DNA of 64,000 bases from Dehalococcoidia bacterium. Its GTDB lineage: Bacteria; Chloroflexota; Dehalococcoidia; Lucifugimonadales; UBA3495. The number at the start of each line of letters is the position of its first letter. Position 1 is the stretch's first letter. The notes under the pieces are model-generated. The model did not search any database. It was given only the letters and a program-made list of their open reading frames with translations, and was not told the DNA's origin. The stretch is taken from the NCBI GenBank assembly GCA_965204865.1, contig OZ242027.1, positions 1,731,353 to 1,795,352 on the forward strand. The letters are read 5' to 3'. A program made the position numbers and the translations under genes. Positions 1 through 64,000 of this stretch are shown here, piece after piece.

Positions 1-150
1 CCCATTTACAATATGGCGAAGCCCCTATGTTAGCCGCCGTCAGGCAAGTGCGGCATCCGGCAGCGCCGAATCCGGACCCGCGGCCTGCCTGTCGAAAGGA
101 GGCAGTTCAGCGGAGGGTATCAATCAGTCCTGATGTTCAGGTTTCTCTTG

Positions 151-193
151 TGTCACCGCCCATGCAAAAATGAGCGAAATCGCCCATTGAGGA

Positions 194-203
<10 letters not shown>
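151..203 (+). repeat. IS21 left-end terminal repeats (two transposase-binding-type motifs)
   Basis: TGTCACCGCCCATG (151-164) and CGCCCATTGAGGATTGACCCACC (181-203) are inverse copies of the motifs reiterated at the right end. Confidence 0.7.
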
Positions 204-2292
<2,089 letters not shown>

Positions 2293-2314
2293 CAGAATCT
2301 CTGCTGAATAGCAG

Positions 2315-2450
2315 GGTGGGTCAATTCCAAGTGGGCGGTACTGAAACAGCAGGAGGTGGGTCAATTCCAAGTGGGCGGCAAGGGCTGCCAAGAATCAGGT
2401 GGGTCAGATCAAGATGGGCGTTAGTGGGTTATTTTCAGTGGGCGTTGACA
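2315..2450 (+). repeat. IS21 right-end multiple terminal repeats
   Basis: GGTGGGTCAATTCCAAGTGGGCGG occurs twice (2315-2338 and 2355-2378). A variant GGTGGGTCAGATCAAGATGGGCG lies at 2398-2420 and the terminal copy at 2421-2450. This is typical IS21 multi-repeat end architecture. Confidence 0.75.
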
Positions 2451-2924
2451 CTTGATGCCCCGGCCTGGCGTGGGATTTGTCTGCGGTCGAGGTATGCGCG
2501 GCTCCGGGCAAACTAGCAAAGTGCGGCGTCTGACTGTGTCCGGCCAGGAAATAGCCGGACAAACAACCGGTTGACAGTCTCGAGGACGGCTCCTTTCTTT
2601 GTCGGCGGGGCGCTCACCCTTCTTCCGCACCTCAAACCACCTGAACCGGTTATCCTGTGCTGGGCCGGCTGTCGGCTTGTTCCGGGTTGCGCTACCGGGG
2701 CCTCAACCTCCAGATAGTCCATGCCCGCTCCGGTGTGTGGGAGAAGCTGAACGGACCTGGGTTCAGAGCAAATAAGAGACTGAAAGGTATACCGACAGGA
2801 ATAGAGCATTCCCCCAGACAGGAAAAGCTACCGTCTGTATCATTGAGGGAATCCACCGCTGATGATGAGCCTGCGGAGCTTGATATGATATCAACCCCGG
2901 AGAGCAGCGGGGGTGTTACGGCGA

Positions 2925-3340
2925 CATCAAGCGCATCGCCGTGTTGACACCCTACTGCCAGTCGCCGATGAAATCGCGCCCCGTTTCCCGGAAGACTGCG
3001 GGTTCGAGATCGTGGCTATCAAGGGACTTTGCTGCCACAGTTCCACCGCCATGCCCACAGTCACGGAAAAGCAATTGATGGATGCACTCCTCTAGCTGAA
3101 CGACACGACGTCGAGGCGCTCGTACAGTGCGGCACCAACCTGCCGATGGCGGGAGAGGCGGAAAAGTGGCTGAAGAGGCCAGTCATCGCCATAAACAACG
3201 CAACCTACTGGTACGGCATACAGGCCAATGGAAGGGACGGCGTCATCGAGGTGTTCGGTTCACTGATGACCGGTTTCAGGGAGCTTCCCGTCAGCTGCCT
3301 GAGGGTTGCTGCTGGGCAGGGCGCCGCCGCGGGCATCTAG
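2925..3340 (+). pseudogene. Remnant of an Asp/Glu-racemase superfamily gene (maleate isomerase / arylmalonate decarboxylase-like), N-terminally truncated and frameshifted
   Basis: Three frames carry consecutive family-like segments: IKRIAVLTPY (from 2925), then VADEIAPRFPEDCGFEIVAIKGL, then EALVQCGTNLPMAGEAEKWLKRPVIAINNATYWYGIQANG. No N-terminal half lies upstream. Confidence 0.45.
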
Positions 3341-3519
3341 AGAAACGAACTTTTCGGCTGGTAGCCGAGACCCTGGAGTGGGAGGAGTTGGGCTCCTCCT
3401 TCCTAGGGTGCGCCTCCCATGGTCTCCTCAGGCCACATTGCATGATTTGGAAAAGGTGGCCGGAGTGTAGTCAAAGTCCGGTAAATGCCTCTTACCCGCA
3501 TTGAATATGCACAGGCCGA

Positions 3520-4848
3520 CTACTTGACTCCTGCCCTGTGCTGTTCCAGGCAATCCAGGACGATTTTGTTGATATCGGGAAACTGCCCCCGGGCGAAGTC
3601 ATCCAGCCGTTGCGCGATTTTCTCGCGAGTGCCATCCTCGTTCCACCAGGCATCGTAGTCAGACTCTTCCAAAACGTTGCCAATCCTGAGATCGATCGAA
3701 TCGTTCGCGTCCTCGGGAATCTCGTTGTCGAACAATTCAGGGTGGACGCTCAGCCGGTCCAGGATGCTACTCTTGAGCTTGCCGTCCCCGCGCCAAGTAA
3801 TAAAGAGCGACAGCTCCGCATGACGGTTGGCGCAACGCACCTGAAACTGCAACAGGATATTGGGCCAACCGTCCACCTTGAGTTCTTCCCTGTCCGCCCA
3901 TTCTGCCGCCACGAAGCGGGCATAGTTGCGGTTGCATGTGCTTTCCCTCCATTCGGGCCGGTTACGGACCGCATCCCGCACCATCCCGTACGCTTCACCG
4001 GGGTAGTCGGGCTCGTACCGCTCCCGATACTCGATGATGAGATCAATCGCCTGCTTGTGTTTTCGATAGATCTGGCGGGCCAGCCGGTGCACGTCGTCGC
4101 TGACTTCTGGCACGATGTTCCTCCGTATCGTGGTGGCGTACTGGCGCAAGGGCGCCCTTATATCCTCATGGACGCCGTTGCCTCTATTTTCGAGAGTGAG
4201 TTCGACCAGTCCCAGGATGTCCTTGTAGGTCATGGTTATCCAGTGCCTTTCTTCCTCCGGATTCTCGGGGACCGCGCCCGCAGGAGTCAGGAATATCCGC
4301 TCTACGCGGTGCTCCGGGTAATGCGAGTCAAGGGCCTCTCGATAGAATTCGAGCTGCGACCCGCTCTCCGGCGACCACACCTTGTTCTCAATTGCGCAAA
4401 TGAACCTCCAATCATCGTTCAGGATGCGGATGTCAAGCCTGCCGCTACCGTCCCGGAACGTGATGCCCTGCTCTCGGACCACTGTAGTCCTGTCGATGAG
4501 GGAGGCAGGAATGGCGCCACGCCACCCGCGGAAATTCAGGAACTCTCTCAGAAAATATGAGCCAAGCCCGTGGCTGGCTGCCGGACTCAATAACCAGGCT
4601 AGGAAATTAGAGTGAAATTCCTCTTTATCGTCCAACCCCAGAGAATGAAAGACGTCAACTGTGGTCAGCCAATCCTTGACTAGATCTCCGAGAGAATTCA
4701 GATCGCCTTCGTCGTCGCGCAGTCGCTCCAGAGCCATGCGGGATTCCCGGTCAACCCGGGAGAACAGGCCCTGAAGTTCTCCCAACGCCTCGTCCAACTC
4801 TCTCAGGGAAGTGATCGTCTCCGGTTTGTTCATGGCGCATTGTTTCAT
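3520..4848 (-). CDS. PD-(D/E)XK nuclease superfamily protein (PDDEXK_4-like N-terminal region, extended C-terminal domain)
   Basis: 442 aa. EFHSNFLAWLLSPAASHGLGSYFLREFL block followed by GRLDIRIL...ICAIENKV (D..ExK-type core). Family assignment is from memory of the Pfam pattern and was not searched. Confidence 0.65.
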   Translation of the reverse strand: MKQCAMNKPETITSLRELDEALGELQGLFSRVDRESRMALERLRDDEGDLNSLGDLVKDWLTTVDVFHSLGLDDKEEFHSNFLAWLLSPAASHGLGSYFLREFLNFRGWRGAIPASLIDRTTVVREQGITFRDGSGRLDIRILNDDWRFICAIENKVWSPESGSQLEFYREALDSHYPEHRVERIFLTPAGAVPENPEEERHWITMTYKDILGLVELTLENRGNGVHEDIRAPLRQYATTIRRNIVPEVSDDVHRLARQIYRKHKQAIDLIIEYRERYEPDYPGEAYGMVRDAVRNRPEWRESTCNRNYARFVAAEWADREELKVDGWPNILLQFQVRCANRHAELSLFITWRGDGKLKSSILDRLSVHPELFDNEIPEDANDSIDLRIGNVLEESDYDAWWNEDGTREKIAQRLDDFARGQFPDINKIVLDCLEQHRAGVK

Positions 4849-5110
4849 TCGGACCCGGACCCCAACCTGAATTCGGACTCATGGATTCACCTGGCTCCCT
4901 ATTGCCTTAAGCGGCGCATTGAGCCGCAAGCTGGTGCCGAACCATGGTCTCATTCGCAATCGTACTTGCGATACATTTTGCGGGCGCCCCAAGAGATGGG
5001 TCAACTCCTCAACGGAGAATCACGTCAAGAGACGACCCAGGAAGACGAATGTCAGATGGACAACCTGGGATTCCCTACCCCTTTGAGACCAAGGCAGTCA
5101 GGAAACCTCT

Positions 5111-5488
5111 TTAACATCGCCGTGTTGGCGATGCCGGGTAGTCCTCCGCCATTCCAGAATCACCGGGCTGGACCACGAAGTCGCGGCGGTCCCGGCATAA
5201 AGGGGCACGGTTCAGCACGTAGTCTCCTTCGTCGTTGTAGGGATCGATTTCGTTGTAGCCGGTCATCAGCCGGTACTTGTAATTCCCTATGAACAGGTGC
5301 TCGTTCTCCAAGCGGAAGAACCGGCATGGGACTCCCTCGCGCGCGCGAAACCTTTCGCATACGGCGGCCAACAGGTCCCGCTGATTGTCCCTATCCGTCA
5401 GGACGTACTCGTGGGGCCAAGTTTCCCGATAGGTTGCTGCCTCTCGCCAAGGGGCGCTAGCGATGATCTCCGTCAACGCTTGAGCCAT
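5111..5488 (-). CDS. Hypothetical protein (125 aa), upstream of and same strand as the PD-(D/E)XK gene
   Basis: Non-repetitive protein-like composition (WPHEYVLTDRDNQRDLL...FIGNYKYRLMTGYNEIDPY). No family recognised. Confidence 0.45.
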   Translation of the reverse strand: MAQALTEIIASAPWREAATYRETWPHEYVLTDRDNQRDLLAAVCERFRAREGVPCRFFRLENEHLFIGNYKYRLMTGYNEIDPYNDEGDYVLNRAPLCRDRRDFVVQPGDSGMAEDYPASPTRRC

Positions 5489-5902
5489 TATCTGCCCTCT
5501 CTTTCCTCCGGGCCTGGGTGATCATGAAGGCAGGTATCCCCTACACCCTTCCCCCAAATGCCTAGCCCCAAGATAATCGGGATAACCGGCACTGTGTTGC
5601 CCTGTTTCACTGAGTCTTGCAAAGACCTGCTGGCAAGTGAGCGCCCTGAACCGAACTTCGGCACCCGCCTACTCATCAAATGGTCTGATTTCCCTCCGGT
5701 GCACTGTGGGCCTCTGACAGTCCCAGACGTAGTACAGGTAACAGAGGCTGAAATGGGTGCCCAACTGCCTCGCCAGCAATTGCTCTGAGACCGCGCCACA
5801 AGACGCATTTCGGGACCGTGAATCACGTTGTCTTGTCCGAAGATTGAGTAACTCTGCTCTATATTAAAGGTTAAGTGCTATCATAGAATATGGAGAGCGC
5901 TT

Positions 5903-7171
5903 ATGGCCAGATTAGAGTCGAGACTGTGGGACGCCGGTCCTCGCGGACTTACCAGACGCGACAGGCGTCCCTGCCAGTATTCAGTATACATCCCGGATCC
6001 TTTGGCCGGGCGCCGTTTTGTCCTCGACGGCGACGTGGCGGCAGACGTCGCTGACGCCGAGGCCGACCTGGTGCGCCTCAACGCCACTGCGGCAGCTCTC
6101 GCCGATACCGAGGCGCTGGCCAGGCTGCTTCTGCGCGCCGAATCCGTCGCCTCTTCAAAGATTGAAGGCCTGGTGGTGGGAGGTGGACGGTTGCTCCGCG
6201 CCGATGCCGCGCGACGAATGGGCGAGGAACCACGGGAAGTGACTGCAAGGGAGGTACTGGCCAACATCGATGCCATGACGGCTGGAATAGAGGCGGTCGG
6301 GGACGGCGGCCTCATCTCCATGGATACTGTCCTGGAGATGCACCGCCGCCTGCTGGCTGGTTCCCCCATGGAGGACCACGGCGGCCGCATCCGCACCGGG
6401 CAGAACTGGATCGGAGGCAGCGATTACAATCCCTGCTCAGCGGCTTTTGTGCCTCCCCCGCCGGAAGAAGTGCCCGGCTTGCTGGAAGACCTGTTGGCTT
6501 TCTGCAATGATGATCCCCTTCCCGCTTTGGCGCAGGCTGCAATTGCCCATGCTCAGTTCGAAACGATACATCCGTTTGCCGACGGCAATGGCAGGGCCGG
6601 GCGGTCGCTGATCCATCTCATACTGCGCCGGCGGGGTATGACGCCGCATTTCCTGCCTCCGGTCTCGCTCGTCCTGGCAACCTGGGTAAATGACTATGTG
6701 GACGGCCTTGCCGCGACCCGCTACATAGGACCGCCGGACGCGGAGGCTGCCCGTGAAGGGATCAACCGGTGGGTAGTGCTGTTTTCCGGCGCCGCCCGCA
6801 GGGCGGTTCAGGACGCCAGCCAATTCGAGCAGGAGGTGCGGCAACTTCAAGCCTCCTGGACGGAACTGGTCGGCAATCCCAGGCGTGACTCCACGGTCCG
6901 CCTGCTCATAGGAGGGCTTCCCGCAGCCCCGGTACTGACCACGGGTACTGCGTCCGAGTTGACCGGCCGGACGTTTCAGGCGGCGAATCTGGCGATTTCC
7001 CGTCTTGTGAGAGCTGGAGTCCTGGTGCAGGTCAATGTCGGCAGGCGCAACCGGGCTTTCGAAGCTCCCGAACTCATTGAAGCATTCACGTCGCTGGAGA
7101 GACAACTGGCCAGCCCAGGGGGAGACACTCGCATTTCCCCGCCTGCCCGCCAGGTGCCCGAGCGCCGGTGA
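5903..7171 (+). CDS. Fic/DOC family protein (AMPylase-type) with Fic_N-like N-terminus and C-terminal wHTH-like tail
   Basis: HPFADGNGRAGRSLIHL matches the Fic motif HxFx(D/E)GNGRxxR. N-terminal LLRAESVASSKIEGL contains an (S/T)xxxE(G/N) inhibitory-helix-like motif. Confidence 0.9.
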   Translation: MARLESRLWDAGPRGLTRRDRRPCQYSVYIPDPLAGRRFVLDGDVAADVADAEADLVRLNATAAALADTEALARLLLRAESVASSKIEGLVVGGGRLLRADAARRMGEEPREVTAREVLANIDAMTAGIEAVGDGGLISMDTVLEMHRRLLAGSPMEDHGGRIRTGQNWIGGSDYNPCSAAFVPPPPEEVPGLLEDLLAFCNDDPLPALAQAAIAHAQFETIHPFADGNGRAGRSLIHLILRRRGMTPHFLPPVSLVLATWVNDYVDGLAATRYIGPPDAEAAREGINRWVVLFSGAARRAVQDASQFEQEVRQLQASWTELVGNPRRDSTVRLLIGGLPAAPVLTTGTASELTGRTFQAANLAISRLVRAGVLVQVNVGRRNRAFEAPELIEAFTSLERQLASPGGDTRISPPARQVPERR

Positions 7172-7741
7172 TCCTCACTTTACCCACGCGGGCTCCCGCA
7201 AGAACCGAAAGACTCGCCCTTGGGCTGGCACGTCGGCGGGACACGCGCCTGTCATACAGTTCGTCTCGGTTCAGCCTATCTCTGGCATAAAGGACGACAC
7301 CTTCCGCCTCGAACTTGGCCGCGACATCGTCCAGCATTCTCACCCGGCGCTGTGGCTCGGTTGCCTTGCGGACCCTGTCGCCGTCCTCCAGGAGAATCTG
7401 CGTCAGGTAACCCCTGAGCATATAAGACATAGAGATACCTTTCTAAGCAGGCCCGATCTTCGCCGGGCGAAGGGTTCCATCGTCCACTGCCACCCTGATC
7501 ACTTTCAGGGTCTGCATTTCCCATGGTTCTATGTGTTGATGCCCCTATGGTAGCATTGTGCGGATTCTCGCCATTTGGGCCATTGCCGGAAGCGCCTGGG
7601 CAATGGCTGCCTTGCTGTCCAGGACAAGGCTGATCCTCAGGTGTCCGCATTGCGGTGAGCCGACCCATCCTGAGAACGGTTTTTTACCAGTGAAACTCCG
7701 GTTTGCCAGCCCGGCCATCCAATTCGGAAAGGGAAGCCTGA

Positions 7742-9061
7742 TTGAAAGTAACCGTAATCGGTTTGGGGAACGTGGGGACCGTCGCCGCAGCAGGCTTCGC
7801 CCTCTCCGGCCACCAGGTCCTGGCGACTGATGTCGACCTGCATAAGATCCAGGCTCTCCGTGACAGGGGGTACTGCGGACCGGAGCCGGAACTGCGCGAG
7901 CGAATAGCGGCCGCTATGGAAGGCGGCAATATCCGCTTCCGGCACAGCGATGAGGTGGCGGAGGAACTGGGGGATGTAGCGCTGGTTGCGGTCGGCACGC
8001 CTCCGGGCGAAGGGTATTCCGTGGAACTTGGGCAGGTGGAAGGGGCCGTAAGCTGGGTGAGGGAGAGGGCGTCCAGCGGTCTGGTGCTGGCCATGAAGAG
8101 CACTGTGCCGCCCGGCGCCGGGGCGCGCATTCTTGAGAGGGAGCTTCGTGGAACCGGCATCGGCTACGCCGCCAATCCGGAGTTCCTCCGGTTGGGACAG
8201 GCGGTCCGGGACTGGGACTCTCCCGACCGGATTGTCATCGGCGCCGCCCCCGGAGACAGCCGTTCCCTCGAGATAATGCGCAGCCTGTACGAAGGCATCG
8301 ACTCCCCCGTGCTGACTACCAACATCACCACCGCCGAAATGATCAAATACGCCAGCAACGCTTTCCTTGCTACGCGCATCTCCTTCATCAACGAGATGGC
8401 CTCCATCTGCGACCGGGTGGGGGCATCCATTGACGACGTGAGCGAAGGTCTGGCCATGGATTCCAGAACAGGAGCCAGGATATTGGCCGGCGCCGGTTAC
8501 GGAGGGCCATGCCTGCCGAAGGATGCCGGCGCTCTCTTGAGCTTGGCCCGGCAGACCGGGGCCAGCGCTGATTTGCTACAAGCCGTTGTTGGCGTCAACC
8601 GGCGCCAGTGGCAACTCCCCCTCCGTGCCCTCAGGGACAGGTTCGGCGACAGGCTGAACGGATTGAAGGTCGCGGTGCTCGGGCTGGCCTTCAAGCCAAG
8701 AACCGGAGATCTGACCGAAGCTCCGGCGGTTAAGCTGGCCCTTGCGCTTGCGGAGGAGGGGGCGGAACTGACGGCCTATGATCCCAGTTTTACGAACGGC
8801 GGGAATGTGGCCCTTCCTGTCGCCATGCGGGTCGCCCCTGATGCCTTAACCGCCACTGCCGGTACGCAGGCCGCCGTGGTGATGACCGAATGGGGTGAGA
8901 TAGTCGAGGCTGACTGGGCCGCAGCAAAGCGGCTCATGGCTCCGCCGTGGTTCATTTTCGACGGAAGGAACGCGCTGGACCATAGAACGATGAAGTCGAT
9001 GGGCTTCGAATACGTTGGCGTTGGGCGCGGCTCCATGCCGCATGGCTCGTCCGGCCGATGA
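7742..9061 (+). CDS. Nucleotide-sugar 6-dehydrogenase (UDP-glucose/GDP-mannose dehydrogenase family)
   Basis: TTG start. Rossmann VTVIGLGNVGTVAAAGF, catalytic-Cys motif GYGGPCLPKD, C-terminal UDP-binding-type domain (GLAFKPRTGDLTEAP). Confidence 0.88.
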   Translation: MKVTVIGLGNVGTVAAAGFALSGHQVLATDVDLHKIQALRDRGYCGPEPELRERIAAAMEGGNIRFRHSDEVAEELGDVALVAVGTPPGEGYSVELGQVEGAVSWVRERASSGLVLAMKSTVPPGAGARILERELRGTGIGYAANPEFLRLGQAVRDWDSPDRIVIGAAPGDSRSLEIMRSLYEGIDSPVLTTNITTAEMIKYASNAFLATRISFINEMASICDRVGASIDDVSEGLAMDSRTGARILAGAGYGGPCLPKDAGALLSLARQTGASADLLQAVVGVNRRQWQLPLRALRDRFGDRLNGLKVAVLGLAFKPRTGDLTEAPAVKLALALAEEGAELTAYDPSFTNGGNVALPVAMRVAPDALTATAGTQAAVVMTEWGEIVEADWAAAKRLMAPPWFIFDGRNALDHRTMKSMGFEYVGVGRGSMPHGSSGR

Positions 9062-9073
9062 GAGGGGATCGGG

Positions 9074-10030
9074 ATGCCAGTTGAACAACGGGTCCTCATC
9101 ACAGGCGCGGCGGGTTTCGCCGGTTCCAGCTTTGTGAAGGCCCTGCTTGCCAGAGGATATGAAGTCAGTGGCCTGGACGTGGTGGCTCCAGCCCATGCCA
9201 GTTTGTTGCGGGAAGAGCTTTCCCAACCCGGATTCCAATATATCTGGAAGAGCGTCCAGGACGTCCAACCATCGGACATTGCCGGACATTCCGTTGTGGC
9301 GCACCTGGCGGCGCAGCCCGACACCCCCATGGCCTTCGAGTCGCCCCGCTATACCGCGATGCAGAACGTGGGCGGAACGGTGGACCTGCTGGAAGCGGTA
9401 CGCCACGCGGGCTGCGTATCCAAGGTGCTCTTCGCGGCCTCCGGCAACGAGTTGGGCCGGCCGCTGTACCTGCCGATGGACGAGGACCACCCTCTCACGC
9501 CTCACAATCCCTACGGGTTCTCCAAGGCTGCCGCCGAATTGGCGATGTGGGCCTGGCACCGGGCATACGGCATACCGGCGGTCGTGCTGTCCACGGGGGT
9601 GGTGGTGGGCCCCAACATGCGGCGCGAGATCTTCGTATTCAAGTGGCTGTGGAACGCCCTGCACGGCAGGCCCATCATCGTCGAGGGAGGGCAGCAGACC
9701 CGCGACCTGACCTACATCGACGATGTGATTCAGGCATGGGTGCTGGCCATAGAGGCTCCCGCTGAACAGGTGGTGGGACAGAAATTCTACGTTGGCTATG
9801 GCGAAGAGCACACCATCGAGGAACTGGCCTTGATGTGCCGGGCCATCACCGGGTCGGACGTATCCGTCGAATACGTCGACTACCGCCCTGGAGAGGAGGG
9901 GCAGCGTGAGGCGTTCAGCGCCGAGAAGGCCCGGCGGGTGCTAGGCTACAGCCCTCAGTTTCCTCCTGGGCAGGCCATTTCACTGACAGCGGGATGGATG
10001 TCCAGAATGCTCATTGATTCCGGGAAGTGA
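9074..10030 (+). CDS. NAD-dependent nucleotide-sugar epimerase/dehydratase (extended SDR)
   Basis: VLITGAAGFAGSS Rossmann motif, catalytic YGFSKAAAE (YxxxK). Starts 13 bp after the dehydrogenase stop. Confidence 0.85.
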   Translation: MPVEQRVLITGAAGFAGSSFVKALLARGYEVSGLDVVAPAHASLLREELSQPGFQYIWKSVQDVQPSDIAGHSVVAHLAAQPDTPMAFESPRYTAMQNVGGTVDLLEAVRHAGCVSKVLFAASGNELGRPLYLPMDEDHPLTPHNPYGFSKAAAELAMWAWHRAYGIPAVVLSTGVVVGPNMRREIFVFKWLWNALHGRPIIVEGGQQTRDLTYIDDVIQAWVLAIEAPAEQVVGQKFYVGYGEEHTIEELALMCRAITGSDVSVEYVDYRPGEEGQREAFSAEKARRVLGYSPQFPPGQAISLTAGWMSRMLIDSGK

Positions 10031-10110
10031 ACCACGAAAACAGCCGATTCCGCACACGGCACCGGCTGCCTAATCCCATGGTTATCTGGACTGTCCCGGG
10101 ACCGGATGGT

Positions 10111-10202
10111 TTAGTCGTAGAGTCCACCTCTTTCGGCGAAGCGATCCGGAAAGACTTCGATTTCCGTCAAAGCCTGCTCCACCCCTATGTCCAGATTGGA
10201 CT
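10111..10202 (-). other. Out-of-frame continuation encoding the viperin C-terminal extension (SNLDIGVEQALTEIEVFPDRFAERGGLYD*)
   Basis: Reverse complement of 10111-10202 in the alternative frame reads ...Q S N L D I G V E Q A L T E I E V F P D R F A E R G G L Y D stop (TAA at 10113-10111). It is residue-for-residue colinear with vertebrate viperin [28 protein letters not shown]. One missing nucleotide near 10200-10203 (AGCAG|TCC) would join the frames. Confidence 0.75.
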
Positions 10203-11018
10203 GCTGTAGGTGTGCTCGCCTTTCGTGTTATCAAAGAACCGGCCCAGCGGATCGATCATCAGGTAGCTGCCGGTCATCTGCTCGTTGTTTTCGGGGACCA
10301 CCCTGATGCCCCTCCTCTCGACCGAACGGTTCCGCTGGACATATAGGTCGAATTCTTCCCGGTTGACGGCGAACTCATGAAACCGTTTGTCGTTTTGGCC
10401 CGCCACTGGCAGCGCCTGGAAAATCTTCCATCTCTCCGGCCCCATGGCCCTGATGAAAGATCGGAAGTCCTCGTCGACGTTTAGGCGGTTGACTACTGTG
10501 TTGACCTTCAGGCGGATGCCGCGGGCCTTGGCGCTTTCTCCGATGCGCAAGTAATCCGCCTCGGTCATCGGTTGTTTGCCGTTGACCACGCGTCCAATCT
10601 TGCGTTGCTTTTCGGGACTCGCGCTGTCGATACTGATGGCCAGGATGTCCAGGCAACCAGCGAGGCTTTCAAGCCAAGCTTCTGTGAAATTGGAACCGTT
10701 GGAAACCACAGAGGTAGTCAGGTCCAGTGACTTGGCGTGACGAGTCAGCTCGGGAAGCCAGGGGCAGAGGGTGGGTTCGCCGCCGGCGAAGTTGATCTTG
10801 AGGAATCCTGCCTTGGCGATAAGTGTGATAAGGCGGATGGAGTCGTCTTGAGGGAGGCAGTTGACGCCCTGGGAAGGACGCTCGGGGAAGGCCGCGAAGC
10901 AGAAGCCGCAACTCATATTGCACGACTTCCAGAGATGGTAGTTGACCGTGGTGACCTCAGCGGAAATAGAGCATGATTGGACCCTCACTTTTCGTATCCC
11001 AACCCCGTGAATTAACAC
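10185..11018 (-). CDS. Prokaryotic viperin (pVip, radical-SAM NTP 3'-deoxy-3',4'-didehydro synthase family); reading frame ends prematurely before the conserved C-terminal extension
   Basis: TVNYHLWKSCNMSCGFCFA parallels vertebrate viperin VNYHFTRQCNYKCGFCFH. Further colinear blocks: KINFAGGEP, SVVSNGS, LDILAISIDS, LKVNTVVNRLNVDED, RWKIFQALPVAGQN, VPENNEQMTGSYLMIDPLGRF. GTG start at 11018 (alternative GTG at 10988). Confidence 0.88.
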   Translation of the reverse strand: MLIHGVGIRKVRVQSCSISAEVTTVNYHLWKSCNMSCGFCFAAFPERPSQGVNCLPQDDSIRLITLIAKAGFLKINFAGGEPTLCPWLPELTRHAKSLDLTTSVVSNGSNFTEAWLESLAGCLDILAISIDSASPEKQRKIGRVVNGKQPMTEADYLRIGESAKARGIRLKVNTVVNRLNVDEDFRSFIRAMGPERWKIFQALPVAGQNDKRFHEFAVNREEFDLYVQRNRSVERRGIRVVPENNEQMTGSYLMIDPLGRFFDNTKGEHTYSSPIWT

Positions 11019-11122
11019 TACAGTCTATTGGGACGACCTTGCGACAGTCGTGCGAACTGACGCGGCAGTGTTGGGGTCTTAAAATAGGATAATGAATTAG
11101 TCGGTATTTGTACAGGGTGTGG

Positions 11123-11803
11123 TCAGTCCGCATCCTGTATCGTTGCTATGTCGAAGGCGGTTCTTTTACCTTTCCACGATAGTTTAATCTCATCACCTGA
11201 CTGCCACACCAGTACTCCCTCAAGGTAATTCGGCCATCCGGTTTCTGCTGGCGATAAACGGAATATGCTTGCCACTAGGACCGACAGGATGATGTCGTGC
11301 GTGACAAAGACGTGGATTTGGCCATCGTTGCCCAGCGGGAATGTCACCAGATCAAGCAGAATTTCAACCCCCTCTGAGGTCGGACGCATACCGGGCAGGG
11401 GACTGGCGTCGTGAAGTTGGCGGCGGGCGATTTCAGGGACGGGAAGTGCCAGAAACAAAGGACCCGCTATTTCGGGATCGACAATGAAAGCGCCGGGATG
11501 CCCCAGACGCCGGTCTGTGATGACCTCGGCTGACGAACCGGCGCCGACAAGGATTCCACGTGTGGTCTGGACGCATCGGGGCACCGGGCTGGATACCGCG
11601 GTAATCGTTCTATTCTCCGATAGGGCTGCGCCCAAGTGTTCCGCATCCTGGAGACCCCGCGCGGTCAGGTTCATGTCGTGTCCGAAGGCGCCCATCGGAA
11701 TCTCCTCGCGCTCGGCGTGTCTGATGACCAAGGACACGTCCACGCCTTCAGGAACTGTGGCCAGGCGCTCCAGGATGGAGGCCACAGGATCGGGCGCGGT
11801 CAA
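11123..11803 (-). CDS. Histidine phosphatase superfamily protein (phosphoglycerate-mutase-like, branch 1)
   Basis: SLVIRHAEREE (RHG-type catalytic His), SSPVPRCVQT, VFVTHDIIL (second His). TTG start at 11803 overlaps the upstream stop (TTGA). Confidence 0.8.
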   Translation of the reverse strand: MTAPDPVASILERLATVPEGVDVSLVIRHAEREEIPMGAFGHDMNLTARGLQDAEHLGAALSENRTITAVSSPVPRCVQTTRGILVGAGSSAEVITDRRLGHPGAFIVDPEIAGPLFLALPVPEIARRQLHDASPLPGMRPTSEGVEILLDLVTFPLGNDGQIHVFVTHDIILSVLVASIFRLSPAETGWPNYLEGVLVWQSGDEIKLSWKGKRTAFDIATIQDAD

Positions 11804-13487
11804 ACTGCCCTGGCCCTGATGACCGAACTTACAGAACGGGTAGGGAGTACCTCGGTGAGTTCAAAGCCGGACTTGGCCAGGAGGTACCTGAACTGTTCCT
11901 CTGTGCGCTCCGCGCCCCCGGCCACAATAAGCATGTTCAGGTCCAGCAGGCCGCCGACGCCGGTCGTGCCGTCCAACACCATCTCAACCACGGAGAGTGT
12001 GCCCCCCTTCGGCATAGCTTCCCTGGCCTGGGTCAGAATGCGCACCGCGTCATCGTCCTGCCAGTCGTGCAGTACCCGGGCCAGTACCACCGCGCCGGAC
12101 CGGACCGGCCATTCGTTGAAGAGATCGCCGGGAACAAACCGGCAACGGTCCCCGATGTCGTCGGGTGCCTTGGCTAGGCCTACTACCTCCGAAAGATCCA
12201 TGACGGTGGCGGTCAGGCCGGGATGGGCACGAAGCAGGGTGAATGCCAGTTCGCCGGTGCCGCCGCCAGCGTCCAGTATGTGGTTGTGGCTTCCAAAGTC
12301 CCAGTCGGCCGCCAAGTCCTGGTAGTCGTGCCTGGCGTAGCTGGCAAAGGCCCTGTGAGAGGATTGCAGTTGCTCCGGCCTGTCCTTCAGTAGCTGGAAA
12401 AGGTTCTGGCCGTACAGCTTCCTGATGGCGGAGTTGCCGGTGCGGAGTGAGTACTCCGCCTCGGTCCAGGCCCTGTAGGTCTCGCCACCCCACAGGGAGG
12501 CGGCATCGGCCAGGGAGTGCAAGTGCGAGCGTTGTAGCAGGGCGCCCTTTTCGGTGTGGTGGTAGACGCCCTCGGCATCGGCCTGGACGAGTCCCAACTC
12601 CGTAAGGGCTCGTATCAGCCGGAGCCCCACGGAGTCCGCCAGTTCGAGCGATTCTTCGATGTCCTCTGCTGACGCCGGCAACGACTCGAACACACCCATT
12701 TCCACCGCAGCCCGTATGGCCTGGGTCCTCCACATCCCCACCATGTCGCCGGAGAGTTCCTCAAGAGGAGTGCGAAGAGACTCCCTAAGTTTGACCAGGA
12801 TCTTTCCTGACTCCCCGATGACCGACAGCGAACCGTCAAACCCTTCCACCCTGGCCTGCCCGTTGTAGAAGGGCTCCGCATTCCTGTAGCGGTCCTGGTA
12901 CAGCGGCTGTCCGTGAACATCGACGTGGTGCCAGCCCTGCTCATCCCGAGCACGGGCGAAGTTCTTGTGGAACACATCCAGATCGAGGAACCACCGCCCA
13001 TGCAACAGAGCGCCGGAGGGGCCGATGTGGCTGTGCCGCCCGTCATCGCTTTGCACAACGGCAGAGCCGTCCTTGAAATCCCCGGCATAGCGATAGCGCT
13101 CCTCATAGGCCGGGTTGCCGTCTTCCACAAGGTGAAAGTAGCGCCCGCCTGAGCCTCGCACGGTGCAGCGCCCCTCCTGGAAGTTGCCGCACCAGGCATA
13201 CCGCTCCGGGTAAAGGGGACTGCCGTCAGGCAGGACGTGGAGCCATCCGTCAATGGAATGCACCGCGGCGCGCCCCTCGTAGAACCCGAAGGTCCTGATG
13301 TAGCGGGGATCATAGGCCGGCAGACCGTCGGGGGTGACGTGGTAGGCGCCGGTGCTGTCCACCACCGGCGCCAAGCCCGGCGCGTGGAACTTCAGCACCT
13401 CCAGGAACCGCGCTTCGTAGACGGGTCTCCCGTAGCAGACGTGATGAGTGCCGTCCGCCGCTATCCTGTATTCTCGCCAGTTGCCGC

Positions 13488-14548
<1,061 letters not shown>

Positions 14549-14552
<4 letters not shown>

Positions 14553-15913
14553 CGCCCTCCCCTTTCCCGGATCAGTCCCTCGTAGATCTGCTCCACGGCG
14601 AGGGCATGGTCTCGGATGTCGGGAACGTTGCCGTCGGCAGACTGCAAATACCCCCGGCGGCCTAACCGTGTCGCCAGTCCCGGGTCGTCGGCCAGCCGCT
14701 GCATCTGGCGGGCCAGCGACTCGGGGTCCCGGTGGGTGAAGAGCAGACCGTTCTCTTCGTGGTGGACGTATTCGGCCATGCCGCCATAGTCGGCGGTGAT
14801 CACCGGCACGCGGGCCTGCTGGGCTTCGTGGATCACCAGCGGCGAGTTCTCGGCCCAGATGGACGGCACCACGATGGCGTCGCACAAGTTGAACACGTCC
14901 GGGACAATGTTCTGGTTACGGTACTCGCCCATCCACTCGACACGATCTCCGGCGGTACCAGGCAAGCTGCGGGCCAGCGCCTTTAGTCCCTGAGTCTCCA
15001 CTCCCCGGTCCCGCCCCCAGATGCGGAGCCTGCTCTCCCCGGACAGCCGCCCGAAAGCCTGAATCAGGTGGTCCACGCCCTTGGCCGGTATGTGAGTGCC
15101 GATGTAGCCGAAGGTAAAGGGATCGCCTGGGGCGCGCTCCCTGTCTGCCATCCGGTCAAGGTGGAAGCCGTAGTCCAGGTAGACAAGTTTCTCCTCAGGG
15201 AGGCCGAATTCGTTCCTGAACCGGCGCAGCAGGTACCTTGCCGGGGCGATGAACACGTCCACTGCGTCGCATACCTCGCGCACGTGGGACATGCGGCGAC
15301 CCACCCACCGGGTCCAGTAGTCGGCGTCCAGTTCGTACTCCCGCGCGTCTCCGGAGAAATACCGGGAGTAGCAGCGCTCGGCGCACTTGCGGTCGTCCTG
15401 TCCATTACAGACGGCCCAGGGGTCGGAGGGATCCTCCGGATACGTCTGGATGAACTGTCCCCGCGGGCACATCACCCAGTAGTCGTGGAGAGTGAACACC
15501 ACCGGCACGCCGCAATCCCTGGCAGCAAACACCAGAGACGTGGACAGGTGGTTCAGGTGTCCCACGTGGATCACATCCGGCTTAACTTCATCGAGGACAT
15601 CGGCAAAGGCGTGATCCACGGCCCGGTGCCGGTAGCCGTCTCTGGCCCTGGCCATGTTGACGACGTGAAGGGTGATATCCGGCGCGGAAGGGTCGGAGTC
15701 CCTTTGCACCTCGTATTCCTGGAGGAAGGCGTTTTCCTGCCTGGTGAAAACGTGGACCTCGTGCCGCTCCGCCAACGCTTGTGCCAGGCCCTGGGTATAG
15801 ACCTCCGAGCCGGCGTTATAGCGCATCGGATAGCCGTGAATCACTTGCAGAATTTTTAATTGCTGGCCCGGCAATCTCGGTTTCTCCTTGCTGTCGGCAA
15901 AGTCGTACCTCAT
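14549..15913 (-). CDS. GT-B fold glycosyltransferase, family 4-like
   Basis: LKILQVIHGYPMRYNAGSEVYTQGLAQALAERHEVHVFT (GT4 N-terminal domain). C-terminal VVPSIWAENSPLVIHEAQQARVPVITADYGGMAEYVHHEENGLLF (E-x7-E-type region). Confidence 0.82.
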
Positions 15914-15922
15914 TTTCCAGCG

Positions 15923-15951
15923 ATGATAGTAATAATGTTATTGCCGGTCAA
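15923..15951 (-). promoter_or_regulatory. Candidate sigma70-type promoter for the GT4-rSAM-OMT-phosphatase operon
   Basis: On the minus strand: TTGACC (15951-15946), 17-nt spacer, TATCAT (15928-15923), in an AT-rich patch. The ATG at 15913 lies only 9 nt past the -10, implying a leaderless or near-leaderless mRNA. Confidence 0.3.
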
Positions 15952-16089
15952 TGGGATGAGATGAGGACCAATACTACGCTCCTTTCCGCCTACACCCTTT
16001 TGCAGAATTTGTGCTCGCCGGTTCCGTTTGCTTGTAGGGTCTGGCATGAGGAAGCATCCCACCAGCAGGAGAGAGATACGCTATAAGCA

Positions 16090-16818
16090 AACGGACCCTT
16101 CAGCCAGTTGATAGTCCGCTCCGCCAGATTGAGTTGCTGGTTCACGGTCCGGTGGAAAGGACCAACGCGTTGTTCGTTGATTTTCCGTGGGATGGTAAAG
16201 CTTATTCTCCACCGCCTGAGGCAGGCCCTGATCCTGCGGCTGCTGTACCCTTCGTCAGCGCTGACACCGCGGACTCACTGCGGCTTGATACGGGGACGGC
16301 CGCGTCCGGAACGCCTCACAGCTCCTTGGACCATCAACTCCTCGAACGCGCTGGCCTCGTGACATTAACCAGGAGTCAGCACGAATGCTGCCGCGTTGCC
16401 CTGGCCCTCGACCTTCAGTTGGACTTTGGTCCCGAACCCTCCTTCGGGTACAGCCCAGCGCCTGACCGTCCTCCCTCCTTTGCCCCAGCCGCGTGCTGAT
16501 GCGCCCGGACGCTGGCGCCGTCCATGTAGTCCACTTCGCACTCAACATGCCCGGCGGCATCGGCTTCCCGCTGCACCTGAGTCAGAAACCGCTCCCACAA
16601 TCCCTGTTTACCCCACCGGTATGAAGGGCTGGCTACCCTGCCACAAGGCCCACAGCGCTGCGCAGGTTGGGCCTAGGGGCGCCGGCACGCAAAAACCACC
16701 AGACCCCGTTGATGATCATGCGACGGTCCTTCCCGGGCCGCCCAGTGATCGGCTTCCGGGCCGGCAATTGCGGCTTCATTCGCCGCCATCGATCATCCGT
16801 CAAATCCCCTCGTACCAC
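16090..16818 (-). pseudogene. IS5-family (IS427/IS1031-like) transposase pseudogene, multiply frameshifted with in-frame stops and C-terminally truncated
   Basis: Segments in different frames: MVRGDLTDDRWRRMKPQLPARKPITGRPGKDRRMIINGVWWFLRAGAP, then GLWERFLTQVQREADAAGHVECEVDYMDGASVRAHQHAAGAKEGG, then GGFGTKVQLKVEGQGNAAAFVLTPG(stop)CHEASAFEELM, then ADEGYSSRRIRACLRRWRISFTIPRKINEQR...NLAERTINWLK. Confidence 0.8.
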
Positions 16819-17230
16819 CCGCCTAACTCGTCATTACAACCTGTCTCATCCAGTTTAAGCTTCACAATCGGGTTTGCAAACGCGCCCTGGTGCTCTCCCC
16901 AGTCGGCGCTACTTATAGGGATAACCCAAATAGAGCCCTGCCAGGGTGTCCTGTAATTCACCCGGCTGAAAACTTCCCTTACGTGGGAGTTCTGACCGGA
17001 AACCAGATTCGCCATTGTCTACGGAATCAATTTCTTATTTGGATGGAATACAGAATTTACACATTAAAATATACAACTCTTTCGGCATACCTATTGAGTT
17101 ATACACTCAAACAGTCATTACAGTGCCTACGAATTTCTGCGGATATCTTGCGCGAAAGATAAAACTTTCCGGGTACTTGACAATCATATGAGGTGGGAAT
17201 TTTGGACAGGAACCGCAAAGGAGCGAAAAT

Positions 17231-17539
17231 ATGACTGGGCGTTTACCGCCGTTCGCCATCCACCTCAAAAGTCTGCGGGAGAAATCGGGTAAAAGCCGGT
17301 ACGCAATCGCCAGATACGCAGAGTTGGACGAAGCCTATCTGCTCCGGCTGGAATCGGGGGCTCGCCGGAATCCGTCGAGGGATGCAGTGATAAAAATTGG
17401 CCTTGCACTGGTGTCGGGAACGACTAAGATCACGAGGCACGATATCGACCGGCTCCTGGTATCGGCCGGCTATCTCCCGCTAATGGGCAGGGGTGAGCCG
17501 CTTTTCGAGGTGGACCAAGGAGACTGGACCGATAGCTAA
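17231..17539 (+). CDS. XRE-family helix-turn-helix transcriptional regulator; 3' end runs into the IS3 left inverted repeat
   Basis: AAGGAG Shine-Dalgarno 7 nt upstream of the ATG. HTH region LKSLREKSGKSRYAIARYAELDEAYLLRLESGARRNPSRDAV. The last ~11 codons (EVDQGDWTDS*) are encoded by the IS3 IRL starting near 17506. Confidence 0.75.
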   Translation: MTGRLPPFAIHLKSLREKSGKSRYAIARYAELDEAYLLRLESGARRNPSRDAVIKIGLALVSGTTKITRHDIDRLLVSAGYLPLMGRGEPLFEVDQGDWTDS

Positions 17540-18867
17540 ACGGTAATCCTGCTCCAAACTAAAGACAGCAATTGCCGTTGTCGAGGCGGAGCGGGAAATG
17601 TCCAGAGAGCGGAGAAAGTACAGCCCGCCTCCAAGGCTAGAATTGCACTGGTGGCATTGAAGGGAGAGCAGACGATGCCCGCGCTAGCCGCCCGGTTAAG
17701 GTCTACCTCAACCAGATTCAGAGGTGTATGTAGGTTCTGGCCGATGCCGAGGCAGCCATCTTTGCCCACGTCAACGGGACCGATAAGGGCAACGAGTCGA
17801 GGAACAACGACACCTTGGTGGTCCTGTTGTACCAGCAGACCGGACAGCTGAAGGAGAAGCGGGATTTCTTTCAGGAGAGGGCGGCTCCGTGATTCCAGCA
17901 CGGCGGCGCGTGATGGTCGACTGGCGACATCGGCACCTATCCGTGGTGCGGCAGTGCGAGTTCATAGGCGTCGGCAGCCCCAGCCTCCACTACCGTGCCA
18001 AGGAGACCTCGCAACGGGACCTGTCCCTGATGCCGGAGGTGGACCGCCAGTACCTGGAAACCCTCTTCCAGGGTTCCGGGCGGGTGAGGGCCTCCCTGGA
18101 ACGGCAAGGCATGCCGGTAAGCCGTAAGCGGGTACAGCGGCTCATGAGACGGGGCTGCGGTCCATCTACCGGCAGCGCCGCGCCAGCCAACCGGCGCCGG
18201 AACGCCAAATGTACCCCTGCCTGCTGAGGAACTGACGATTGCCCGTACGAACCGGGTATGATCCGCTGACATCGCCTATCTGCCCATGGCCAGGGGATTT
18301 CTCTACTTGGTGGCCATCATGGACTGGTACGGCCGTTAGGTGGCGGCCTAGCGTTTGTCCAACACTCTGGTGGCCAGCTTTTGCATCGAGGCGTCGGGCG
18401 ATACCCTGAGCCAGGGAACGCCCGACCTTTTCGAAACCCGCCAGAGAAGCCGGTTCACCAGCCGCAAGTTCACGCAGATACTCCAGGATCACTAGGCGAG
18501 GATCAGCCCGGATGGCAGAGGCCAGTGCCAGGAAATCGTAGCCGTCGAGCGGCTATGCAGGACGGTGAAGAACGGGAAGTCTACCTAAAGGCCTTCGCCA
18601 ACGGCCTTGAGGCCCGCGAGAGTACTTCCGGTTCTACGACCACCGGAGGCCGCATCAGGCCCTGGGACTACCGGACGCCGCTCGTGTGCCTGCTGCACTG
18701 TACCTGGGACGTTAGTCGCCAGCCGCTGAAACCCATGCTTGGGACTTTCTATCAATGGCCGCCGGTAAGCCGAAAATGGTGGCCCTGAATGCCTGCATGA
18801 GGTACTGATGGTGATCCTGAACTCCACGCTTAAGCACGGTTCATCTTGGAACCACGGGGCCACCAAG
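17506..18867 (+). mobile_element. Decayed copy of the IS3-family element found intact at 57176-58591
   Basis: IRL-like CGAGGTGGACCAAGGAGACTGGACCGATAGCTAAACGGTAATCCTGCTCC aligns with the intact IRL TGAGGTGGACCCAAGAAACTGGACAGGTAGCTAAGTGGGAATCCTGCTCC. IRR-like TCTTGGAACCACGGGGCCACCAAG ends near 18867. The orfA/orfB homologous sequence is broken by many frameshifts, stops and deletions (e.g. MSRERRKYSPPPRLELHWWH..., fragments [57 protein letters not shown]). Confidence 0.8.
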
Positions 18868-18980
18868 TCCCCGGCCCATTTCCATTGACCTTCCAGACAG
18901 TTGCTTGACACCAGGGGAGAAAGAAGTTGGGAAGACTATCCAGCCACTGTTAACCCGGTAGTGCCGGGTCCGGCTACGGC

Positions 18981-20039
18981 TCACTTCTTCCTCTTGGACC
19001 TCGGTTTTCCGGCGTTGGGATAAACCCTGCCTCTAGCGTCTTCGAAGTTGAACCGGTGTCTGGACCGGCCTGATTTGGCCACTTTCAGGTTATCCAAAGG
19101 TGAAGACCTTTGGCCCATCAGGGCCCTGTGTTGGTCTGCCAGGTGAATATACTGTTCGACCATGGCCCAAGTGGTATGCCCCAGGTTCTGCTTGAGCAGG
19201 AAGGGGTCGCCGCCGTGAATCAGGAATTGGGTGGCGTAGGTGTGCCTCAGCAGGTGGGCGTGCAGCCTGGGGACGCCACTGGTGTCGGCGAGCCTTCTCA
19301 TAATTGACTTGAGGGCTTCTTTTTGCATGGGGTATCCGTCGATGGACAGGAAGAATGCGTCAGCGGAAGAGGAATCCGCCTCGAACCTGTAGTGGTAGTC
19401 ATAGTGTATGAGGGTTCGCTGGCAGTTCGCTCCGAAGGCCACCACGCGCTCCTTGTTGCCCTTGCCCAGCACCTTCAGGTACCGGTCTTCCAGGTGAACA
19501 TTCTCAGGCTCAAGCCTGACTACCTCGGCGAGCCTGAGCCCGGTGTCAAGCATTAGGGTGACCATTGCAGTATCCCTGGCACCCAGAACAGTGTCTTGGT
19601 TCATGCTGCGCAGGATCCTGTCGATATCGTCACCCGTTAGGATGTCCTTGACCTTCTTGGTGAACTTGGGTGGCTTCATATGCTCGAGGCGATGCTCTTT
19701 CGTGTACCCTTGGCTGTGAAGCCAACTGAAGAAGGCTCGAAGCGCCCTCACCCTGTTGTTCACCGTGGTGCTGGAAGCGAAACCCCGGTTGCCCTTCCTG
19801 GTCTGGACGTAGAGCACGAACTGCCTGGCCTCCTCCTCTCCCAGGTCATCAATCAAGCAGGACATGCCCTCTTCTTGCAGCCAGCGGTGAAAGAGACCCA
19901 GGGCCTCGTTGTACCAGCCAACGGTTTCCTGGGACTTTCCCTCCGACCTGTTGTGAACCTCGAACTGGAGAATGAGAGTCGGGAGTTCCAATTTCCGCGA
20001 AGGCATTTTCCGTCTCCGAACTGACTGTCTTTGTGTCAT
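18981..20039 (-). CDS. Tyrosine recombinase / phage-type integrase
   Basis: N-terminal SAM-like core-binding domain (SEGKSQETVGWYNEALGLFHRWL). Catalytic region ARDTAMVTLMLDTGLRLAEV (Arg), HLLRHTYATQFL (H-x-x-R), LGHTTWAMVEQYIH (His..Tyr). Start is ATG 20039 or 20003. The ORF-track extension to 20441 reads through a tRNA-like sequence. Confidence 0.88.
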   Translation of the reverse strand: MTQRQSVRRRKMPSRKLELPTLILQFEVHNRSEGKSQETVGWYNEALGLFHRWLQEEGMSCLIDDLGEEEARQFVLYVQTRKGNRGFASSTTVNNRVRALRAFFSWLHSQGYTKEHRLEHMKPPKFTKKVKDILTGDDIDRILRSMNQDTVLGARDTAMVTLMLDTGLRLAEVVRLEPENVHLEDRYLKVLGKGNKERVVAFGANCQRTLIHYDYHYRFEADSSSADAFFLSIDGYPMQKEALKSIMRRLADTSGVPRLHAHLLRHTYATQFLIHGGDPFLLKQNLGHTTWAMVEQYIHLADQHRALMGQRSSPLDNLKVAKSGRSRHRFNFEDARGRVYPNAGKPRSKRKK

Positions 20040-20240
20040 AATATGTACTTGCCTCACAGTTGAGAATTGCCTGGCAGGCAAGCATTCGGAGACGGGGGCT
20101 TGGCGGCAGAAAAGGCAGGGGACCGGATTAGGAGGGCTGGCGGGAGAATCGCCGGTCAATCGGCCGACCGGGTGTCGATTTGAAGCTGTAAGGGGCGGGA
20201 ATTTCCAAATTCCCGGCTGGGGCGCAGGACGTTTAATTTG

Positions 20241-20281
20241 CAAGCAGGGGGTCAGGGGTTCGACCCCCCTCACCTCCACCT
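20241..20281 (+). other. tRNA/tmRNA-like 3' fragment (T-arm + 3' acceptor strand), candidate att/direct-repeat site
   Basis: AGGGG-TTCGACC-CCCCT (T-stem/loop, 20254-20270) followed by CACCTCC-A-CC (20271-20280). No matching 5' acceptor strand (GGRGGTG), D-arm or anticodon arm in the preceding 90-250 nt. GGACG upstream is reminiscent of tmRNA 3' regions. Confidence 0.5.
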
Positions 20282-20556
20282 CGTCGCAGACTGCTTGCGT
20301 TGCCCCTGATATGGCCTCTGTCTCTCTGAAGAGGTTCCGATTACTTTCACTTTTCCGCAGTACCATAAAGACAGTCGTGGGACTGCTATGGACCGTCCTC
20401 TGCTGCTTAATTGTCTGATCATACATACTTGACTGGCGCACAAGTAGCTGGTATGCACCTAGCGCACAAGACTGGACTCAAGATGCGTTCCGGGGGCGGT
20501 CATCATTGTCAGAGATGGACTAAGAGCATCGAAAAGCAGGCAGGAGGGCAAAACGT

Positions 20557-21957
20557 ATGGCAGAACTGAAAATTGCGACCCTTTCCGGCGACTACGCCGT
20601 CATCAGCGAGGCGGCGGTCGAGGACTTCCGGGGCAGTTTGCACGGGGAGTCTCTGCTCCCGGATGATGCCGGGTACGACAGCGCCCGGCGCATCTGGAAC
20701 GCCATGATTGACAAACGGCCCGCCCTGATTGCCCGTTGCAGCGGAACCGCCGACGTAATCTACTCGGTCAACTTCGCCAGGGATAACGGCCTGCTGATAT
20801 CGGTGCGCGGCGGCGGCCATAACTTCCCGGGCAACAGTGTTTGCAACGACGGGCTGATGATAGACCTTTCCCGGATGACCGGCGTCCGCGTTGATCCGGC
20901 GTCCAGAACGGTCCGGGCCCAAGGCGGGACTAAGTGGGGAGCATTCGACCACGAGACCCAGGCCTTCGGACTCGCCGCGCCCGGAGGGACCGACCTGGAC
21001 ACCGGCATCGCCGGTCTCACGCTGGGCGGGGGCATCGGATGGCTGTCCGGCAGCTACGGCCTCAGTTGCGACAACCTGGTTTCCGCCGACGTGGTCACCG
21101 CCGACGGCCAGCCGCTCACCGCCAGCGCCGACGAGAACCCCGACCTGTTCTGGGGGATTCGTGGCGGCGGCGGCAACTTCGGCGTCGTCACCTCTCTCGA
21201 GTACCAACTCCATCCCGTCGGGCCTGCGGTGCTGGCGGGCTGGTTGATCTACCCCTTCGACAAGGTGAGGGAGTTCTTCGCCCAAGTCAATGACTTCACG
21301 AACAATATGCCCGACGAGCTGAACCTCATCACCTTCCTGCACACACTCCCCGATGATGGCGGAAGAGCGTGCAGCATCCTGCTCTGCTACCACGGCCCCA
21401 TCGAAGAAGGAAAGCGAGTCATTCAGCCCCTCCGGGAGTTCGGTCCGCCATTACTGGACGACATTAAACCCATGCCATACACCGAGGCCCAAAAGCTGGC
21501 GGTGGCTCCCGCAGGACGCCAGAACTATCTGAAATCCCATTTCGTGAGCCAGGTCGGCGATGGCATTGTGGACATAGCGCTCGACTATTTCGAGCGGATA
21601 ACCTCGCCGCTATCGTCCATCCTCTTCCAGTATCTCGGCAACGCCGCCCGGCGCGTGCCCGCCAACGAGACTGCCTTCGGTCACCGGGGCGCCCTGTGCG
21701 AGTGGGCCACCAATGCGGTTTTCCTGGACCCGGGGGAATCCGAGGTCCACGTCCGCTGGGCCCGGGATTTTGCCTCGGAATTGTCGCCCTTCTCCTCGGG
21801 AGCCTACATCAACCAAGTCGGCACCGAAGCGGAAGAGGGGGCGGAAGAAATACAGGCGGCCTTCGGGGACAACTTCCAGAGGTTGGCAGCCCTGAAACAG
21901 AAGTACGACCCGGCGAACCTGTTCAGCCACAACCAGAACATCCGGCCCAGAGTCTAG
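20557..21957 (+). CDS. FAD-linked oxidase (FAD_binding_4 / berberine-bridge-enzyme-like C-terminus)
   Basis: ISVRGGGHNFPGNS, GGTDLDTGIAGLTLGGGIGWLSG, C-terminal YDPANLFSHNQNIRP. Confidence 0.85.
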   Translation: MAELKIATLSGDYAVISEAAVEDFRGSLHGESLLPDDAGYDSARRIWNAMIDKRPALIARCSGTADVIYSVNFARDNGLLISVRGGGHNFPGNSVCNDGLMIDLSRMTGVRVDPASRTVRAQGGTKWGAFDHETQAFGLAAPGGTDLDTGIAGLTLGGGIGWLSGSYGLSCDNLVSADVVTADGQPLTASADENPDLFWGIRGGGGNFGVVTSLEYQLHPVGPAVLAGWLIYPFDKVREFFAQVNDFTNNMPDELNLITFLHTLPDDGGRACSILLCYHGPIEEGKRVIQPLREFGPPLLDDIKPMPYTEAQKLAVAPAGRQNYLKSHFVSQVGDGIVDIALDYFERITSPLSSILFQYLGNAARRVPANETAFGHRGALCEWATNAVFLDPGESEVHVRWARDFASELSPFSSGAYINQVGTEAEEGAEEIQAAFGDNFQRLAALKQKYDPANLFSHNQNIRPRV

Positions 21958-22049
21958 GCCCCGAAGGGGTCGGGCGCTGACGTGCCGCGGAAGAACGTGG
22001 GATATAATGGCCGAAAGGGATGGGTTATCCCGCCCCATGGGAGCCGACA

Positions 22050-23201
22050 ATGAGCGACATCTACCTAGACTACAACGCCACCACCCCTATTGACCCGCAG
22101 GTCGCTGAGGCGATGCTGCCCTACATTCACGGGCTTTTCGGCAACCCCTCCAGCGGCCACTCCTTCGGTCTGGCGGCACGGCAGGGCGTTGACCGTGCCC
22201 GCCAACAGGTTGCCAGTCTGCTGGGTTGCGGCGAAGATGACCTGATATTCACCAGCGGCGGCACCGAGGCCAATAATCACGCCATCAAGGGAGTGGCCGG
22301 GGCCTATCGGGAAAAAGGCAACCACATCATCACATCGGCGGTGGAGCACCCGGCGGTTACCGAGGTCTGCCGCTACTTGGAAGGACGGGGCTTTGGGGTA
22401 ACCTATCTGCCGGTGGACGAATATGGGTTGGTGCATCCTCAGCAGGTCGAGGATGCCATCTCTTCCGAAACCCTGCTAGTCACCATAATGCACGCCAACA
22501 ATGAGGTCGGGACGATACAACCCATCGCCGAGATAGCCGAGATAGTCCACCGCCACGGGGCATTGATGCACAGCGATTGCGCCCAGTCAGTCGGCAAAAT
22601 CCCCGTGCGGGTGGATGACCTGGGCGTTGACATGCTCTCCGTGGCCGGACACAAGCTGTACGCTCCCAAGGGCATCGGCGCGCTCTACATCCGTCCCGGT
22701 GTCCGGCTGGAAAAGCTGATGCACGGCGCCAACCACGAGCAGGACCGCCGCGCCGGTACGGAGAACGTCATCGAAATGGCGGGCTTGGGCATGGCCTGCG
22801 AGTTGATTCAGCGAAATCTCAATCAGTACGCAAGGCACATGGCGGAGATGCGCGACCGGCTGGAGCAGGGCCTGCTGAGTTCTGGTATGGACGCACGGGT
22901 GAACGGCCACCCGGAAAGGCGACTGCCCAACACCACCAGCATTAGTTTCCGGGGATTGGAGGCCGACCGGGTGCTGGCGAACCTGCCCACCGTGGCCGCC
23001 TCCGCCGGGGCAGCTTGCCACAGCGATCAGGTCGAGGTGTCCCACGTGCTGGCGGCGATGAATGTTCCCGAGGAATACGCCATGGGGACGCTTCGCCTCA
23101 CCGTGGGCCGCTTCACCACGGAAGGGGAAATTGACCGGGCAATTGCCGAGATACGGGAGGTTGTGGACACCTTGGCCCCTGCCCCCTCGGCGGCGGACTG
23201 A
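22050..23201 (+). CDS. Cysteine desulfurase (NifS/IscS class-V aminotransferase family)
   Basis: IYLDYNATTP, FTSGGTEANNHAIKG, SVAGHKLYAPKGIGALY (PLP Lys), active-site loop SAGAACHS. ATG 22050 preferred over the ORF-track 22020. Confidence 0.88.
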   Translation: MSDIYLDYNATTPIDPQVAEAMLPYIHGLFGNPSSGHSFGLAARQGVDRARQQVASLLGCGEDDLIFTSGGTEANNHAIKGVAGAYREKGNHIITSAVEHPAVTEVCRYLEGRGFGVTYLPVDEYGLVHPQQVEDAISSETLLVTIMHANNEVGTIQPIAEIAEIVHRHGALMHSDCAQSVGKIPVRVDDLGVDMLSVAGHKLYAPKGIGALYIRPGVRLEKLMHGANHEQDRRAGTENVIEMAGLGMACELIQRNLNQYARHMAEMRDRLEQGLLSSGMDARVNGHPERRLPNTTSISFRGLEADRVLANLPTVAASAGAACHSDQVEVSHVLAAMNVPEEYAMGTLRLTVGRFTTEGEIDRAIAEIREVVDTLAPAPSAAD

Positions 23202-23339
23202 AATGGAATTGCCTGAACTGTGATTTATATGATTTTGAGATTTTCAGGATGGATGTCCTGAATCCTGTCTATCTGTTAATCACATGAATCACAGTTCAGA
23301 CAATCACAGCACAAGAACCAAGATAAGGATGGCAGAGAT

Positions 23340-24689
23340 ATGACCACACAGACCAACCCCGGCGCCCTGGACTCCGCAACTCTCGCCGACTTCCAGCAAG
23401 CCTTCGAGTCGCACCCTTCCCACCAACTGATGCAGAACGTGGTCACCCAGCATGACGTGAACGACGTTGCCCTCAACCGCAATCTCGTCGCAGAGGCGGT
23501 CCACTCCTTTTCCACCGTCTTGGACGATTGGAGCGTAACGAACCAGGCCCGCTCGGGCCGCTGCTGGATGTTCGCCGGCCTGAACCTGTTCCGGTCGGAG
23601 ACGAAGAACCTGCTCAGCGTCAAGGAGTTCGAGTTCAGCCAGAGCTACGTGATGTTCTGGGACAAGATGGAACGGGCCAATTACATCCTGGAAGCCGTCA
23701 TCGAGACCGCCGACCGCCCCGTTGACGACCGGGTGGTTGCCTGGCTGCTGCACCAGCCCTTGGGCGACGGCGGCCAATGGGATATGTTCGTCAGCCTGGT
23801 CCGGAAGCACGGCGTCGTTCCCAAGGCCGTAATGCCCGAGACGGAAAGCTCCGGCAACTCGATGCGAATGAACGCCGGGCTCAACTACCAGGTGCGCCAG
23901 GGAGCCCGCAACATCCGGCGCATCTACGCTGAAGAGGGCGGGCTGGACGAGATGCGGGAAGCCAAGCAGGAAGCTCTGCGGGCTATCTACCAGGTCCTCT
24001 GCATCCACTTGGGCAACCCGCCGACCAGCTTCAACTGGCAATGGAAGGACAAGGACGGCGGGTTCCACCGCGACGGCGCCATGACTCCGCTGGAGTTCGC
24101 CGAAAAGTATATCGCCACGCCGATGGAGGAATACGTCTGCCTGGTCCATGACCCGCGCCGGGCCAACCCGCCGGGCCGCACCTACACCGTACAGTACCTC
24201 GGCAACGTGGTGGACGGAACCCGCATCAAGTACCTCAACGTGGACATCGAACTGATGAAGGACATCGCCATGCGGATGCTCCAGGATGGCAAGCCCGTCT
24301 GGATGGGTTGCGACACTGGCAAGCAGATGCACCGCGACAAGGGCCTGTGGGACGCCGAACTGTTCGACTACGCCAGCGTCTACAACGCTGAGTTCTCGAT
24401 GAACAAGGAGGAAAGGCTGGAGTACCACCAGACGGCCATGACCCACGCCATGCTGTTCACCGGCGTGGACGTGGTGGAGGGTCAGCCGCGCCGCTGGCGG
24501 GTGGAGAACAGTTGGGACGATAAGGTGGGCGACAAGGGGTTCTTCCTGATGAACGATTCCTGGTTCGCCGAGTATATGTTCGAGATAGCCGCTCCGAAGA
24601 GCTACCTCCCGGAGGACTTGCAGCAGGCCCTTGACCTCGAGCCAGTGGTGCTGCCGCCGTGGGACCCGATGGGGTCTCTGGCTGCCTGA
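23340..24689 (+). CDS. pepC: Aminopeptidase C / bleomycin hydrolase (peptidase C1B)
   Basis: QARSGRCWMFAGLN (catalytic Cys), HAMLFTGVD (His), VENSWDDKVGDKGFF. Confidence 0.88.
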   Translation: MTTQTNPGALDSATLADFQQAFESHPSHQLMQNVVTQHDVNDVALNRNLVAEAVHSFSTVLDDWSVTNQARSGRCWMFAGLNLFRSETKNLLSVKEFEFSQSYVMFWDKMERANYILEAVIETADRPVDDRVVAWLLHQPLGDGGQWDMFVSLVRKHGVVPKAVMPETESSGNSMRMNAGLNYQVRQGARNIRRIYAEEGGLDEMREAKQEALRAIYQVLCIHLGNPPTSFNWQWKDKDGGFHRDGAMTPLEFAEKYIATPMEEYVCLVHDPRRANPPGRTYTVQYLGNVVDGTRIKYLNVDIELMKDIAMRMLQDGKPVWMGCDTGKQMHRDKGLWDAELFDYASVYNAEFSMNKEERLEYHQTAMTHAMLFTGVDVVEGQPRRWRVENSWDDKVGDKGFFLMNDSWFAEYMFEIAAPKSYLPEDLQQALDLEPVVLPPWDPMGSLAA

Positions 24690-24692
24690 GGT

Positions 24693-25625
24693 TCAGGTTC
24701 TGTATCCCTCGGGAGCGTCCGCTCGCAGTTTTGCGATTCCTTCCGCCAGCCCAGGATGAGTGATGCCCAACGACTTCATCGTCGCGGCGCAGTCCAGACC
24801 GAGCAGGTCGCCGTTCCCTGGCTGCGCCTTATCCCGTGGGGAACCAGTCTCTGCTGGGGCGCTCGCAAGGGAAGGAACTGGGATTACCAGTTCCTCATCC
24901 AGGTTGAAAGCCCGGGCCACTGCAATGGCGAAGTCGTACATACTTACCCAATCGCGACCTGCCACATGGTGGATTCCCTGAAAGTCCCCCTCCACCACTC
25001 TCGCAATGCCGTCGGTCAGGTCTTCGACATAGATCGGTGTGCGATAGACGCCGGTAGGGCCGTGGTATGGCTGGCCGCTCCGCAGTCGTTGGATTAGCCA
25101 AGGAGCGAAGTTACGCTTTCCCGGAGCCGGCCAGCCATACACGATACTGGTGCGGAGAATGCTCCAGTGGGAAGCCAGGTGCATAACTGCCCGTTCCGCT
25201 TCCCACTTGGTTTGCCCGTAGTGGGTGGTGGGGCTGGGCGTACCGTCTTCGCGGTAATAACCGCGCTTGCCGTCGAATACGTACTCCGTGGACATGAACA
25301 CTAGCTTGGCCCCGTGCTGTTCACACAACCGCGCAATGGTTGACGTTCCCTCCACGTTGATCGCTGTGGCCCTCTCCGGCTCCCTTTCAGCCTTGCCCAC
25401 GTCAGCCATCGCCGCAAGGTGTAACACAACCTCGGGCCGGGCTGCCGCGAAAGCCTCCTCCAGAGCGATCCTGTCGGTCAGTTCGGCCCGAATCCATGCG
25501 ACTGCGTCGCCAGTGGGCGGCCCAGACCAATAGGCGCCATAAACCTCATGAGCAGCAGTCTCCGTTAGGCGTCGAGACACATATTGCCCGATGAACCCAC
25601 TGGCCCCGATAATCAAGATTCGCAT
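24693..25625 (-). CDS. Extended-SDR sugar reductase/epimerase (RmlD/dTDP-4-dehydrorhamnose reductase-like)
   Basis: MRILIIGASGFIGQYV Rossmann motif, YGQTKWEAE (YxxxK). Substrate not assignable. Confidence 0.7.
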   Translation of the reverse strand: MRILIIGASGFIGQYVSRRLTETAAHEVYGAYWSGPPTGDAVAWIRAELTDRIALEEAFAAARPEVVLHLAAMADVGKAEREPERATAINVEGTSTIARLCEQHGAKLVFMSTEYVFDGKRGYYREDGTPSPTTHYGQTKWEAERAVMHLASHWSILRTSIVYGWPAPGKRNFAPWLIQRLRSGQPYHGPTGVYRTPIYVEDLTDGIARVVEGDFQGIHHVAGRDWVSMYDFAIAVARAFNLDEELVIPVPSLASAPAETGSPRDKAQPGNGDLLGLDCAATMKSLGITHPGLAEGIAKLRADAPEGYRT

Positions 25626-25694
25626 CTAACGCCTTCAGTTATCAGATTCGTCTGAAACCTCCTCATGGCTTCCAGCCAGTACCTCTCAGATTCG

Positions 25695-26684
25695 CTACCG
25701 CGATGGGAACCGGGCCGCCAGAATGTCCTGCATCAGCCGGGCCGCCACCTGAACCGTCAGCTCCGAGTTGTCGTAGGGCGGCGCAACCTCCACTATGTCG
25801 AAGGCGACGAGGTTGGACTTCGCCAGCAGCGCCAGCAGGCACTCACGGGTTTCCTGGTAGAACAGCCCGCCGGTTTCCGGGGTGCCGGTGCCGGGGGCTT
25901 GGCTGGGGTCGAGAACGTCCACGTCGAAGGTGATGTACAGGTTCTCGGCGGCGGGAATCATATCCGCCACTGCCTTCGGGCCAAGTTCCCGGAAGCGGCT
26001 GCCGCTGATAATCAGGCTGCCGTCCCGCATCGCTTCCTCGTAGGGTATGCGTCTCGCCGACCGGATGCCCACGGACGTTATATGCCCCACGAAGTCCAGC
26101 TCCCGGCAGCGACGGATGGGGCTGGCGTGGGTGTAGAGGACGTCCTGCACATCGTGGGTGTAATCGAGATGGGCGTCGAAGTGGACGATGTTCAGGGGCG
26201 CGAACTTGGACAGGCCGCGCACCACCGGAAAGGTTATCGCATGATCGCCGCCCACCACCGCCGGAAGAGCGCCCCGCTCCACGGCCTGCTCCACCGCCCG
26301 CGTGATGCGGTCGAAGTTGCCCACCACTTCCGACGGCACGATGGGGACATTGCCGCAGTCGGCCATAATCACGCCGCGCAGCAGTTCGTCTTCGGCGTCG
26401 ATGTCGAAGAAGCCCTCGGCAACGCTTTGTCGGCCATAGGGGTCTGAATATGAATAGGCGCGGGGCGCGTCTCTCAGGGCGTCCGGGCCGAAGCGCGCCC
26501 CCGGCCTTCCCAGCGTGCCTTGGTCGAAAGGCACGCCGATGAAGGCGACGTCGGCTTCCAGGCTTTCGATGTCTTCACACAGGGGGGCGTTGAAGAAGGT
26601 TCTTGGTCGCGCCCGTAGAGCGGGCCACGGCTCTTGCGGCTGGCCCGATGGCGCTGGGGTGGCGGTCATGGGTATCCTCCACAA
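25695..26684 (-). CDS. Ureohydrolase family enzyme (agmatinase/guanidino-acid hydrolase-like)
   Basis: Mn-site motifs VVGGDHAITFP, IVHFDAHLDY, ITFDVDVLDPSQAPGTGTPE. Confidence 0.85.
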   Translation of the reverse strand: MWRIPMTATPAPSGQPQEPWPALRARPRTFFNAPLCEDIESLEADVAFIGVPFDQGTLGRPGARFGPDALRDAPRAYSYSDPYGRQSVAEGFFDIDAEDELLRGVIMADCGNVPIVPSEVVGNFDRITRAVEQAVERGALPAVVGGDHAITFPVVRGLSKFAPLNIVHFDAHLDYTHDVQDVLYTHASPIRRCRELDFVGHITSVGIRSARRIPYEEAMRDGSLIISGSRFRELGPKAVADMIPAAENLYITFDVDVLDPSQAPGTGTPETGGLFYQETRECLLALLAKSNLVAFDIVEVAPPYDNSELTVQVAARLMQDILAARFPSR

Positions 26685-26723
26685 GGGTATCGGTCACATG
26701 GGTATCTCTGGGCTTCCGTAGAG

Positions 26724-27497
26724 CTACTGCGCGGTGGTGCCTCCATCAATCACCAACTCTGCGCCGGTGACGAAGGACGATTCGTCGGAAGCCAGGTAGA
26801 CGATGCCATGGGCAATGTCGTCAGCGTTGCCCAGCCGCCCCAGCGGGATGCGCTCCAAGGACCACTCGCGCCGCCCTTCCTCGCCGGAGTAGCCGGGGTC
26901 GGTCAGCGGTGTCCAGCAGTAGCCGGGATGCACCGAGTTCACCCGTATGTTTTCCCCGGCATACTGAACTGCGGCGGATTTGGTGAACAGGCGGCTGGCG
27001 CCCTTGGCGGCATGGTAAGCGGTGGAGGTAGGGCTGCCCACCAGCCCGTATATGGACGATACGTTGATGATGGAGCCGCCGCCCGCCTTCCGCATTTCCG
27101 GGATGGCGTGCTTGGTGCCGAGGAAGACCCCCTTGGCGTGGACGTCCATCTGCCCCTGCCAGTCTCCTACGGACGTTTCTTCCACTGTCAGCCGGGCGCC
27201 GGTGCCGGCGTTGTTGACCAGCACGTTCAGCTTGCCGTAACGGCTCACGGTCTCGGCGATGACTTCCAGCCAGCGTTGCTCGTCGGTGACGTCGTGTTCC
27301 AGGAAAATCACGTCGCCGCCGTTCTCCCGGATCTGGGCGGCGGTGGCCTCTCCCATTTCCACTTTGATGTCGGTCAGGACTACCTTCGCGCCCTCGCGGG
27401 CGAACATCCGGGCCGCCGAGCCGCCGAATCCCATCAACTGACCTTCGACCCCAGCCGCCGCGCCGGTAATGATGGCAACCTTGTTCTCCAGACGCAT
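26724..27497 (-). CDS. Classical SDR family oxidoreductase
   Basis: KVAIITGAAAG, LVNNAGTG, SSIYG...YHAAKGA (S-Y-K triad). Confidence 0.85.
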   Translation of the reverse strand: MRLENKVAIITGAAAGVEGQLMGFGGSAARMFAREGAKVVLTDIKVEMGEATAAQIRENGGDVIFLEHDVTDEQRWLEVIAETVSRYGKLNVLVNNAGTGARLTVEETSVGDWQGQMDVHAKGVFLGTKHAIPEMRKAGGGSIINVSSIYGLVGSPTSTAYHAAKGASRLFTKSAAVQYAGENIRVNSVHPGYCWTPLTDPGYSGEEGRREWSLERIPLGRLGNADDIAHGIVYLASDESSFVTGAELVIDGGTTAQ

Positions 27498-27535
27498 AAT
27501 CGAACCCCTATCGAATTTGGAATGTTCCGTCCTTC

Positions 27536-27563
27536 GCCATTCCCGCGAAGGCGGGAGTCCAGG
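27536..27563 (+). repeat. REP-like hairpin repeat, family B copy
   Basis: CCATTCCCGCGAAGGCGGGAGTCCAGG: palindrome CCCGC-GAAG-GCGGG in the 73-bp spacer between two same-strand genes. Matches the copies at 45883 and 45951. Confidence 0.7.
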
Positions 27564-27570
27564 GTTGTGC

Positions 27571-28086
27571 TTAAGCCCCGTAGCTCTGCCCGAATCTCTC
27601 GCTGTGGGCGATTTCCGGCAGCGTCTTGCGCAGCTTGGTTCCGGCGGCGGCCTCGTCGGTGGGATAGCCGAAGGCCACTACCGTCACCAGTTCCTTGTCT
27701 TCGGGAATGCCCAGCAGTTCCTTCACCCGTCCGTTCTCATCGCCCCGCACGCCTGCCACGCAGCCCCCGACCCCCTCGGCCCAGGCTGCCAGCTCCATGT
27801 GCTGGAGGGAGCGCCCGGCGTCGAACTCGGGCCGTCCGCCGCGGTCCATGACCACTGCTACGGCCATCGGAGCGCCGCTGATAAATCCGCCGGAGGATGC
27901 GATACTCCCGATTTCTTGGAGCGTGTCCCGGTTGCGGATGACTATGAAGTGCCACGGCTGGCGGTTGCGGGCGCTGGGAGACCAGCGGGCTGCCTGCAAC
28001 ATACGCCGCACCACGCCCTCCGGCACAGGGTCGGGCTTGAAACTCCGCACCGTCAGCCGCGACCTGATGCACTGGTAAACATCCAT
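27571..28086 (-). CDS. Nitroreductase family protein
   Basis: IRSRLTVRSFKPDPVPEGVVRRML, SARNRQPWHFIVIRN. Confidence 0.85.
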   Translation of the reverse strand: MDVYQCIRSRLTVRSFKPDPVPEGVVRRMLQAARWSPSARNRQPWHFIVIRNRDTLQEIGSIASSGGFISGAPMAVAVVMDRGGRPEFDAGRSLQHMELAAWAEGVGGCVAGVRGDENGRVKELLGIPEDKELVTVVAFGYPTDEAAAGTKLRKTLPEIAHSERFGQSYGA

Positions 28087-28232
28087 CCGTGTGCCTCCTG
28101 TTCTGCGAGATGAATCGCTGTGAAGATTATAGCCAGTATAGAGGATGCACCGGCAACAGCCGGGTGGCGGTGTCCAGTATACTTGCGCCAGCGGCTATAA
28201 TCGCCCTGTAACCGAGCGACGGGAGGTTTCTG

Positions 28233-28751
28233 ATGCCGAGAGTGGCCTTGGACTTGAATAACGCATCCGACCGGGCCCAGGTGAAGGGACAGTGGCGGGT
28301 TGCGCCTGGGTTGGTACCCGGCGAGCCCAACGAGGGGCTGACGGCCCAACTATTGGCCACCCCGGCCCGGTTGGCCGAATACGACGATTCGGGCTGGGAT
28401 GTGTGCGACAACATCCGGCAGAGCCTGTCGGTGGGGTTCACATTCGCTTGGTATCGCATTGCCGTAGAATTGCCGGAAACGGTCAGCGGGATGCCGGTGG
28501 CCGGGGCTCGTCTGTGGTTCGAGACCAACGCCGACAATTACGGCGAGGTGTGGGTCAACGGTAGTATAGACCGGAACACCGGAAGCATACCGGGCCTCAA
28601 TGCTCCGCAGCGCGTTGAGCTGGCCACCGCCGCCGAGCCGGGAGCTACCTACGTCATCGCCGTCCTCTGCGCCAACGGCCCGCTGGCTGAACCACGCGGC
28701 GGCATCTTCCTCCGCTATGCTTACCTGTCCTTTGAAGTCACCGACAACTAG
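28233..28751 (+). CDS. Hypothetical protein with galactose-binding-domain-like (GH2 N-terminal jelly-roll-like) features
   Basis: 172 aa. GWDVC...FAWYRIAVELPETV...LWFETNADNYGEVWVNGS resembles the sugar-binding jelly-roll pattern. Weak assignment. Confidence 0.5.
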   Translation: MPRVALDLNNASDRAQVKGQWRVAPGLVPGEPNEGLTAQLLATPARLAEYDDSGWDVCDNIRQSLSVGFTFAWYRIAVELPETVSGMPVAGARLWFETNADNYGEVWVNGSIDRNTGSIPGLNAPQRVELATAAEPGATYVIAVLCANGPLAEPRGGIFLRYAYLSFEVTDN

Positions 28752-28765
28752 GTAATACGAGCTAT

Positions 28766-28803
28766 ATTCCCTCTCCCTCTGGGAGAGGGTTAGGGTGAGG
28801 GCG
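28766..28803 (-). repeat. REP-like hairpin repeat, family A copy (reverse orientation)
   Basis: ATTCCCTCTCCCTCTGGGAGAGGGTTAGGGTGAGGGCG, with hairpin CCCTCTCCC/GGGAGAGGG. Confidence 0.8.
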
Positions 28804-28826
28804 CACTCGCCCATTAAGGAGACGAT

Positions 28827-29504
28827 ATGGCACAGAAGAAAGGCACGGCCCTGCTAATGGTATACACCGACGTGGACATTGAGCACGATGCCGAGTTCAA
28901 CCGCTGGTACAACGAAGAGCATATCCCGGAGCGTCTGAGCGCTCCCGGTTTCTTGGACGGCGCCCGCTACGAAGCCCTGAAAGGCGGCCCGCGCTACCTG
29001 GCGGTCTACGAGTTGGAGTCGGCGGAGGCGTTGCAGTCCGAGGAATACCTGCGGATGAGCAACAACCCCACGCCGTGGACGCAACGGATGTCTCCCAACG
29101 TCGTCGGGCGCGGCATGGTGCGCAACGTCTACACGCAAATCTACCCCGAAGGCGGCGACGACCCGGATACACTGGGCCGGGGCATGGCTCCCGCGTTACA
29201 AATCGGACGCATGGACGTTCCTGTGGAGCTGGAGGCGAAGTACAACGAATACTATGACAGGATGCGGACGCCCGGGAATCTGCAAATTCCCGGCTGTCTC
29301 CATGTCCGCCGCTATCAGGCGGTGGAAGGTTGGCCCAAGTACCTGACTATGTACGAGTTCGAGCACGAAAAGGTGCCGGAAACCCTGGCATGGGAGAAGC
29401 AGCGCGGCCAGGACACGATGAATCAGTACATAGGCGGAACCTATGGACACGCCCCTGGCTCTCCGGGTGTCTACCGCCGCGTGTTCCCGCCCCGGGCGTT
29501 CTAG
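28827..29504 (+). CDS. Hypothetical protein, tandem dimeric alpha/beta-barrel (EthD-like) architecture suspected
   Basis: 225 aa with two similar halves (LLMVYTDVDIEHDAEFNRWYNEEHIPERL..YLAVYELES and LQIGRMDVPVELEAKYNEYYDRMRTP..YLTMYEFEH). Function not assignable. Confidence 0.55.
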   Translation: MAQKKGTALLMVYTDVDIEHDAEFNRWYNEEHIPERLSAPGFLDGARYEALKGGPRYLAVYELESAEALQSEEYLRMSNNPTPWTQRMSPNVVGRGMVRNVYTQIYPEGGDDPDTLGRGMAPALQIGRMDVPVELEAKYNEYYDRMRTPGNLQIPGCLHVRRYQAVEGWPKYLTMYEFEHEKVPETLAWEKQRGQDTMNQYIGGTYGHAPGSPGVYRRVFPPRAF

Positions 29505-29511
29505 CCTGGTT

Positions 29512-29550
29512 CGCCCTCACCCTAACCCTCTCCCGGAGGGAGAGGGAATT
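29512..29550 (+). repeat. REP-like hairpin repeat, family A copy
   Basis: CGCCCTCACCCTAACCCTCTCCCGGAGGGAGAGGGAATT, a near-identical inverse of the 28766-28803 copy. Confidence 0.8.
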
Positions 29551-29571
29551 TCATAGGCATGGAGGCAACAG

Positions 29572-30783
29572 ATGTTTCTGATGCGGTTCACTGAACGCGC
29601 CTACGTGGACTACACCGAGGAGGACGTACGCAACAGCCCCAACAGCGCCGTGCGCCTCACCTTCTCCAACAGCAATTTCGACCCGCAGCGCGGCTCGGAG
29701 CTGTACAACATGTACCTCGACGAGTACGAATACTCGGAAGAGGTGGGATTCGACGGCCTGATGCTCAACGAGCACCACAACACGCCCACCTGCCTCGGCG
29801 CCACCATGAACCTGGAGGCGGCCATCCTGGCCCGTATCACCAAGAAGCCCAAGATAGTGCTGCTGGGCAATCCGCTGCCCATCTTCGACAACCCCATCCG
29901 TCTGGCCGAGGAACTGGCCGAGATAGATATGATTTCCGGCGGCAGGCTGGTATCGGGCTTCGTGCGCGGAACCGGCGTTGAGAGTCTCGCCACCAACACC
30001 AACCCGCTGTTCAACCGCGAACGGTTCGAGGAAGCCCACGACCTGGTGATGAAGACCTGGACCGAGCCCGGCCCCTGGCGTTGGGAAGGCAAGCACTACC
30101 ACTTCCGGGTGGTCAATCCTTTCCAGGTGCCGATGCAGAAACCCCATCCCCCGGTCTGGATTCCCGGCACCGGCAGCCCCGAGACGCTGGTCTGGTGCGC
30201 GGAGCATCACTACCCATACATTTTCCTGGAAACCGACGTTCAGTCCACGCAGGATATGAAGGAAATCTACGCCGAGAACGCCCGCCAAGTGGGCTACGAA
30301 CCGGGCCCGGAGCATCTGGGCTACCTGGTGCGAATCCACGTACAGGACACCGACGAGAAAGCGAGGGAGATTGGCAAGGGCTACATGACCGGCAACATCG
30401 GCGTGGGCCGTATCCCGCTGCCCCGAGACTACCAGTCGCCGGTGGGCTATGCCAGCGCCAGCCAGGACCCGCGCTACCTCCGCATCCGCGAGCAGATACG
30501 CTCCGACCCCTTCCGCGTCGGCGGACTGGACACCGCGGCCTACGACCAGATTCTCGATTCCAAGCGCTGGATTATCGGCAGCCCGGACACGGTCATCAGG
30601 CAGTTGCGGGAAGTGCTGTCGGTGATGCGCCCCGGCATCCTGTCCATCTGGACCAACGACGGCACCATCAGCCACGAGGACACCATGCGCTGCCTGGAGC
30701 TGATGGGCCAGGAAGTGCTGCCTGCCCTCCGCGAAATCGGCGAGGAACTGGAGCTGACCGACCCGTTCCAGCGCACGCCATAA
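29572..30783 (+). CDS. LLM-class (luciferase-like) flavin-dependent oxidoreductase
   Basis: GFDGLMLNEHHNTP, TIM-barrel-length protein of 403 aa, typical LLM N-terminus. Confidence 0.85.
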   Translation: MFLMRFTERAYVDYTEEDVRNSPNSAVRLTFSNSNFDPQRGSELYNMYLDEYEYSEEVGFDGLMLNEHHNTPTCLGATMNLEAAILARITKKPKIVLLGNPLPIFDNPIRLAEELAEIDMISGGRLVSGFVRGTGVESLATNTNPLFNRERFEEAHDLVMKTWTEPGPWRWEGKHYHFRVVNPFQVPMQKPHPPVWIPGTGSPETLVWCAEHHYPYIFLETDVQSTQDMKEIYAENARQVGYEPGPEHLGYLVRIHVQDTDEKAREIGKGYMTGNIGVGRIPLPRDYQSPVGYASASQDPRYLRIREQIRSDPFRVGGLDTAAYDQILDSKRWIIGSPDTVIRQLREVLSVMRPGILSIWTNDGTISHEDTMRCLELMGQEVLPALREIGEELELTDPFQRTP

Positions 30784-30877
30784 CTAGACATAAACAATCG
30801 CAAATACGGAGAAATACAGGCCGGGGAGCGGCTGTGAGTTCGCTCCCCGGCCTTTTTGAGCCTCAGTACTCTCTTTG

Positions 30878-33208
30878 CTAATACCCTATGGCCTCCAGAA
30901 TCCGGCCCGGGGTCATCGGCAGGTCGGTCAGCCGCGCCCCGGTAGCCCGGCTGATGGCGTTGGCGACGGCAGCCAGGGGCGGCACCAGCGGCACCTCGCC
31001 GGTGCCGCGCACGCCGTATGGGTGACCGGGGTTGGGCACCTCCACGATGACCGTGTCAATCATTGGCAGGTCCAACGCGGTGGGCATCCGGTAGTCGAGG
31101 AAGCTGGAGTTCAGCATCCGGCCCTCATCGTTGACGTAGTATTCCTCGTTCAACGCCCAGCCGATGCCCTGCACCACACCGCCCTGTATCTGGCCCTCGA
31201 CGTAGCTGGGATGTATGGCCCGCCCGGCGTCCTGCAAAGCGGTGTAGCGCAGGATGGTCACCTTGCCGGTGTCGGGGTCAACCTCCACATCCACGATGTG
31301 CAGCCCGAAGGCGTTGCCCACCCCGCCGGGGTTGACCGCCGCACGGCCCACGATGGGGCCGCCGGTGCCGTTCAGCCTGGGCGCCAGGGCCTGGAAGGTG
31401 ATGCTCAACTCCGGGTCCTGCCTGTGGGACAGGACGCCCTTGTCGTACTCAACATCCTCCGGGGAAACGTCCCAGATGCGGGCGGCCCGCTCGATCATCT
31501 GCCGCTTGATGTCCTGGGCAGCGTCGTGGCAGGCGGTGCCCATCTTGAAGGTGACGCCACTGCCGCCGGCGCCAGAGCTGTATCCAATGGAATCAGTATC
31601 CACCACCGACGGCTTGACCGTCTCCACCGGAATGCCCAGAACTTCGGCTACCTGCATAGCCATGGCGGCACGGGAGCCTCCGATGTCCGGCGACCCTTCG
31701 ACGAGGCTGACAGTCCCGTCAGGGTTTACGCTGGCGACGGCGCTGGCCGGGCCGGAGCTGTTGAACCACGCTCCGGCGGCCACGCCCCGGCCCCGGTTAG
31801 GCCCGGTAAACGGTTGCGCCAGATGCGGGTGTTCCTGCGCTGCCACCAGCGTTTCCACGAAACCTATCTTGCGGAAGACCGGGCCGGTCGGCTGGCGGCT
31901 GCCTTCCTTGGCGGCGTTGCGCAGCCGAAATTCCACCGGGTCCATGCCCAGTTGTTCGCAGATTTCGTCAATGACCGACTCGGCGGCGAAGGCTGCGGTG
32001 GGGGAACCGGGGGCGCGGTAGGCCGCCGCCTTCTGGGTGTTGACCACCACGTCTATGCCCTCGATGAAGCTGTTGGGAACTTCGTAGGGAGCGAGCATCG
32101 TGCGGCAGCCCGACGGCACCGGCGAGCCGGGGAATGCGCCCGCCTCGTAAACCAGGGTGCAGTCGGCGGCAACCAGCTTTCCCTCGCGGGTTGCGCCCAG
32201 CTTTACCCGGATGTGGCTGGCCGAGGTGGGGCCGGTTCCCTCGAACACTTCTCCGCGGGTCATGGCAATCTTCACCGGCTGTCCGCACTTGCGGGAGAGG
32301 GCCGCTACCACCGGCTCAAGATAGCAGCCGCCCTGTCCCTTGCCCCCGAACCCGCCGCCAATCTCCATGGGGATAATCTTGAGGCGGGACACATTGACGC
32401 CCAGGATGGCGGCGGTATGGTCGCGTAGGGCGAAGTGGCCTTGGCTGCTGGCCCAGATGGTCACCGAGCCGTCGGTGCTCCACTGCGCCGTCGCTGAGTG
32501 AGGTTCGATGTAGCCCTGATGCACCGGGCGGGTGTGAAACTCCCGCTCCACGATGACATCCGCCTCGGCAAACCCGGCATCCGGGTCGCCCAAGCGGAAC
32601 TCGAAGCGGTTGGACACGTTGCTGCCCCTTCGACTCTGCTCAGGATGCTCCGGATCGCCCCATCCGCCCTGCCGCAGGTTGGGGTTGGCCAGCGTGACCA
32701 GCCGGTCATGCAGAAGGGGAGCGTCGTCGCGCATGGCGTCGTCGGCGTTCAGCACCGGCGGCAAGACTTCGTAGTCAACCTCAAGAGCCGCCAGAGCCTC
32801 CTCCGCGACGCCCGCCGACGTTGCCGCAACCGCGGCGACCGCATGGCCGACGTATAGCGCCTTCTCCCGGGCCATAACATTGCGGCTGTAGAATCCGTAG
32901 TTGACCGTCGCGCCCTCTTCCTGGTCGGCTATCTCCGCTGAGACCTCGGGAAAGTCAGCCGAAGTGACGACAGCCTTGACGCCAGGGATGGCCAGAGCGC
33001 GGGTGGCGTCAATGCCCCGGATGACGGCGTGGGCGTGAGGACTGCGAAGGATTTTCCCTACCAGCCATCCGGGCGGATGGATGTCGGCGGCGTAGCGAGC
33101 GCGGCCCGTCACCTTGTCCGGCCCGTCGTGTCGGATGGGCCGGGTGCCGATGACGTCGAACTCGCCATCGCTCAGCACGATATTGGCCTGTTCAGTTGTC
33201 ATAAACAA
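30878..33208 (-). CDS. Xanthine dehydrogenase/aldehyde oxidase family molybdopterin-binding large subunit (CoxL-like)
   Basis: KVTGRARYAADI (a/b hammerhead), MEIGGGFGGKG, YVEGQIQGGVVQGIGWAL. Confidence 0.88.
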   Translation of the reverse strand: MFMTTEQANIVLSDGEFDVIGTRPIRHDGPDKVTGRARYAADIHPPGWLVGKILRSPHAHAVIRGIDATRALAIPGVKAVVTSADFPEVSAEIADQEEGATVNYGFYSRNVMAREKALYVGHAVAAVAATSAGVAEEALAALEVDYEVLPPVLNADDAMRDDAPLLHDRLVTLANPNLRQGGWGDPEHPEQSRRGSNVSNRFEFRLGDPDAGFAEADVIVEREFHTRPVHQGYIEPHSATAQWSTDGSVTIWASSQGHFALRDHTAAILGVNVSRLKIIPMEIGGGFGGKGQGGCYLEPVVAALSRKCGQPVKIAMTRGEVFEGTGPTSASHIRVKLGATREGKLVAADCTLVYEAGAFPGSPVPSGCRTMLAPYEVPNSFIEGIDVVVNTQKAAAYRAPGSPTAAFAAESVIDEICEQLGMDPVEFRLRNAAKEGSRQPTGPVFRKIGFVETLVAAQEHPHLAQPFTGPNRGRGVAAGAWFNSSGPASAVASVNPDGTVSLVEGSPDIGGSRAAMAMQVAEVLGIPVETVKPSVVDTDSIGYSSGAGGSGVTFKMGTACHDAAQDIKRQMIERAARIWDVSPEDVEYDKGVLSHRQDPELSITFQALAPRLNGTGGPIVGRAAVNPGGVGNAFGLHIVDVEVDPDTGKVTILRYTALQDAGRAIHPSYVEGQIQGGVVQGIGWALNEEYYVNDEGRMLNSSFLDYRMPTALDLPMIDTVIVEVPNPGHPYGVRGTGEVPLVPPLAAVANAISRATGARLTDLPMTPGRILEAIGY

Positions 33209-33265
33209 CCTCTCATTTTATTTTGCGATTGTTTACATAATTGTAAATGCTTGTGTTGTTACGTT

Positions 33266-33306
33266 TCACCCAGCCCTAACCCTCCCCTCGGGGGTAGGGG
33301 ATTTCC
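33266..33306 (+). repeat. REP-like hairpin repeat, family A variant
   Basis: TCACCCAGCCCTAACCCTCCCCTCGGGGGTAGGGGATTTCC in the spacer between the CoxL-like start and the SMP-30 stop. Confidence 0.7.
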
Positions 33307-33307
33307 G

Positions 33308-34204
33308 CTATGGCGGCCAGAGAATCCAGCCTCGCCGTCCGGTGTTGTTGACCCGGAACAGATGACCGCCGCGGGTGGTGACGTAGAGCGTGTCCAGCGC
33401 CCGCCCGCCGAAGGCGCAGTTGGTGGGCCAGTCGGCAGGAATCGGGTGTGTTTCGATAATACGGCCCGAGGGCGCGAACACGTGAATCAGCGGCCCAGGC
33501 CCAGCCTGTCGCCAGCCTCCGGCGGCTATGATGTTGCCGTCAACGTCCAGGCACATCCCGTCCAGCCCCCGGTGAACACCGCGAAAGTCGCGCCCGAACT
33601 CGTGCAGCACCAGCGGCTCCCCCAGGGAGTCGTCGGACTGGAGGGGATATGCCCGCAGGTCGCGGGTGCCTTCGTAGTCGCTCTGCACCACGTACAGCGT
33701 GCGCTCATCCTGGGAGAACAGGATGCCGTTGGGCGCCCAGGTGTCGAAGGTCATCCGATGCAGCGTCCAGCCGCCCTCGGCGTCCGGGTCCGGGTCGAGG
33801 CGCAGTACCGACGCATGGTCGAGCTCCCGCTCTTCCGGCGGAATCTGTCCGGCCGGGTCGGTGAACCAGATGCGCCCCTTGCGGTCAATGGCCAGGTCGT
33901 TGGGGCGGTTATGGGCCTTGCCGTCGAGCAGGTGGGGCAGGGGAGTGGCGGAGCCGTCGGCGTTGAAGCACAGGATGCGCCGCTCGCCGCCGGAGCAGCC
34001 GTAGAGGTTGCCTTGGGAGTCGAAATTCAGACCGTTGGTATTCTCAGTGCCGGTCGCCCACTCGGTGCACTCGCCGGTGTCGGGGTCATAGCGCATTATC
34101 CGGCTGTTGGGGATGTCGGTGAACAACAGGGCCTGTCCGTCCCACACCGGGCCTTCGGTGGTTCCCCCATAAGGGCCGGCCACCAACTGAAACTCCCAGC
34201 TCAT
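33308..34204 (-). CDS. SMP-30/gluconolactonase/LRE family protein
   Basis: 298 aa six-bladed-propeller-type protein. PNDLAIDRKGRIWFTDP, TNGLNFDSQGNLY, PDGMCLDVDGNI. Confidence 0.85.
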   Translation of the reverse strand: MSWEFQLVAGPYGGTTEGPVWDGQALLFTDIPNSRIMRYDPDTGECTEWATGTENTNGLNFDSQGNLYGCSGGERRILCFNADGSATPLPHLLDGKAHNRPNDLAIDRKGRIWFTDPAGQIPPEERELDHASVLRLDPDPDAEGGWTLHRMTFDTWAPNGILFSQDERTLYVVQSDYEGTRDLRAYPLQSDDSLGEPLVLHEFGRDFRGVHRGLDGMCLDVDGNIIAAGGWRQAGPGPLIHVFAPSGRIIETHPIPADWPTNCAFGGRALDTLYVTTRGGHLFRVNNTGRRGWILWPP

Positions 34205-34249
34205 ACAATCCCTCCTTTCCGGGTGCTTTCGGGGTGAGTCTCCTGTGTC

Positions 34250-35071
34250 TTATTCCACGAAACGCGCCCCGACGCTCCCCATTCTAGTGTAAGTGGCCTT
34301 AACATAGTCCCCCGGCTTGACCTCCACAGGTGTCACCATCGAACCGGATATGATGGTTTCCCCTGCTCGCAGGTAGTCGCCGAACTCCGCCAGCTTGTTG
34401 GCGAGCCACACGATGGGGTTGATGGGGTTGCCCATAACCTCGGCGCCGGTGCCGGAGCCGTGAAGCTGGCCGTTGTACTCCACGGTGACGCCCTCGTACT
34501 GCAAGTCCAGAGACTCCAGGCCGAATAGCCTGGAGCCTGCGACGATTCCGCCGTGGAGAGCATTATGGATGATGACGTCGGTGGCCTGGAGGCCATCCCC
34601 CTGCACCTTCAGGTCCACCAGTTCCAGGGCGGGCATTATGCCCCGAGTGGCCCGCATCACGTCCACGGGCGTAACCCCTGGTCCTCGAAGGTCGTCGCCC
34701 AGCACGAAGGCAACTTCGGCTTCTATATGCGGGGCGGCCAGGTTGCCGATTGGAACCTCTGTATCATTGGCATAGACGCACGGGCTGAGTATGTGTCCGT
34801 AGCACGGTTCATGAACTCCCAGATGGTCGCGGGCCGCCTTGGTAGTTAGGGCAACCTTGTGGCCCGCTACGGTTTCAGCCGGCTGCATCTGACAGAGGAA
34901 GTGGTATTGCGTATTGTAAGCGTCTACTTCCGCAAATTCCGTTACCGTCAAGGGAGTTGCCGCAACTCCTGTGCGAAAGCTGCGCTGCACGGATTGAAGA
35001 GCGGGCAAATCGGTGTTCCTGAAGGGCGGCTCAACGCCATAGAAAGTCAATTCGGCAGTTGTAATTTTCAT
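34250..35071 (-). CDS. 2-keto-4-pentenoate hydratase family (MhpD/HpcG-like, FAH fold)
   Basis: GHKVALTTKAARDHLGVHEPCYGHIL, EAEVAFVLG, ETIISGSM. Confidence 0.8.
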   Translation of the reverse strand: MKITTAELTFYGVEPPFRNTDLPALQSVQRSFRTGVAATPLTVTEFAEVDAYNTQYHFLCQMQPAETVAGHKVALTTKAARDHLGVHEPCYGHILSPCVYANDTEVPIGNLAAPHIEAEVAFVLGDDLRGPGVTPVDVMRATRGIMPALELVDLKVQGDGLQATDVIIHNALHGGIVAGSRLFGLESLDLQYEGVTVEYNGQLHGSGTGAEVMGNPINPIVWLANKLAEFGDYLRAGETIISGSMVTPVEVKPGDYVKATYTRMGSVGARFVE

Positions 35072-35258
35072 TTGAGTTTAGCGGCTCCAGTACGGTGAAT
35101 GAGGTGGTTCCGCACCCCCTTTCTCGCGCGTATTGTACACCCGGAAGCGGAACTGTCCGCTGCGGTTGCCCATCGTGTAACTTTAAGTATAATCAGCAAG
35201 GTAAAGGTCAAATGCAATCATTGGACGCCTACACCATCCAGACGATTAACCCAACTCA

Positions 35259-36992
35259 ATGAGGCTTGTTATGGCTGATAACGTAGACGCCATCGAATCG
35301 GCCAGCGGCATCAACCCCAACAGCACCATCGGCGATGTCCTGGACCGGCAGGTGGAGCGCTTCGCCGAGAGGGACGCGCTGGTCAACGTGGAGACGGGCG
35401 AGCGGTACACCTACGCGGAGTTCCGCGATGAGGTGGAGCGCGTGGCACGCGGGCTGATGGCCCTGGGCATTCAGCGCGGCCATCACGTGGGCATCTGGGC
35501 CACCAATTACAGCCAGTGGGTGCTGACCCAGTTCGCCACCGCCAAGATTGGCGCGGTGATGGTCAATGTGAACCCGGCCTATCGAACCCACGAGCTGGCG
35601 TATGTGCTGGAGCAATCGGAGGCCAACGCCCTCATCTTGATTGGCAGGTTTCGCAACTCCAACTATGCGGCGATGGTCAATGAAGTTGTCCCAGAGTTGA
35701 AGGACTCGAATCCAGGAGAACTGCGCAGTTCCCAATTCCCTTATCTGCGAAACATCATCTGCATCCCGCCCCACGGCGATGGCACGGGAGCGGAGACGCC
35801 CCCCGGTATGTGGTCTTGGGATGAAATGGTGGCGAAGCACTCCGAGGTCTCGCCGGCGCAGTTGGCGGCGCGGCAGGCCGAATGCCGCCCGGATGATCCC
35901 ATAAACATTCAATACACCTCCGGCACCACCGGCAATCCCAAGGGTGCGATGCTGACCCATCATAACCTGGTGTCCAATGGCCTTTACGTGGGCGACGCCA
36001 TCGAGCTTACCGAGAACGACCGGCTGTGCGTCCCGGTGCCTTTCTATCACTGTTTCGGTTGCGTGATGGGAAACCTGGGCTGCATTACCCACGGCTCGGC
36101 AATCATCATCGCTTCGGAGCACTTCGACCCGCTGAAGACCCTGCAAGCGCTGGAGCAGGAACGATGTACCGCTCTCTATGGCGTGCCCACCATGTTCATA
36201 GCGCAACTCGGCCACGCCGACTTCGACAGATTCGACGTGTCATCTCTCCGCACTGGCATCATGGCTGGCTCGCCTTGCCCCATCGAGGTGATGCGGCAGG
36301 TCATAGACCGCATGGGCGCTCACCAGATGACCATTGCCTACGGGCAGACCGAGCATTCTCCGGTCATCACTCAGACCCTGGTGTCGGACTCCATCGAGCG
36401 CCGGGTGTCCACGGTAGGCGCCGTGCTGCCGGGAGTTGAGGCCCGCATCGTAGACCCGGAGAGCGGGGAGATATTGGGGCCTGGTGTGCAGGGAGAGCTA
36501 CAGGCGCGAAGCTCAATGGTGATGCGGGGTTACTACAACATGCCCGAGGCCACCGCAGCAGCCATCGACGGCGAGGGCTGGCTGCATACGGGGGACCTGG
36601 CCGAGGTAGACGAGGACGGCTACTACAAGATTACAGGACGCCTCAAGGACATGATCATCCGGGGGGGCGAGAACGTCTATCCGCGCGAAATCGAGGAATT
36701 CCTCTACACCCATCCCAAGGTTTCCGACGTGCAGGTCATAGGCGTTCCGGACGAGCGATTCGGCGAGGAAGTGATGGCCTGGGTGATGCTGAGGCCGGGA
36801 GAATCGGCCGACGCCGAGGAAATCCGGGAGTTCTGCCAGGGCAGGATCGCCCATTTCAAGGTGCCCCGCTACGTAAAGGTCACCGAGGAGTTCCCGATGA
36901 CAGTGACTGGCAAAATCCAGAAGTTCCGTATGCGGGAGATGGCAGTGGAAGAACTGGGGCTGCAAGCAGCCAGCAAGATCGAAACGGCATAA
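35259..36992 (+). CDS. AMP-dependent acyl-CoA synthetase/ligase
   Basis: [56 protein letters not shown]. Alternative ATG at 35271. Confidence 0.9.
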
Positions 36993-37075
36993 AGTATCAG
37001 GGATTTAACACCGAGAGCGCAGAGAAACCACAAAAATCTCTGCGCTCTCTGAGCGCTCTCGGCGTTTAATACCCC

Positions 37076-38404
37076 CTAATTAGTACGGCCCACGACCCCC
37101 TGAACCAGCCAGTCAACTCCCTGTAGGTATTCGTCGGTGGCTGTTTCGCCCTCGGCGATGCGTATGTCGCCGTCCTGGTCATAGATGGGGCCGGTGAAGG
37201 GGGAGATGCTGCCGTCGCGCAGGCCCTCCACTGTGTCCAGCACCATATTTCGGGTCTCCTCGGGAACCGAGTTGCCGAAGGGGGCCAGCTTGGCCCAGCC
37301 CGCTTCGATTCCAGCCAGCTTGACCGAGCTTTGATACACGCCGGTGCGTATCTCGTGGATGACCTGGGCCATTATCGGCCCCCAGTTCCAGGTCGCCCCG
37401 GTTATCCAGTAGTTAGGAGCGGCGGCACTGGCGTCATAGTGAAAGCCGGTAACCCACACACCGGCCCGCTCCGCCGCTTCGATGACCGTCTTGGTGCAGT
37501 CCTGTTGCAGCGAGAGGACGTCCACCCCGGCATCGGTCATAGTCTTGACGGCGGTGACCTGCTTGCCTGGATCGCACCAGTCGCTGGTGAACACCACCGT
37601 AGTCTCCACGTCGGGGTTGACGGATTGGGCGCCGAGGTGGAAGGCGTTGATGTTAAGCAGGCTGGAAGGTATAGGGAAAGCGGCTATGAAGCCCAGCTTG
37701 TTGCTCTTGGTTGTTTTTCCGGCGGCTCGTCCCGCGGAGTATTCCAGTTGCCAGATGTTGGCGAAGAAAGAGCCGTAATTCTCGTAAATCTCCAGGTCCC
37801 CCAAGTGAAGGAACACAATCTCAGGGTGCTTTTCCAGTATGGCCTTGGTGGGGTCCGAGTAGCCGAAACTGGTGGGGATGACGATGGTGGCTCCGTCCCG
37901 GATCATCTGCTCGGCCACCGCCTGCACTTCGACGGTCTCAGGGATATTCTCGGCCCGGATAATTTCTACGTCGGGCAGGGTCTGCTCGACGTAGTCGGCC
38001 CCGGCGGCCGCAGCCTGGTTCCAGCCGAGGTCGCGCTGCGAACCAACGAAGATGATGCCTACTTTCAGCTTTTCCCCTTCAGCCAGCGGCTTTGCGGCAG
38101 CGGCGAACTCGCCGGTGGGACGGAAAGAACTGCCAGCCCGGCCTTCGTCGAAAACCTGGATGAAGTTCTGGGGCGAGCCGCCCCCCAAGAGTTCAGTGGC
38201 AGGAAGGGCGAGGTCAGGAACGAATCCTGGGGGAACGGCAGTGGCAGTCGGCGGAGGAGCCAGTGGAGGGGTTGTGGCGGTGGGATGGGCCTCGCCGCTA
38301 CAGGCCAGGAGGGAGAAAATCAGAACAGCCAGCGATGCCGTCAGGACCGCTGGAGTGGTTGGGAGCCTTAACTTGGTCAACAGTCCTGACAGCAAAGCAG
38401 ACAT
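37076..38404 (-). CDS. BMP-family (PnrA/Med-like) ABC transporter substrate-binding lipoprotein
   Basis: Signal peptide with FSLLAC lipobox, P/T/A-rich linker, KVGIIFVGSQRDLGWNQAAAAG core. Confidence 0.85.
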   Translation of the reverse strand: MSALLSGLLTKLRLPTTPAVLTASLAVLIFSLLACSGEAHPTATTPPLAPPPTATAVPPGFVPDLALPATELLGGGSPQNFIQVFDEGRAGSSFRPTGEFAAAAKPLAEGEKLKVGIIFVGSQRDLGWNQAAAAGADYVEQTLPDVEIIRAENIPETVEVQAVAEQMIRDGATIVIPTSFGYSDPTKAILEKHPEIVFLHLGDLEIYENYGSFFANIWQLEYSAGRAAGKTTKSNKLGFIAAFPIPSSLLNINAFHLGAQSVNPDVETTVVFTSDWCDPGKQVTAVKTMTDAGVDVLSLQQDCTKTVIEAAERAGVWVTGFHYDASAAAPNYWITGATWNWGPIMAQVIHEIRTGVYQSSVKLAGIEAGWAKLAPFGNSVPEETRNMVLDTVEGLRDGSISPFTGPIYDQDGDIRIAEGETATDEYLQGVDWLVQGVVGRTN

Positions 38405-38416
38405 TCCTTCAGTAAT

Positions 38417-38812
38417 TTAGTCGGCGGTGACTTCGGCGTACCACTCTGTCGTTTCCTGACCGGGCTCGGGCAGTACCTGGCCGCCTTCCATGGCCCACGA
38501 TGCTGGGGTTTCCCCTATGCGTCCGCTGATGTCGTCACGGGGCACGCCGGTATTGGCGACAAAGCAGTCCAGCAGGTCGTTCAGCAGCTTGTCTTTCACT
38601 TCCTGCGGTCGCCCGGCCCGGTTGATGGCGTCCAGATAGTACCGCGTGGGATAGGCAGACTCGCCTTCCGGCTGCTCGTCAAAGAACACGTGGACGAAGT
38701 GGCGCGGAGCAAGAGTCTGGCCGCAATGGACGTCCGTAACATCAACCGCGATCTTCTCGCGCTGCTCAAAGGGGACGGAGTCCGTGGGAACCTTAAAGCG
38801 ATAGATAGGCAT
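38417..38812 (-). CDS. Tautomerase-superfamily protein (4-oxalocrotonate tautomerase-like, long form) with Pro-1
   Basis: Begins MPIYRFKV (catalytic Pro after Met removal). 131 aa beta-alpha-beta-type pattern. Family call from memory. Confidence 0.6.
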   Translation of the reverse strand: MPIYRFKVPTDSVPFEQREKIAVDVTDVHCGQTLAPRHFVHVFFDEQPEGESAYPTRYYLDAINRAGRPQEVKDKLLNDLLDCFVANTGVPRDDISGRIGETPASWAMEGGQVLPEPGQETTEWYAEVTAD

Positions 38813-38842
38813 GACCTCTCTCCTGTTTGGTTTTTGGCTGGC

Positions 38843-39184
38843 TTATTCCTGGTAGTTGCGATAGCTGGCGTCCGCGGCCCCAACCACCAGTTCGGCGGTG
38901 GTCTGGCCGGTCACTTCCATCCACATATCCTGGACTGCCTGCATGAACTCGACTCGTTTCTCTTGGGAAAAGCCGTCGGGTATCCGGCTTCTGACCGAGG
39001 ATGAGGTGGAGAGTTCTCCCCCGCGGAATCCGAACCCGCGGGGAATGACCTCGTAGCTCACGGTGATGTCATCCGGGGCAACTCCGAGCACCGCGGCACC
39101 GATTTGGACCAGCCGAATGTTCAGGACTTCGCGCTGCTCGTCCGAAATTACCCCTTCCTGTATCGTGCAACTGTAAATAATCAC
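38843..39184 (-). CDS. Tautomerase-fold-like paralogue lacking Pro-1
   Basis: Begins MIIYSCTIQEGVISDEQREVL, parallel to the neighbour but without Pro-1. 113 aa. Confidence 0.45.
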   Translation of the reverse strand: MIIYSCTIQEGVISDEQREVLNIRLVQIGAAVLGVAPDDITVSYEVIPRGFGFRGGELSTSSSVRSRIPDGFSQEKRVEFMQAVQDMWMEVTGQTTAELVVGAADASYRNYQE

Positions 39185-39274
39185 CGTATCCTCTCAGGCG
39201 GGCATTATCGCCGTATAAATTACCGCAGCCTCGCCAAGTTTGCAACGGGCGTCCTGTTTATTGTTAGGCTCCTC

Positions 39275-40195
39275 TCACCCTGTTCGCAGGATTCCTTTCA
39301 GACCCTCCGGCATAGCCCGGTCGGCTGCGCCGGTCCAGATGGCCAGCACGCCCAGCGTCAGCACGTAGGGCATCATATCCAGCAGGAAAGGCGACACCGG
39401 AGCGCCCAGGGCTTGCAGTTGCAGTTGCAGCCCGACGGCGCCGCCGAAGATGAACGCCCCAACCATACCGCGCAGGGGTGACCATAGCCCGAATATGACC
39501 AGGGCGACGGCAATAAACCCCCGCCCCGCGGTCATGCCCTCCGACCAGGTGTGAGTCAGGCCAACCGATAGCTGCGCCCCGCCCAGCCCGGCCAGCGCGC
39601 CGCCCAGGATGATGGCCGTCAGTTGCAGCGCTGCCGGGTTTCGCCCTGCGGCAAAGGCCACTGCCGCATTCTCGCCCACGGCCCGCAGGCTCAGCCCCCA
39701 GCGGGTGTATTGCAGCACGAACCAGATGAGAGGGCCGAGTCCGTAGGATACATAGGCCAGTATGTCCTGCCGGAACAGTGCTTCCCCTAATACCGGGATG
39801 TCCGCCAGGCCGGGAATGGCGACGGGGTTGAATCCGTCTATGATGCTGTCCACGTAGTCCCGGCCCACGTAGGCGGTGACCCCGCCAGCAAAGAGGGTGA
39901 GAGCCAGCCCCGTCGCCAACTGATTGGTGTCGCGGAATATGACCAGACCGGCTTGAATGGAGGCCAGCAGCCCTCCGGCGGCCATGCCTGCCAGCGCTCC
40001 CAGACCGGCCGAGCCGGTTTCAGCAGTGGTCAGGAAGCCGAAGCAGGCTCCCATTAGCAGGCAGCCCTCCATACCCAGGTTGATACGGCCCGCCCGCTCG
40101 GTAATCAACTCGCCATAGACCGCGTACAGCACTGATACACCGGGGCCTACTGCCCCGGTCAGCGTTCCGCTTACCACCAGCCAGAAGGTACTCAT
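39275..40195 (-). CDS. ABC transporter permease (BMP/nucleoside-sugar type)
   Basis: 306 aa, highly hydrophobic multi-TM protein. 4-nt overlap with the upstream permease. Confidence 0.85.
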   Translation of the reverse strand: MSTFWLVVSGTLTGAVGPGVSVLYAVYGELITERAGRINLGMEGCLLMGACFGFLTTAETGSAGLGALAGMAAGGLLASIQAGLVIFRDTNQLATGLALTLFAGGVTAYVGRDYVDSIIDGFNPVAIPGLADIPVLGEALFRQDILAYVSYGLGPLIWFVLQYTRWGLSLRAVGENAAVAFAAGRNPAALQLTAIILGGALAGLGGAQLSVGLTHTWSEGMTAGRGFIAVALVIFGLWSPLRGMVGAFIFGGAVGLQLQLQALGAPVSPFLLDMMPYVLTLGVLAIWTGAADRAMPEGLKGILRTG

Positions 40196-41271
40196 AGCGC
40201 CTGCCGCTCCACCCGCCGCAGTCCCAGCACGAAGAACAGGGCCAGCCCTATCAGCACCAGTCCGGCAGCGGAGGGCAGCCCGACGCTTAGCTGCAATACG
40301 TCACCAGCAACCAGGAACACGGCTATCAGAAAGCAGGCCGCGACGATGACCACCGGGTTATGCCCGGCCAGCCAGCTTGCCAGCAGGCCCAGGTAGCCCA
40401 GATTGTCGGAGATTCCGGGGCGCAGGTCGTGGTGAATGCCCGACACTTCCACCATTCCGGCCAGCCCGGCCAGCCCGCCCCCGGCGATCATTGCCGTGAC
40501 GATGTACTTGTCTACCGCGATGCCCCGCCGACGAGCGGCATCCGGGTTGCCGCCCACTGCCCGCATCTTGAATCCCCAGACGGTATAGCTGAGTATTAAG
40601 TAACAGACGACGAAGGCAATCACCGGAGCCACGAAACCCCAGTGAAACCGGGTTCCGGCGATGGCCGGGAAGATTGCCGCGACCTCGAAGGGCGCAGTGT
40701 AGGGATAGCCCAGGCCATGAGGATTCTTCCAAGGACCGAACACGAACACGTTGACCAACAGGATGGCGATGTAATTGGCCAACAGTGTTGATATGACCTC
40801 ATTGACGCTCCGCCAATGGCGCAGCACGGCTGCGATAGCCGCCCACAGCCCGCCGCCAAGGCAGCCCGCGAGGGCCATCACTGGCAACATCAGCCAAATG
40901 TGCCCCGTGGGAAAGAACAGCGCAATCCCGGTGGCGGTCAACGCACCGATGTACAGTTGGCCCTCGCCACCTACGTTGACCAAACCGACACGGGTGGGTA
41001 CGGCTGTGGCCAGGGCTGTCAGCACCAGCGGTATCATCGTCACCCCAACCTCGCTGAGGCCGAAGGAGCTTCCTATAACGCCGTCCCACGCTTCCAGGAG
41101 GGCATCAACCGGATCGCGCCCGGAAACGAGCAGAAGAACGGCAAAGACAGCCAGGGCCAGGGCCACGCCTACGGCTGCACGGGAAGCGGGCTGACCGAAG
41201 AAATCGTCGCCAAGCCGTTGCAACGAGGGCATAGCGGGACGGAGTTTGAGAAAGTGGCTTAGAGGGTTCAT
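40192..41271 (-). CDS. ABC transporter permease (BMP/nucleoside-sugar type)
   Basis: 359 aa multi-TM protein, immediately downstream of the ATPase. Confidence 0.85.
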   Translation of the reverse strand: MNPLSHFLKLRPAMPSLQRLGDDFFGQPASRAAVGVALALAVFAVLLLVSGRDPVDALLEAWDGVIGSSFGLSEVGVTMIPLVLTALATAVPTRVGLVNVGGEGQLYIGALTATGIALFFPTGHIWLMLPVMALAGCLGGGLWAAIAAVLRHWRSVNEVISTLLANYIAILLVNVFVFGPWKNPHGLGYPYTAPFEVAAIFPAIAGTRFHWGFVAPVIAFVVCYLILSYTVWGFKMRAVGGNPDAARRRGIAVDKYIVTAMIAGGGLAGLAGMVEVSGIHHDLRPGISDNLGYLGLLASWLAGHNPVVIVAACFLIAVFLVAGDVLQLSVGLPSAAGLVLIGLALFFVLGLRRVERQAL

Positions 41272-41276
41272 GGCGA

Positions 41277-42881
41277 CTAGGCATGGCCTGTCATAAGCAG
41301 TCCGATTTCCCGCAGCGACGCGCCCTGCGCGGCAAACTCGCCGACAACACGCCCCCGGTACATCACCAGCAGCCGGTCGCTGCGGGCCAGCAGCTCATCC
41401 AGGTCTTCGGACACCAGCACGGTGGCGGCTCCGGCGTTGCGCTGCTCCAGCAGTATATGGCGAGTGGATTCGGCGCTCAGCACGTCCAGCCCGCGAGTGG
41501 GGTAGTAGGCCAGCAACACCGACGCGCCCTGCCCCAGCTCGCCAGCCAGCAGCACCCTCTGGATGTTACCGCCGGACAGTCGCCGCACTCGGGCGTCAGA
41601 GTCGGCCAGAGGCAACGGGAATCTGGCGCGCACGGCTTCGGCGCTTGCCATAACGTTCTTGCGGTTAAGCCAGAATCCCTTGCCCCGCTCCCGGCTCAGA
41701 CCGGCCAGCAACAGGTTCTCGTCCACCCGCATCTCCGGCACCATTGCGTCAGCCAGCGGGTCCTCCGGGATAACCGACACGCCGCGCCTAAGAGCGTCGG
41801 CTGCGGTATGTCTCTCCAGCGTCTCACCAAACAGCAATATGCTGCCCGACCGCACCGGTTCCAGCCCCAGCAGCGTCTCTCCCAGCGCTCGCTGTCCGTT
41901 GCCTGCCACCCCGGCTACTCCCAAAATTTCGCCCCGGCGGACGGCAAAGCTGACCCCTTCCAACCCACGGTCCCCGAACCTGCGTCCAGTACTTACCCCC
42001 CGAAATTCCAGCGCAATGTCGCCGATGGTCTGCGACGCTTCCTCTTCATGGGAGCGGTGGGCTGCGCCTGCACCAACCATTGCGGAGACTAGGCTTTCTG
42101 CATCGAAGGCGCTGCGTGGCGCGCTTACCTCCACCCTTCCCCGGCGGAGCACTGTCACATTGTCGGACACCGCCAAAGCCTCACGCACCTTGTGAGTGAT
42201 AAACAGGATTGAATACCCGTTTTCTTTCAGAGCGGCGAAGACCCTGAACAGGCCGTCAACCTCGTGGGGCGCAAGCACGCTGGTGGGTTCGTCGAAAATC
42301 AGCAGCCGGGCTTCTGTCAGCAGCAGCTTGACCAGCTCCACTCGCTGCCTTTCCCCCAAGGAGAGCTCGTCAACCCGGCGTCGCGGGTCTATCTCGAGAC
42401 CGTACTCGTCGGCGAACCGCTCAATGCGCCGCACCAGGTCCCGGCGGCGAATCAGGCGGCCCTGCCCCGGCAGAAACAGCGCCACGTTTTCCGCCACCGA
42501 CAGCGCGGGAATCAGCGAGAAGTCCTGAAACACCATGCCAACGCCCAACCGTCTGCCTGCGGCGGGAGAGCCGAGGCGCACAGGCTGCCCGGCGATGGAC
42601 ACCGTACCGGCATCGGGGGCGTGGTATCCGTAGATGACCTTCATCAAGGTGCTCTTGCCGGAGCCGTTCTCACCGAGGACGGCGTGAACCTCGCCCCGGC
42701 GCACCACTAGGTCAATGCCGTCGTTGGCGACTATGGTTGTTCCGGGAACGGGGCCAGGGAAGGTCTTGGTGATACCGCGCAATTCCAGCAGGGGCGGCTT
42801 TTCGGCAGGCTCATAGGAGCGGCGGCCTCGATTAGCGCAATTCTGCGGGTCTGAAAATGTTTCCACAACCAACCGGGGCAA
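41277..42881 (-). CDS. ABC transporter ATP-binding protein with duplicated ATPase cassettes
   Basis: Cassette 1: [28 protein letters not shown]. Cassette 2: [27 protein letters not shown]. Confidence 0.9.
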
Positions 42882-42939
42882 CCAAGAGGGCTGCCCCTAC
42901 ATTACGGCTTTGGCAGCCGGTTTTGTGAGCGTCCAGCCG

Positions 42940-43926
42940 TTACCCGGCGGCGATGGCGCGGACTTCGAGGGCCTTGTCGGGCAGCGGGTGGCTGCTCCAG
43001 GTTGCGCCGTCGTCCGCGGTTCGGAAGACTTGCCCGTCCCGGGCGGCGCAGGCGATGTTGGACGGAGCACGAGGGTCAACGGACACCGACATCATGGTCG
43101 AGTTGGCGGTTATGCCCTGGTCCACCCGCTCGAAGGTCTTGAACAGGTCCCGGCTGCGGTACAACGCGCCTGTGCTGCTTCGAGCCGCGGCTCCTATGGA
43201 AACGTAGAGCATATTGGGATCGTGGGGGGCGGCCTTCAGGTCGCGGGTGTAGGTGACTTCCGAGAACTGTCCGAACTCCACGGGAATCCACTCCGAACCC
43301 CGGTCCGGGCCGATGAAGGGGCCTTGCCGGGTGGTGATGAAGACCACGTGAGGCAGCGCAGCGGCGCACTGGATGCCGTGCAGGTCCAGCGTGTCCTCGC
43401 TGGGAGCCAGGCTGCCGGTGATTTCCTCCCAGGTGTCGCCGCCGTCGGAGCTGCGAATCACCCCGGCCACTTCCAGCGCGGCGTAAATCTCGTCGGGGAA
43501 ATTGGGGTCGGCGGCCAGCGCGATGACGCGGGTGGGGAAGGACATGGTAACTTCGTTGGAACCCATGGTGGCCGCGTCCAGCCGACTCCACGACTCCCCG
43601 CTGTCGATGCTGCGGTAAATTTCGCCCGGGGCGGTGCCGAGATACATCACGCTGGCGTCGCCGGGCCGGAACATGAACGTCCAGACCGGCGGGGCGATAG
43701 CGGGATAGTCCATACGCTCCCAGCTATCGCCGCGATTCAGGCTGCGGTAGGGGCCGTTCTGGGTTCCGGCAAAGACCACTTCCGGGTTCGTCGGGTGGAT
43801 GGCGATGCCGCAGACTGAGGGCGATTCCGGCAGGCCGTTGGTCAGTTCTTCCCAGTCTTCCCGTCCGGGCGACAGGCGATACAACCCGCTGGTTTCGGCT
43901 CCGGCGTAGATGTGAGTCATAACCAT
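42940..43926 (-). CDS. BNR/Asp-box repeat beta-propeller protein (Ycf48/sialidase-like fold)
   Basis: Repeated S/D-x-D-x-G-x-[ST]-W boxes: NRGDSWERM, IDSGESWSRL, SSDGGDTWEEI, PDRGSEWIPV, TADDGATWSSH. Confidence 0.7.
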   Translation of the reverse strand: MVMTHIYAGAETSGLYRLSPGREDWEELTNGLPESPSVCGIAIHPTNPEVVFAGTQNGPYRSLNRGDSWERMDYPAIAPPVWTFMFRPGDASVMYLGTAPGEIYRSIDSGESWSRLDAATMGSNEVTMSFPTRVIALAADPNFPDEIYAALEVAGVIRSSDGGDTWEEITGSLAPSEDTLDLHGIQCAAALPHVVFITTRQGPFIGPDRGSEWIPVEFGQFSEVTYTRDLKAAPHDPNMLYVSIGAAARSSTGALYRSRDLFKTFERVDQGITANSTMMSVSVDPRAPSNIACAARDGQVFRTADDGATWSSHPLPDKALEVRAIAAG

Positions 43927-43979
43927 TTCCTCCCGCGCAATCAGTTCCCGATTTCGATTTCCTGTAATGCCGCCCTGGT

Positions 43980-44240
43980 TCAGGAAGCAGGTATTTCCTC
44001 CATCTCAAAGCGGTAGTCCTCAATTACCGGATTGGACAGCAGCTCGCGGCACATGCGGTCAACGGAGTCCCTTGCCGAGTCGGCGGCGTCTCCGGAGACG
44101 CGGAGTTCGAGATACTTGCCGATGCGGGCGTCCTCGGCGCAGTCGTGGCCCATACGCCGTAGCGCGGCCAGCACGGTCTGGCCTGCCGGGTCGCTGACGG
44201 CAGGCTTGAGGGTTACATATATTTTCGCCAGGTAGGTCAT
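43980..44240 (-). CDS. purS: Phosphoribosylformylglycinamidine synthase subunit PurS
   Basis: 86 aa. YLAKIYVTLKPAVSDPAGQTVLAALRRMG...YLELRV is the typical PurS pattern. Confidence 0.85.
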   Translation of the reverse strand: MTYLAKIYVTLKPAVSDPAGQTVLAALRRMGHDCAEDARIGKYLELRVSGDAADSARDSVDRMCRELLSNPVIEDYRFEMEEIPAS

Positions 44241-44246
44241 TGCGAA

Positions 44247-44933
44247 TCAGCCGCCGGGCATACTCGTCTGGGCGCCGCGGCAGGAAATTGCGCCCTCCGG
44301 GCCCAGGGTGCCAACATAATGCTGGTAGAACTGCTGGATGCGTTCCTGGTCCACGCCGTCCATGATGTCCAGGACACCCCAGGCGGACATCGCCACTTGA
44401 CCCTCGGCGATTTCATCATAAGGCCGGACTACGGTGAAGTGATTACTCCAGCCATCGTTGAGCTCGTTGTAAACGTCTTCAAGGGCATCAACGTCCGCTT
44501 GGTTGGGCAGGTTGTAGCTCACGACAATGTTGGAATGCTCCAAGTTGTGGACAATCCGCTCATCAGGCACCGGGTCTCTGAAGAAGCCGCAGCGCTGGGG
44601 AATGCTCCAGTGGTCGCCCGAGGTGGGCGGGCTGGAATTGTAAACCACGTCGTCGTTCCCTGAGTCGCTATCGAGGTCGACGTGGTTCTTGGTTCGCATA
44701 ATTTCCTGCTTCTGCCCGACGCCGTCCACATATGCCCGTGCTGTGCCAAGGTCAATCTGATCGGGCCGGTCCAGGCTGCTTATGATGGTGGGAATCGAAA
44801 AGCCTGCGATAACCAGCACGGCGATGATTATTGAACCGACCAGAATTAGCTTGTTGGTGCCGCGGCGCGGAGTGGCGCGCGGTATGTCCAGGTTACGGGG
44901 CCGACGGTTGCGGCGGTGTCTCGACTCTGGCAA
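44247..44933 (-). CDS. Membrane-anchored DUF3105-like protein
   Basis: N-terminal basic segment plus TM helix (LILVGSIIIAVLVIAGFSI), PPTSGDHW, HNLEHSNIVVSYN, MSAWG. Family recalled from memory. Confidence 0.6.
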   Translation of the reverse strand: MPESRHRRNRRPRNLDIPRATPRRGTNKLILVGSIIIAVLVIAGFSIPTIISSLDRPDQIDLGTARAYVDGVGQKQEIMRTKNHVDLDSDSGNDDVVYNSSPPTSGDHWSIPQRCGFFRDPVPDERIVHNLEHSNIVVSYNLPNQADVDALEDVYNELNDGWSNHFTVVRPYDEIAEGQVAMSAWGVLDIMDGVDQERIQQFYQHYVGTLGPEGAISCRGAQTSMPGG

Positions 44934-44971
44934 TGGGTATCTCTCCCCAGCTTAATGGGTATCCCACAGGA

Positions 44972-45862
44972 TTAGAGGCTCTCTCCGGTCAGCCGCACGT
45001 AGGCTTCCCGGTAGCGCTGGGTAGTGCGTTCCGTCACTTCGGCGGGCAAATCGGGAGCTGGCGGCTCGTGGTTCCAGCCTTGAGCGTCCAGCCAGTCGCG
45101 GACGAACTGCTTGTCGTAGTTGGGTTGCGAGCGGCCGGGGTTGTAGCCCTCGGCGTCCCAGAAGCGGCTGGAGTCGGGGGTCAACAGCTCATCAATCAGT
45201 ATCAACTCGCCGTCCAGGATACCGAACTCCATCTTGGTGTCAGCCAGGATGATGCCCTGCTGACGGGCGTATTCCTCGGCGAAAGAGTATACGGCCTTGC
45301 TGGTAGCTTCCAGCTTGTCCGCCATTTCGACGCCAACCATGTCTACCACCTGCTGGCGGGACATATTTTCGTCGTGTCCTTCCTCGGCCTTAGTGGTGGG
45401 AGTGAAAAGCGGTTCCGGGAAGGGCTGACCCTCAACCATGCCTGGCGGCATCTCCATGCCCTGCACTGTGCCCTGCCGACGGTACTCGCCCCAAGCCGAG
45501 CCGGTGATGTAGCCGCGCACGATGCACTCGATGTCGATGCGCTGCGCCCGCTTGACCACCATCGCCTGCTTTGCTACCTCGGCGGGTAGCGGCTCTCCCA
45601 GTCCGCCGAGATACTGTCCCGCGTCTGGAGAGTCGGCGAGGCAAATCAGGTGATTGGGTACGATGTGATCAGTCTTTTCGAACCAGAAGGCCGAAATGCG
45701 GTTGAGCACCTGTCCCTTGTCCGGGATCCCACCCGGCAGCACAACGTCGAAGGCGGATATGCGGTCGGTGGCCACCATGAGCAGGCGGCCTTCGCCTAGG
45801 TTGTAAGTGTCGCGCACCTTGCCCCGGTGCATCCGGCCGGGCAGTGGTGTTTCGATGATCAT
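44972..45862 (-). CDS. purC: Phosphoribosylaminoimidazole-succinocarboxamide (SAICAR) synthase
   Basis: GKVRDTYNL, ATDRISAFD, ILADTKMEFG, DSSRFW. Confidence 0.92.
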   Translation of the reverse strand: MIIETPLPGRMHRGKVRDTYNLGEGRLLMVATDRISAFDVVLPGGIPDKGQVLNRISAFWFEKTDHIVPNHLICLADSPDAGQYLGGLGEPLPAEVAKQAMVVKRAQRIDIECIVRGYITGSAWGEYRRQGTVQGMEMPPGMVEGQPFPEPLFTPTTKAEEGHDENMSRQQVVDMVGVEMADKLEATSKAVYSFAEEYARQQGIILADTKMEFGILDGELILIDELLTPDSSRFWDAEGYNPGRSQPNYDKQFVRDWLDAQGWNHEPPAPDLPAEVTERTTQRYREAYVRLTGESL

Positions 45863-45882
45863 TTCATGTCCTCTCTTTAATT

Positions 45883-45910
45883 GTCATTCCCGGCAGCCGC
45901 GGGAATCCAG
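45883..45910 (+). repeat. REP-like hairpin repeat, family B copy
   Basis: GTCATTCCCGGCAGCCGCGGGAATCCAG. Confidence 0.75.
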
Positions 45911-45950
45911 AGCACCGTGTAAGCTAGTCAACTCCCCTTTGCAAGACCGT

Positions 45951-45979
45951 TCTGGATTCCCGCCTTCGCGGGAATGACG
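45951..45979 (-). repeat. REP-like hairpin repeat, family B copy (inverted relative to 45883)
   Basis: CTGGATTCCCGCCTTCGCGGGAATGAC, whose reverse complement is GTCATTCCCGCGAAGGCGGGAATCCAG. Confidence 0.75.
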
Positions 45980-45992
45980 GCAAGGAAAGCGG

Positions 45993-47324
45993 CTACACTG
46001 CGCTGCCCACCGCGGCTGGAAGCAGCCCCAGCCTACGGAAAGTTTCGTCAACATAACGGGTGTAGTAACCGTAGTCGAAAAGGCGGTCCAGTTCCGACTG
46101 GGATAGATACGCCGCAACAGTGGGGTCGGATTTCAGCAGGTCGCGGAAGTCACATCCGCCGGGCAGGTCCATTTCGGACCAACAGCGCATGGCGTTGGTC
46201 TGGACAATTTTATAGGCTTCCTCCCGGGACAGGCTCCGGTCAACCAGTTCCAGCAGGATACGCTGGCTGAACACCAGCCCCCGACTGCTCTCGATGTTGG
46301 CGTACATCCGCTCCGGGAAGACCCGCAGTCCCTCGACGATGCGGGTGAAGATGCTGAGGATGTAGTCCAGGACCAAGCAGGAGTCGGGGAGGATTATGCG
46401 CTCCGCAGAAGAGTGGCTGATGTCCCGCTCGCCCCACAGGGCCACGTTCTCCATGGCAGCCAGCGCATTGCCCCTCAGAATGCGCGCCAGCCCGCAGATG
46501 CGTTCCGCCAGCTCCGGGTTGCGCTTGTGAGGCATGGACGACGACCCGGTCTGCCCCTGCCCGAAAGGTTCCTCCAGTTCGTGAATCTCTGTTCGCTGCA
46601 AAGAGCGGATTTCGGTAGCGAACTTTTCCAGTGAGGCTCCAACAAGGGCCAGAGTGGTTACAAAATGGGCATGGCGGTCTCGCTGAACGATTTGATTGGA
46701 AACTGCCGCCACCTTCAACCCCAAATGATGGCAGACCCGCTCCTCCACCGACGGCGGCACCGTGGCGTGGGTGCCTACTGCCCCGGAAATCATGCCCACC
46801 CGCATGGTTTCCACCGCCGCTTCCAGCCGTTCCCTCTGCCGGTTGAGCTCGTCCCACCACAGGGCCAGCTTCAGGCCCAGGGTCATTGGCTCGGCGTGGA
46901 CGCCGTGGGTGCGCCCCATCATCAGCGTGTCTTTGTGGTTCAGCGACTGCTCCTGCAACGCCACAATCGCCGAGTCCAACTCGGCGAGCAGCAGCTCTCC
47001 GGCCTCGCCCATTTGCAGGTTCTGGCCGGTGTCCAGCATATCGTTGGACGTCAGCCCCAGGTGCAGCCAGCGGCCCTCCGGCCCCATTGATTCAGTGATA
47101 GAGGAAATAAACGCGGTCACATCATGGCGGGTGGTCTGAAAAATCTCCTCCATCCGCTGCGGGTCATACTGTGCCTCGCGCAGACGGGCCATGTCATCCT
47201 CGGGGATGACGCCCTCCTCGCACCAGGCTTCGCACACGGCCAACTCGACAGCCAGCCATTTTTCGTACTTGTTGTCGTCGGACCAGACCCGCTTCATGGC
47301 GGGGCGGGAATATCGGTCTATCAC
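45993..47324 (-). CDS. purB: Adenylosuccinate lyase
   Basis: Fumarate-lyase signature GSSSMPHKRNPELAE. 443 aa with a PurB-type N-terminus MIDRYSRPAMKRVWSD. Confidence 0.92.
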   Translation of the reverse strand: MIDRYSRPAMKRVWSDDNKYEKWLAVELAVCEAWCEEGVIPEDDMARLREAQYDPQRMEEIFQTTRHDVTAFISSITESMGPEGRWLHLGLTSNDMLDTGQNLQMGEAGELLLAELDSAIVALQEQSLNHKDTLMMGRTHGVHAEPMTLGLKLALWWDELNRQRERLEAAVETMRVGMISGAVGTHATVPPSVEERVCHHLGLKVAAVSNQIVQRDRHAHFVTTLALVGASLEKFATEIRSLQRTEIHELEEPFGQGQTGSSSMPHKRNPELAERICGLARILRGNALAAMENVALWGERDISHSSAERIILPDSCLVLDYILSIFTRIVEGLRVFPERMYANIESSRGLVFSQRILLELVDRSLSREEAYKIVQTNAMRCWSEMDLPGGCDFRDLLKSDPTVAAYLSQSELDRLFDYGYYTRYVDETFRRLGLLPAAVGSAV

Positions 47325-47354
47325 TGCCTCGGCACCGTTTGCAGAGATTCGGCG

Positions 47355-48083
47355 TCAGGCGGGAGCCGCGCCGTTCATGTTCACGTACAGGTCCCGCACC
47401 GTCAGCAGAACGGACTTATAGTCCTCGAAGGGCGTGTAGGGAATACCCTCTTCATCGCAGTATCGCGCCAGGGTGCGGTGGGCGAACACCAGGTCCGCCT
47501 GGCGGGAGGCTTCCAGGTCGGAAACCCCATCGCCGGCGTAGACGACGTAGTAACCACGCTCCTGGAACTGCTCCACGACGAAAGCCTTGGAATTGCCCTG
47601 GCTCTCCCTTCCCGGATACGTGTGATTGTAGTGATATGAAATACGCCCGTCCTGAAAGGTGGTGTCCACGGCATAGATGGGAACGTCACCGAAACCGTCG
47701 CGTTCCAACAGGGCTGAAATGTAGAAGTCCAGGCCCTGGCTGACCACCGCCAGCGGGATTCCGTGGGTGTTACAGAATTGGTAAAGCTCCGGGAACCAGG
47801 GTCGCAGAATGGCCTGCTCTCTGACATAATGCTGCATCGCGGCCCGGTCTGCCTGAATTTCCCGGAATGTAATTTCCTGGTATTCCTTCAGGGTCAGCTT
47901 TCCATCACGGAACTGTTGTCGTACTTCAGTCCAGTTCTCGGCGCCGAAGCGGTGAAGCAGCAATTCCGCCACGTTCTGGACGGCGGCGGTGTCGTCGAAG
48001 TCGGTTAGGAAGGCGGGAGACCGCCCTTCAGCCCCGGGTGAGTAGGGCCTATCGTTCGCGGAGCTCTCGCCTGTAGTCGTCAT
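47355..48083 (-). CDS. HAD-IB family phosphatase (MtnX / phosphoserine-phosphatase-like)
   Basis: FLTDFDDT (DxD nucleophile motif), VVSQGLD, YAGDGVSDLEA. ATG 48083 would overlap the purE 3' end by 35 nt, so the start is uncertain (ORF track 48164). Confidence 0.7.
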   Translation of the reverse strand: MTTTGESSANDRPYSPGAEGRSPAFLTDFDDTAAVQNVAELLLHRFGAENWTEVRQQFRDGKLTLKEYQEITFREIQADRAAMQHYVREQAILRPWFPELYQFCNTHGIPLAVVSQGLDFYISALLERDGFGDVPIYAVDTTFQDGRISYHYNHTYPGRESQGNSKAFVVEQFQERGYYVVYAGDGVSDLEASRQADLVFAHRTLARYCDEEGIPYTPFEDYKSVLLTVRDLYVNMNGAAPA

Positions 48084-48507
48084 ACGCTTGCCTGATTTCA
48101 GGATGTTGGAGTCCCAGGATCTGGGCCGCGAAGAAAGCGGCGTTGCGCGCGCCCCAAGCGCCAACGGCCATGGCAGCCACCGGAATGCCGGGAGGCATCT
48201 GGGCCGTGGACATCAGGGCGTCTATGCCCTTCAGCTCGCTGGAGGCCAGCGGTATGCCGATGACCGGGAGAGTGGACCATGCAGCCAATGCTCCGCCCAA
48301 GGCCGCAGAACCTCCCGCGGCAGCGATGAGAACCTGGATGCCTCGTTCCCTGGCCTGCTGCGCGTATTCGGCCACGCGCTCCGGGGTGCGGTGCGCCGAC
48401 ATCACCCGCACCTCGTAGTCTATGCCCAGTTGCTCCAGCGTACTGACGGTGTCCTTCACCACCGGCTCATCAGACGCGCTGCCCATTACGACCCCTACCA
48501 GCGGCAC
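48049..48507 (-). CDS. purE: N5-carboxyaminoimidazole ribonucleotide mutase
   Basis: VGVVMGSASD, RVMSAHRTPE, AAAGGSAALGG. Confidence 0.92.
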   Translation of the reverse strand: MPLVGVVMGSASDEPVVKDTVSTLEQLGIDYEVRVMSAHRTPERVAEYAQQARERGIQVLIAAAGGSAALGGALAAWSTLPVIGIPLASSELKGIDALMSTAQMPPGIPVAAMAVGAWGARNAAFFAAQILGLQHPEIRQAYDDYRRELRER

Positions 48508-48617
48508 GATTGCCTCCTTTTATTTCCTGAACTCACGCTTTCAGCTTTGTTACTGCGTTGCTAAACTAATACCAGTGCGCGGCGAAAGGCGCAACGGCAT
48601 CTATCATAACACGTGAC

Positions 48618-49058
48618 TTACAACTGCAACTGCTCCCGGAAGGCGTCAATCAGCGCCCGTTCCAAGGCGTTGCGGTCCTGGCGTATCTGGACACCATTGA
48701 CCATCAGGGAAATACCCTCGTCCAGCATCGCCAGCTCTACGACCACCTCCAACTCCTCGCCTTCATCCCAAGTGAGCGCGGTGGTGATGACATCGGCGGC
48801 TTCATCGTCGTATATCGGGTCGTCCTCATCTTCGCCCGTTTCCCACTCTACGGTGGTCTCCACCTCGCCTTGCCCGGACAACAAGACTTCGTTCATTTCC
48901 GAGAGCAGAACTGTTATATCCAGCGATTCTTGCCGGGAAAGCAGTTCCTCTCGCTCGGCGGCCACTTCCTGGTCGTAGGCTTCAAGCCGCTCCATGCGGG
49001 TGGCGCGGGCCTGGGTAAGTTCAGCCTTGAGTTGTTCAAGGGAGTCACGCCAAGCCAT
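48618..49058 (-). CDS. Hypothetical acidic coiled-coil protein
   Basis: MAWRDSLEQLKAELTQARATRMERLEAYDQEVAAEREELL..., Asp/Glu-rich centre. The ORF-track N-terminus (MPSLPLRGRVRVG) is translation of a family A repeat, so ATG 49058 is preferred. Confidence 0.5.
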   Translation of the reverse strand: MAWRDSLEQLKAELTQARATRMERLEAYDQEVAAEREELLSRQESLDITVLLSEMNEVLLSGQGEVETTVEWETGEDEDDPIYDDEAADVITTALTWDEGEELEVVVELAMLDEGISLMVNGVQIRQDRNALERALIDAFREQLQL

Positions 49059-49075
49059 ACGATTGCTCCTGATGA

Positions 49076-49113
49076 CCCCCACCCTAACCCTCCCCCTCAG
49101 GGGGAGGGAAGGC
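49076..49113 (+). repeat. REP-like hairpin repeat, family A variant
   Basis: CCCCCACCCTAACCCTCCCCCTCAGGGGGAGGGAAGGC. Confidence 0.75.
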
Positions 49114-49720
49114 ATGGGGGAATTGGTTTGCGCTGGTTTGGCCTCGTTGACAGCCAGGCCATTTCGTCCACTGCTACGAAGTTCGGAAGGCCGGCCTGAG
49201 CTCCCAATCGGCCCAACGCTTCCAGCAAGTCCAGATAGCGGATGCCCTCCGGGCCTCGCTTCATGGCGGTGGGATAGGCCCCGGCGCGGCGCAGCATCTT
49301 CTCTGCATTGGTGTTCCAGACACAGAACAGGGTTGGGTTACGCAGGCAAAGGAGCCATGATATGAACTCCTTGCCCGCCCCGGGCAGCTTGTAAGCACCA
49401 TCGGGCGACACGCACTCGTCGAAGCGTCCTTCCAGCTTGATAGTATCATACAAAAGGAAGTCCAGGCTGTCTCTCACTTCCTCGATAGAAATGGCGGAGA
49501 AAACAGCGGATTCCCGCCCGCCGGAGGCGCGGTACAACCGCAGGGCTTGTTTCGGACTGAGGGCGATGAGGGCATCCTGCTCCAGCCAACCGGCGAATTC
49601 CTCCGCCCGGCTCCAGCGGCGCCTGCGATAGGAGTCAAGGGCCCCGGATTCCAACGCTTCGTCGTAAAGACGCCGGAGGGTCGTTGGGGTGAATTGTGAC
49701 GGCAAACCCTCGCCCTTCAT
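49097..49720 (-). CDS. Hypothetical protein (207 aa)
   Basis: Protein-like composition with no recognised family. Start overlaps the purD stop by 4 nt. The 3' end runs into the repeat at 49076-49113. Confidence 0.5.
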   Translation of the reverse strand: MKGEGLPSQFTPTTLRRLYDEALESGALDSYRRRRWSRAEEFAGWLEQDALIALSPKQALRLYRASGGRESAVFSAISIEEVRDSLDFLLYDTIKLEGRFDECVSPDGAYKLPGAGKEFISWLLCLRNPTLFCVWNTNAEKMLRRAGAYPTAMKRGPEGIRYLDLLEALGRLGAQAGLPNFVAVDEMAWLSTRPNQRKPIPPCLPSP

Positions 49721-50982
49721 GCGTTCAGTCCAATGTCGCTGCGCCAGTGCGCTCCCGTGAATGCGATACCCTTCAACCTGGTATAGGCCCGCTGCCGGGC
49801 CTCGGCGATTGAGACGCCGCCTCCGACCACGGTAAGCACCCGCCCGCCAGATGTCGCCGGACAGCCCGACGGCCCGGATGCCATACCGGCAGTGAAAACC
49901 AGCGCATCTGCGGCATTTCCATCCTCAGGTTCCAGTCCAGTGATTTCAAGCCCCATAACGTATTGCTCCGGGTAGCCGCCGGAAGCCATCACCACACCGA
50001 CGTAATGGCGGTCGTCCCAGCACACTTTGACGGCGTCGAGATTGCCTTGGCAGCAGGCCAGCATCAACTCCAGTGGATCGGAGGCCAATCTTGGCATCAG
50101 GACTTGCGTCTCCGGGTCGCCCAGCCGGCAATTGAACTCCAGGACCTTGGGGCCGTCTTCGGTGAGCATCAGCCCGGCGTACAGCACGCCCTGATAGGGG
50201 GTTCCCCTCTCGGCCATGACCTTTATCACCGGGCGCATGATGTTCCGCTCCACCTCGGCGCACAATTCCGGCGTCCAGAAACCCGGCGGCGAATAGCTGC
50301 CCATCCCTCCGGTGTTGGGGCCACCGTCGCCGTCGTTGAGCCGCTTGTAATCGCAGGCAGCCACCAGCGGCGAGATGTGCTCGCCGTCGCAGAAGGCGAA
50401 CACGCTGACCTCATGCCCTTCCAGACGCTCTTCCAGCAGCACCGTGGCTCCGGCATCTCCGAAAGCTCGCCCGGACATACAGGCGCGAACCGCCAATGCC
50501 GCCTGCGCCTCGTCATCGCAGACTGCGACGCCCTTGCCGGCTGCCAGGCCGTCGGCCTTGACCACGCGGGGGCCTGGGTTGCGCCGCAAGTAGTCCAGCG
50601 CATCGGATTCCTCATTGAATACCGCGAACTCCGGGCTTGGCGCGCCAGCTTCCCGCATCACTTTCCGGGCAAAGCTTTTGCTGGATTCCAGCCGGGCAGC
50701 GGCGCGGGTGGGGCCGAAAACCGGAATGCCGGTGTCGCCCAGCGCATCCGCCAATCCGTCGGCCAGGGGCGCTTCCGGGCCTACGACCACCAGGTCAGCG
50801 GACACCTCGCAGGCGGCGGCGGTCAGGGACTCAACGCTTCCGCCCACGTCAAGGTTGGTGGCGATACAGCCCGTGCCGTAGTTTCCGGGAGCAACCCAGA
50901 GCCGGGTCAGCGATGAACTGTGGCTGATACGCCAAGCCAAGGCGTGTTCACGGGCGCCATTCCCCACGATAAGGATGTTCAC
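49717..50982 (-). CDS. purD: Phosphoribosylamine-glycine ligase
   Basis: GTG start. NILIVGNGAREHALAW, ATP-grasp region, GPNTGGMGSYSP. Confidence 0.92.
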   Translation of the reverse strand: MNILIVGNGAREHALAWRISHSSSLTRLWVAPGNYGTGCIATNLDVGGSVESLTAAACEVSADLVVVGPEAPLADGLADALGDTGIPVFGPTRAAARLESSKSFARKVMREAGAPSPEFAVFNEESDALDYLRRNPGPRVVKADGLAAGKGVAVCDDEAQAALAVRACMSGRAFGDAGATVLLEERLEGHEVSVFAFCDGEHISPLVAACDYKRLNDGDGGPNTGGMGSYSPPGFWTPELCAEVERNIMRPVIKVMAERGTPYQGVLYAGLMLTEDGPKVLEFNCRLGDPETQVLMPRLASDPLELMLACCQGNLDAVKVCWDDRHYVGVVMASGGYPEQYVMGLEITGLEPEDGNAADALVFTAGMASGPSGCPATSGGRVLTVVGGGVSIAEARQRAYTRLKGIAFTGAHWRSDIGLNA

Positions 50983-50986
50983 CGGG

Positions 50987-51027
50987 GCGCCCTCACCCTA
51001 ACCCTATCCCAAGGGGGAGAGGGAATT
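50987..51027 (+). repeat. REP-like hairpin repeat, family A copy
   Basis: GCGCCCTCACCCTAACCCTATCCCAAGGGGGAGAGGGAATT in the 64-bp guaA-purD spacer. Confidence 0.8.
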
Positions 51028-51046
51028 GTCTGCATTGCCACCGGCA

Positions 51047-52780
51047 TTATTCCCATTCTATGGTTCCCGGCGGTTTGCTGGTGATGTCGTAGACTACGCG
51101 GTTAACGCCCGGCACTTCGTTCACGATGCGGTTGGAGATACGCGCCAGTACCTCGTAGGGCAGGCGCACCCAGTCGGCGGTCATGGCGTCCTCGCTGGTG
51201 ACGCAGCGCAGGGCGCAGACGTAGCCGTAGGTGCGGTAGTCGCCCTGCACGCCCACTGTGCGGCTGTCGCTGAGCACCGCGAAGCTCTGCCAGACGCAGT
51301 TGTACAGGTCTGCGCCCTTGATTTCGTCTATCACAATCCAGTCGCAAGCTCGGAGCATATCCAGCTTTTCCTGCGTCACCTCGCCTATGACGCGAATGGC
51401 GAGACCCGGCCCAGGGAAGGGCTGGCGATACACCATGTCCGGTGGCAGGCCCAGCTCCAGCCCCACGTCGCGCACCTCGTCCTTGAACAGGTAGCGCAAA
51501 GGCTCCACCAGTTGCAGCTTCATATTCTCCGGCAACCCGCCCACGTTGTGATGAGTCTTGATGCGGGCAGAAAGGCCAGAACCGGACGTTGGCGACGCCT
51601 CGCTCTCGATGACGTCGGGGTACAGCGTTCCTTGGGCCAGGAACTCGGTCTCGCCAAGACCAGAAGCCGCTTCCTCGAAGACGCGGATGAACTCTTCACC
51701 TATGACTTTCCGTTTGACTTCCGGGTCGGTGACGCCCGCCAGCCTTGTCACGAATCGCTCGGAAGCATCCACGTATTCCAGGTTCAGTCCCATGCCGCGG
51801 CGGAAGGTAGCCTGCACCCGTTCCGCCTCCTCCAGCCGCAGCAGGCCGTTGTTGACGAAGATGCAGGTGAGCTGGTCGCCGATGGCCCGGTGCAGCAGGG
51901 CGGCGGTGACAGCAGAGTCCACGCCGCCGGACAGGGCGCAGATGACCCTCCCGTCGCCCACCTGCTCGCGGATGCGGGCGATGGCGTCGGAGGCGACGTT
52001 GCCCGGCGTCCACGACCCCTCGCACTCACAGATGCGGAACAGGAAGTTCTCCAAAATATCGTTGCCAAGGGGTGTGTGGTTCACTTCCGGGTGGAACTGT
52101 ATGCCGAACATATCCCGCCCGTTGCCGATGGCGGCCACAGGGGAGTTCTCGGTGAAAGCCAGCGATGAGAAGCCCGTCGGCAATTCCTCCACCCGGTCGC
52201 CGTGGCTCATCCACACCTGGAAGGATGGGGGCAGTTCGTGGAACAACGGCGGGCGCCCGCCCGGTAGTCCCCAGCCTGCTGTGGGGGTGTCCTGATGCAA
52301 AACTGCGTGTCCGAATTCCTGCTTTGTCCCCCGGGCCACGCTCCCGCCCAACTGGTGCACCAACGCCTGCATTCCGTAGCAGATGCCCAGCACGGGGAGC
52401 CTTCGCTCGAATACCCAGTCGGGGATACGGGGCGCGCCTTCTTCGTAGACGCTGGCTGGCCCGCCGGACAGGATGATGCCCTTGGGGTTAATACGCTTCA
52501 CCTTCTCCCACGGGTCGGAGGGATTGGCAATCTCGGAATAGACCTTCAACTCCCGGACGCGGCGGGCGATGAGGTGGCTGTACTGCGAACCGAAGTCTAT
52601 GACCGCGATGCCTTCGTTGACCTGCCTGCCGGAGCCGGGGGACTCGGCCTCGGCGCCACTGGCGATTTCCAGGTAAGCCGAGACCTCCAGGTCATCGCTG
52701 GCGGCAACCCTTCGGCCTATCGGCAGCTTGGACGTAGTCGTGGCGGGCCTCCTTTGGCGGAGAATAATCAGTTCGACCAT
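51047..52780 (-). CDS. guaA: GMP synthase (glutamine-hydrolysing)
   Basis: GATase ICYGMQ, ATP-PPase ALSGGVDS, C-terminal KPPGTIEWE. The ORF carries a ~55-aa N-terminal extension before [10 protein letters not shown] with no internal canonical start, so the start is uncertain. Confidence 0.9.
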
Positions 52781-52967
52781 CGAAATTGAATTCTAGCGGC
52801 AATTATACCTAACCTGGGCATAAGTATACTATATGTTGTACAACCTCTTGGCATCAGGCTGCTGGTTTACACAGGCTGCTTTCCCCTCTTCTGGTCGATT
52901 ATCCCTTATTGACCGTCCGGTAGCGTCGTGGTAGCTTGACCCTCGAGACATTGACCGGCGGGCTGAT

Positions 52968-54650
52968 ATGAACGCACAGCAGACCCTTTCGGCAATCGAA
53001 ACGCCGCTGCCCTGGGAGACCACCATCGGGCGGGTCCTGGACCGCATCACGGACACCAACCCGGACAAGACCTTCGTGGAGATTGGCGGGAAGTCATATT
53101 CCTACCGCGACGTCCGTGACGGCGTGCTGCGGACGGCATCGCTATTCCGTGAACTGGGCGTGGGCCACGGCGACCGGGTCTGCCTGTTCATGCCCAACTG
53201 CGTTGAATACCTGTACTGCTGGTTCGGGCTGTCGGAGTTGGGCGCCATCAGCGTTCCCATCAACACCGCCTACCGCCGCGACGAGACCGCCTACATCCTG
53301 AACAACGCCGAGGCCGTCGCTCTGGTCACCGACCCGTCGCTGGCCGACGTGGCCGGGGCCGCCGCCGACCTCGCCCGCAGTATCCGCCACCGCATACTGA
53401 GGGGGGACGCCCTCACCCCCGTATCAAGTACGGGGCAGGCTCTATCTCTCTCCCAGAGGGAGAGGAAACTAGCGGGATGGACGTCCTTCCAAGAGGGCTT
53501 CGAGAGCGCCGAGCCTCTCGCCGACCGCCCCGAAGTCTCGCCCGACGACGTTTCGATGCTGGTCTACACTTCCGGGACGACCGGGAATCCCAAGGGCGTG
53601 ATGGTCACGCACCGGATGTACGCAGCGGCAGGGCAGGGGTTCGCCCACTGGACCCAGGCCACCTCGGAAGACCGCTTCTTCACCTGCCTGCCCTTCTACC
53701 ACGCCAACATCCAGTACTACTCGACCATGGGCGCGCTGGCCGCCGGAGCCACGCTGGTCATCGTTGACCGTTTCAGCGCGTCGCGGTTCTGGGGACAGGT
53801 GCGTGAGGCTCGCGCTACCGTGGTCAACTTCATCGGCATGATGATGCCGGTGCTGGCCAAGAACCCGGAATCCCCGGATGACGCTGACAATACCGTCCGC
53901 CTGTTCTACGGCTCGCCGTCCTTTTCACCAGAGTTCCTAAGCGAGTTCCAGGAACGCTTCGCTACCGACATCATCGTGGGCTTCGGCATGACCGAGACCT
54001 GCTACGGCACCATCGAGGCCATCCGAGAGGAGCGCCGCTCCGGTTCCTCGGGCCGCCCCCGCCAGCACGCGGACCCGCGCTTCGAGAACACCGTCCGCAT
54101 CGCCGACGCCGAGACCGGCCAGCACGTCGGCCCCAACACTGTGGGCGAAATTACCATCAAGAACCCGGCCGTAATGCCCGGCTACTGGCGCAACGACGAG
54201 CAGAACCGCGAGACCCTCCGCGACGGCTGGCTCTACACCGGCGACCTCGGCTGGCTGGACGAAGACGGCTTCCTGTACTTCGTTGACCGCAAGAAGGACA
54301 TAATCCGCCGCCGGGGGGAAAACATCTCCTCCCAGGAAGTGGAGAACGTCATCAAGGCCAACCCCGACGTCCTGGACTGCGCCGTTGTTGCCGTACCGTC
54401 CGAGCTGGGCGAAGACGAGGTGAAGGCCTACGTAACTCCGCGCCCCGGCGCCACAGTCAACCCCGAGGAAATCGTATACTGGTGCGCCGAGAACCTGGCC
54501 TACTTCAAGGTTCCCCGCTACTGGGAAGTGCGCGACGAGCTGCCCCGCACTCCCAGCCTGCGCGTCCGCAAGGACGTGCTGCGCCAGGAACGCGAAGACC
54601 TTATCGAGGGCTGCTACGACCGCGAAGCCGCCGGAATCCGCCTGCGATAA
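52968..54650 (+). CDS. AMP-dependent acyl-CoA synthetase/ligase carrying an in-frame REP-like insertion
   Basis: [46 protein letters not shown]. Residues ALTPVSSTGQALSLSQRERKL are encoded by a family A repeat (53408-53470). Confidence 0.88.
   Translation: MNAQQTLSAIETPLPWETTIGRVLDRITDTNPDKTFVEIGGKSYSYRDVRDGVLRTASLFRELGVGHGDRVCLFMPNCVEYLYCWFGLSELGAISVPINTAYRRDETAYILNNAEAVALVTDPSLADVAGAAADLARSIRHRILRGDALTPVSSTGQALSLSQRERKLAGWTSFQEGFESAEPLADRPEVSPDDVSMLVYTSGTTGNPKGVMVTHRMYAAAGQGFAHWTQATSEDRFFTCLPFYHANIQYYSTMGALAAGATLVIVDRFSASRFWGQVREARATVVNFIGMMMPVLAKNPESPDDADNTVRLFYGSPSFSPEFLSEFQERFATDIIVGFGMTETCYGTIEAIREERRSGSSGRPRQHADPRFENTVRIADAETGQHVGPNTVGEITIKNPAVMPGYWRNDEQNRETLRDGWLYTGDLGWLDEDGFLYFVDRKKDIIRRRGENISSQEVENVIKANPDVLDCAVVAVPSELGEDEVKAYVTPRPGATVNPEEIVYWCAENLAYFKVPRYWEVRDELPRTPSLRVRKDVLRQEREDLIEGCYDREAAGIRLR
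53408..53470 (+). repeat. REP-like repeat, family A long form (two hairpins), intragenic and in frame
   Basis: CGCCCTCACCCCCGTATCAAGTACGGGGCAGGCTCTATCTCTCTCCCAGAGGGAGAGGAAACT is colinear with the reverse complement of the intergenic long copy at 54700-54758 (CCTCACCCCC-hairpin-GGCTCTA-hairpin-AA). About 63 bp. Confidence 0.75.
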
Positions 54651-54699
54651 CCTTCACTCTTTTTAGCCAACAGGGTTAAGGTGACGGCACACGGCCCCC

Positions 54700-54758
54700 A
54701 ATTCCCTTCCTTCCAGGGAGAGGGTTAGAGCCTGCCTCTGCGAAGGCAGGGGGTGAGG
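54700..54758 (-). repeat. REP-like repeat, family A long form (two hairpins)
   Basis: AATTCCCTTCCTTCCAGGGAGAGGGTTAGAGCCTGCCTCTGCGAAGGCAGGGGGTGAGG. Confidence 0.75.
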
Positions 54759-54763
54759 TGAAA

Positions 54764-55243
54764 ATGTCGGAATCGAGATACTGGCTATTCAAGTCTGAAC
54801 CGTCGGCCTACTCCTTCAATGACCTGCTCAATGAAGAGAACAGGACCGCGGAGTGGGACGGCGTTCGCAACTACCAGGCCCGCAACTTCATGCGCGACGA
54901 TATGAAGGTGGGCGACAAAGTGCTGTTCTACCACAGCAGCGCCAAACCCACCGCGGTGGTGGGCACCGCCCGCATCGCCAAGGAAGCCTACCCTGACGCC
55001 ACCGCCTGGGACCCCAACGACAAGCACTACGACCCCAAGAGCAGTCCTGGCGAGACGGTCTGGATGGTGGTCGAAATTCAGGCCGAGGCGCCCTTGCCCA
55101 ATCCCGTGACGCTGGCGGATGTAAAGGCCAACCCCAGGCTGAAAGATATGCTGCTGATTCGGAAGGGCCAGCGCCTCTCCATCCAGCCCGTCACCAAAGA
55201 GGAATACGACGAAATCGTGGCGATGGGCAACAGCGCGGGATAA
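54764..55243 (+). CDS. EVE (PUA-like) domain protein
   Basis: YWLFKSEPSAYSFNDL...WDGVRNYQARNFMRDDMKVGDKVLFYHS. ATG 54764 preferred over GTG 54758. Confidence 0.85.
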   Translation: MSESRYWLFKSEPSAYSFNDLLNEENRTAEWDGVRNYQARNFMRDDMKVGDKVLFYHSSAKPTAVVGTARIAKEAYPDATAWDPNDKHYDPKSSPGETVWMVVEIQAEAPLPNPVTLADVKANPRLKDMLLIRKGQRLSIQPVTKEEYDEIVAMGNSAG

Positions 55244-55294
55244 TCTCTCCTCCCACTGCACCATGGACTGACAGCATAATCAGGGACGAATATC

Positions 55295-56848
55295 ATGCCC
55301 AACAGTGACACCAGCGCGGCTCGCAGCTTCCACGACGCCACCAAGCTCAGCTACATCAGCCTCTCGACCAAGCCATCGCTGTACAAGTCCTATCCGGGAC
55401 TACCCGCCGTCACGCTTCCTGCCGAACTGCCGTCGCCCGAATTGCCTACGCTGAACGCAGTGGGTGGGGGCTCAGGTAAATCCGGCGGCCCGCTGGACTC
55501 CCAGGCGGTGGCGCAGTTGTTGCATTACTCCGCCGGACTGATACGCCGCAGCTACCTTCGCTCCGCCGGCGAGGTGCACTATCGCGCCGCCGCATCCGCC
55601 GGGGCGCTGTATCCCATCGAGCTGTACGTGGTCTGTGGCGACCTGCCCGGCCTGGGCGCTGGCGTCTATCACTACGGTCCCGCTGCTAATGAGCTGACAC
55701 TGCTGCGCCCAGGGGACTTCCGGGGGAATCTGGCGGCTGCAACAGTAGGGCAGCCCAGCGTCGCCAACGCTCCCGCCACCATCATCTGCACCTGCGTTTT
55801 CTGGCGCAGCGCCTGGAAATACCGCGAGCGCGGATACCGCTACTGCTATTGGGACAACGGTACAATCCTCGCCAATATGACCGCCGCCGCCAATGCTCTG
55901 GGCCATTCCGCCGAGGTGGTCGCCGGATTCGTCGATGCTGATGTCAACGTCCTGCTCGGCTTGGAGTCCGGCAGCGAGGCCTCCTTCTTCCTGGTTCCCA
56001 TCGGCGAAGGGGATGCCGTCCCGCCTGCCGTTGACCAGCTTACCGCAGTGGACGCCGGCATCCTGGGAGACGAGCGGCGCACCGAATACCCGGAAACCCG
56101 CGCTCTCCACGTCAATTCCTGCCTGACCGGCGCTGCGGAAGTGCGCGACTGGCATAGGTCGGCTCCGGCAAATCGGGCCGCGAATGCCCCTGAATGGCCG
56201 GAATCCGAGCCACTGGGCGAGACCATTGCCCACCGCGGCTCAACCCGCCGGTTCGCCCGCGAGGCGATGCCTGGGGGGCGGCTGGAGGCCCTGCTATCCG
56301 CGTCTACCGCCCCGGTTCCTGCGGACTATGGCGGCGGGCTGATTGACACCTACCTGATTGTCAACGCGGCGGAAGGAACCGCCCCCGGCGCATACTACTA
56401 TTCACCGGCAAACGGCAGCTTGGAGTTGGTTCAAGAAGGCGAGTTCCGCGAAGAAGCGGGCCACCTGTGTTTCGAGCAGGCGTTGGGCGCCGACGCCGGC
56501 GCAGTCGCCTTTTTCATGGCCGACCTCGACGCCATCCTGTCCCGTTTCGGCAACCGGGGCTACCGCATCGCCCAGCTCGAGGCCGGGATAATCGGCGGCC
56601 GGATGTATCTGGCATCCCACTCAATGGGCTTGGGCGCAACGGGAATGACCTTCTTTGACGACGCCGTCACCGCCTTCTTCTCGCCCCACGCGGCGGGCAA
56701 GAGCCTGATGTTCCTGGTCGGCCTCGGAGTTACCCACCAGCGCAACCAGGTGCATCCCTTCCGCTCCCGCATAGGGATGCTCAAGGACTCGCTGGCCCGC
56801 GGCGCCGGCGGCCAAAGCGAGGGAGTCCCCGACTGGCTCTATGCCTGA
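55295..56848 (+). CDS. SagB/ThcOx-type nitroreductase-fold dehydrogenase (two nitroreductase-like halves)
   Basis: FHDATKLSY, YRAAASAGALYPIELYVV, GYRYCYWDNG; second half STRRFA, GYRIAQLEAGIIGGRMYL. Confidence 0.75.
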   Translation: MPNSDTSAARSFHDATKLSYISLSTKPSLYKSYPGLPAVTLPAELPSPELPTLNAVGGGSGKSGGPLDSQAVAQLLHYSAGLIRRSYLRSAGEVHYRAAASAGALYPIELYVVCGDLPGLGAGVYHYGPAANELTLLRPGDFRGNLAAATVGQPSVANAPATIICTCVFWRSAWKYRERGYRYCYWDNGTILANMTAAANALGHSAEVVAGFVDADVNVLLGLESGSEASFFLVPIGEGDAVPPAVDQLTAVDAGILGDERRTEYPETRALHVNSCLTGAAEVRDWHRSAPANRAANAPEWPESEPLGETIAHRGSTRRFAREAMPGGRLEALLSASTAPVPADYGGGLIDTYLIVNAAEGTAPGAYYYSPANGSLELVQEGEFREEAGHLCFEQALGADAGAVAFFMADLDAILSRFGNRGYRIAQLEAGIIGGRMYLASHSMGLGATGMTFFDDAVTAFFSPHAAGKSLMFLVGLGVTHQRNQVHPFRSRIGMLKDSLARGAGGQSEGVPDWLYA

Positions 56849-56894
56849 TTCGGGAATTGCAAATCACCGCAATGGCTCTGGGAATTGTCAGCAG

Positions 56895-57175
56895 ATGAGA
56901 ACTTCGCTGAATTTTCTCTTCGTGTTGTTCCTGTGTATGTTGGGAGCACTGGCCTGCACGAGCGACGCGCCCACACAGGCCGTAGCAACGGCTGCGGTTC
57001 GAACAACACCCCAGACTAACGCCACGGGTCAACCCTTAGATTCTACTCCAACAGCTGCCCCTACCCCCGCACCAGCGGAGAACTCCCTGCCGCCTCCCAC
57101 TCAGGCCTCATGGATGCCATCAACGCCGACAACCGTTCCAACCCCAACGCCTGCGCCAACCGCGACGCCTCTACC
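56895..57175 (+). pseudogene. 5' part of an IS3-interrupted lipoprotein gene (signal peptide + PT-rich linker)
   Basis: MRTSLNFLFVLFLCMLGALAC (lipobox-like) then a P/T/A-rich linker. The reading frame continues exactly at 58595 if the IS and one ACC copy are removed. Confidence 0.8.
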
Positions 57176-57265
57176 TGAGGTGGACCCAAGAAACTGGACA
57201 GGTAGCTAAGTGGGAATCCTGCTCCTAGACTGAGGGCAGCGACAGCTGTCGAGGAGGAGCGGGAA

Positions 57266-57574
57266 ATGTCCAGAGAGCGAAGAAAGCACAGCCCGGCCTT
57301 CAAGGCCAAAGTTGCGCTGGAGGCAATGAAGGGCGAGCAGACGGTGGCCGAGCTGGCCGCCCGGTTCGAGGTTCACCCCAACCAGATTCAGACATGGAAG
57401 AAGGCGCTGGTCGACGGCGCGGCCGTCATCTTTGACCAGGGCAACGGGACCAATGCCAATAAGGACAGGGGTCAGAAGAGCAAGAACAACGACGCCCTGG
57501 TGGCCCGGCTGTACCAGCAGATCGGCCAGCTGAAGGTGGAGCGGGATTTCTTGGAGGAAAGGTCCGGTCCATGA
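57266..57574 (+). CDS. IS3-family transposase OrfA (HTH)
   Basis: [43 protein letters not shown]-terminal leucine-zipper-like [16 protein letters not shown]. Confidence 0.88.
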
Positions 57575-58563
57575 CTCCGGCACGGCGGCGTGAGTTGGTG
57601 GACCGGCGATATGGGCGCCTGTCCGTGGTGCGGCAGTGCCGGTTGCTGGGCGTCAGCCGCTCCAGCTTCTACTATCGTGCCAAGGGGACCTCACCACAGG
57701 ATCTGTCCCTGATGCGGGAGATCGACCGCCAGTACCTGGAGACGCCGTTCTACGGTTCCAGGCGGATGAAAGCCTGTCTGGAGAGGCAGGGCCAGCCGGC
57801 CAGCAGAAAGCGGGTGCAGCGGCTGATGCGGGTCATGGGGCTGCGAGCCATCTACCGGCGTCCCAGCACCAGCCGGCCGGCGCCGGAGCAACGGGTCTAT
57901 CCCTACCTGCTGCGGGAGGCCAGGATCACCCAGCCCAACCAGGTGTGGGCGGCGGAGCAACGGGTCTATCCCTACCTGCTGCGGGAGGCCAGGATCACCC
58001 AGCCCAACCAGGTGTGGGCGGCGGACATCACCTACCTGCCCATGGCCCGGGGGTTCCTGTACCTGGTGGCGGTGATGGACTGGCACAGCCGCTACGTGCT
58101 GGCCTGGCGATTGTCCAACACCCTGGAGGCGGGCTTCTGTGCCGAGGCGCTGACTGAGGCGTTGGGCTGTGGCAGGCCCGAGGTGTTCAACACGGACCAG
58201 GGAAGCCAGTTCACCAGCCGGGAGTTCACGCAGATACTGCAGGATCACTCGGTGAAGATCAGCATGGACGGCCGGGGCAGGTATCAGGACAACATCTTCG
58301 TGGAGCGGCTATGGCGGACGGTGAAGTACGAGGAGGTGTACCTGAAGGCCTACGCCAACGCCACTGAGGCGCGCCGGGGACTGGGAGAATATTTCCGGTT
58401 CTATAACAACCGCAGGCCGCACCAGGCATTGGGCTACCGGACACCGGCCGAGGTCTTCTACGGAGAGCCTGAAATAGAGGAGTTGAAAGAGAGGAGGTGT
58501 TTGGACCGACCGGTATTGGTACCATACGAAGGAGCGCAGGAGTCCCACTTAATTGCGGCCTAA
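57571..58563 (+). CDS. IS3-family transposase OrfB (rve/DDE integrase core) with 23-aa internal tandem duplication
   Basis: In the -1 frame relative to orfA, with an ATGA overlap. [10 protein letters not shown]...[63 protein letters not shown] occurs twice in tandem. Confidence 0.85.
57886..58023 (+). repeat. Perfect 69-bp x2 tandem duplication inside IS3 orfB
   Basis: 57886-57954 and 57955-58023 are identical base for base (GAGCAACGGGTCTATCCCTACCTGCTGCGGGAGGCCAGGATCACCCAGCCCAACCAGGTGTGGGCGGCG). Confidence 0.9.
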
Positions 58564-58594
58564 TCCTGTCCAACCAATGGGGTCCACCTCAACC

Positions 58595-60722
58595 AGCACC
58601 TGCTCCTACACTCGCGCCGACGCCCGCGCCAACCCCGACAACCGTCCCAACCCCAACGCCTGCACCAACTGCAATGCCCACAGTAGCGCATGCCCCTACG
58701 CCCACGGTTTCCCCTACTTTGACTCCAACATCAACGCCGATCCCGACCACGACCCCGACTCCCACGCCAGCCCCAACACCCACACCCCTACCCACCCCAA
58801 CGGCTGCACCCACACTGATCCTCAAACCTACTGCTACCCCAACTCCAATACCGGAACTGAAAGAACGAATCTATCAAGGAGCCAATCTATCCGGTTGGGA
58901 AGTGGTAGTTGGGGATGGTCTTTACGTTCAAGAAGGTGAACGCCCTGTAGATATACAAGACTTGGAGACCGTGCACTTTGATGATTACAGCGAGCTGCGA
59001 GCCAATATCAAGGGAAGAGGTATTATGGCTCACAATATAACTGTCAAAAGATTCAGAGATCCTGACGCCTTCAAGTTCAATCATAGATTGAAGTACGAAT
59101 TTCGGCTTCCTTACGAACCTGTCAAAGGCGACAGCGAGTTTAATCCGCAGACGATAGAAGGGTCCCTTCAAATTTGGGACGGGGCAAATAGGAGGATAGA
59201 TTACGTTACCGGTTTTCAGTGGGACCTGAACCCATGGGACCCTGACTATGGCTCTATTGATATGTGGTTTGGCAGTATAAAGAGATGGCAAAAGGTTGGG
59301 TTTTTGAAGCCGGATACTTTGTGGCATACATTTGAAGGCTATATTGATTTCGAGAATAACAGAACTTGGATCAGCATTGATGGTGTGAAGTACGAATCTG
59401 AACTATACGAAACGAGCAGAGCAGGTTTGCGTTGGGGACGGGATGTTTCGGCTAGAACAAATGCTGAGATGATAAGCCTCTGGCCCGGGAAAACAAGTGG
59501 GGGCGCTAAACACAGGGCTCAATTCAGAAACTGGGTTTGGATCTGGGAGCCTATTCCCGGAGCCACCGCTGTTTACCACCCTGCGCCAACTGCTACGCCT
59601 GTCGGTATCGATGCAACTGCCATCACCAAGGAGAAGGCGGACAGGATAAAGTCCCGGATAGGCCTGACGGCCGAAAAGACCGTAATAGCCGCCTACATGG
59701 GTTGGTACGGGCTTTCGCTGGGGACTGAATGGAAGCACTGGGAGTGGAAGGGCGAAAACCCTCACGATCCAAGAAAATTCGTCAGCGAAGGCCGGCGCGA
59801 TATAGCTGCGGTGAACTACCCGATGATTGGACCGTACCGGTCGACCGACCCGAGACTGCTGCGGTACCACATCAGGCTTGCCAGGGCGGCAGGCATCGAC
59901 TGCATGTCGGTTTACTGGACTACGTACCGGTATCTGCCTGGTATCGATCTGAAGTACCAAGACCGAAACTTCTCGCTGATGATGGATGTGGCGGATGAGG
60001 AAGATTATTGCCTGACGGTGAGAATGCAGCCCAAGATTCACTTCAATGGATGGGTGAAGCACCCTTCCAGGGAGGAAGCCTTAAGCGCCGTCGAAGACGA
60101 TTTCAGATATGCGTTGCACCAATACAGCAAGCGCAAGAGTTTTATGAAGCACCAGGGCTTGCCCGTGTTGTTTGTTTACGGAACATCCAGGCTCACCCCG
60201 GAGGAATGGGCCAAGTTGGTCTCAAACCTTGAACGGGAAGGCCACTACTTCATCATGGTCAGCGACAGTCCCGATCCCGCCTATTTCGGGCCATTTAGCA
60301 GTTTCTACAAATGGCCGTGCTGGTCGTGTGTCAAGAGAGATGGCGATGCCTACTTCTCAGACGTGCTGCGCAGGATGAAAAAGCACAGCGTCGGGCGGGA
60401 CGACGTGGTTCTAGCTGCAGGCGTTTGGCCCGGTTTCGACGACACCGGAGTCTGGGGTTGGGGAGACGGTCCGAGGGTCTGGGATAGGCGAGGGGGCGAG
60501 TCTTACAAGGTTACATGGGAAGCCGCGCTCGCTCACGATGCGCGATGGATCAAGATCGTAACGTTCAACGACTGGAATGAAGGAACGGAGATTGAGCCCA
60601 GCATCGAACACGGCTTTGGTTACATTGAACAAACGGCAGAGTGGATAGGCAAGTTCAAAGGCGTTGCAATAGACTGGTCGCCAGCGATACAGCTCACGAA
60701 CAATTTCATTTCGGGTAAATGA
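58595..60722 (+). pseudogene. 3' part of the IS3-interrupted lipoprotein gene: PT-rich linker, unknown beta-rich domain, GH99-like (WbsX/endo-mannosidase-like) domain
   Basis: PAPAPTLAPTPAPTPTT... linker, then C-terminal AAYMGWYG...WKHWEW, NYPMIGPYRSTDP, AGIDCMSVYW, WPGFDDTG, IVTFNDWNEGTEIEPS (compare GH99 NEWHEGTQIE). Confidence 0.75.
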
Positions 60723-60786
60723 ACCAGGAATTGTGAACTTGAATAGCGCCCAACGGGTCAGACTCCCTGTTTCTGATACCTGCTTC

Positions 60787-61695
60787 TCACCCTATGGCCT
60801 TGCGGCGGATGTGTTGCAGGGCCATCTGCATGTGCCACTCCATCGCGCCCAGGCCGACAACCCGGACGCCCACATCGAAGTAGCGCTTGGCTGATTCGGC
60901 CATGGCGTCGAAGTCCGGGGAGTCCAGGCCCATGTTGTACATGATGGCTGCGCCGTGCCGTTCCCCGGTCTTTACGGCATTTTCCAGCAATCGCATCACC
61001 TTGGGATCGTCGTACTTGAAGGGCACGCCGAGAATCTTGGTCACGTCGCCGGCGGCCAGCCAGACCAGCCGGATGCCCTCAATGGCGAGTATCTCGTCCA
61101 GGTCGCGCAGGCCGCCCTCGCTCTCGACGGTGGGCACCACCAGCGTCCCTTCGCGCGTCTTGGCGTTAAACTCCGGGAACTCCTCGGCGGTGTTGAAACG
61201 GCGCAGGTGAATCAGCCGGTGCCAGTCGTCGCGCAGGCCCATCAGCTCCTGCACTTCCTCCTTGGAACCGACCGATACGGTGACGGCGGTGGCCCCCAGC
61301 GCCAGGGCGCGGGCGGCATCGGACACGGTGCGGCGGTCCGTGCCGGTGGCCCAGGGGAACGCCTGCACCCGTATCAGCGGCGAGATGCCCGTGCCGCGGG
61401 CCGCCCGAATCAGGTGGGCGATGTTGTCCCAGTCGTGGGCGGTGAACATCATGTCGGCCATGAAGGCGTCCATACCCGCCACTCCGGCCACCTCCACCAT
61501 GTTCGGGTGGCTGAACACATAGGCGCATAGCGATGGCAGCCCGTTGTCCAGGTTATGAAGCAATCGGTCGGTAGCTGGGGACGGAAACAGCACGGTGCAC
61601 CTCGAAAACCTTGCGGCAGGAACATTGCCGGATAAACTGCGCGTTAGTGTAGCCCAAATCGTCCGCCTGCTCAAAGCGGCTTTCGCTGGTAACAT
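60787..61695 (-). CDS. HpcH/HpaI aldolase / citrate-lyase beta-like family protein
   Basis: VEVAGVAGMDAFMADM, PLIRVQ, VPTVESEGGLRDLDEILAIEGI, LAAGDV. N-terminal start uncertain. Confidence 0.7.
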   Translation of the reverse strand: MLPAKAALSRRTIWATLTRSLSGNVPAARFSRCTVLFPSPATDRLLHNLDNGLPSLCAYVFSHPNMVEVAGVAGMDAFMADMMFTAHDWDNIAHLIRAARGTGISPLIRVQAFPWATGTDRRTVSDAARALALGATAVTVSVGSKEEVQELMGLRDDWHRLIHLRRFNTAEEFPEFNAKTREGTLVVPTVESEGGLRDLDEILAIEGIRLVWLAAGDVTKILGVPFKYDDPKVMRLLENAVKTGERHGAAIMYNMGLDSPDFDAMAESAKRYFDVGVRVVGLGAMEWHMQMALQHIRRKAIG

Positions 61696-61742
61696 ATATC
61701 GAGCCGCCCCTGACGTAGGCGATTCTTTACTGGAGAAAACCC

Positions 61743-62441
61743 GTGCTGGATTTCAACCGTTACGAATGGATTAGTTTCGACTGCTACGGCACTCTGGTGG
61801 ATTGGGAGACCGGAATTTCGGACGCGGTGGCCACGGTCTTTGCCGCTCATGGCGTTCGCAAGAGCCGTGAGGACATCCTAGCCCTATTCTCCGAGGCGGA
61901 GCCGCAGGTACAGGCATCCGGCGAGTTCTTGGAGTACCGCCGGGTGCTGCGCGACGTGATGCAGATAATGGCCTGGGAGTCCGGCATTCGCCTTCCCGCT
62001 GCGGAGGCGGACGCGCTGGCCGATTCGCTGCCCCTCTGGCCGGTATTCCCCGACGCCCCGGGCGCCCTCGAACAGCTGCGGAGCCGATTCAAGCTGGCTG
62101 TCATTTCCAACGTGGACGATGACCTTTTTCGGCGCTCCGAGGAGGCGCTGGGAATCATGTTCAGCGCGGTGATCACGTCGCAGCAGGCGGGCTGCTACAA
62201 GCCCAACATGGACGCCTTTTACGAGGCGCAGGAGCGGCTGGGTGTCGGAGACGACATGGGCCAGTGGCTCCACGTCGGCGAGAGCTTGTACCACGACATT
62301 GGTCCCGCCAACCGATTGGGCATAGATAGCGTCTGGGTCAATCGCCCCGACCGGGGAGGCGGTTCCCGCCGCACCGATGCCGTGCCGTCTCTCGAAGTGC
62401 CTGGCCTGGCCGAATTGGCGCAGCTAATGTTCACGAAGTGA
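61743..62441 (+). CDS. HAD-superfamily hydrolase (haloacid dehalogenase type II-like)
   Basis: GTG start. ISFDCYGTLVDWE (DxYGTL), VISNVDDD, YKPNMDAF, HVGESLYHDI. Confidence 0.8.
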   Translation: MLDFNRYEWISFDCYGTLVDWETGISDAVATVFAAHGVRKSREDILALFSEAEPQVQASGEFLEYRRVLRDVMQIMAWESGIRLPAAEADALADSLPLWPVFPDAPGALEQLRSRFKLAVISNVDDDLFRRSEEALGIMFSAVITSQQAGCYKPNMDAFYEAQERLGVGDDMGQWLHVGESLYHDIGPANRLGIDSVWVNRPDRGGGSRRTDAVPSLEVPGLAELAQLMFTK

Positions 62442-62565
62442 TGAGAGCATCCGCGGTGGCTGAAAGCCTCAGCGTTTCGCACCCTTCTCCTACCCTTGTA
62501 CTATAATCGGGGCGAAAATTCGGGCCGCATGGAATCGGATGACAGAGCGGCGTCAGAGGTGAAGC

Positions 62566-63519
62566 ATGGAAACCGTTGGATTCATCGGACTTGGCAACAT
62601 GGGCGGAGGCATGGCCGGAAACATCCAGAAGGCCGGCTACCCGATGGTGGTGTTCGACCTGCGCGAGGAGGCCACCCGTCCCTTCCTGGAAGCCGGGGCC
62701 CGGCTGGGCAACTCCCCCGCCGATGTGGCCAGCCGTTGCGATGTGACGCTGACTTCGCTGCCAGGCCCGCGGGAGGTGGAGTCGGTGGCGGTGGGACCGG
62801 AGGGCATCCTGGAGGGAATCAAGCCCGGCTCCATCTACATAGACCTTTCGACCAGCCGCCCGACGCTCATACGTGAGTTGGAGGTAAAGTTCCGGGCCAA
62901 GGGCATTCACGTCCTGGATGCTCCGGTCAGCGGCGGCAAGAGCGGAGCGCAGACCCGCAATCTGGCAGTGATGGTCGGCGGCGAGCGGGAAATTTTCGAC
63001 CGGGTAAAACCCCTGCTGGACGCCTTCGGCGACAAGGTATTCTACGCAGGCGAGATAGGCGCTGGCTCCGTCGCCAAACTGGTGCACAACATGATTGGCC
63101 ACGGGGTGCGGCAGGCCATTGCCGAGGGGCTCACCCTGGGCGTCAAGGCGGGTGTGGACCCCGAACCGCTGTGGGAGTGCATCCGCCGCGGCTCCCTGGG
63201 CCGGATGAACATACTGCACGAGGGCGTGGCCCGCACCCTGTTCCGGGGCGAGTTCGAGCCGCCCAGCTTCGCCCTGGAGCTGGCCCGCAAGGACATCGGC
63301 CTCGCCACCGACCTGGGCCGCGAGTTCAATGTCCCGATGCCGGTAGCCAACCTGGCTGAGCAAATCGCCATCGAGGCTATGAACCGCGGCTGGGGCGGCC
63401 ACGACAGCTCGGTCACCTTCCGTTTGCAGGAAGAGACCTCCGGTGTCGAGGTGCGCGCACCTCACGTAGACCCGGCCCGCGCGGCCCGCTTCATCACCAC
63501 CCACCCGGACGCGGAGTAA
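62566..63519 (+). CDS. NAD(P)-dependent 3-hydroxyisobutyrate/6-phosphogluconate dehydrogenase-like oxidoreductase
   Basis: VGFIGLGNMGGGMAGNI, DAPVSGG, GAGSVAKLVHN. Confidence 0.85.
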   Translation: METVGFIGLGNMGGGMAGNIQKAGYPMVVFDLREEATRPFLEAGARLGNSPADVASRCDVTLTSLPGPREVESVAVGPEGILEGIKPGSIYIDLSTSRPTLIRELEVKFRAKGIHVLDAPVSGGKSGAQTRNLAVMVGGEREIFDRVKPLLDAFGDKVFYAGEIGAGSVAKLVHNMIGHGVRQAIAEGLTLGVKAGVDPEPLWECIRRGSLGRMNILHEGVARTLFRGEFEPPSFALELARKDIGLATDLGREFNVPMPVANLAEQIAIEAMNRGWGGHDSSVTFRLQEETSGVEVRAPHVDPARAARFITTHPDAE

Positions 63520-63618
63520 CCCGGGGTCTGTTAAACGCCGAGTGCGCCGAGACCGCCAAGAAATCTTGGCTCTGTCCGAAAATCTCCGCGGTCTCCGCGT
63601 ACTCGACGTTAAGTCTCA

Positions 63619-64000
63619 CTACCGCAGGTGGTCCAGCATCGCCAGCGGGGTGGTTGCCAGCAGGCCCGCGTCCACCGGCATCACGATGCCCGATACCCAG
63701 CGGGACTCGTCGCTGGCGAGGAAAACGGCGGCCCAGCCGATGTCCCACGCCTCGCCTTCCGTGCCCAGCGGGCCGGCCCGGCGGCGGAGGTCACGGAATT
63801 CGTCGGGCATGGCACCGGCCACCATCGGCGTGTAGATATGGCCGGGGGCGATGCAGTTGACGCGGATGTTGTCGCGTCCGTGGGTGACTGCCATGGTGGC
63901 CGTCAAGCCGATGATGCCCGACTTCGATGCGGCGTAAGGCACCGCCGCGCCCCCGCTGCCCGCCCGGATGCCAGCGATGGAGGAGACGTTGATAAACGAG
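63619..64000 (-). CDS. SDR family oxidoreductase, 3' portion (5' end beyond the window)
   Basis: YAASKSGIIGLT (YxxxK), IRVNCIAPG, SGIVMPVDAG. The reading frame stays open to the window edge. Confidence 0.8.
   Translation of the reverse strand, partial: SFINVSSIAGIRAGSGGAAVPYAASKSGIIGLTATMAVTHGRDNIRVNCIAPGHIYTPMVAGAMPDEFRDLRRRAGPLGTEGEAWDIGWAAVFLASDESRWVSGIVMPVDAGLLATTPLAMLDHLR

Follow-up and report, generated by a model that had tools for sequence, protein, structure and literature searches.

A one-base gap detaches the conserved C-terminal extension of a prokaryotic viperin in a Dehalococcoidia defence island

A prokaryotic viperin (pVip) gene in the window, by which we mean the whole 64-kb stretch of DNA analysed here, lacks one base relative to its intact orthologues. 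As the original prediction had proposed, this single missing base detaches the conserved and functionally important C-terminal extension of the enzyme, which is borne out both by a gap in the DNA alignment and by separate database matches of the tail. The gene is encoded on the minus strand. Its body (codons 1-265; 10194..10988) starts with the GTG at 10988-10986 and extends through Ile265 (ATC 10196-10194), and the open reading frame as assembled ends with ...GEHTYSSPIWT at a TAG (10187-10185), which results in a product of 267 aa. The C-terminal extension follows in the -1 frame of the same strand (10114..10194) and comprises 27 codons (residues 266-292, LDIGVEQALTEIEVFPDRFAERGGLYD) including the RxxxY clamp (RGGLY). 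This frame reads ...SNLDIGVEQALTEIEVFPDRFAERGGLYD and terminates at a TAA (10113-10111). Direct reading found both stops where they had been predicted. We lean towards the view that the deletion is a real and very recent loss-of-function mutation of a pVip located in a defence island.

As assembled, the protein carries the radical SAM CX3CX2C motif in frame (C23-NMS-C27-GF-C30), matches the Pfam profile Radical_SAM (PF04055) with an E value of 9.5e-17 and scores 286 bits against the NCBIfam equivalog NF038283 (viperin_w_prok), covering model positions 3-258 of 281. Aligning the repaired protein to a pVip profile, a check suggested together with the original prediction, extended the NF038283 match to positions 3-280 of 281 at 304 bits, with the tail contributing +18 bits. 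Both versions lie above the curated cut-off of 180 bits. PADLOC pVip models likewise match the open reading frame as assembled with E values of 1e-71 to 1e-83, and the best pVip match reaches 1e-87 after repair. By these curated sequence thresholds the gene belongs to the pVip family, to which it adds a new, if unremarkable, member. A search of 5.8 billion proteins returned dozens of homologues of 292 aa with 75-84% identity, all of which end with ...GEHTYSSPIL[E/S/T]VGVEQAL...RF.ERGGLYD. The viperin of the window is colinear with these orthologues as far as Ile265, and in tblastn residues 1/3-265 (10988/10982 to 10194) align at 75-84% identity. When compared to the pVips represented by NF038283, by the PADLOC pVip models and by Bernheim et al. 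(2021), the latter as far as cited in PMC8124187, the protein shares the CX3CX2C core and the defence-island setting; it differs in that its C-terminal 27 residues are out of frame as assembled, and it matches the models over their full length only once repaired.

The GTG start was considered as a second defect of the gene and rejected because the same start is present in sister loci: it is common to L001-L005 and L084, and the 30 nt upstream are shared with sister loci as well. Several database products of 243 or 268 aa (P0002, P0014, P0034-P0038, P0040 and P0043) begin at an internal methionine, residue 25, and thereby lose Cys23, with which the CX3CX2C cluster motif begins. Where the DNA was checked (window 10916-10988 on the minus strand, L001-L005 and L084, which covers P0002, P0014 and P0040), the real start is the GTG located 24 codons upstream. 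The internal starts of these database products look like a systematic start-codon mis-annotation. For annotation it is of value that the 243-aa product P0002 is wrong at both ends, with an internal methionine start and an early stop.

We located the lesion by a MAFFT DNA alignment with ten relatives and by tblastn with eight orthologue queries. The alignment contains a single 1-nt gap, with CCAAT-CTGGA in the window where the closest relatives read CCAATCCTGGA or CCGATCCTGGA and others CCAATTCTC or CCAATACTC; all ten relatives are gapless and in one frame across this site. The tblastn searches always returned two HSPs abutting at 10194, with residues up to 265 in one frame and residues 266-292 in the -1 frame. 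Both approaches place the absent base between T10195 and C10194 (10194..10195, minus strand), and C10194 is used twice, as the third base of Ile (ATC 10196-10194) and as the first base of the tail-frame Leu (CTG 10194-10192). We infer that the ancestral sequence was ATC-CTG (Ile265-Leu266), the loss of one C of the CC pair at 10194 being the simplest event. Beyond the gap, direct reading and translation give an out-of-register TGG ACA TAG (Trp-Thr-stop; 10185..10193, minus strand) that contains the premature stop. The gap at 10195/10194 disrupts the frame with respect to the intact orthologues, and no other lesion was found in the viperin gene. The missing base had originally been sought further upstream, at the boundary of AGCAG and TCC (10200-10203). 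We rejected this breakpoint because the S-S-P-I of the orthologues is encoded in frame 0. Since the orthologues carry YSSPIL-VGV, the frame-0 S-S-P-I is still homologous and the break must lie after the Ile codon; the real site is thus 6-8 nt away, in the Ile-Leu codon pair. The homology proposed for the tail holds, but the pairing of S-N-L-D with S-I-L-D was one residue out of register at its first two positions.

The C-terminal extension with its R-x-x-x-Y clamp is missing from the translated product but encoded intact (..RFAERGGLYD) in the -1 frame. The eight orthologue queries matched the tail as a separate HSP (10194 to 10114) with E values of 1e-5 to 3e-10. When only columns with at least 80% conservation among 102 homologues are considered, 11 of the 12 conserved tail positions are kept, the twelfth being a conservative V-to-I exchange. 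In the DNA alignment, the TAA at 10111..10113 (minus strand) occupies the same position as the stops of the orthologues and represents the ancestral stop of the full-length gene. Of the 164 related loci, which were taken from species-representative genomes and metagenomes, 159 are uninterrupted as far as residue 287 or further; contig ends truncate three others, and two (L065 and L135) are damaged. Hence, the tail is a constant feature of the viperin family, and the case named beforehand as contradicting the prediction, in which all orthologues end at the early stop, was not seen.

On the structural level, residues 13/14 to 291 of the repaired protein can be aligned with the solved vertebrate viperin RSAD2 (PDB 5VSL, apo; 6Q2P, CTP-bound) and with the viperin-like 7N7H, and the alignment continues through ILD-GVE-A...F..RGG-Y. 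The vertebrate C-terminus on which the predicted colinearity had been based matches that of the 5VSL chain in this alignment. When compared to RSAD2, to which it is about 40% identical, the protein has no N-terminal amphipathic ER anchor and ends with RGGLYD, so that everything downstream of this motif, with the C-terminal Trp found in the human enzyme, is missing. According to Shomar et al. (bioRxiv 10.1101/2023.09.13.557418), the C-terminal extension closes the partial (beta-alpha)6 barrel in all viperins. If the missing C were an artefact, the viperin of the window would also possess this barrel-closing extension, which serves as a criterion for viperins.

The viperin C-terminus is disordered without substrate and becomes partly ordered with CTP; the arginine and tyrosine of the highly conserved RxxxY motif hydrogen-bond to the terminal phosphate, with alanine in their place the human and fungal enzymes no longer make ddhNTP, and deletion of 18 C-terminal residues costs >80% of the activity (bioRxiv 10.64898/2026.09.10.750538). 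Since the frameshift affects all 27 residues of the segment, RGGLY among them, and since engineered variants lacking clamp or tail lose >80% to 100% of their activity, we predict that the truncated 267-aa enzyme retains little catalytic activity or none. The engineered forms of fungal TtSAND and human viperin that are shortened at the C-terminus or have RxxxY changed to Ala (bioRxiv 10.64898/2026.09.10.750538) are altered in the same region; the natural lesion, however, removes more, namely 27 residues including the clamp, and those variants are deliberate constructs in eukaryotic enzymes. The course of events that we propose would start from an intact ancestor encoding a 292-aa pVip, a radical SAM enzyme making ddhNTP chain terminators. 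Once one C had been lost from the codons ATC-CTG (Ile265-Leu266), translation would continue after Ile265 with Trp-Thr-stop and yield a 267-aa product without the last 27 residues, i.e. without the helix and loop closing the partial TIM barrel and without the RxxxY clamp gripping the terminal phosphate of the NTP. The outcome would be a pseudogene in the making, derived from a defence gene whose defence island is mobile and evolves fast.

The explanations listed in the original prediction, an assembly indel, a recent inactivating mutation or, less likely, recoding, comprised the right three options. An assembly or consensus artefact, by which the organism would have an intact 292-aa pVip (ATC CTG) and one C would have been dropped in the long-read consensus or during polishing, has a serious though less than even chance of being correct. 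Such an error would agree with the single lesion in an otherwise perfect gene, with a tail that is as conserved out of frame as the body in frame, with the matching position of its stop and with a missing base that belongs to a homopolymer pair (CC). In long-read consensus sequences, the residual error encountered most often is the loss of a base from a short homopolymer (CC to C). The window stems from a MAG consisting of one 4.31-Mb contig, whose relatives are long-read MAGs with names typical of long-read metagenome projects, and a frameshifted copy was present in none of 80 species-representative genomes. However, the run at the indel site is only 2 nt in length, with no long homopolymer, and the gap is thus not a typical long-read consensus error. 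Moreover, none of the about 50 other open reading frames of the 64-kb window, whose Pfam profiles were covered, is split between frames, the sole exception being an IS3 orfA/orfB pair. This indicates a low local indel error rate and makes an artefact less likely, short of excluding it. In addition, defence genes in mobile islands are often really inactivated, and unambiguous decay is present near viperin in sister genomes. We continue to favour a real mutation, in which case the deletion would be present in the organism rather than in the consensus only and would probably abolish the activity of the enzyme.

A second copy of the allele was not found: look-up of the exact product was empty, its 90% cluster contains no further member and is found on one contig, and P0002, the annotated product of the window, was the sole copy of its kind among the 5.8 billion proteins searched. 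No viperin allele of the same lineage was found in the metagenome collection, where the best match had 55% identity, and the best match among the species-representative genome contigs had 77% identity, so that these representatives do not include the source genome or its species. Strain polymorphism, with intact and deleted alleles coexisting in the symbiont population and the consensus having taken the deleted one, is conceivable in that metagenome-assembled genomes are population consensuses and that defence genes are often polymorphic for loss-of-function alleles. With the sequence residing on one contig only in the collections searched, we regard it as unlikely.

More improbable still is a programmed -1 ribosomal frameshift at AUC-UGG that re-reads C10194 and provides full-length viperin at some frequency, or a functional split gene. 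A -1 slip re-reading this C would give exactly the orthologue-like ...SSPI-LDIGVEQ..., and a -1 shift at the same core/tail junction also occurs in one distant relative, L135 (45% identity). However, no X XXY YYZ slippery heptamer is present in the zero frame of 10245-10180, no homopolymer of four or more is found upstream of the viperin stop, and the 100 nt downstream do not form a stable RNA structure (MFE -29.3 kcal/mol compared to a shuffle mean of -28.1, z = -0.33). The shift is also not conserved; it is absent from all close orthologues, including the ten aligned relatives (10/10 in one frame), and L135 is the only other shifted copy among the 164 loci. Because slippery heptamer, homopolymer, stable structure and conserved shift are all absent, recoding, although correctly put last among the three options, has to be placed much lower than the 'less likely' it had been given. 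A separately translated tail peptide is implausible, as no start codon in its frame is preceded by a ribosome-binding site at the proper distance, the only in-frame start being a GTG (10182-10180) with G-rich sequence abutting it without a spacer.

The IS3-type transposase of the window (57266-58563, plus strand), which consists of orfA (HTH_Tnp_1) and orfB (HTH_21 + rve) in overlapping frames, resembles the viperin gene in having two consecutive same-strand frames that make up one functional unit. In IS3 elements, these overlapping frames are usually read through by programmed -1 frameshifting, so that a frame switch is the family norm, and the shifts are conserved across members and come with a slippery A-rich heptamer and a downstream structure. 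In contrast, the viperin site possesses neither heptamer nor structure, and its shift is unconserved.

The lesion of L135 (3434-3734, JFJP01054105.1) is of a different kind, with an extra AT in ATTATATC as its apparent cause, and its tail is intact (..VGVAEAF..FVARSGVYNW). As the loci were selected by best-segment score, which favours lesions near the C-terminus, the position of this shift near the same junction is probably a coincidence helped by the selection. The window and L135 together, two independent lineages that are shifted into the -1 frame no more than one or two codons from the Ile-Leu junction, might also be taken to mean that the core/tail junction is a recurrent or regulated breakpoint, the tail-less form being used or the tail being restored by low-level non-canonical -1 frameshifting; we consider this highly doubtful. 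If it were true, a tail-less viperin would be tolerated or used, e.g. as a non-catalytic or regulatory form, and non-canonical frameshifting would gate a potentially self-toxic chain-terminator synthase.

Damaged viperin copies do recur in the clade. They account for about 3 of the 45 closest homologues: P0042 has an N-terminal frameshift, P0044 ends early at ..DPLG and P0085 leaves its frame several times, all at other positions than the disruption in the window. An in-frame stop is present in the viperin of L065 (8001-8855). Sister loci also contain damaged copies of the nucleotide-sugar dehydrogenase (UGDH) that adjoins the viperin cluster: in L003 (9985-10738) it is devoid of its first 181 codons and carries a frameshift at codon 344, and in L002 (9953-11415) it is divided between two frames and contains about 100 additional bases. 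In the window itself, the decay of the locus that had been offered as part of the mutation scenario is not supported beyond the missing base. The six genes flanking viperin, encoding a GT4 glycosyltransferase, a radical SAM/SPASM protein, an O-methyltransferase fusion, a histidine-phosphatase-like protein, an epimerase/dehydratase and a nucleotide-sugar dehydrogenase, are full length compared to five syntenic Dehalococcoidia genomes, and viperin carries no further lesion.

The first four of these genes form a co-directional cluster directly upstream of viperin (11123-15937, minus strand), in which the O-methyltransferase is fused to an unknown N-terminal domain and the phosphatase-like protein resembles His_Phos_1. 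The epimerase/dehydratase and the dehydrogenase converge on this cluster from the other side (7742-10030, plus strand). The GT4 glycosyltransferase also matches PF20706, 'GT4 in conflict systems'. The cluster is kept, even through rearrangement, in 8-10 of the 164 viperin loci (L001-L005, L013, L014 and L028), and neither a PADLOC nor a specific NCBIfam name was found for it. These clade-specific neighbours (GT4, rSAM/SPASM, O-methyltransferase and phosphatase-like protein) could constitute a viperin-linked pathway of their own. The viperins of other relatives are flanked by a TPR/HTH protein (34 of the 164 loci) or by a nucleotide kinase, a known pVip partner (15 loci).

Since matches to further defence genes are located nearby, we place viperin in a small defence island. 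These genes encode a PD-(D/E)XK nuclease (3520-4878, minus strand) that scores 211 bits against the PADLOC candidate system PDC-S26 and a Fic protein (5903-7171, plus strand) that matches the SoFic defence model over its full length with 245 bits. The island further contains IS21-type istA/istB (191-2292, plus strand) and a tyrosine integrase (18981-20477, minus strand). The SoFic and PDC-S26 flanks are not common to the syntenic sister loci. No tRNA gene was detected in the window, and an Rfam scan of it was also empty. Between the glycosyltransferase and the integrase, about 3 kb (15938-18980) contain short open reading frames only, with no Rfam or tRNA match; the one frame tested (16050-16499) gave no Pfam match, and the region could consist of island DNA that is decayed or non-coding. 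A 749-codon open reading frame with a GH99-like domain (58473-60722, plus strand), which follows the IS3 element directly, shows flat codon-position GC with a GC3 of 0.57 compared to about 0.78 elsewhere, and is likely to be foreign DNA.

Judged by their record titles, the close relatives of this viperin (L001-L080) come mainly from MAGs of Dehalococcoidia, Poribacteria and Latescibacterota, lineages that typically occur in sponge microbiomes. It is common for a genome to have several viperin copies; OZ253565.1 carries two and the CBDBLV01 assembly three, which suggests that pVips have expanded or been exchanged within this community.

Whether mutation or artefact, a frameshift of one base in the defence gene of a MAG is nothing unusual, and the viperin lesion alone matters little, adding one more pVip orthologue and either a fresh knockout or a consensus error. 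The gene company that viperin keeps is more curious than its lesion. If reads confirm the deletion, the locus would provide an example, dated to zero, of defence-gene loss in the defence island of a symbiont. A real deletion would also amount to a natural experiment on whether a bacterial viperin depends on its RxxxY C-terminal clamp.

What the first reader, a model, noticed from the sequence alone, without database searches (positions are those of the whole stretch)
11123..11803. Histidine phosphatase where pVip/viperin loci usually carry a nucleotide kinase
Seen: the RHAERE...THD histidine-phosphatase protein is the last translationally coupled gene and sits immediately upstream of the viperin. 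Established: vertebrate viperin is linked to CMPK2, and many pVips are linked to nucleotide kinases that supply NTP substrate. Inference: a phosphatase would act in the opposite direction. It could convert ddhNTP or an NDP-linked intermediate to a nucleoside or monophosphate for tailoring or export, or limit self-toxicity.
Basis: inference. Interest (0 to 1): 0.6.

Follow-up and report, generated by a model that had tools for sequence, protein, structure and literature searches.

The report
Cassette phosphatase beside a broken viperin
The gene is a real histidine phosphatase, but it belongs to a widespread four-gene sugar/radical-SAM/methyltransferase operon of unknown product rather than to the viperin, although antiviral viperin genes have joined that operon repeatedly in two bacterial phyla, which hints at an undescribed viperin-linked pathway.

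Summary
Window 11123-11803 (-) encodes an intact 226-aa branch-1 histidine phosphatase. It is the last translationally coupled gene of GT4 glycosyltransferase > radical-SAM/SPASM > WG-repeat/O-methyltransferase > phosphatase, 134 nt upstream of a bona fide pVip.

- **Cassette member:** 61 of 78 genome loci encoding this phosphatase family carry the same cassette. Only 8 have a pVip within 10 kb.
- **Component fusions:** the phosphatase is fused elsewhere to WG, O-methyltransferase or radical-SAM domains.
- **Analogous replacement:** one operon replaces it with an unrelated PTP-type phosphatase.
- **No kinase substitute:** only about 12% of bacterial pVips have a neighbouring kinase, and one related operon carries pVip, a cytidylate kinase and a phosphatase together.

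The pVip-cassette link is nonetheless not chance. pVip occurs in four gene orders, in two separate pVip clades (Dehalococcoidia and Bacteroidota). These include a 4-nt pVip>phosphatase overlap and pVip as first operon gene.

The window's pVip has a 1-nt deletion that removes its conserved C-terminus. It also keeps a conserved pVip-specific leader.

The cassette product and the phosphatase substrate remain unknown. The ddh-nucleotide tailoring idea is neither shown nor excluded.

The parts
15923..15951 (-). Sigma-70-like promoter match (TTGACC-17-TATCAT, 10 of 12) just upstream of the GT4 start
   Evidence: This is a consensus match only; the number of such matches found in the region did not exceed the number expected from shuffled sequence.
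14549..15913 (-). GT4-family glycosyltransferase, first gene of the cassette
   Evidence: Pfam Glycos_transf_1 (7.5e-29), Glyco_transf_4, and GT4-conflict at 38.9 bits against a cutoff of 26. The best PDB sequence hit is 6kih, Tll1590 (E 3e-13), which I recall to be a sucrose-phosphate synthase. The gene is conserved in 61 of 78 phosphatase loci. It is fused to the rSAM enzyme in Proteobacteria and Bacteroidota.
13488..14552 (-). Radical-SAM/SPASM enzyme (354 aa); its ATG overlaps the GT4 stop (ATGA)
   Evidence: Pfam Radical_SAM plus SPASM. No NCBIfam family reached its cutoff. More than 3100 homologues were found. The AF2 model has pLDDT 67.6, and its weak best fold hits are BlsE, SuiB, SkfB, viperin and DesII. 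Junction confirmed.
11800..13491 (-). WG-repeat domain fused to a small-molecule O-methyltransferase (Methyltransf_2). The start is GTG 13491 (GTGA overlap) or ATG 13518.
   Evidence: Pfam Methyltransf_2 (3.3e-33), Dimerisation, and a weak WG_beta_rep match. The best PDB relatives include natural-product O-methyltransferases: 6c5b, CalO6, MmcR and DnrK. Junction confirmed.
11123..11803 (-). The finding itself: a branch-1 histidine phosphatase (226 aa). Its TTG start overlaps the O-methyltransferase stop (TTGA).
   Evidence: The AF2 model has pLDDT 85.7. Foldseek gives probability 1.0 to RosC, PspA, PhoE, GpgP and CobC.
10989..11090 (-). Conserved non-coding leader of pVip; core motif AAGGTCGTCCCAATAGACTGTAGT at 11040-11017
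   Evidence: The leader is conserved upstream of Dehalococcoidia pVips in every gene order examined, and also in L082, a pVip that is not next to the cassette. All 10 motif matches in 2.26 Mb lie upstream of a pVip. RNAalifold gives only a weak nested hairpin with 2 covarying pairs. There is no Rfam match.
10185..10988 (-). pVip (prokaryotic viperin), main reading frame, ending prematurely
   Evidence: PADLOC pVip 275 bits, covering profile positions 1-235 of 257. NCBIfam NF038283 scores 286 bits. My own pVip HMM aligns positions 3-266.
10111..10227 (-). Out-of-frame remainder of pVip that encodes the conserved C-terminus (…LDIGVEQALTEIEVFPDRFAERGGLYD*)
   Evidence: The alignment with L079, L080 and L001 shows a 1-nt deletion. 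The pVip HMM aligns positions 263-292 in this second frame.
9074..10030 (+). SDR nucleotide-sugar epimerase/dehydratase converging on the cassette; probably a fifth cassette component
   Evidence: Pfam Epimerase, E 1.2e-43. In almost all Dehalococcoidia loci it lies directly convergent to the phosphatase. Several proteobacterial loci (L055-L058, L063, L068) have an SDR match upstream of GT4.
7742..9061 (+). UDP-glucose/nucleotide-sugar 6-dehydrogenase, upstream of the SDR gene
   Evidence: Pfam UDPG_MGDP_dh domains. NCBIfam NDP-sugDHase scores 321.9 bits. It is present in about half of the Dehalococcoidia loci.

Best explanation
The ORF encodes an active-looking, divergent branch-1 histidine phosphatase. 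It is the dedicated phosphomonoesterase of a conserved biosynthetic cassette: SDR nucleotide-sugar enzyme, GT4 glycosyltransferase, radical-SAM/SPASM enzyme, optional PhyH dioxygenase, WG-repeat/O-methyltransferase, phosphatase.

**Most likely mechanism (inferred).** GT4 transfers a sugar from a nucleotide-sugar onto a phosphorylated acceptor. The rSAM enzyme, which is often fused to GT4, remodels the product. The dioxygenase and O-methyltransferase tailor it. The phosphatase removes the phosphate and so commits the pathway. This is the synthase/phosphatase logic of sucrose-phosphate synthase/phosphatase, MshA, and GpgS/GpgP, where GpgP is itself a histidine phosphatase. The final product is unknown.

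**Relation to pVip.** The viperin is not the phosphatase's obligate partner. It is a facultative module with its own conserved leader, and it has been recruited next to or into this cassette repeatedly. In this window it has a frameshift. The phosphatase therefore works with or without viperin. It is neither a replacement for a viperin-associated kinase nor its opposite.

**Shown:** gene reality, family membership, operon structure, cassette conservation and the recurrent pVip linkage. **Inferred:** the substrate and the order of steps.
For: **Family and catalytic residues.**
- Pfam His_Phos_1 match.
- R28, H29, R32, R76 and H169 are invariant, and D97 is at least 90% conserved.
- The model has pLDDT 85.7 with histidine-phosphatase fold hits at probability 1.0.

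**Cassette membership.**
- 61 of 78 genome loci, from Dehalococcoidia/SAR202, Bacteroidota, Proteobacteria, Myxococcota and Akkermansia, have GT4, rSAM and O-methyltransferase flanking the phosphatase.
- Start and stop codons overlap in the window and in proteobacterial operons.
- Domain fusions exist: WG+His_Phos (P0304, P0360), O-methyltransferase+His_Phos (P0378) and His_Phos+radical SAM (P0275, P0296).
- GT4-rSAM fusions of 764-783 aa occur.
- In L106 a Pol-beta NTase plus Y_phosphatase3 protein sits at the same operon position. This is a non-homologous replacement, and it shows that a phosphatase step is required.

**Synthase/phosphatase precedent.**
- The best PDB sequence hit of GT4 is 6kih, Tll1590, which I recall to be a sucrose-phosphate synthase.
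- GpgP Rv2419c is among the fold hits and is a documented histidine-phosphatase partner of a glycosyl-3-phosphoglycerate synthase (PMC3240985).

**pVip is facultative and autonomous.**
- Only 8 of the 78 phosphatase loci, all among the 61 with the full cassette, have a pVip.
- pVip is decayed or disrupted in the window, in L009 and in L044.
- A pVip-specific leader travels with the gene, including in L082, a locus not next to the cassette.
- The close relative L006 lacks pVip altogether.
Against: - No substrate information exists. NCBIfam, PADLOC and PDB give no specific assignment for any cassette enzyme.
- The synthase/phosphatase analogy rests on weak similarity: 52.8 bits to 6kih (Tll1590).
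- The recurrent operonic linkage with pVip is not explained by a purely viperin-independent role. Examples are L024 and L087 (pVip directly upstream of the phosphatase), L051, L101 and L106 (pVip as first gene), and the kinase in L106.
- The O-methyltransferase belongs to the Methyltransf_2 family, whose best PDB relatives are natural-product O-methyltransferases such as DnrK, CalO6 and MmcR. This fits poorly with a simple glycoside compatible solute.
Confidence: 0.6

Rival explanations
1. Nucleotide-tailoring pathway. The cassette acts on nucleotides or nucleosides. Where pVip is present, ddhNTP made by pVip enters the pathway. The phosphatase dephosphorylates a (ddh)nucleoside monophosphate or a glycosylated nucleotide intermediate. 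GT4, rSAM, PhyH and the O-methyltransferase then turn it into a glycosylated, methylated ddh-nucleoside-type compound.
For: - pVip is integrated into the operon in four gene orders and two separate pVip clades.
- In L024 the pVip stop overlaps the phosphatase start by 4 nt.
- L106 places a cytidylate-kinase-like gene between pVip and GT4, and has an NTase-PTP phosphatase at the phosphatase position.
- The Bacteroidota operons sit next to a divergent sigma-54 activator.
- The weak best fold hits of the rSAM enzyme include BlsE, viperin and DesII, which I recall to act on nucleoside- or nucleotide-linked sugars.
- CobC and RosC, which dephosphorylate nucleotide-like substrates, are among the phosphatase's relatives.
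Against: - About 85% of cassette loci have no pVip within 10 kb, so the cassette must have a viperin-independent substrate.
- The cassette persists intact where pVip is frameshifted, interrupted or decayed.
- Dehalococcoidia pVips keep their own leader, which suggests separate regulation.
- The rSAM fold hits are weak (TM about 0.4, model pLDDT 67.6), and RiPP maturases rank equally.
- No ddh-derived glycoside is reported in the searched literature.
Confidence: 0.25
2. No functional link. pVip landed next to the cassette because the convergent intergenic gap and the surrounding region form a defence or mobile-element hotspot. The phosphatase and the viperin are merely neighbours.
For: - The window has SoFic and a PDC-S26 nuclease a few kb away, a tyrosine recombinase, and an apparent transposase remnant read by eye from the sequence.
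- In the window-type order, pVip lies in the gap between convergent operons, with a 134-nt spacer and its own leader.
- The window and L006 differ by a recombination tract: 82% identity against 94% in the flanks.
- pVip is often lost or decayed.
- Close pVips P0167 and P0184 lie in other defence contexts.
Against: - Random placement within 10 kb of a given locus in a genome of about 4 Mb has a chance of about 0.5% per genome. That gives about 0.3 expected in 61 loci even if every genome had a pVip; 8 were observed.
- Linkage is kept across four gene orders within one pVip clade, and it arose separately in Bacteroidota.
- The in-operon positions with overlapping codons (L024, L051, L101, L106) are not hotspot insertions.
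Confidence: 0.15
3. Self-protection. The phosphatase limits the toxicity of viperin products by hydrolysing ddhNTP in the producer cell.
For: Only the adjacency supports this. Hydrolases fused to some eukaryotic viperins are mentioned in the preprint read.
Against: - The phosphatase is conserved in cassettes without pVip.
- Branch-1 histidine phosphatases act on phosphomonoesters rather than nucleoside triphosphates (own knowledge).
- Most pVips have no such partner: only 1 of the 80 surveyed pVip loci matched this phosphatase family.
Confidence: 0.04
4. Housekeeping cofactor-dependent phosphoglycerate mutase or another general metabolic phosphatase that happens to lie here.
For: It belongs to the same superfamily as dPGM.
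Against: - The dPGM, CobC, PspA and PmrG models score 20-26 bits against cutoffs of 163-350.
- The gene has a fixed operonic position and fusions with cassette domains.
- The family is patchy across phyla, which is not the distribution expected of a housekeeping enzyme.
Confidence: 0.02

Closest known systems
Histidine phosphatase superfamily, branch 1 (PF00300): PhoE, PspA phosphoserine phosphatase, CobC alpha-ribazole phosphatase, RosC, Sts/ecdysteroid-phosphate phosphatases
   Same: It shares the RH(A/G)E(R) nucleophile motif, the second Arg, the acid residue and the distal His. It has the same predicted fold.
   Different: Only the N-terminal half matches the Pfam profile. TM-scores are about 0.55. 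No characterised family model comes near its cutoff. It forms its own family, which is tied to a specific operon.
Glycoside-phosphate synthase/phosphatase pairs: GpgS/GpgP (Rv2419c), sucrose-phosphate synthase/phosphatase, MshA plus phosphatase
   Same: A glycosyltransferase and a phosphatase are encoded together. GpgP is itself a histidine phosphatase (PMC3240985) and is among the fold hits. GT4's best PDB sequence hit is 6kih, Tll1590, which I recall to be a sucrose-phosphate synthase.
   Different: This cassette additionally has a radical-SAM/SPASM enzyme, a WG-repeat O-methyltransferase of the Methyltransf_2 family, and sometimes a PhyH dioxygenase. The acceptor is unknown. The similarities are weak.
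pVip with an adjacent nucleotide kinase (viperin/CMPK2 paradigm)
   Same: A viperin is genetically linked to enzymes of phosphate and nucleotide metabolism. One related operon (L106) contains a cytidylate-kinase-like gene next to pVip.
   Different: The partner is a multi-enzyme cassette that mostly occurs without viperin. The phosphatase is not homologous to a kinase and is not positioned like one. The window itself has no kinase.
Radical-SAM-plus-phosphatase steps in nucleoside antibiotic pathways (PolH/PolJ in octosyl acid formation, PMC5365060; the tunicamycin tun cluster, PMC6105854)
   Same: These clusters combine a radical-SAM enzyme, a glycosyltransferase, a methyltransferase and a small phosphatase that act on nucleoside-derived intermediates.
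   Different: The resemblance is by gene content only and partly rests on memory.

Membership tests
Histidine phosphatase superfamily, branch 1 (PF00300) | Profile match above the curated threshold | tested here: met
   41.3 bits against a cutoff of 21.7, E 1.7e-10. The match covers residues 26-100 only.
Histidine phosphatase superfamily, branch 1 (PF00300) | Catalytic set: RHG-type Arg-His, second Arg, acid residue and distal His | tested here: met
   R28, H29, R32, R76 and H169 are invariant, and D97 is at least 90% conserved, in 23 homologues of 50-76% identity. The assignment of roles is by analogy.
Histidine phosphatase superfamily, branch 1 (PF00300) | Alpha/beta histidine-phosphatase fold | tested here: met
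   The AF2 model has pLDDT 85.7. Foldseek gives probability 1.0 to RosC, PspA, PhoE, TIGAR, GpgP and CobC, with TM about 0.5-0.58.
Histidine phosphatase superfamily, branch 1 (PF00300) | Phosphomonoesterase activity through a phospho-histidine intermediate | not testable with these tools
   This needs an enzyme assay.
Cofactor-dependent phosphoglycerate mutase or other named housekeeping members (CobC, PspA, PmrG) | Score at or above the NCBIfam equivalog cutoff | tested here: not met
   dPGM_arch 22.7 against 225; PspA 26.3 against 350; CobC 23.9 against 162.9; PmrG 20 against 170.
Viperin-associated nucleotide kinase (CMPK2-like NMP kinase) | P-loop NMP-kinase domain next to pVip | tested here: not met
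   None of the nine proteins scanned around the cassette has a kinase domain. A Cytidylate_kin2 gene does occur next to pVip in the related locus L106.
Dedicated pVip accessory gene | Co-occurrence with pVip across the family | tested here: not met
   From the phosphatase side, 8 of 78 loci have a pVip within 10 kb. From the pVip side, 3 of 80 pVip loci have the cassette, and only 1 of them matched this phosphatase family. No phosphatase+pVip pair occurs without the cassette.
GT4 / rSAM-SPASM / WG-OMT / His_Phos cassette (unnamed, defined here) | The phosphatase gene is flanked by GT4, rSAM-SPASM and Methyltransf_2 genes in one direction with overlapping or abutting codons | tested here: met
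   Met in the window and in 61 of 78 loci. Domain fusions support it.
pVip (the neighbouring gene) | Viperin family model above cutoff and a CxxxCxxC cluster motif | tested here: met
   NF038283 scores 286 bits against 180. PADLOC pVip scores 275 bits. The motif CNMSCGFC is present.
pVip (the neighbouring gene) | Intact reading frame including the conserved C-terminal extension | tested here: not met
   A 1-nt deletion relative to L079, L080 and L001 splits the gene. Frame A covers HMM positions 3-266 and frame B covers 263-292. Whether this is a sequencing error cannot be told. The seven neighbouring genes compared align full-length with their L079 orthologues.
RiPP system (rSAM/SPASM maturase plus precursor peptide) | A conserved small precursor-peptide gene in the operon | tested here: inconclusive
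   The coupled window operon has no small ORF. Sporadic small ORFs occur in the gaps of a few loci only: G/K-rich ones in L035 and L044, N/Q-rich ones in L002, L013 and L047.
Nucleoside-antibiotic type cluster (tunicamycin/polyoxin-like) | Homology of the rSAM, GT and phosphatase to TunB/TunD/TunG or PolH/PolJ | not tested
The resemblance rests only on gene content described in the literature.

The most novel reading that the evidence does not exclude
The cassette is a viperin-linked tailoring pathway. ddh-nucleotides made by pVip, fed by a kinase in some operons, are dephosphorylated by the cassette phosphatase. They are then glycosylated, radical-remodelled, hydroxylated and O-methylated into a new class of ddh-nucleoside-derived compounds. 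If so, bacteria would elaborate viperin products beyond the simple chain terminators known today, and the cassette on its own would make the non-ddh analogue.
Probability: 0.2. Interest if true: 0.85.

Novelty: new variant of a known kind. Interest (0 to 1): 0.6.

Why it matters
Viperins are currently understood as stand-alone enzymes, or kinase-assisted ones, that make ddh-nucleotide chain terminators.

A conserved multi-enzyme cassette has become operonic with viperin in two phyla. In one case the operon also carries a kinase, and in one case a non-homologous phosphatase replaces the histidine phosphatase. This would be the first candidate for downstream processing or functional coupling of viperin products in prokaryotes. 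It gives a concrete, clonable gene set to test.

Independently of viperin, the cassette is abundant in Dehalococcoidia/SAR202, with more than 3100 rSAM homologues. Its product is unknown, so it marks an uncharacterised and probably important metabolite or glycoconjugate in major environmental bacteria.

The conserved pVip leader offers a handle on how pVip expression is controlled, which I believe is not yet understood.

If the link turns out to be only positional, the finding reduces to an ordinary pathway phosphatase next to a decaying defence gene.

Tried and rejected
- **Rfam.** A scan of the whole window at gathering thresholds, and of 9900-17600 at E up to 1, found no riboswitch or known RNA upstream of the cassette or pVip.
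- **Family libraries.** PADLOC has no model for the phosphatase or GT4. The O-methyltransferase and rSAM gave only weak below-family matches. NCBIfam has no family-level assignment for any cassette enzyme.
- **PDB sequence search with the rSAM enzyme.** No hits.
- **Structure-based search with the rSAM enzyme.** BlsE was top, but with TM 0.40 on a model of pLDDT 67.6. RiPP maturases and viperin scored almost equally. I did not use this to assign a substrate.
- **His_Phos plus radical-SAM fusion proteins (P0275, P0296).** I tested them as possible phosphatase-viperin fusions and rejected that reading. They score only 38-55 bits against the PADLOC pVip models, against 275 bits for the true pVip, and they resemble the cassette rSAM no better.
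- **Tunicamycin/polyoxin analogy.** TunA/F, TunB, TunD, TunM and TunG, and PolH/PolJ, resemble the cassette by gene content only. No sequences were available, so it remains a lead.
- **pVip remnants in cassette loci that lack pVip.** Only L044 has one. The leader motif leaves no scars elsewhere.
- **Promoter and terminator scan.** No terminator-like site lies between the phosphatase and pVip on the minus strand. One promoter-like site lies upstream of GT4. The scans did not exceed shuffled expectation, so they carry little weight.
- **Literature searches.** Searches for a phosphatase, glycosyltransferase or methyltransferase linked to pVip or ddh-nucleotides found nothing relevant.
Full report
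**1. The observation**

The minus-strand ORF at 11123-11803 exists exactly as described: 226 aa, TTG start. It reads RHAERE at residues 28-33 and THD at 168-170.

It matches Pfam His_Phos_1 (E 1.7e-10; 41.3 bits against a cutoff of 21.7), although only over residues 26-100. A search of the 5.8-billion-protein collection gave 185 homologues.

In an alignment of 23 homologues of 50-76% identity, R28, H29, R32, R76 and H169 are invariant and D97 is at least 90% conserved. The N-terminus beginning at the TTG is also conserved.

The AlphaFold model is confident (pLDDT 85.7). It matches solved histidine phosphatases at probability 1.0: RosC, PspA, PhoE, TIGAR, GpgP Rv2419c and CobC. TM-scores of only about 0.5-0.58 mark it as a divergent member. 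No named NCBIfam family comes near its cutoff. The gene is real, intact and probably catalytically competent.

**2. The operon**

Four minus-strand genes are coupled by overlapping stop and start codons:

| Gene | Coordinates | Junction with the next gene |
|---|---|---|
| GT4 glycosyltransferase | 15913-14549 | ATGA |
| Radical-SAM/SPASM enzyme | 14552-13488 | GTGA (or a 31-nt overlap if the ATG at 13518 is used) |
| WG-repeat + Methyltransf_2 O-methyltransferase | 13491-11800 | TTGA |
| Histidine phosphatase | 11803-11123 | 134-nt spacer, then pVip |

After the 134-nt spacer comes a bona fide pVip (PADLOC 275 bits; NCBIfam viperin_w_prok 286 bits against a cutoff of 180). A UDP-sugar dehydrogenase and an SDR epimerase/dehydratase converge from the other strand.

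**3. The viperin is broken in this window**

The pVip frame stops at 10185 (…YSSPIWT*). The conserved viperin C-terminus (…LDIGVEQALTEIEVFPDRFAERGGLYD*) continues in another frame to 10111.

Two metagenome scaffolds from one sample encode the identical phosphatase (L079, L080). Aligned with these and with L001, the window shows a single-base deletion in an ATT codon. L079 and L080 carry an intact 292-aa pVip. A pVip HMM places positions 3-266 in one frame and 263-292 in the other.

The seven neighbouring genes compared align full-length with their L079 orthologues. A genuine pseudogene is therefore at least as likely as a sequencing error, but this cannot be settled here.

**4. Whose partner is the phosphatase?**

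*Genome scan.* A scan of one genome per species returned 78 loci encoding relatives of the phosphatase. Most are Dehalococcoidia/SAR202. Others are Bacteroidota, Beta- and Gammaproteobacteria, Myxococcota, Akkermansia and a few archaea.

tblastn with the window's proteins shows that 61 of the 78 loci have GT4, rSAM/SPASM and the O-methyltransferase next to the phosphatase. Several of the remaining loci are cut by contig ends.

*The SDR gene.* In Dehalococcoidia the SDR gene abuts the phosphatase convergently. In several proteobacterial loci an SDR match lies upstream of GT4, and in L056 it opens a compact SDR > GT4-rSAM fusion > WG-OMT > phosphatase operon with 4-nt overlaps.

*Fusions and replacement.*
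- GT4 and the rSAM enzyme are fused into single proteins of 764-783 aa in many loci.
- Among representatives of the phosphatase family there are WG+His_Phos, OMT+His_Phos and His_Phos+radical-SAM fusions.
- Some versions add a PhyH dioxygenase, either fused to the WG-OMT protein (L006) or as a separate gene (L101).
- In L106 the phosphatase position is occupied by an unrelated Pol-beta-NTase plus PTP-type (Y_phosphatase3) protein. This is an analogous replacement, and it shows that the pathway needs a phosphatase step.

The phosphatase is therefore a core enzyme of this cassette.

**5. How is pVip related to it?**

Only 8 of the 78 loci have a pVip within 10 kb (L001, L003, L004, L005, L007, L009, L024, L051). 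L044 has a decayed remnant. The phosphatase does not depend on viperin.

The association is nevertheless far above chance. Even if every genome had one pVip, random placement would put it within 10 kb of a given locus in about 0.5% of genomes of about 4 Mb, which gives about 0.3 expected loci.

pVip occupies four different positions:

| Order | Position of pVip | Loci |
|---|---|---|
| a | After the phosphatase, before the convergent SDR gene | window, L001 and relatives, L086 |
| b | Between the O-methyltransferase and the phosphatase; its stop overlaps the phosphatase ATG by 4 nt in L024 | L024, L087 |
| c | First gene, overlapping GT4 in L051 | Bacteroidota-type operons L051, L101, L106, L110 |
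| d | Upstream of and co-directional with the SDR gene | L085 |

From the viperin side, 3 of 80 pVip loci drawn from JGI metagenomes carry the cassette. Many of these 80 contigs are short.

A neighbour-joining tree of 88 pVips puts all Dehalococcoidia pVips in one clade. That clade contains orders a, b and d, with two non-linked pVips nested inside it. The Bacteroidota cassette-linked pVips form a separate clade. There are therefore at least two independent associations. Within Dehalococcoidia, linkage has been retained through rearrangements.

L106 additionally has a cytidylate-kinase-like gene between pVip and GT4. Kinase and phosphatase thus co-exist in one operon rather than replacing each other. 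The premise that pVips usually carry a kinase is itself overstated: the figure is 12% of bacterial viperins (10.1101/2023.09.13.557418).

**6. pVip behaves as a mobile, separately equipped module**

*Leader.* A stretch of about 95 nt upstream of the pVip start is better conserved than the coding sequence. This holds across all Dehalococcoidia gene orders and in L082, a pVip that is not at the cassette. Its core motif matched 10 times in 2.26 Mb of fetched DNA, always upstream of a pVip. In the window it lies at 11040-11017.

RNAalifold finds only a weak nested hairpin with two covarying pairs. Rfam has no match.

*Recombination tract.* The window and L006, a relative without pVip, are 94% identical in the flanking DNA. 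They are only 82% identical across the O-methyltransferase and phosphatase genes. This is a recombination tract that includes the pVip site.

*Decay.* pVip is interrupted by a 2.6-kb insert in L009 and decayed in L044.

**7. What the cassette might make**

- GT4's best solved relative by sequence is 6kih, Tll1590, which I recall to be a sucrose-phosphate synthase. The hit is weak.
- The O-methyltransferase is closest to natural-product O-methyltransferases such as CalO6, MmcR and DnrK.
- The rSAM enzyme has no sequence relative in the PDB. Its moderate model (pLDDT 67.6) weakly resembles BlsE, SuiB, SkfB, viperin and DesII.
- No conserved precursor peptide was found.

The most economical reading is a small-molecule or glycoconjugate pathway. 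In it, a sugar is transferred to a phosphorylated acceptor, remodelled, hydroxylated or methylated, and dephosphorylated. GT/phosphatase pairs offer a precedent, including the histidine phosphatase GpgP (PMC3240985). This is inference, and the product is unknown.

**8. Verdict**

- The phosphatase is the cassette's enzyme. It is not a viperin accessory replacing a kinase, and the local viperin is frameshifted.
Viperins have joined this cassette repeatedly and intimately.
- The tailoring hypothesis (about 0.2-0.25) remains open and is directly testable.
- I found no description of this association in the searchable literature.

Noticed in passing
window 10111-10230 (-): The pVip has a 1-nt deletion (ATT to AT) relative to L079, L080 and L001. 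This puts the conserved C-terminal 27 or so residues out of frame. It is either a pseudogene or an assembly error.
   Followed up: yes
window 10989-11090 (-), core 11040-11017: A conserved pVip-specific 5' leader (…CTGTCGC AAGGTCGTCCC AATAGACT GTAGTG…GGGTTGGGA…GTG) is present upstream of Dehalococcoidia pVips in every genomic context examined. It has no Rfam match. It may be a small nested hairpin or an operator.
   Followed up: partly
window 3520-4848 (-) and 5903-7171 (+): A PD-(D/E)XK protein matches the PADLOC candidate system PDC-S26 (E 8e-63). A Fic protein matches SoFic (E 3e-73). The cassette therefore sits beside defence genes.
   Followed up: no
window ~16100-16800 (-) and 18981-20441 (-): By my reading of the sequence, an apparent degraded transposase (possibly IS5-like, not checked against a profile) lies upstream of GT4, in a stretch of about 1.5 kb with no intact gene. 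A 486-aa ORF further upstream looks like a tyrosine recombinase; it was not scanned against Pfam.
   Followed up: no
window 11204-13431 compared with L006 8373-10600: The O-methyltransferase and phosphatase genes are only 82% identical to the close relative L006, while the flanks are 94% identical. L006 lacks pVip and has an extra PhyH dioxygenase domain on the O-methyltransferase protein. This is a recombination tract.
   Followed up: partly
L106 7156-16212: One tight operon reads pVip > cytidylate-kinase-like > GT4 > rSAM > Pol-beta NTase+Y_phosphatase3 > OMT > WG. A divergent sigma-54 activator with weak RtcR-N similarity lies upstream. The PTP-type phosphatase replaces the histidine phosphatase.
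   Followed up: partly
L052, L053, L056, L058, L059, L063, L070, L101: GT4 and the radical-SAM enzyme appear as a single ORF of 764-783 aa, consistent with a fusion. These are my own ORF calls and were not checked for frameshifts.
   Followed up: partly
P0275 (594 aa), P0296 (508 aa): These are histidine phosphatase + radical-SAM fusion proteins. Their rSAM domain is neither a true pVip nor the cassette rSAM. Their function and context are unknown.
   Followed up: partly
L009 10846-14322; L016 ~8230-9555; L018 ~7684-9531; L007 10552-12167: Insertions disrupt or separate cassette genes. pVip is split by 2.6 kb in L009. Large extra ORFs interrupt the O-methyltransferase region in L016 and L018; they are probably transposases but have no Pfam check. 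An insert of about 1.6 kb lies between the phosphatase and pVip in L007.
   Followed up: no
L002 ~10862-11113, L013 ~10847-11104 and L047 ~10767-10979 (- strand); L035 ~9340-9639 and L044 ~9590-9841 (+ strand): Small low-complexity ORFs lie in cassette gaps. The N/Q-rich ones read '…RSNQLNPNN…GNQNN…WQA(R/K)GF'. The G/K-rich ones read '…RGGGKGGGGKSGGG…'. It is unclear whether they are genes.
   Followed up: no
L003 and L005 (both from OZ253565.1): One Dehalococcoidia genome carries two complete copies of the cassette+pVip+SDR+dehydrogenase locus, 1.4 Mb apart.
   Followed up: no

Follow-up and report, generated by a model that had tools for sequence, protein, structure and literature searches.

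The locus described here raises the question of whether a short tRNA-like sequence that lies beside a tyrosine integrase gene marks the edge of a genomic island and, if so, in which gene and at which position the island was inserted. Both features lie in a stretch of 64,000 nucleotides of contig OZ242027.1 from a Dehalococcoidia bacterium, which was analysed as a whole and is referred to below as the window. A preliminary description, made from the letters of the window, had placed an att-type remnant at 20241-20281, had interpreted it as the right edge of an island reaching left past the integrase, and had proposed an Ala/tmRNA-type origin. Results of the analysis indicate that plus-strand positions 20237-20280 are very probably the host-derived half of an attR-type junction of a genomic island integrated at tRNA-Ala(UGC). 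Coordinates are collected in Table 1; loci used for comparison are designated by L numbers.

Identity and extent of the tRNA-Ala fragment

The identity of the fragment was evident from comparisons with intact tRNA-Ala(UGC) genes of >20 Dehalococcoidia genomes, which the sequence at 20237-20280 (+) matched at 44/44 positions from the first base of the anticodon loop (position 32) to the 3' end. A T-arm and acceptor string noted previously (AGGGG-TTCGACC-CCCCT-CACCTCC-A-CC) was located exactly where it had been placed, at 20254-20280 (+), as a single occurrence in the window and with 0 occurrences in 100 shuffles. The presence of a remnant was not in doubt, but its limits had to be moved from 20241-20281 to 20237-20280. 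Similarly, the earlier statement that the 5' acceptor strand, D arm and anticodon arm are all missing held for the D arm, which is lost in L033 as well as in the window, but not for the anticodon arm, of which the loop and the 3' stem strand are present, nor entirely for the 5' acceptor strand, of which a degenerate trace, GGGGCGCAG, was noted at 20219-20227. This trace aligns with GGGGTGTAG of the full-length tRNA-Ala copies in L034 and L037.

No RNA gene was called by ARAGORN or Rfam (gathering thresholds) anywhere in the 64-kb window. Neither a second copy of the fragment nor a tRNA-Ala 5' half was found in the window with ≤3 mismatches allowed, and no tRNA gene, including the predicted distal intact tRNA-Ala, is present in the window. 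The 24-nt T-arm plus acceptor pattern common to tRNA-Ala(UGC) was present in one copy per genome in most related assemblies. The sequence at 20237-20280 is a tRNA-gene fragment displaced from its gene, as in islands recognized by Islander, and we infer that it is non-functional.

Table 1. Positions of features at and around the probable island junction in the window
Feature	Position	Strand	Basis or remark
O-methyltransferase gene	11800-13710	-	Pfam; L122 match covers part only
Island cargo common with tRNA-Val copy of element	12397-17230	.	82-94% nucleotide identity to L122
Radical SAM/SPASM gene	about 13488-14550	-	Pfam
GT4 glycosyltransferase	14549-15913	-	Pfam
XRE-type HTH protein, 102 aa	17231-17539	+	Pfam HTH_31/HTH_3; convergent with integrase
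IS3-family remnant	17579-18900 (right limit approximate)	.	HTH_21; between integrase and HTH gene, part of element
Xer-like tyrosine integrase, 341 aa, apparently intact	18981-20006	-	Pfam Phage_integrase and SAM-like N-terminal domains
Spacer, integrase start to att junction	20007-20218	.	Conserved with L033, L034, L037, L122
11-nt inverted repeat	20010-20020/20085-20095		In spacer
Integrase promoter-like site	20066-20038	-	In spacer
Palindrome TTGCCTG-C-CAGGCAA	20067-20081		In spacer
9-bp hairpin	20196-20215		In spacer
Inner end of element arm	20219-20236	+	Alignments with related loci
Displaced 3' fragment of tRNA-Ala(UGC), very probably host-derived half of attR-type junction	20237-20280	+	44/44 match
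Anticodon loop TTTGCAA (anticodon TGC)	20237-20243	+	Part of tRNA-Ala fragment
Anticodon-stem 3' strand GCAGG, then variable loop GGGTC		+	Within tRNA-Ala fragment
T arm	20254-20270	+	Part of tRNA-Ala fragment
Acceptor 3' strand CACCTCC, discriminator A and CC	to 20280	+	3' end of tRNA-Ala fragment
Host DNA 3' of tRNA-Ala site	20281-33208	.	Synteny 76-88% and Pfam
FAD/BBE oxidase	20557-21957		Variable proximal part of host flank
Aminotransferase	22020-23201		Variable proximal part of host flank
Peptidase C1	23340-24689		Variable proximal part of host flank
RmlD-like	24693-25625		Variable proximal part of host flank
Arginase	25695-26684		First of conserved block
SDR, nitroreductase, DUF4286, luciferase-like, Ald/Xan dehydrogenase (xanthine-DH-like)			Conserved block after proximal part

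The integrase and its position

Membership of the integrase in the tyrosine recombinase superfamily was indicated by a Phage_integrase domain (PF00589, 6e-32), SAM-like N-terminal domains and a complete catalytic R-K-H-R-H/W-Y set (R144, K182/185, H251, R254, H277 and Y286) that is invariant in the family alignment. A chromosomal XerC/XerD dimer-resolution recombinase was considered and rejected, given scores of 173.5 and 169.9 bits against NCBIfam XerC/XerD equivalog cut-offs of 335 and 330, a patchy distribution among relatives and the location of the gene next to tRNA genes. The preliminary assignment of a leftward integrase starting at 20039 was right as to strand and type of enzyme but not as to the start, since ATG 20039 falls within a promoter-like -10 box; translation from ATG 20006 gives a product of the same length as in the closest homologues. 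Identities with homologues were 99% (L033), at least 90% (L122) and 76-77% (L034 and L037).

At many loci, a gene for tRNA-Arg, -Pro, -Lys or -Ala was located ~200-300 nt from a relative of this integrase. The corresponding distance between integrase and fragment in the window is 230 nt, with the integrase on the island side, as Islander expects of integrase placement. In the window the integrase sits at the fragment end and diverges from the fragment, unlike its tRNA-Arg, -Pro and -Lys relatives, in which the integrase follows the 3' end of an intact tRNA, and this difference speaks against the interpretation preferred here. The integrase-proximal half of the spacer is also kept in the tRNA-Arg-associated relatives L039, L121 and L120. 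More distant relatives (~33% identity) beside tRNA-Val or tRNA-Gly formed tandem paralogue pairs and were judged too distant to be informative. Within 10 kb, related loci had no short tRNA repeats at their far ends.

Position of the crossover

The element/host boundary was determined from alignments with loci that carry the same module. In L033, another metagenome contig, the module corresponding to 18039-20280 is 99.3% identical, this identity ending at the tRNA 3' end, as opposed to about 84% identity for host genes; this comparison showed that the integrase module has, as judged from sequence identity, been recently mobile. In L122, which comes from a third genome and contains the same element (module 92% identical, with the same HTH, GT4, radical SAM and methyltransferase cargo as window 12397-18080), an arm identical to that of the window (...GGACGTTTAA|) is joined, in other host context, to a tRNA-Val(UAC) 3' fragment that starts from the anticodon loop, and the junction in L036 is at the same tRNA-Val(UAC) site. 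Accordingly, the partner of the window element arm is tRNA-Ala in two loci (the window and L033) and tRNA-Val(UAC) in two others (L122 and L036), with the identity block beginning exactly at anticodon-loop base 1 in each of these loci. From these junctions it was shown that one element has used a second tRNA gene, Val-UAC. Because the identity of the L033 module contrasts with the divergence of host DNA and the same arm recurs at tRNA-Val in L122, element DNA and host DNA can be clearly told apart, and the alignments showed the boundary to lie at 20236/20237, with crossover at the anticodon loop. An L120 junction was likewise noted at the anticodon arm; this locus looks like an inverted-orientation recombinant.

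On the element side of the boundary, GACGTTTAA stands in place of the D arm and anticodon-stem 5' strand and abuts the anticodon loop, at a position where L034 and L037 have a full tRNA-Ala 5' half. The motif GGACG upstream of the fragment, previously offered as a feature of tmRNA 3' ends, proved to be element-arm sequence common to L033, L122 and L036.

Identity from the anticodon loop/stem to the 3' end of the gene corresponds to an anticodon-centred att sublocation. Flanking symmetry has been reported for anticodon-loop sublocations (10.1101/2020.11.02.365908). At the present junction, probably of the attR type, the element arm has TTTAA where the anticodon-stem 5' strand would be CCTGC, and since the arm is without this strand, flanking symmetry was not seen. 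Across the anticodon loop, the adjoining stem strand and the variable loop (TTTNCANGCAGGGGGTC), 15/17 positions are the same in the Ala and Val fragments, the 7-nt anticodon loops differing at 2 positions. The lack of flanking symmetry and, if the overlap is the 7-nt loop, these two differences are further observations that speak against the preferred interpretation.

DNA on either side of the junction

The origin of DNA to the right of the junction was evident from synteny (76-88%) with DNA located directly 3' of intact tRNA-Ala(UGC) in about 10 related chromosomes (L005, L006, L014, L019, L021, L023, L027, L031, L032 and L028), in which no copy of this integrase was found in the DNA examined around the tRNA gene. 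Comparison with related genomes, which had been suggested at the outset, thus gave the result expected of an island: the native downstream neighbourhood lies beyond the fragment and the island is absent from relatives, as in Islander. The same genomes also share a conserved flank of >6 kb 5' of tRNA-Ala, with genes for a URO-D-like methyltransferase, a corrinoid protein, RACo, a 2-hydroxyacid dehydrogenase and a 359-aa protein, and this flank is absent from the window. With the 359-aa protein as query, no match among the cluster representatives listed was assigned to L033 or L034, and with the PD-(D/E)XK protein of the window as query, no orthologue was found on OZ242013.1 (best match 66% identical).

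The preliminary view that everything to the right consists of metabolic genes needs correction, as a second IS3-like remnant is located at 57247-58292. Two direct repeats of GCGCACAAG that had been listed to the right of the fragment do exist, at 20436-20444 and 20462-20470, in host DNA that precedes the FAD/BBE oxidase gene. As two copies per 64 kb were reached in 20/100 shuffles, these repeats appear unrelated to the junction.

To the left of the junction, IS elements and accessory genes were found, consistent with the IS-rich accessory DNA of the preliminary description. The IS3-family remnant next to the integrase, which contains Pfam HTH_21 in ORF 17889-18227, is 73-80% identical to the second remnant to the right of the junction and is common to L033 and L122, the L122 copy having an IS21 element inserted into it. 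The HTH gene is 50-60% identical to the gene directly after the integrase in L036-L042, L044 and L045, and an HTH gene occupies the equivalent position in L120 and L121; the XRE-type HTH gene is a conserved partner of this integrase family. The adjoining cargo matches L122 14509-21020, on the integrase side of the junction in that locus, at the identity given in Table 1. The island was thereby shown back to at least 12397 and probably continues past the left window border. The portion of the island inside the window showed no conjugation genes.

Proposed mode of integration

In the interpretation that we consider very probable, an island with its own Xer-like tyrosine integrase would have recombined with chromosomal tRNA-Ala(UGC) at the anticodon loop. 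The DNA from 20236 leftwards would be island, comprising the element arm, integrase, IS3-like remnant, HTH gene and glycosyltransferase/radical SAM/methyltransferase cargo, and that from 20237 rightwards would be the original tRNA-Ala 3' part followed by the ancestral downstream neighbourhood. The other end of the island would carry a tRNA-Ala regenerated from the host 5' half and an element-borne 3' half, and the predicted empty site is an intact tRNA-Ala followed by TCGTCGCAGACTGC.... The original proposal that an att-type remnant marks where an island ends on the right agrees in this respect with host synteny, with L033 and L122 and with the habit of the integrase family. An analogous complete island is represented by L026 and L011, an intact gene and a 53-nt 3' fragment (with a different integrase) that lie on one contig, 68 kb apart and in the same orientation.

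Alternative interpretations

Integration of the mirror type is, in our judgement, unlikely. The element would in that case supply the tRNA 5' half, and regeneration would place the complete gene beside the integrase (cf. L034 and L037) and a displaced 5' fragment at the far end. A local 20-to-9-nt replacement would later have disrupted the regenerated gene in the window, and the functional tRNA-Ala would lie elsewhere. Such an arrangement is suggested by the full-length tRNA-Ala copies beside the integrase in L034, L035, L037 and L038 (100% canonical in L038), by the 5' acceptor-strand trace that the window arm retains at the homologous position, and by L037, in which no second tRNA-Ala copy was found within 11 kb. 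Islands with 5' fragments are known (159/3919 in Islander; PMC4383910), and upstream integration at arg2 has been reported (10.1101/2020.11.02.365908). The full-length copies in these four loci, together with L037, where the housekeeping genes def, cca and secDF follow, also speak against the preferred interpretation and leave room for more than one ancestral architecture. However, the defective arm containing GACGTTTAA is fused to two tRNA genes (Ala and Val) in four lineages, so the element must have moved or long persisted without regenerating the gene from this side, and in mirror-type integration apparently single-copy tRNA genes would thereby be lost. In addition, A1 and A53 in the L034 and L035 copies, the latter breaking the G53:C61 pair, resemble decay of a redundant copy, and two T-loop changes were noted in the L033 fragment; from the decay of integrase-proximal tRNA-Ala copies it follows that a functional copy must exist elsewhere. 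The native promoter-like site, located upstream of tRNA-Ala in L005, was also absent upstream of the full-length L037 copy, 5' of which no promoter-like site of any kind was noted.

A second alternative, that an ordinary tRNA-Ala pseudogene decayed in place by local deletion next to an uninvolved integrase, is very unlikely. Although sequence upstream of the fragment aligns with the full-length L034 and L037 copies except for the 20-to-9-nt replacement and two substitutions, decay in place does not fit with 44 perfect 3' nucleotides and a 5' part destroyed right up to the anticodon loop, with the replacement of the conserved tRNA-Ala 5' flank by island DNA, or with the difference between module and host identities in L033. 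The same arm at the same position on tRNA-Val in L122 and L036 also counts against this alternative, which L122 largely refutes.

An origin from tmRNA (ssrA), either as a 3' remnant or as the acceptor piece of a two-piece tmRNA, or expression of the sequence as a tRNA-like minihelix, is extremely improbable. An Rfam match to tmRNA was obtained (22.9 bits, E = 3e-7 in an 800-nt search) and a hairpin of GGGGGU/ACCUCC stacked on the T arm, with G:U as the third pair, was predicted. That match is nevertheless well short of the gathering score of 47 and skips 328 model positions, the permuted-tmRNA model scored 13.5 bits, and ARAGORN found no tmRNA. Upstream of the T arm, the variable loop and anticodon arm of tRNA-Ala, including the Ala anticodon loop, were found in place of tmRNA-specific sequence, and the false 5' acceptor GGGGGT is the 3' end of the anticodon stem plus variable loop, present in every intact tRNA-Ala copy; the tmRNA/minihelix reading was dropped for this last reason. 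As for a minihelix, the fold is not exceptional (z = -1.5) and no plus-strand promoter-like site was found. Thus, of the Ala/tmRNA-type origin first proposed, only tRNA-Ala was upheld. Practically no weight is given to the idea that the fragment is the attP site of a plasmid or phage that has not integrated. The fragment does adjoin the integrase as attP sites do, but the right flank is chromosomal by synteny with about 10 genomes without the integrase near this tRNA, and viral contigs, phage records and plasmid records contained no close integrase relatives (best <30% identity) and no copy of the fragment.

Comparison with known systems

Islands specific for ssrA in Dehalococcoides, a member of the same bacterial class, were reportedly described by McMurdie et al. 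in 2011 as inserted at the 3' end of a tRNA-like gene, leaving direct repeats. In contrast, the target in the window is tRNA-Ala(UGC), with crossover at the anticodon loop and not at a tmRNA 3' end. The att site of the actinomycete element SLP1 spans a whole tRNA-Tyr gene and in this respect resembles the full-length tRNA-Ala copies beside the integrase in L034 and L037; pSAM2 and SLP1 belong, however, to a different phylum and integrase subfamily, and the 5' part of the window copy is destroyed. ICEAfe1 of Acidithiobacillus ferrooxidans, whose target we take to be a tRNA-Ala gene, is a large conjugative element of a proteobacterium, unlike the island part seen in the window. According to the passage of 10.1101/2020.11.02.365908 that cites this work, integration of ICEAfe1 needed no more than ~19 bp of target tDNA around the anticodon loop, which fits with a short shared core sufficing for the use of tRNA-Ala and tRNA-Val here.

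A close correspondence is with the Islander class of Williams and colleagues that combines a 3' tDNA fragment with an anticodon-centred attP. This arrangement is that of the commonest class in Islander, in which 3760 islands had a 3' fragment and 2083 an anticodon-centred attP (PMC4383910). Features common to this class and the window are a tyrosine integrase inside the island, a native downstream neighbourhood beyond the fragment (PMC4383910) and the use of different tRNA genes by one integrase family (PMC4383910; 10.1101/2020.11.02.365908). Differences are that the window integrase is at the fragment end and divergent rather than beside the regenerated gene, and that the window arm has a vestigial tRNA 5' end without the anticodon-stem 5' strand. 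The junction is nevertheless of an ordinary, well-known kind, that of the anticodon-centred class of tRNA-gene islands.

Implications

Current understanding of island integration is unchanged by these findings, the value of which lies in annotation and in studies of integrase site switching. They fix precisely, at 20236/20237, the right edge of an island acquired by horizontal transfer in the Dehalococcoidia-type genome of an uncultured organism, and all DNA from the integrase leftwards to at least 12.4 kb is to be regarded as mobile cargo and not as core genome. In this clade, tRNA-Ala(UGC) is an insertion hotspot for at least three recombinase types, and the two tRNA genes used by a single element lineage have a core of the anticodon arm in common. 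A more far-reaching reading, which we consider unlikely, is that the attachment region in this Chloroflexota-specific lineage of Xer-like integrases includes a complete tRNA-like sequence and has been flipped with respect to the relatives that target tRNA-Arg, -Pro and -Lys, possibly via the near-palindromic TTGCAA anticodon loop of tRNA-Ala(UGC), and that the lineage retargets between Ala(UGC) and Val(UAC) through a ~17-nt anticodon-arm core despite a destroyed 5' tRNA mimic. If this reading is true, the family would offer a natural example of switching in both the tRNA-site specificity and the directionality of an integrase.

The tRNA fragment

When a 24-nt T-arm plus acceptor string was searched against prokaryotic genomes, one per species, 32 loci were recovered, most of them from chromosomes of Dehalococcoidia MAGs and nearly all with an intact tRNA-Ala(UGC) gene according to ARAGORN. 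On alignment, the fragment was identical to these genes at 44 of 44 positions. Its opening base is the first of the anticodon loop (TTTGCAA, anticodon TGC); the anticodon stem's 3' strand, variable loop, T arm and 3' acceptor strand follow, and it ends at the discriminator base plus CC. [quoted passage not shown] Within the 64-kb window ARAGORN and Rfam called no intact tRNA or tmRNA, and searches for a further copy of the 5' or 3' half of the tRNA-Ala gene found none.

A tmRNA remnant, also proposed earlier, gave way to tRNA-Ala(UGC) as the target gene. Its sole support was an Rfam match of 22.9 bits against a gathering score of 47; this match omits 328 model positions and takes as 5' acceptor strand GGGGGT, the anticodon-stem end plus variable loop of every intact tRNA-Ala in the clade. 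The predicted hairpin was unexceptional (z = -1.5).

Comparisons of the element and host sides

Comparisons show that the DNA leftwards from 20236 is a mobile element. L033, a 56-kb metagenome contig, was 99.3% identical to window 18039-20280; this similarity ends at the tRNA 3' end, the neighbouring host genes being only 83-84% identical. Two T-loop positions distinguish the L033 fragment from that of the window, which would fit a host-derived 3' part. L122 is a 4.68-Mb chromosome (the record OZ242013.1) that was reached by way of the integrase's 90% cluster. It carries the same element, which matches window 12397-20263 with 92% identity in the integrase region and 82-94% identity for the HTH, glycosyltransferase (GT4), radical SAM/SPASM and methyltransferase genes. 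There the identical arm ...GGGCGCAGGACGTTTAA is joined to TTTACACGCAGGGGGTCGCAGGTTCGAGTCCTGCACCGCCCA, the 3' part of tRNA-Val(UAC), likewise from the first anticodon-loop base, and the host genes beyond it (methyltransferase, TusA, DsrE, Meth_synt_2) are unlike those of the window. L036 is a second, diverged case at the Val site, and the tRNA-Ala gene (L002) of that chromosome is intact. Over the 17 positions spanning anticodon loop to variable loop (TTTNCANGCAGGGGGTC), the Ala and Val fragments agree at 15. The IS elements and accessory genes noted previously on the left are present: in addition to the genes shared with L122, these include a PD-(D/E)XK nuclease, Fic and sugar-nucleotide enzymes. 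In L122, the island's IS3-like remnant is itself interrupted by an IS21 element, different from that of the window.

Genes to the right of the fragment (arginase, SDR, nitroreductase, a 172-aa ORF, DUF4286, luciferase-like, Ald/Xan dehydrogenase) were compared with related genomes. The arginase-to-Ald/Xan block was 76-88% identical in nucleotides to DNA a few hundred bases 3' of intact tRNA-Ala at L005, L006, L014, L019, L021, L023, L027, L031 and L032, and at L028 the genes immediately after tRNA-Ala are those for the aminotransferase and peptidase C1 found at window 22020-24689. The right flank is thus the native 3' neighbourhood of intact tRNA-Ala. On the 5' side of tRNA-Ala, these genomes have >6 kb of conserved flank in common (URO-D-like protein, corrinoid protein, RACo, 2-hydroxyacid dehydrogenase, 359-aa protein), which was found neither in the window nor in any integrase-carrying locus. 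Therefore the 3' part and native downstream DNA are in place, and the 5' part and upstream DNA were split off by foreign DNA. The right side had been described as all metabolic genes, but an IS3-like remnant lies there at 57.2-58.3 kb. The GCGCACAAG direct repeats do exist as reported, but two copies per 64 kb were attained in 20/100 shuffles and, lying on the host side, they fall outside the junction.

Coordinates of features in the window and at comparison loci (L-numbers)
Feature	Position	Strand	Remarks
IS21-family element	181-2421		IstA 194-1489; multiple terminal repeats GGTGGGTCAATTCCAAGTGGGCGG at 2315-2421, inverted copy at 181-209
HTH gene	17231-17539		
IS3-family remnants	17579-18900; 57247-58292		73-80% identical to one another; second holds 69-nt tandem duplication (57879-58016, 99% identical)
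Tyrosine recombinase, 341 aa	18981-20006	minus	SAM-like N-terminal domains, full catalytic set
Perfect 11-nt inverted repeat	20010-20020 / 20085-20095		flanks promoter-like site
Promoter-like site	20066-20038		
Palindrome TTGCCTG-C-CAGGCAA	20067-20081		beside promoter-like site
20-nt inverted repeat	20078-20097 / 20279-20298		80% complementary; integrase-proximal motif vs first bases past fragment
tRNA-Ala(UGC) fragment	20237-20280	plus	
CTGCTTGC	20291-20298		complementary also to anticodon arm 20240-20247
GCGCACAAG	20436-20444; 20462-20470		upstream of FAD/BBE oxidase gene
Class-V aminotransferase	22020-23201		L028 orthologue broken by ~1.9-kb insertion (L028:2551-4488)
Imperfect AT-rich palindrome, 43 nt	23208-23304		79% complementary, 11-nt spacer; between aminotransferase and peptidase C1 genes
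Arginase	25695-26684		
REP-like palindromic intergenic units CCCTCACCCTAACCCTCTCCC...GGGAGAGGGAA	28766-28806; 29509-29549; 49076-49110; 50990-51024; 53434-53468; 54701-54728		two form a 41-nt, 95% inverted repeat bracketing DUF4286; similar units in L005, L006, L019, L023
CBDFLW010000004.1 island	L011:6519-7351 with L026:2611-2685		different tyrosine integrase, 53-nt 3' fragment
Large serine recombinase genes	L015:6741-7985; L025:1900-3230		adjoin tRNA-Ala 3' end
tRNA-Sec and split P4-like integrase	L034:14228-15675		Arm-DNA-bind_3 + Phage_integrase fragment; several transposases
Distant-relative loci with paired recombinase genes	e.g. L058:3396-3546; L060:4613-4780		beside tRNA-Val(CAC) or tRNA-Gly(CCC)
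Ala/Arg-like composite	L120:9750-9840		

The integrase and its relatives

The integrase is XerC/XerD-like yet far under both equivalog cut-offs, and its catalytic set is complete (R144, K, H251, R254, H277, Y286). An ATG at 20006 replaces the start formerly placed at 20039, since the closest homologues are likewise of 341 aa and the ATG at 20039 falls within the promoter-like site's -10 box. Relatives at 36-63% identity lie ~200-300 nt from tRNA-Arg(UCU), tRNA-Pro or tRNA-Lys, usually with a convergent XRE-HTH gene next after the integrase; in the window an IS3-like remnant, shared with L033 and L122, intervenes between the integrase and the HTH homologue (17231-17539). The motif TGCTTGCCTG...AGGCAAGTA upstream of the integrase is kept in relatives that target other tRNAs and may serve as an operator bound by the HTH protein or the integrase. 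The 20-nt inverted repeat was absent from L033 and L122 and is therefore probably due to chance. Distant relatives (~33% identity, L057-L076) have tandem pairs of paralogous recombinase genes adjoining their tRNA genes in either orientation. Immediately before the first gene stands a conserved motif, (A)AGAGTGCTTGCTTCGTCA, which is a copy of tRNA-Gly positions 19-33.

Attachment region and fate of the tRNA gene

In the Arg, Pro and Lys relatives the integrase lies on the 3' side of an intact tRNA, whereas in the window it lies at the fragment end and is divergent from it. At L034, L035, L037 and L038 (integrase 76-77% identical), the integrase-adjacent copy is a full-length tRNA-Ala, and at the homologous place the window arm retains a trace of a 5' acceptor strand (GGGGCGCAG vs GGGGTGTAG). 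Together these suggest that the ancestral attachment region held a whole tRNA-like sequence of which the 5' part, since decayed, would have been dispensable. Alternatively, the element could supply the tRNA 5' half, so that the regenerated gene stands beside the integrase. This is possible for L037, where no second tRNA-Ala copy occurs within 11 kb, although a consensus scan detected ahead of its copy no promoter-like site of the kind that precedes the native gene. For the window-type element, with its defective arm at two different tRNA genes, this alternative is unlikely.

We infer that an intact tRNA-Ala lies elsewhere in the genome because the fragment is unable to serve as a tRNA, because most related assemblies have the 24-nt T-arm and acceptor pattern just once per genome and because the integrase-adjacent copies look as if selection on them had ceased: the D arm and 5' anticodon stem are gone from the window and L033, two T-loop changes are present in L033, and L034 and L035 carry A1 and A53, the latter breaking G53:C61. 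The simplest reading would place a regenerated gene at the island's distal end. Another island at this tRNA shows that arrangement (L026 and L011, 68 kb apart), with the intact gene at the far end from the fragment.

Other insertions at tRNA genes

In this clade tRNA-Ala(UGC) is an insertion hotspot of several recombinases, including large serine recombinases and that of the 68-kb CBDFLW010000004.1 island. The TTGCAA core of its loop is a palindrome. At L120, beside a 61%-identical integrase, a reverse-complement tRNA-Ala(UGC) 3' part (positions 28-76) meets, at the anticodon arm, an oppositely oriented and degenerate 3' half that resembles tRNA-Arg; the composite looks like a recombinant in which the anticodon arms of two tRNAs were joined in inverted orientation. 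The tRNA-Sec region of L034, 4-5 kb past the Xer-like integrase, appears to be a second, decayed island adjoining the first.

Nature of the junction

From comparisons with L033, L122 and the wider family, the junction is, as judged by sequence, an attR-type site with crossover at the anticodon loop. The island/host boundary at 20236/20237 and tRNA-Ala(UGC) as target gene are well supported, and the island junction originally proposed is a genuine one of known kind. In Islander, a 3' fragment is left by 3760 of 3919 islands, the commonest arrangement and that seen here, and 2083 islands have an anticodon-centred attP (PMC4383910). Only two aspects are mildly unusual: one element lineage has used two tRNA genes, and the element arm carries a vestigial tRNA 5' end.

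Follow-up and report, generated by a model that had tools for sequence, protein, structure and literature searches.

To our knowledge, the function and the means of spread of BoxC/triplex repeats have been open questions since the 1990s, and we know of no mobility gene for the BoxC/PIT/TM_ECO motif. E. coli has mosaic BIMEs, in which repeat modules are combined, for cyanobacteria very small nested mobile repeats (SDRs) were reportedly described by Elhai et al. in 2008 (cited in PMC3116915), and Ogata et al. are said to have found RPEs in frame in Rickettsia genes in 2000 and 2002.

The BoxC/PIT/TM_ECO motif has been described as an intrastrand triplex (Holder et al. 2015, PMC4666352; Hoyne et al. 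2000, cited there), and the same sequences as the HPG1/HPG2 G-quadruplex-hairpin-duplex switch (Kaplan et al. 2016, PMC5100583). The TM_ECO motif consists of three 9-nt blocks, i.e. 5'-CCCTCNCCC N3-6 GGGNGAGGG N3 GGGNGAGGG, with GGGTGAGGG as its second G-rich stem, and TM loci have been linked to local instability, the E. coli loci varying between close relatives, with motifs deleted or mutated (PMC4666352). RPEs are presented in two sources as dispersed palindromic repeats of around 100-150 bp lying in frame in Rickettsia protein-coding genes (PMC10969869, PMC3733652). For intragenic GTAG/CGTC REPs, i.e. short stem-loops inside genes, neutrality has been proposed where they lie in flexible linkers or loops (Di Nocera et al. 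2013, PMC3733652), and two Xanthomonas species carry different REPs at roughly the same position in recB (PMC3733652).

Here, we compare with these systems a segment lying in frame in an acyl-CoA ligase gene within the window, i.e. the whole 64,000-nt stretch of Dehalococcoidia DNA analysed.

Identity and distribution of the repeat family

Judged by sequence comparison, the repeat family is the BoxC/PIT/TM_ECO intrastrand-triplex motif, and the segment in the ligase gene is the core of that motif with a nested hairpin module. Family membership was assessed by regular expression, either exact or with at most one mismatch per block. Exact fits to the TM_ECO pattern were found at 28769-28801 (+) and 29514-29546 (−), i.e. 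within a canonical intergenic one-hairpin copy of type A with the loop TTA (28766-28806, +) and a second canonical intergenic copy (29509-29549, −), which form an inverted pair with 95 % complementarity flanking a 225-aa gene. Copies with at most one mismatch per block, recovered by both regex and profile, lie at 49076-49110 (−; regex match 49076-49108) and, between purD and guaA, at 50987-51026 (−; regex match 50990-51023), and a weak partial copy comprising the hairpin half only was found by profile at 33274-33304 (+; E=2.7e-3). An intergenic two-hairpin copy of the same composite element is located 40 nt past the ligase stop (54690-54764, −); it and the in-gene copy are 71 % complementary and make up an inverted pair. 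The two-hairpin architecture that the earlier note ascribed to a 'family A' holds for the segment, and among the other window copies just the one at 54690-54764 shares it, the remaining four or five having one hairpin each. Apart from the in-gene copy, all family matches in the window and in around 690 kb of related loci are intergenic. The G-rich strand of the canonical copies reads G3N3G3N3G3N3G3.

The likeness to the E. coli motif is close: the window copy differs from TM_ECO no. 17 of E. coli MG1655 only in the first loop and an optional base after the motif, and blastn with window positions 28760-28812 returned matches in 4400 of 5426 E. coli genomes, for the most part with an identity of 90-95 % (around 93 %) over around 39 nt and with no annotated feature beneath them among the matches listed. 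The pattern is also fitted by copies inside orthologues of the ligase gene, i.e. exactly in L084 and L086, and with at most one mismatch per block in L011, L082, L089, L007 and L085. The window's own gene copy (53409-53465) was returned by neither TM_ECO regex, because the nested module stretches its second loop from 3 to 27 nt and two of its blocks, TCCTCTCCC and GGGAGAGAG, carry one mismatch each. Given the fits of the sister gene L082 and of the more distant L084 and L086, this copy is a derived TM_ECO member by descent.

The earlier label 'REP-like' has to be given up in the RAYT sense, since the consensus GCCCTCACCCTAACCCTCTCCC-NNN-GGGAGAGGGAAT carries neither a GTAG nor a CGTC tag and the element is BoxC/PIT/TM_ECO with a nested module. 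GACG adjoins some copies, albeit inconstantly. Classification as a MITE was also rejected, i.e. terminal inverted repeats are lacking, and alignments of filled and empty sister alleles display neither a target-site duplication nor a constant junction. A scan of the whole window against Rfam returned no family at the gathering threshold, and literature searches yielded nothing specific on SAR202 or Chloroflexi repeats. A link to TIRYT elements is possible, their GGGGWSAS ends being matched at seven of eight positions. Among ten ORFs scanned in the 64-kb window, the only transposase domains were of the IS3 type.

The host gene and the in-frame segment

The host gene (52968-54650, +) encodes an intact ANL-superfamily acyl-CoA ligase of 560 aa, as indicated by its Pfam domains (AMP-binding, 1.6e-80, 271 bits; AMP-binding_C, 56 bits) and by the match of its model to the ANL fold in the PDB (Foldseek probability 1.0), with FadD13, oxalate-CoA ligase and feruloyl-CoA synthetase as the best solved relatives. 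The features taken to mark the superfamily, i.e. AMP-binding together with AMP-binding_C, the P-loop YTSGTTGxPKG and a conserved C-terminal lysine, are all present, and the invariant columns include Y200-K209 and K535. Codon positions 1 and 2 diverge by 3.5-6 % from relatives and position 3 by 20-33 %; the gene is under purifying selection.

The in-frame 63-nt segment, which encodes ALTPVSSTGQALSLSQRERKL and is missing from most orthologues, occupies positions 53409-53471 (+), i.e. codons 148-168. It had previously been placed at 53408-53470, one base off, with its length and the preserved reading frame correctly recognized. Compared with a 543-aa form of the enzyme, the window ligase has a net gain of 17 codons, and Y200 of the P-loop motif follows 52 residues past the segment start and 32 past its end. 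The repeat-derived core extends over 53409-53465, while AAA CTA, the final two codons, are probably derived from GAA CCG of the original loop.

The segment includes the outer C-block of the triplex motif, CCCTCACCC (53410-53418, +), which is the complement of GGGTGAGGG and recurs as an exact 9-mer in the canonical copies at 29514, 50990 and 28793 (minus strand). The nested 24-nt module CCCGTATCAAGTACGGGGCAGGCT (53418-53441, +), encoding PVSSTGQA, sits exactly between the ACC and the CTA of the one-hairpin core, forms a clean 24-nt indel against the sister gene L082 and contains hairpin 1. The third part, hairpin 2, CTCTCTCCC-AGA-GGGAGAGG (53446-53465, +), comprises the inner C-block and the G-block and is slightly decayed (ACC to TCT; GGG to GGA). 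Matches to other copies include the 11-mer GGCAGGCTCTA (53434-53444), which recurs exactly, CTCTCTCCCAGAGGGAGAGG, for which three matches with at most three mismatches were found in the window compared with 0.03 expected, and a hit at 53443-53470 (E=6.6e-4) with an nhmmer profile of the window copies. As claimed earlier, both hairpins fold: for hairpin 1 (CCCCGTA-TCAAG-TACGGGG, 53417-53435) the RNA energy is −12.0 kcal/mol (z −4.8), a stability reached by none of 200 shuffles, hairpin 2 (CTCTCCC-AGA-GGGAGAG, 53448-53464) reaches −12.4 kcal/mol (z −1.9), and the full 63-nt segment −27.7 kcal/mol (z −3.1).

Loop states and turnover among orthologues

Among the 120 closest orthologue clusters (81-100 % identity to the ligase), 80 possess a short loop, LRGD-EPAGD-GW, without the segment, and 17 carry a forward core, decayed in one of them, the translation of which is exactly ALTLTLSQRERE. 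The segment is also missing in distant orthologues from genomes in which the repeat family is rare, and no homologous segment of the same length was found among them. The orthologue alignment that the earlier note had called for thus bears out a lineage-specific insertion, as it had supposed. Its comparison with the paralogue at 35259-36992 proved uninformative in this respect, i.e. this protein is only 30 % identical to the ligase, and its loop at the insertion place, though similar in length, is unrelated.

The two-hairpin form of the window allele (WIN) was found in two further assemblies, i.e. L088 (sample ERZ23495130) and L081 (TARA metagenome), and other close relatives show the core alone, a reverse core, a third variant, or decayed or duplicated remnants. 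In L087 the inner C-block is deleted, in L086 the G-block is duplicated, and L022 retains a remnant with ACTAGCGGG in common. The 24-nt module lies between the core blocks in the window allele, L088 and L081, whereas L082 has a related one within its hairpin loop.

In a phylogenetic tree of this single gene, in which only the tip pairs are well supported, six bootstrap-supported sister pairs differ in their loop state: L084 (forward) and L085 (reverse; bootstrap 100 %, 5.2 % divergence), L011 and the empty L016 (100), L086 and the empty L014 (100), the two-hairpin window allele and the one-hairpin L082 (99), L013 (reverse) and the empty L015 (92), and L087 (decayed) and the empty L006 (89). 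Between filled and empty sisters, the adjoining 12-18 nt are replaced as well. Spread of filled alleles by recombination was considered and found no support, as the ±150-nt flanks and the rest of the gene diverge at a ratio of 1.00 in both forward-forward and forward-empty comparisons, a value with which short conversion tracts are compatible. Only the flanks of L084 and L085 are somewhat more diverged (0.081 vs 0.045). An origin of the reverse type by in situ inversion was also dismissed, since the reverse complement of the L084 element differs from the L085 element at around nine block or loop positions. The loop is a dynamic site at which repeats are gained, lost and swapped among close relatives.

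Origin and maintenance of the insertion

The segment is probably best explained as a tolerated, unstable composite repeat in a permissive loop that has not been exapted. Two short, structure-prone dispersed repeats would have landed in a permissive loop of the N-terminal domain of the ligase, i.e. a 33-nt BoxC/PIT/TM_ECO core (C-block, TAA, C-block, loop, G-block) and a 24-nt hairpin module nested between the first and second of its blocks. Read in this orientation and frame, the core contains no stop codon, three of its six frames being open, and the insert would survive because the frame lacks a stop, the net change is a multiple of three, and the low-complexity peptide lies in a length-variable loop. 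As the enzyme stays functional, the insertion would be tolerated, not used. The motifs would be locally unstable, i.e. deleted, duplicated or replaced, likely owing to slippage or repair at hairpin or triplex DNA, and such instability would account for the empty, forward-core, core-plus-module, reverse-core, third-variant and decayed states of the relatives. An AlphaFold2 model, built from a shallow alignment (mean pLDDT 71.9) and used without coordinates, places residues 145-162 in a coil, with pLDDT values below 50 at 150-158 and of 78-92 in the neighbouring N-domain elements, and predicts a short helix at 163-168. Of the 'tolerated surface-loop insertion' proposed earlier, the loop is thus borne out by the model, as a mostly low-confidence coil between a confident strand and helices, and its exposure on the surface may be presumed. 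The analysis directly shows the insertion, the family to which it belongs, the range of loop states with sister pairs that differ in them, purifying selection on the gene and the mostly low-confidence coil of the model, whereas we infer the neutrality of the peptide, its surface exposure and structure-induced instability as the cause of the turnover, together with any route by which new copies arrive.

Insertions in either orientation within one and the same stretch of five codons would not be expected from a permissive loop by itself.

It is tempting to speculate that the loop is a targeted integration hot spot, i.e. that the repeats are mobile and prefer this DNA site, with selection keeping the in-frame products; we regard this as unlikely, though as the foremost of the alternatives. 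Such a preference could arise from the native loop sequence, GCG GGC GA(G/C) GGC TGG, which resembles the G-block GGGNGAGGG of the motif: in L001 the sequence of the empty site, GGGCGAGGG, is a perfect G-block, and other empty alleles match it at eight of nine positions. However, a G-block-like string arises wherever a G-E-G or G-D-G tripeptide is encoded, and the likeness may be incidental. Forward, reverse and third-variant elements, and in distant orthologues other palindrome families, are all found in the same five-codon loop, supported sisters differ in state without imported flanks, and the Xanthomonas recB site with its different REPs provides a published precedent (PMC3733652). On the other hand, the same pattern could result from a very permissive loop and numerous attempts at insertion, the BoxC/PIT/TM_ECO motif is not known to be linked to any transposase or integrase, and the junctions bear none of the marks, i.e. 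target-site duplication or constancy, that such a mechanism might leave.

A role at the nucleic acid level within the coding sequence, in which selection keeps the hairpins or the triplex or G-quadruplex potential, is less probable still, although several nucleotide-level signals are in line with it. The insert may, for example, pause ribosomes between subdomains, stabilize the mRNA or affect the local DNA shape, and the mRNA structure that the earlier note thought the segment may impose would be compatible with the predicted folds and with hairpin-preserving substitutions. Third positions of the 33-nt core are conserved well beyond the synonymous rate of the gene, i.e. 10 of 165 comparisons between non-independent pairs differ (6 %), compared with 20-36 % in the gene, which is suggestive of a nucleotide-level constraint, the deficit being clear for the core and weak once three flanking codons are added. 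Between the window allele and L088, only 1 of 22 third positions differs (P=0.008) and the module is identical at 24 of 24 positions, despite a third-position divergence of 28 % in the gene. The module of L081, in turn, differs from that of the window allele and L088 by three double, pair-preserving changes in hairpin 1, the stem of which pairs at seven of seven positions in the window allele and at five of seven in L081, and across ten family copies double changes affect four of the seven predicted pairs of this hairpin. MAFFT alignment followed by RNAalifold of the ten two-hairpin copies recovered hairpin 1 only, because loop indels misalign hairpin 2. Low core divergence and pair-preserving changes could reflect selection on DNA or RNA structure beyond mere tolerance, and could equally stem from quasi-palindrome 'self-correction' or the recent arrival of copies, gene conversion with other copies being a further source of such conservation. 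Moreover, most orthologues work without the insert, either orientation occurs among the alleles and would give quite different RNAs, decayed copies persist in L087 and L022, and the E. coli copies displayed neither promoter or terminator activity nor a stable triplex in vivo (PMC4666352).

We consider an exapted peptide, i.e. a role of the 21 residues in an interaction, in localization or as a regulatory loop, highly improbable. While the insert was kept across around 11-12 % gene divergence (window allele, L088 and L081) and the adjoining intergenic copies turned over, close relatives carry unrelated peptides at the site (ALTLTLSQRERE, SPSPSTGEGRGGGE or APLLNSPPEGGNER) or none, leaving the exaptation suggested in the earlier note unsupported. 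Variation at the site tracks DNA structure and not residue chemistry, and the short predicted helix is the only structural element in a region of otherwise low model confidence.

That nothing was inserted, i.e. that an ancestral protein sequence merely resembles the repeat or that the segment is an assembly artefact, found no supporting evidence and has a negligible probability, given the short loop shared by outgroups and most orthologues, the base-for-base match of the L084 in-gene element to the canonical repeat (nhmmer E=5e-12) and the recurrence of the two-hairpin form in separate assemblies.

In-frame copies in other proteins and implications

Scanning of metagenomes revealed the exact 34-nt element in frame in several further proteins, i.e. 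inside MoeA_N, in an α2-macroglobulin between its MG2 and bait-region domains, in the linker of CoaBC, in an aminotransferase, the Pfam match of which is split in two, and in ORFs for PurL and U32 peptidase, the metagenomes being unrelated. Each of these copies is read in one of the three open frames of the core. The peptides encoded by the repeat read ALTLTLSxRER, PHPNPLPxGEG and PLSLWERVRVR.

In-frame palindromic repeats, i.e. the Rickettsia RPEs and intragenic REPs, were already known, as was BoxC/TM_ECO from E. coli. In the literature examined the two stand unconnected, the E. coli copies being called exclusively intergenic. Almost to the base, the element of E. coli also abounds in a Dehalococcoidia lineage, and it is translatable; one permissive loop would have been colonized, swapped and eroded many times at 5-9 % gene divergence; and in metagenomes the identical element lies in frame in several housekeeping proteins that are unrelated to one another. 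This identifies a recurrent origin of low-complexity insertions in loops, and peptides such as ALTLTLSQRER or PHPNPLPEGEG within proteins should be taken in annotation as a warning of repeat-derived sequence. Whether BoxC/triplex repeats in general integrate recurrently and with a site preference, in either orientation, insert in frame into loops across phyla and have their hairpins maintained in coding sequence is a wider proposal that we make with considerable reserve, holding it to be doubtful. If it is true, the ligase loop would offer a natural series, with alleles that are filled, empty, inverted, nested or decayed, from which the insertion mechanism may be read. In any case, its matched filled and empty alleles form a concrete system for the movement of the element and the instability of the locus.

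Comparison with known systems

The closest relative is the E. coli BoxC/PIT/TM_ECO motif, with which the element shares its dispersed, multi-copy occurrence, the intergenic position of the other window copies and a strong variation of loci between close relatives, with motifs deleted or mutated. In contrast to the 23 copies of E. coli MG1655, which are all intergenic, the Dehalococcoidia ligase copy is translated in frame, and it differs from the E. coli motif by the extra 24-nt nested hairpin, with a second loop of 27 instead of 3 nt. The host differs too, i.e. a member of the Chloroflexota here, whereas the published motif counts concern proteobacterial genomes (PMC4666352).

With the RPEs, the ligase repeat has in common a palindromic repeat in frame in functional host genes, a repeat-encoded peptide and a family that is also intergenic. 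RPEs, however, are Rickettsia-specific and around 100-150 bp long, compared with a core of 33-37 nt, or 57 nt with the nested module, that occurs across phyla, and RPEs are not known to have been described as triplex or G4 motifs. The ligase repeat therefore shares the behaviour of RPEs, not membership among them.

Intragenic REPs are likewise stem-loop repeats in loops, and the Xanthomonas recB site parallels the recurrent use of the ligase loop, but the ligase repeat has neither a GTAG/CGTC tag nor a known RAYT partner and consists of three blocks instead of a simple palindrome. The likeness to SDRs and BIMEs is one of architecture, with modules of around 24 nt lying inside other repeats and, here, a clean indel against a sister allele, and mobility of the module is suggested in our case by its varied contexts alone.

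The in-frame segment and its repeat family

The product of the ligase gene (52968-54650, + strand) is 560 aa long and has the Pfam domains AMP-binding and AMP-binding_C; its nearest solved relatives are FadD13, oxalate-CoA ligase and feruloyl-CoA synthetase. Codons 148-168 of this ORF (53409-53471, + strand, 63 nt) read ALTPVSSTGQALSLSQRERKL; the segment described in the earlier note is thus real, but had been placed one base early, at 53408-53470. The two hairpins described there were recovered on folding, i.e. CCCCGTA/TACGGGG at 53417-53435 (RNA -12.0 kcal/mol, z -4.8) and CTCTCCC/GGGAGAG at 53448-53464 (RNA -12.4 kcal/mol, z -1.9), with z -3.1 for the RNA fold of the whole segment. Exact words and a significant profile match are common to the segment and the copies dispersed in the window, in line with the proposed family membership, but the two-hairpin architecture occurs in only one other window copy, at 54690-54764 (- strand), 40 nt past the ligase stop. 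The remaining copies, at 28766-28806, 29509-29549, 49076-49110, 50987-51026 and 33274-33304 (the last being weak), are intergenic and have one hairpin.

The consensus of the one-hairpin copies is GCCCTCACCC-TAA-CCCTCTCCC-NNN-GGGAGAGGG-AAT, and a full-text literature search with its G-rich strand led to the BoxC/PIT/‘TM_ECO’ motif of Escherichia coli, with the pattern 5'-CCCTCNCCC N3-6 GGGNGAGGG N3 GGGNGAGGG (Holder et al. 2015, PMC4666352). Window positions 28769-28801 and 29514-29546 fit this pattern exactly and two more window copies do so with at most one mismatch per block, while 28769-28802 equals MG1655 copy no. 17 except for the first loop and the optional base after the motif. A 53-nt window query also matched 4400 of 5426 complete E. 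coli genomes at around 93 % identity. Therefore, the ‘REP-like family A’ element of the earlier note corresponds to the BoxC/TM_ECO triplex/G-quadruplex motif, a family to which the repeat belongs as judged by sequence. A GTAG or CGTC tag, terminal inverted repeats and a target duplication are all lacking, and the repeat is thus neither a RAYT-type REP nor a MITE; no Rfam family matches it.

In vitro, single-stranded TM_ECO DNA adopts a stable intrastrand triplex; in vivo, no triplex was detected, and the motif has no promoter or terminator activity. Its 23 copies in MG1655 are ‘always located intergenically’, at loci unusually variable from strain to strain (PMC4666352). The same E. coli sequences (16+7), intergenic only, have been described as a G-quadruplex/hairpin/duplex switch (Kaplan et al. 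2016, PMC5100583).

Neighbouring repeats in the window

The canonical triplex-motif copies at 28766-28806 and 29509-29549 are inverted (41 nt, 95 % complementary) and bracket a single 225-aa gene (DUF4286/ABM-like, 28827-29504). Downstream of purD, a 207-aa ORF without a Pfam hit (49097-49720, - strand) terminates inside the copy at 49076-49110, with its stop codon, TGA, in the hairpin loop; if the ORF is real, its final codons would thus come from the repeat.

Other repeats are also present. An IS3-type insertion sequence occurs twice (17500-18700 and 57180-58560, 73-94 % identical piecewise); the latter copy has ORFs with HTH_Tnp_1 and rve integrase domains and, within its transposase ORF, a 69-bp tandem duplication (57879-57947/57948-58016, 99 % identical). 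A second palindromic family (GGGATTTAACACCGAGAGCGCAGAGAAACC...) lies at 37000-37073 and 63524-63567, and a third short hairpin repeat, CATTCCCGCGAAGGCGGGAGTCCAG, at 27531-27563, 45952-45979 and 39793-39825, two copies being 93 % mutually complementary. Three close copies of GGTGGGTCAATTCCAAGTGGGCGG in 2315-2421, spaced 40-43 nt, and an inverted copy around 2.1 kb off (181-209) could be binding sites or iterons. Within ORF 58497-60722, whose 741-aa product has a GH99-like domain, 18-24-nt quasi-repeats (58594-58822) encode a Pro/Thr-rich low-complexity stretch at the protein's start.

Loop states among orthologues

Dehalococcoidia MAGs and metagenomes supplied the 120 closest orthologue clusters (81-100 % identical), which share the synteny purD-guaA-ligase-EVE-nitroreductase. 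In 80 of them the loop is short, LRGD-EPAGD-GW, in proteins of 542-543 aa (a few differ in length elsewhere), and distant orthologues, from genomes in which the repeat family is rare, also lack the segment, bearing out the proposal of a lineage-specific insertion. A forward core was found in 17 clusters (one decayed), for instance as ALTLTLSQRERE, which is precisely what the repeat encodes in frame +1; the other states were SPSPSTGEGRGGGE in ten clusters, APLLNSPPEGGNER in five, a remnant in one and an unrelated expansion of 5-6 residues in seven. The earlier comparison with the paralogue at 35259, which lacks the segment, is uninformative, since that protein has 30 % identity and its loop at the same place, though similar in length, is unrelated.

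At DNA level, the empty site reads CTG CGC GGC GAC GAA CCG GCG GGC GAC GGC TGG and the 552-aa form GAC/GCC CTC ACC CTA ACC CTC TCC CAG AGG GAG AGG/GAA CTN GCN GGN TGG, while the 560-aa form (the window allele, L088 and L081) has 24 extra nt, the nested module, placed precisely at the ACC/CTA boundary. In the SPSPS form the motif runs the opposite way; with its CCG loop it is similar to type B, and no block has more than one mismatch to the TM_ECO pattern read on the coding strand. The inner C-block is gone in L087, the G-block is duplicated in L086 and L022 retains only a remnant. Loop length ranges from 5 to around 40 residues in more distant orthologues, several of which contain other palindromes, such as TCCCCCCTTCGCAAGGGGGGA (PPFARGE) in L072, closely similar versions of it in L058 and L065, or a different long hairpin in L070. 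The repeat family itself, common in the closest genomes, is rare once identity falls below around 80 %. Separately, a second insertion site lies between the W..F helix and the P-loop, with PPHLKEGIQGEE in L019 and ISPTSLYQRGVSESLFHKRGVRQKA, repeat-derived by appearance, in L076.

An AlphaFold2 model from a shallow alignment (51 sequences; mean pLDDT 71.9, pTM 0.73) matched ANL enzymes in the PDB with probability 1.0. In it, a strand (141-144) is followed by coil (145-162; pLDDT under 50 for residues 150-154 and 156-158), a short helix (163-168) and another helix (174-180). Since block means on either side are 78-92, the model places the insertion ahead of the P-loop, in an N-terminal-domain loop with confident elements before and after it, where it is presumably surface-exposed.

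Turnover of the site

In a single-gene neighbour-joining tree (536 codons, loop removed, 100 bootstraps), star-like at depth, well-supported tip pairs differ in state. This holds for L084/L085 (forward/reverse, bootstrap 100, 5.2 % divergence, same metagenome), L011/L016 (forward/empty, 100, 7.3 %), L086/L014 (forward with duplicated G-block/empty, 100, 7.3 %), L013/L015 (reverse/empty, 92, 9.1 %), L087/L006 (decayed/empty, 89) and the window allele/L082 (two-hairpin/one-hairpin, 99, 8.9 %). As the nested module is also found in L088, placed further out than L082, L082 is most simply taken to have lost the 24 nt cleanly or undergone conversion. Junctions are unclean, the adjoining 12-18 nt also differing between filled and empty sisters, and no target duplication was found in these alignments. 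Import of whole alleles by recombination is unsupported, as the ±150-nt flanks of filled alleles are as similar as the rest of the gene (ratio 1.00).

The short loop in 80 of 120 clusters is consistent with the earlier suggestion that an intergenic-type repeat is tolerated in the loop, and a tolerated, structure-prone repeat in a permissive loop is our best and a quite probable reading. Turnover would then stem from the local instability characteristic of the motif, and the enzyme would be independent of the inserted peptide. A true integration hot spot, which competes only as the cause of recurrence, is possible but rather doubtful: the native loop encodes a G-block-like GGGCGA(G/C)GG, yet such a string arises from any G-E/D-G tripeptide.

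Across loci L001-L089, motif copies accumulate in the same spacers, 3' of the ligase, EVE and nitroreductase genes, with as many as three in succession and mostly in the orientation that would put the G-rich strand in the upstream gene's mRNA; these spacers are unalignable even at around 89 % identity of the flanking genes. In L088, the spacer after the ligase stop, which contains the triplex motif in the window, is instead occupied (4684-4810) by a repeat rich in GCAGAGAA/CTCTGCGC that resembles the GGGATTTAACACCGAGAGCGCAGAGAAACC family by eye, unaligned.

Signs of DNA-like evolution in the insert

Of 165 pairwise comparisons of third positions in the 33-nt core, 10 (6 %) gave a difference; synonymous variation in the three codons that follow (GAA CTN GCN) is like that of ordinary coding sequence. 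The window allele and L088 have the same nested module (24/24) despite 28 % third-position divergence in the gene, and both differ from L081 at nine positions, including three double changes (T-A to C-G, C·T to T-A and G-C to A-T), the hairpin-1 stem pairing 7/7 in the window and 5/7 in L081. When ten two-hairpin copies are compared, double changes affect four of the seven pairs predicted for hairpin 1. These data suggest a constraint or bias at the nucleic-acid level, not on the peptide, with modest statistics and non-independent pairs; recent arrival or quasi-palindrome correction could also have given rise to these patterns. Selection on RNA or DNA structure inside the coding sequence, to which the double changes might point, is improbable. 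The ligase itself is under purifying selection in insert-bearing lineages (divergence of 3.5-6 % at codon positions 1 and 2 vs 20-33 % at position 3), and exaptation of the peptide, absent from the short loops, is very unlikely. That there is no insertion at all, or an artefact, is scarcely credible, since two further assemblies, L088 (ERZ23495130) and L081 (TARA metagenome), carry the two-hairpin form.

Related modules (CCTTCGRCARGCTCAGG; CCGCCTTCGCGGGGGCAGGCTC) recur in many contexts, e.g. in another copy's hairpin loop or in tandem arrays, which makes the element a mosaic of small units. Short tandem arrays of a 24-25-nt module, CCCTTCGACAGGCTCAGGACAGGCC, of the type nested in the L081 gene copy, occur in a distant Dehalococcoidia genome (L052:2480-2520 and 5286-5348).

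In-frame copies in other proteins

Scanning metagenomes with the exact 34-nt pattern gave at least 120 contigs, an arbitrary rather than random sample, with 39 to 70 % GC among the matches listed. The canonical core is open in three of six frames (+1 ALTLTLSxRER, +3 PHPNPLPxGEG and -3 (P)LSLxERVRVR), and in 15 of 120 loci, among the matches listed, the element lies inside a long ORF, always in an open frame. Pfam confirmed conserved proteins in nine of ten ORFs tested, so the ligase case is not unique. The element lies within the MoeA_N match of MoeA, between the MG2 and bait-region domains of an α2-macroglobulin, at residues 254-265 of a class I/II aminotransferase (matched in two stretches, past the first, 38-207), in the interdomain linker of CoaBC, after AIRS_C in PurL (the contig stops before any later domain), after the U32 domain of a U32 peptidase, and before the PHP domain of a DnaE-type polymerase, possibly upstream of the true start. 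The contigs concerned are L126, L146, L152, L176, L107, L206 and L134. The α2-macroglobulin translation has two PHPNPLPKGEGT copies, and further repeat-like peptides (SPLPLGEGPGVRA and similar) lie near the motif in several of these proteins.

Comparison with known repeats

In the open-access literature, the BoxC/TM_ECO family is described as intergenic in E. coli, and the motif has been counted in proteobacterial genomes. What is new here is that the motif lies in frame, in a Dehalococcoidia host and with a nested module, that one loop has been used recurrently in two orientations, and that other conserved proteins also contain in-frame copies. Deletions, mutations and replacements recur around the motif here as at the E. 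coli intergenic loci, where slippage or error-prone repair at the structure was proposed as the cause (Holder et al. 2015, PMC4666352). In its behaviour, the element resembles the RPEs of Rickettsia and the intragenic REPs of Di Nocera et al.
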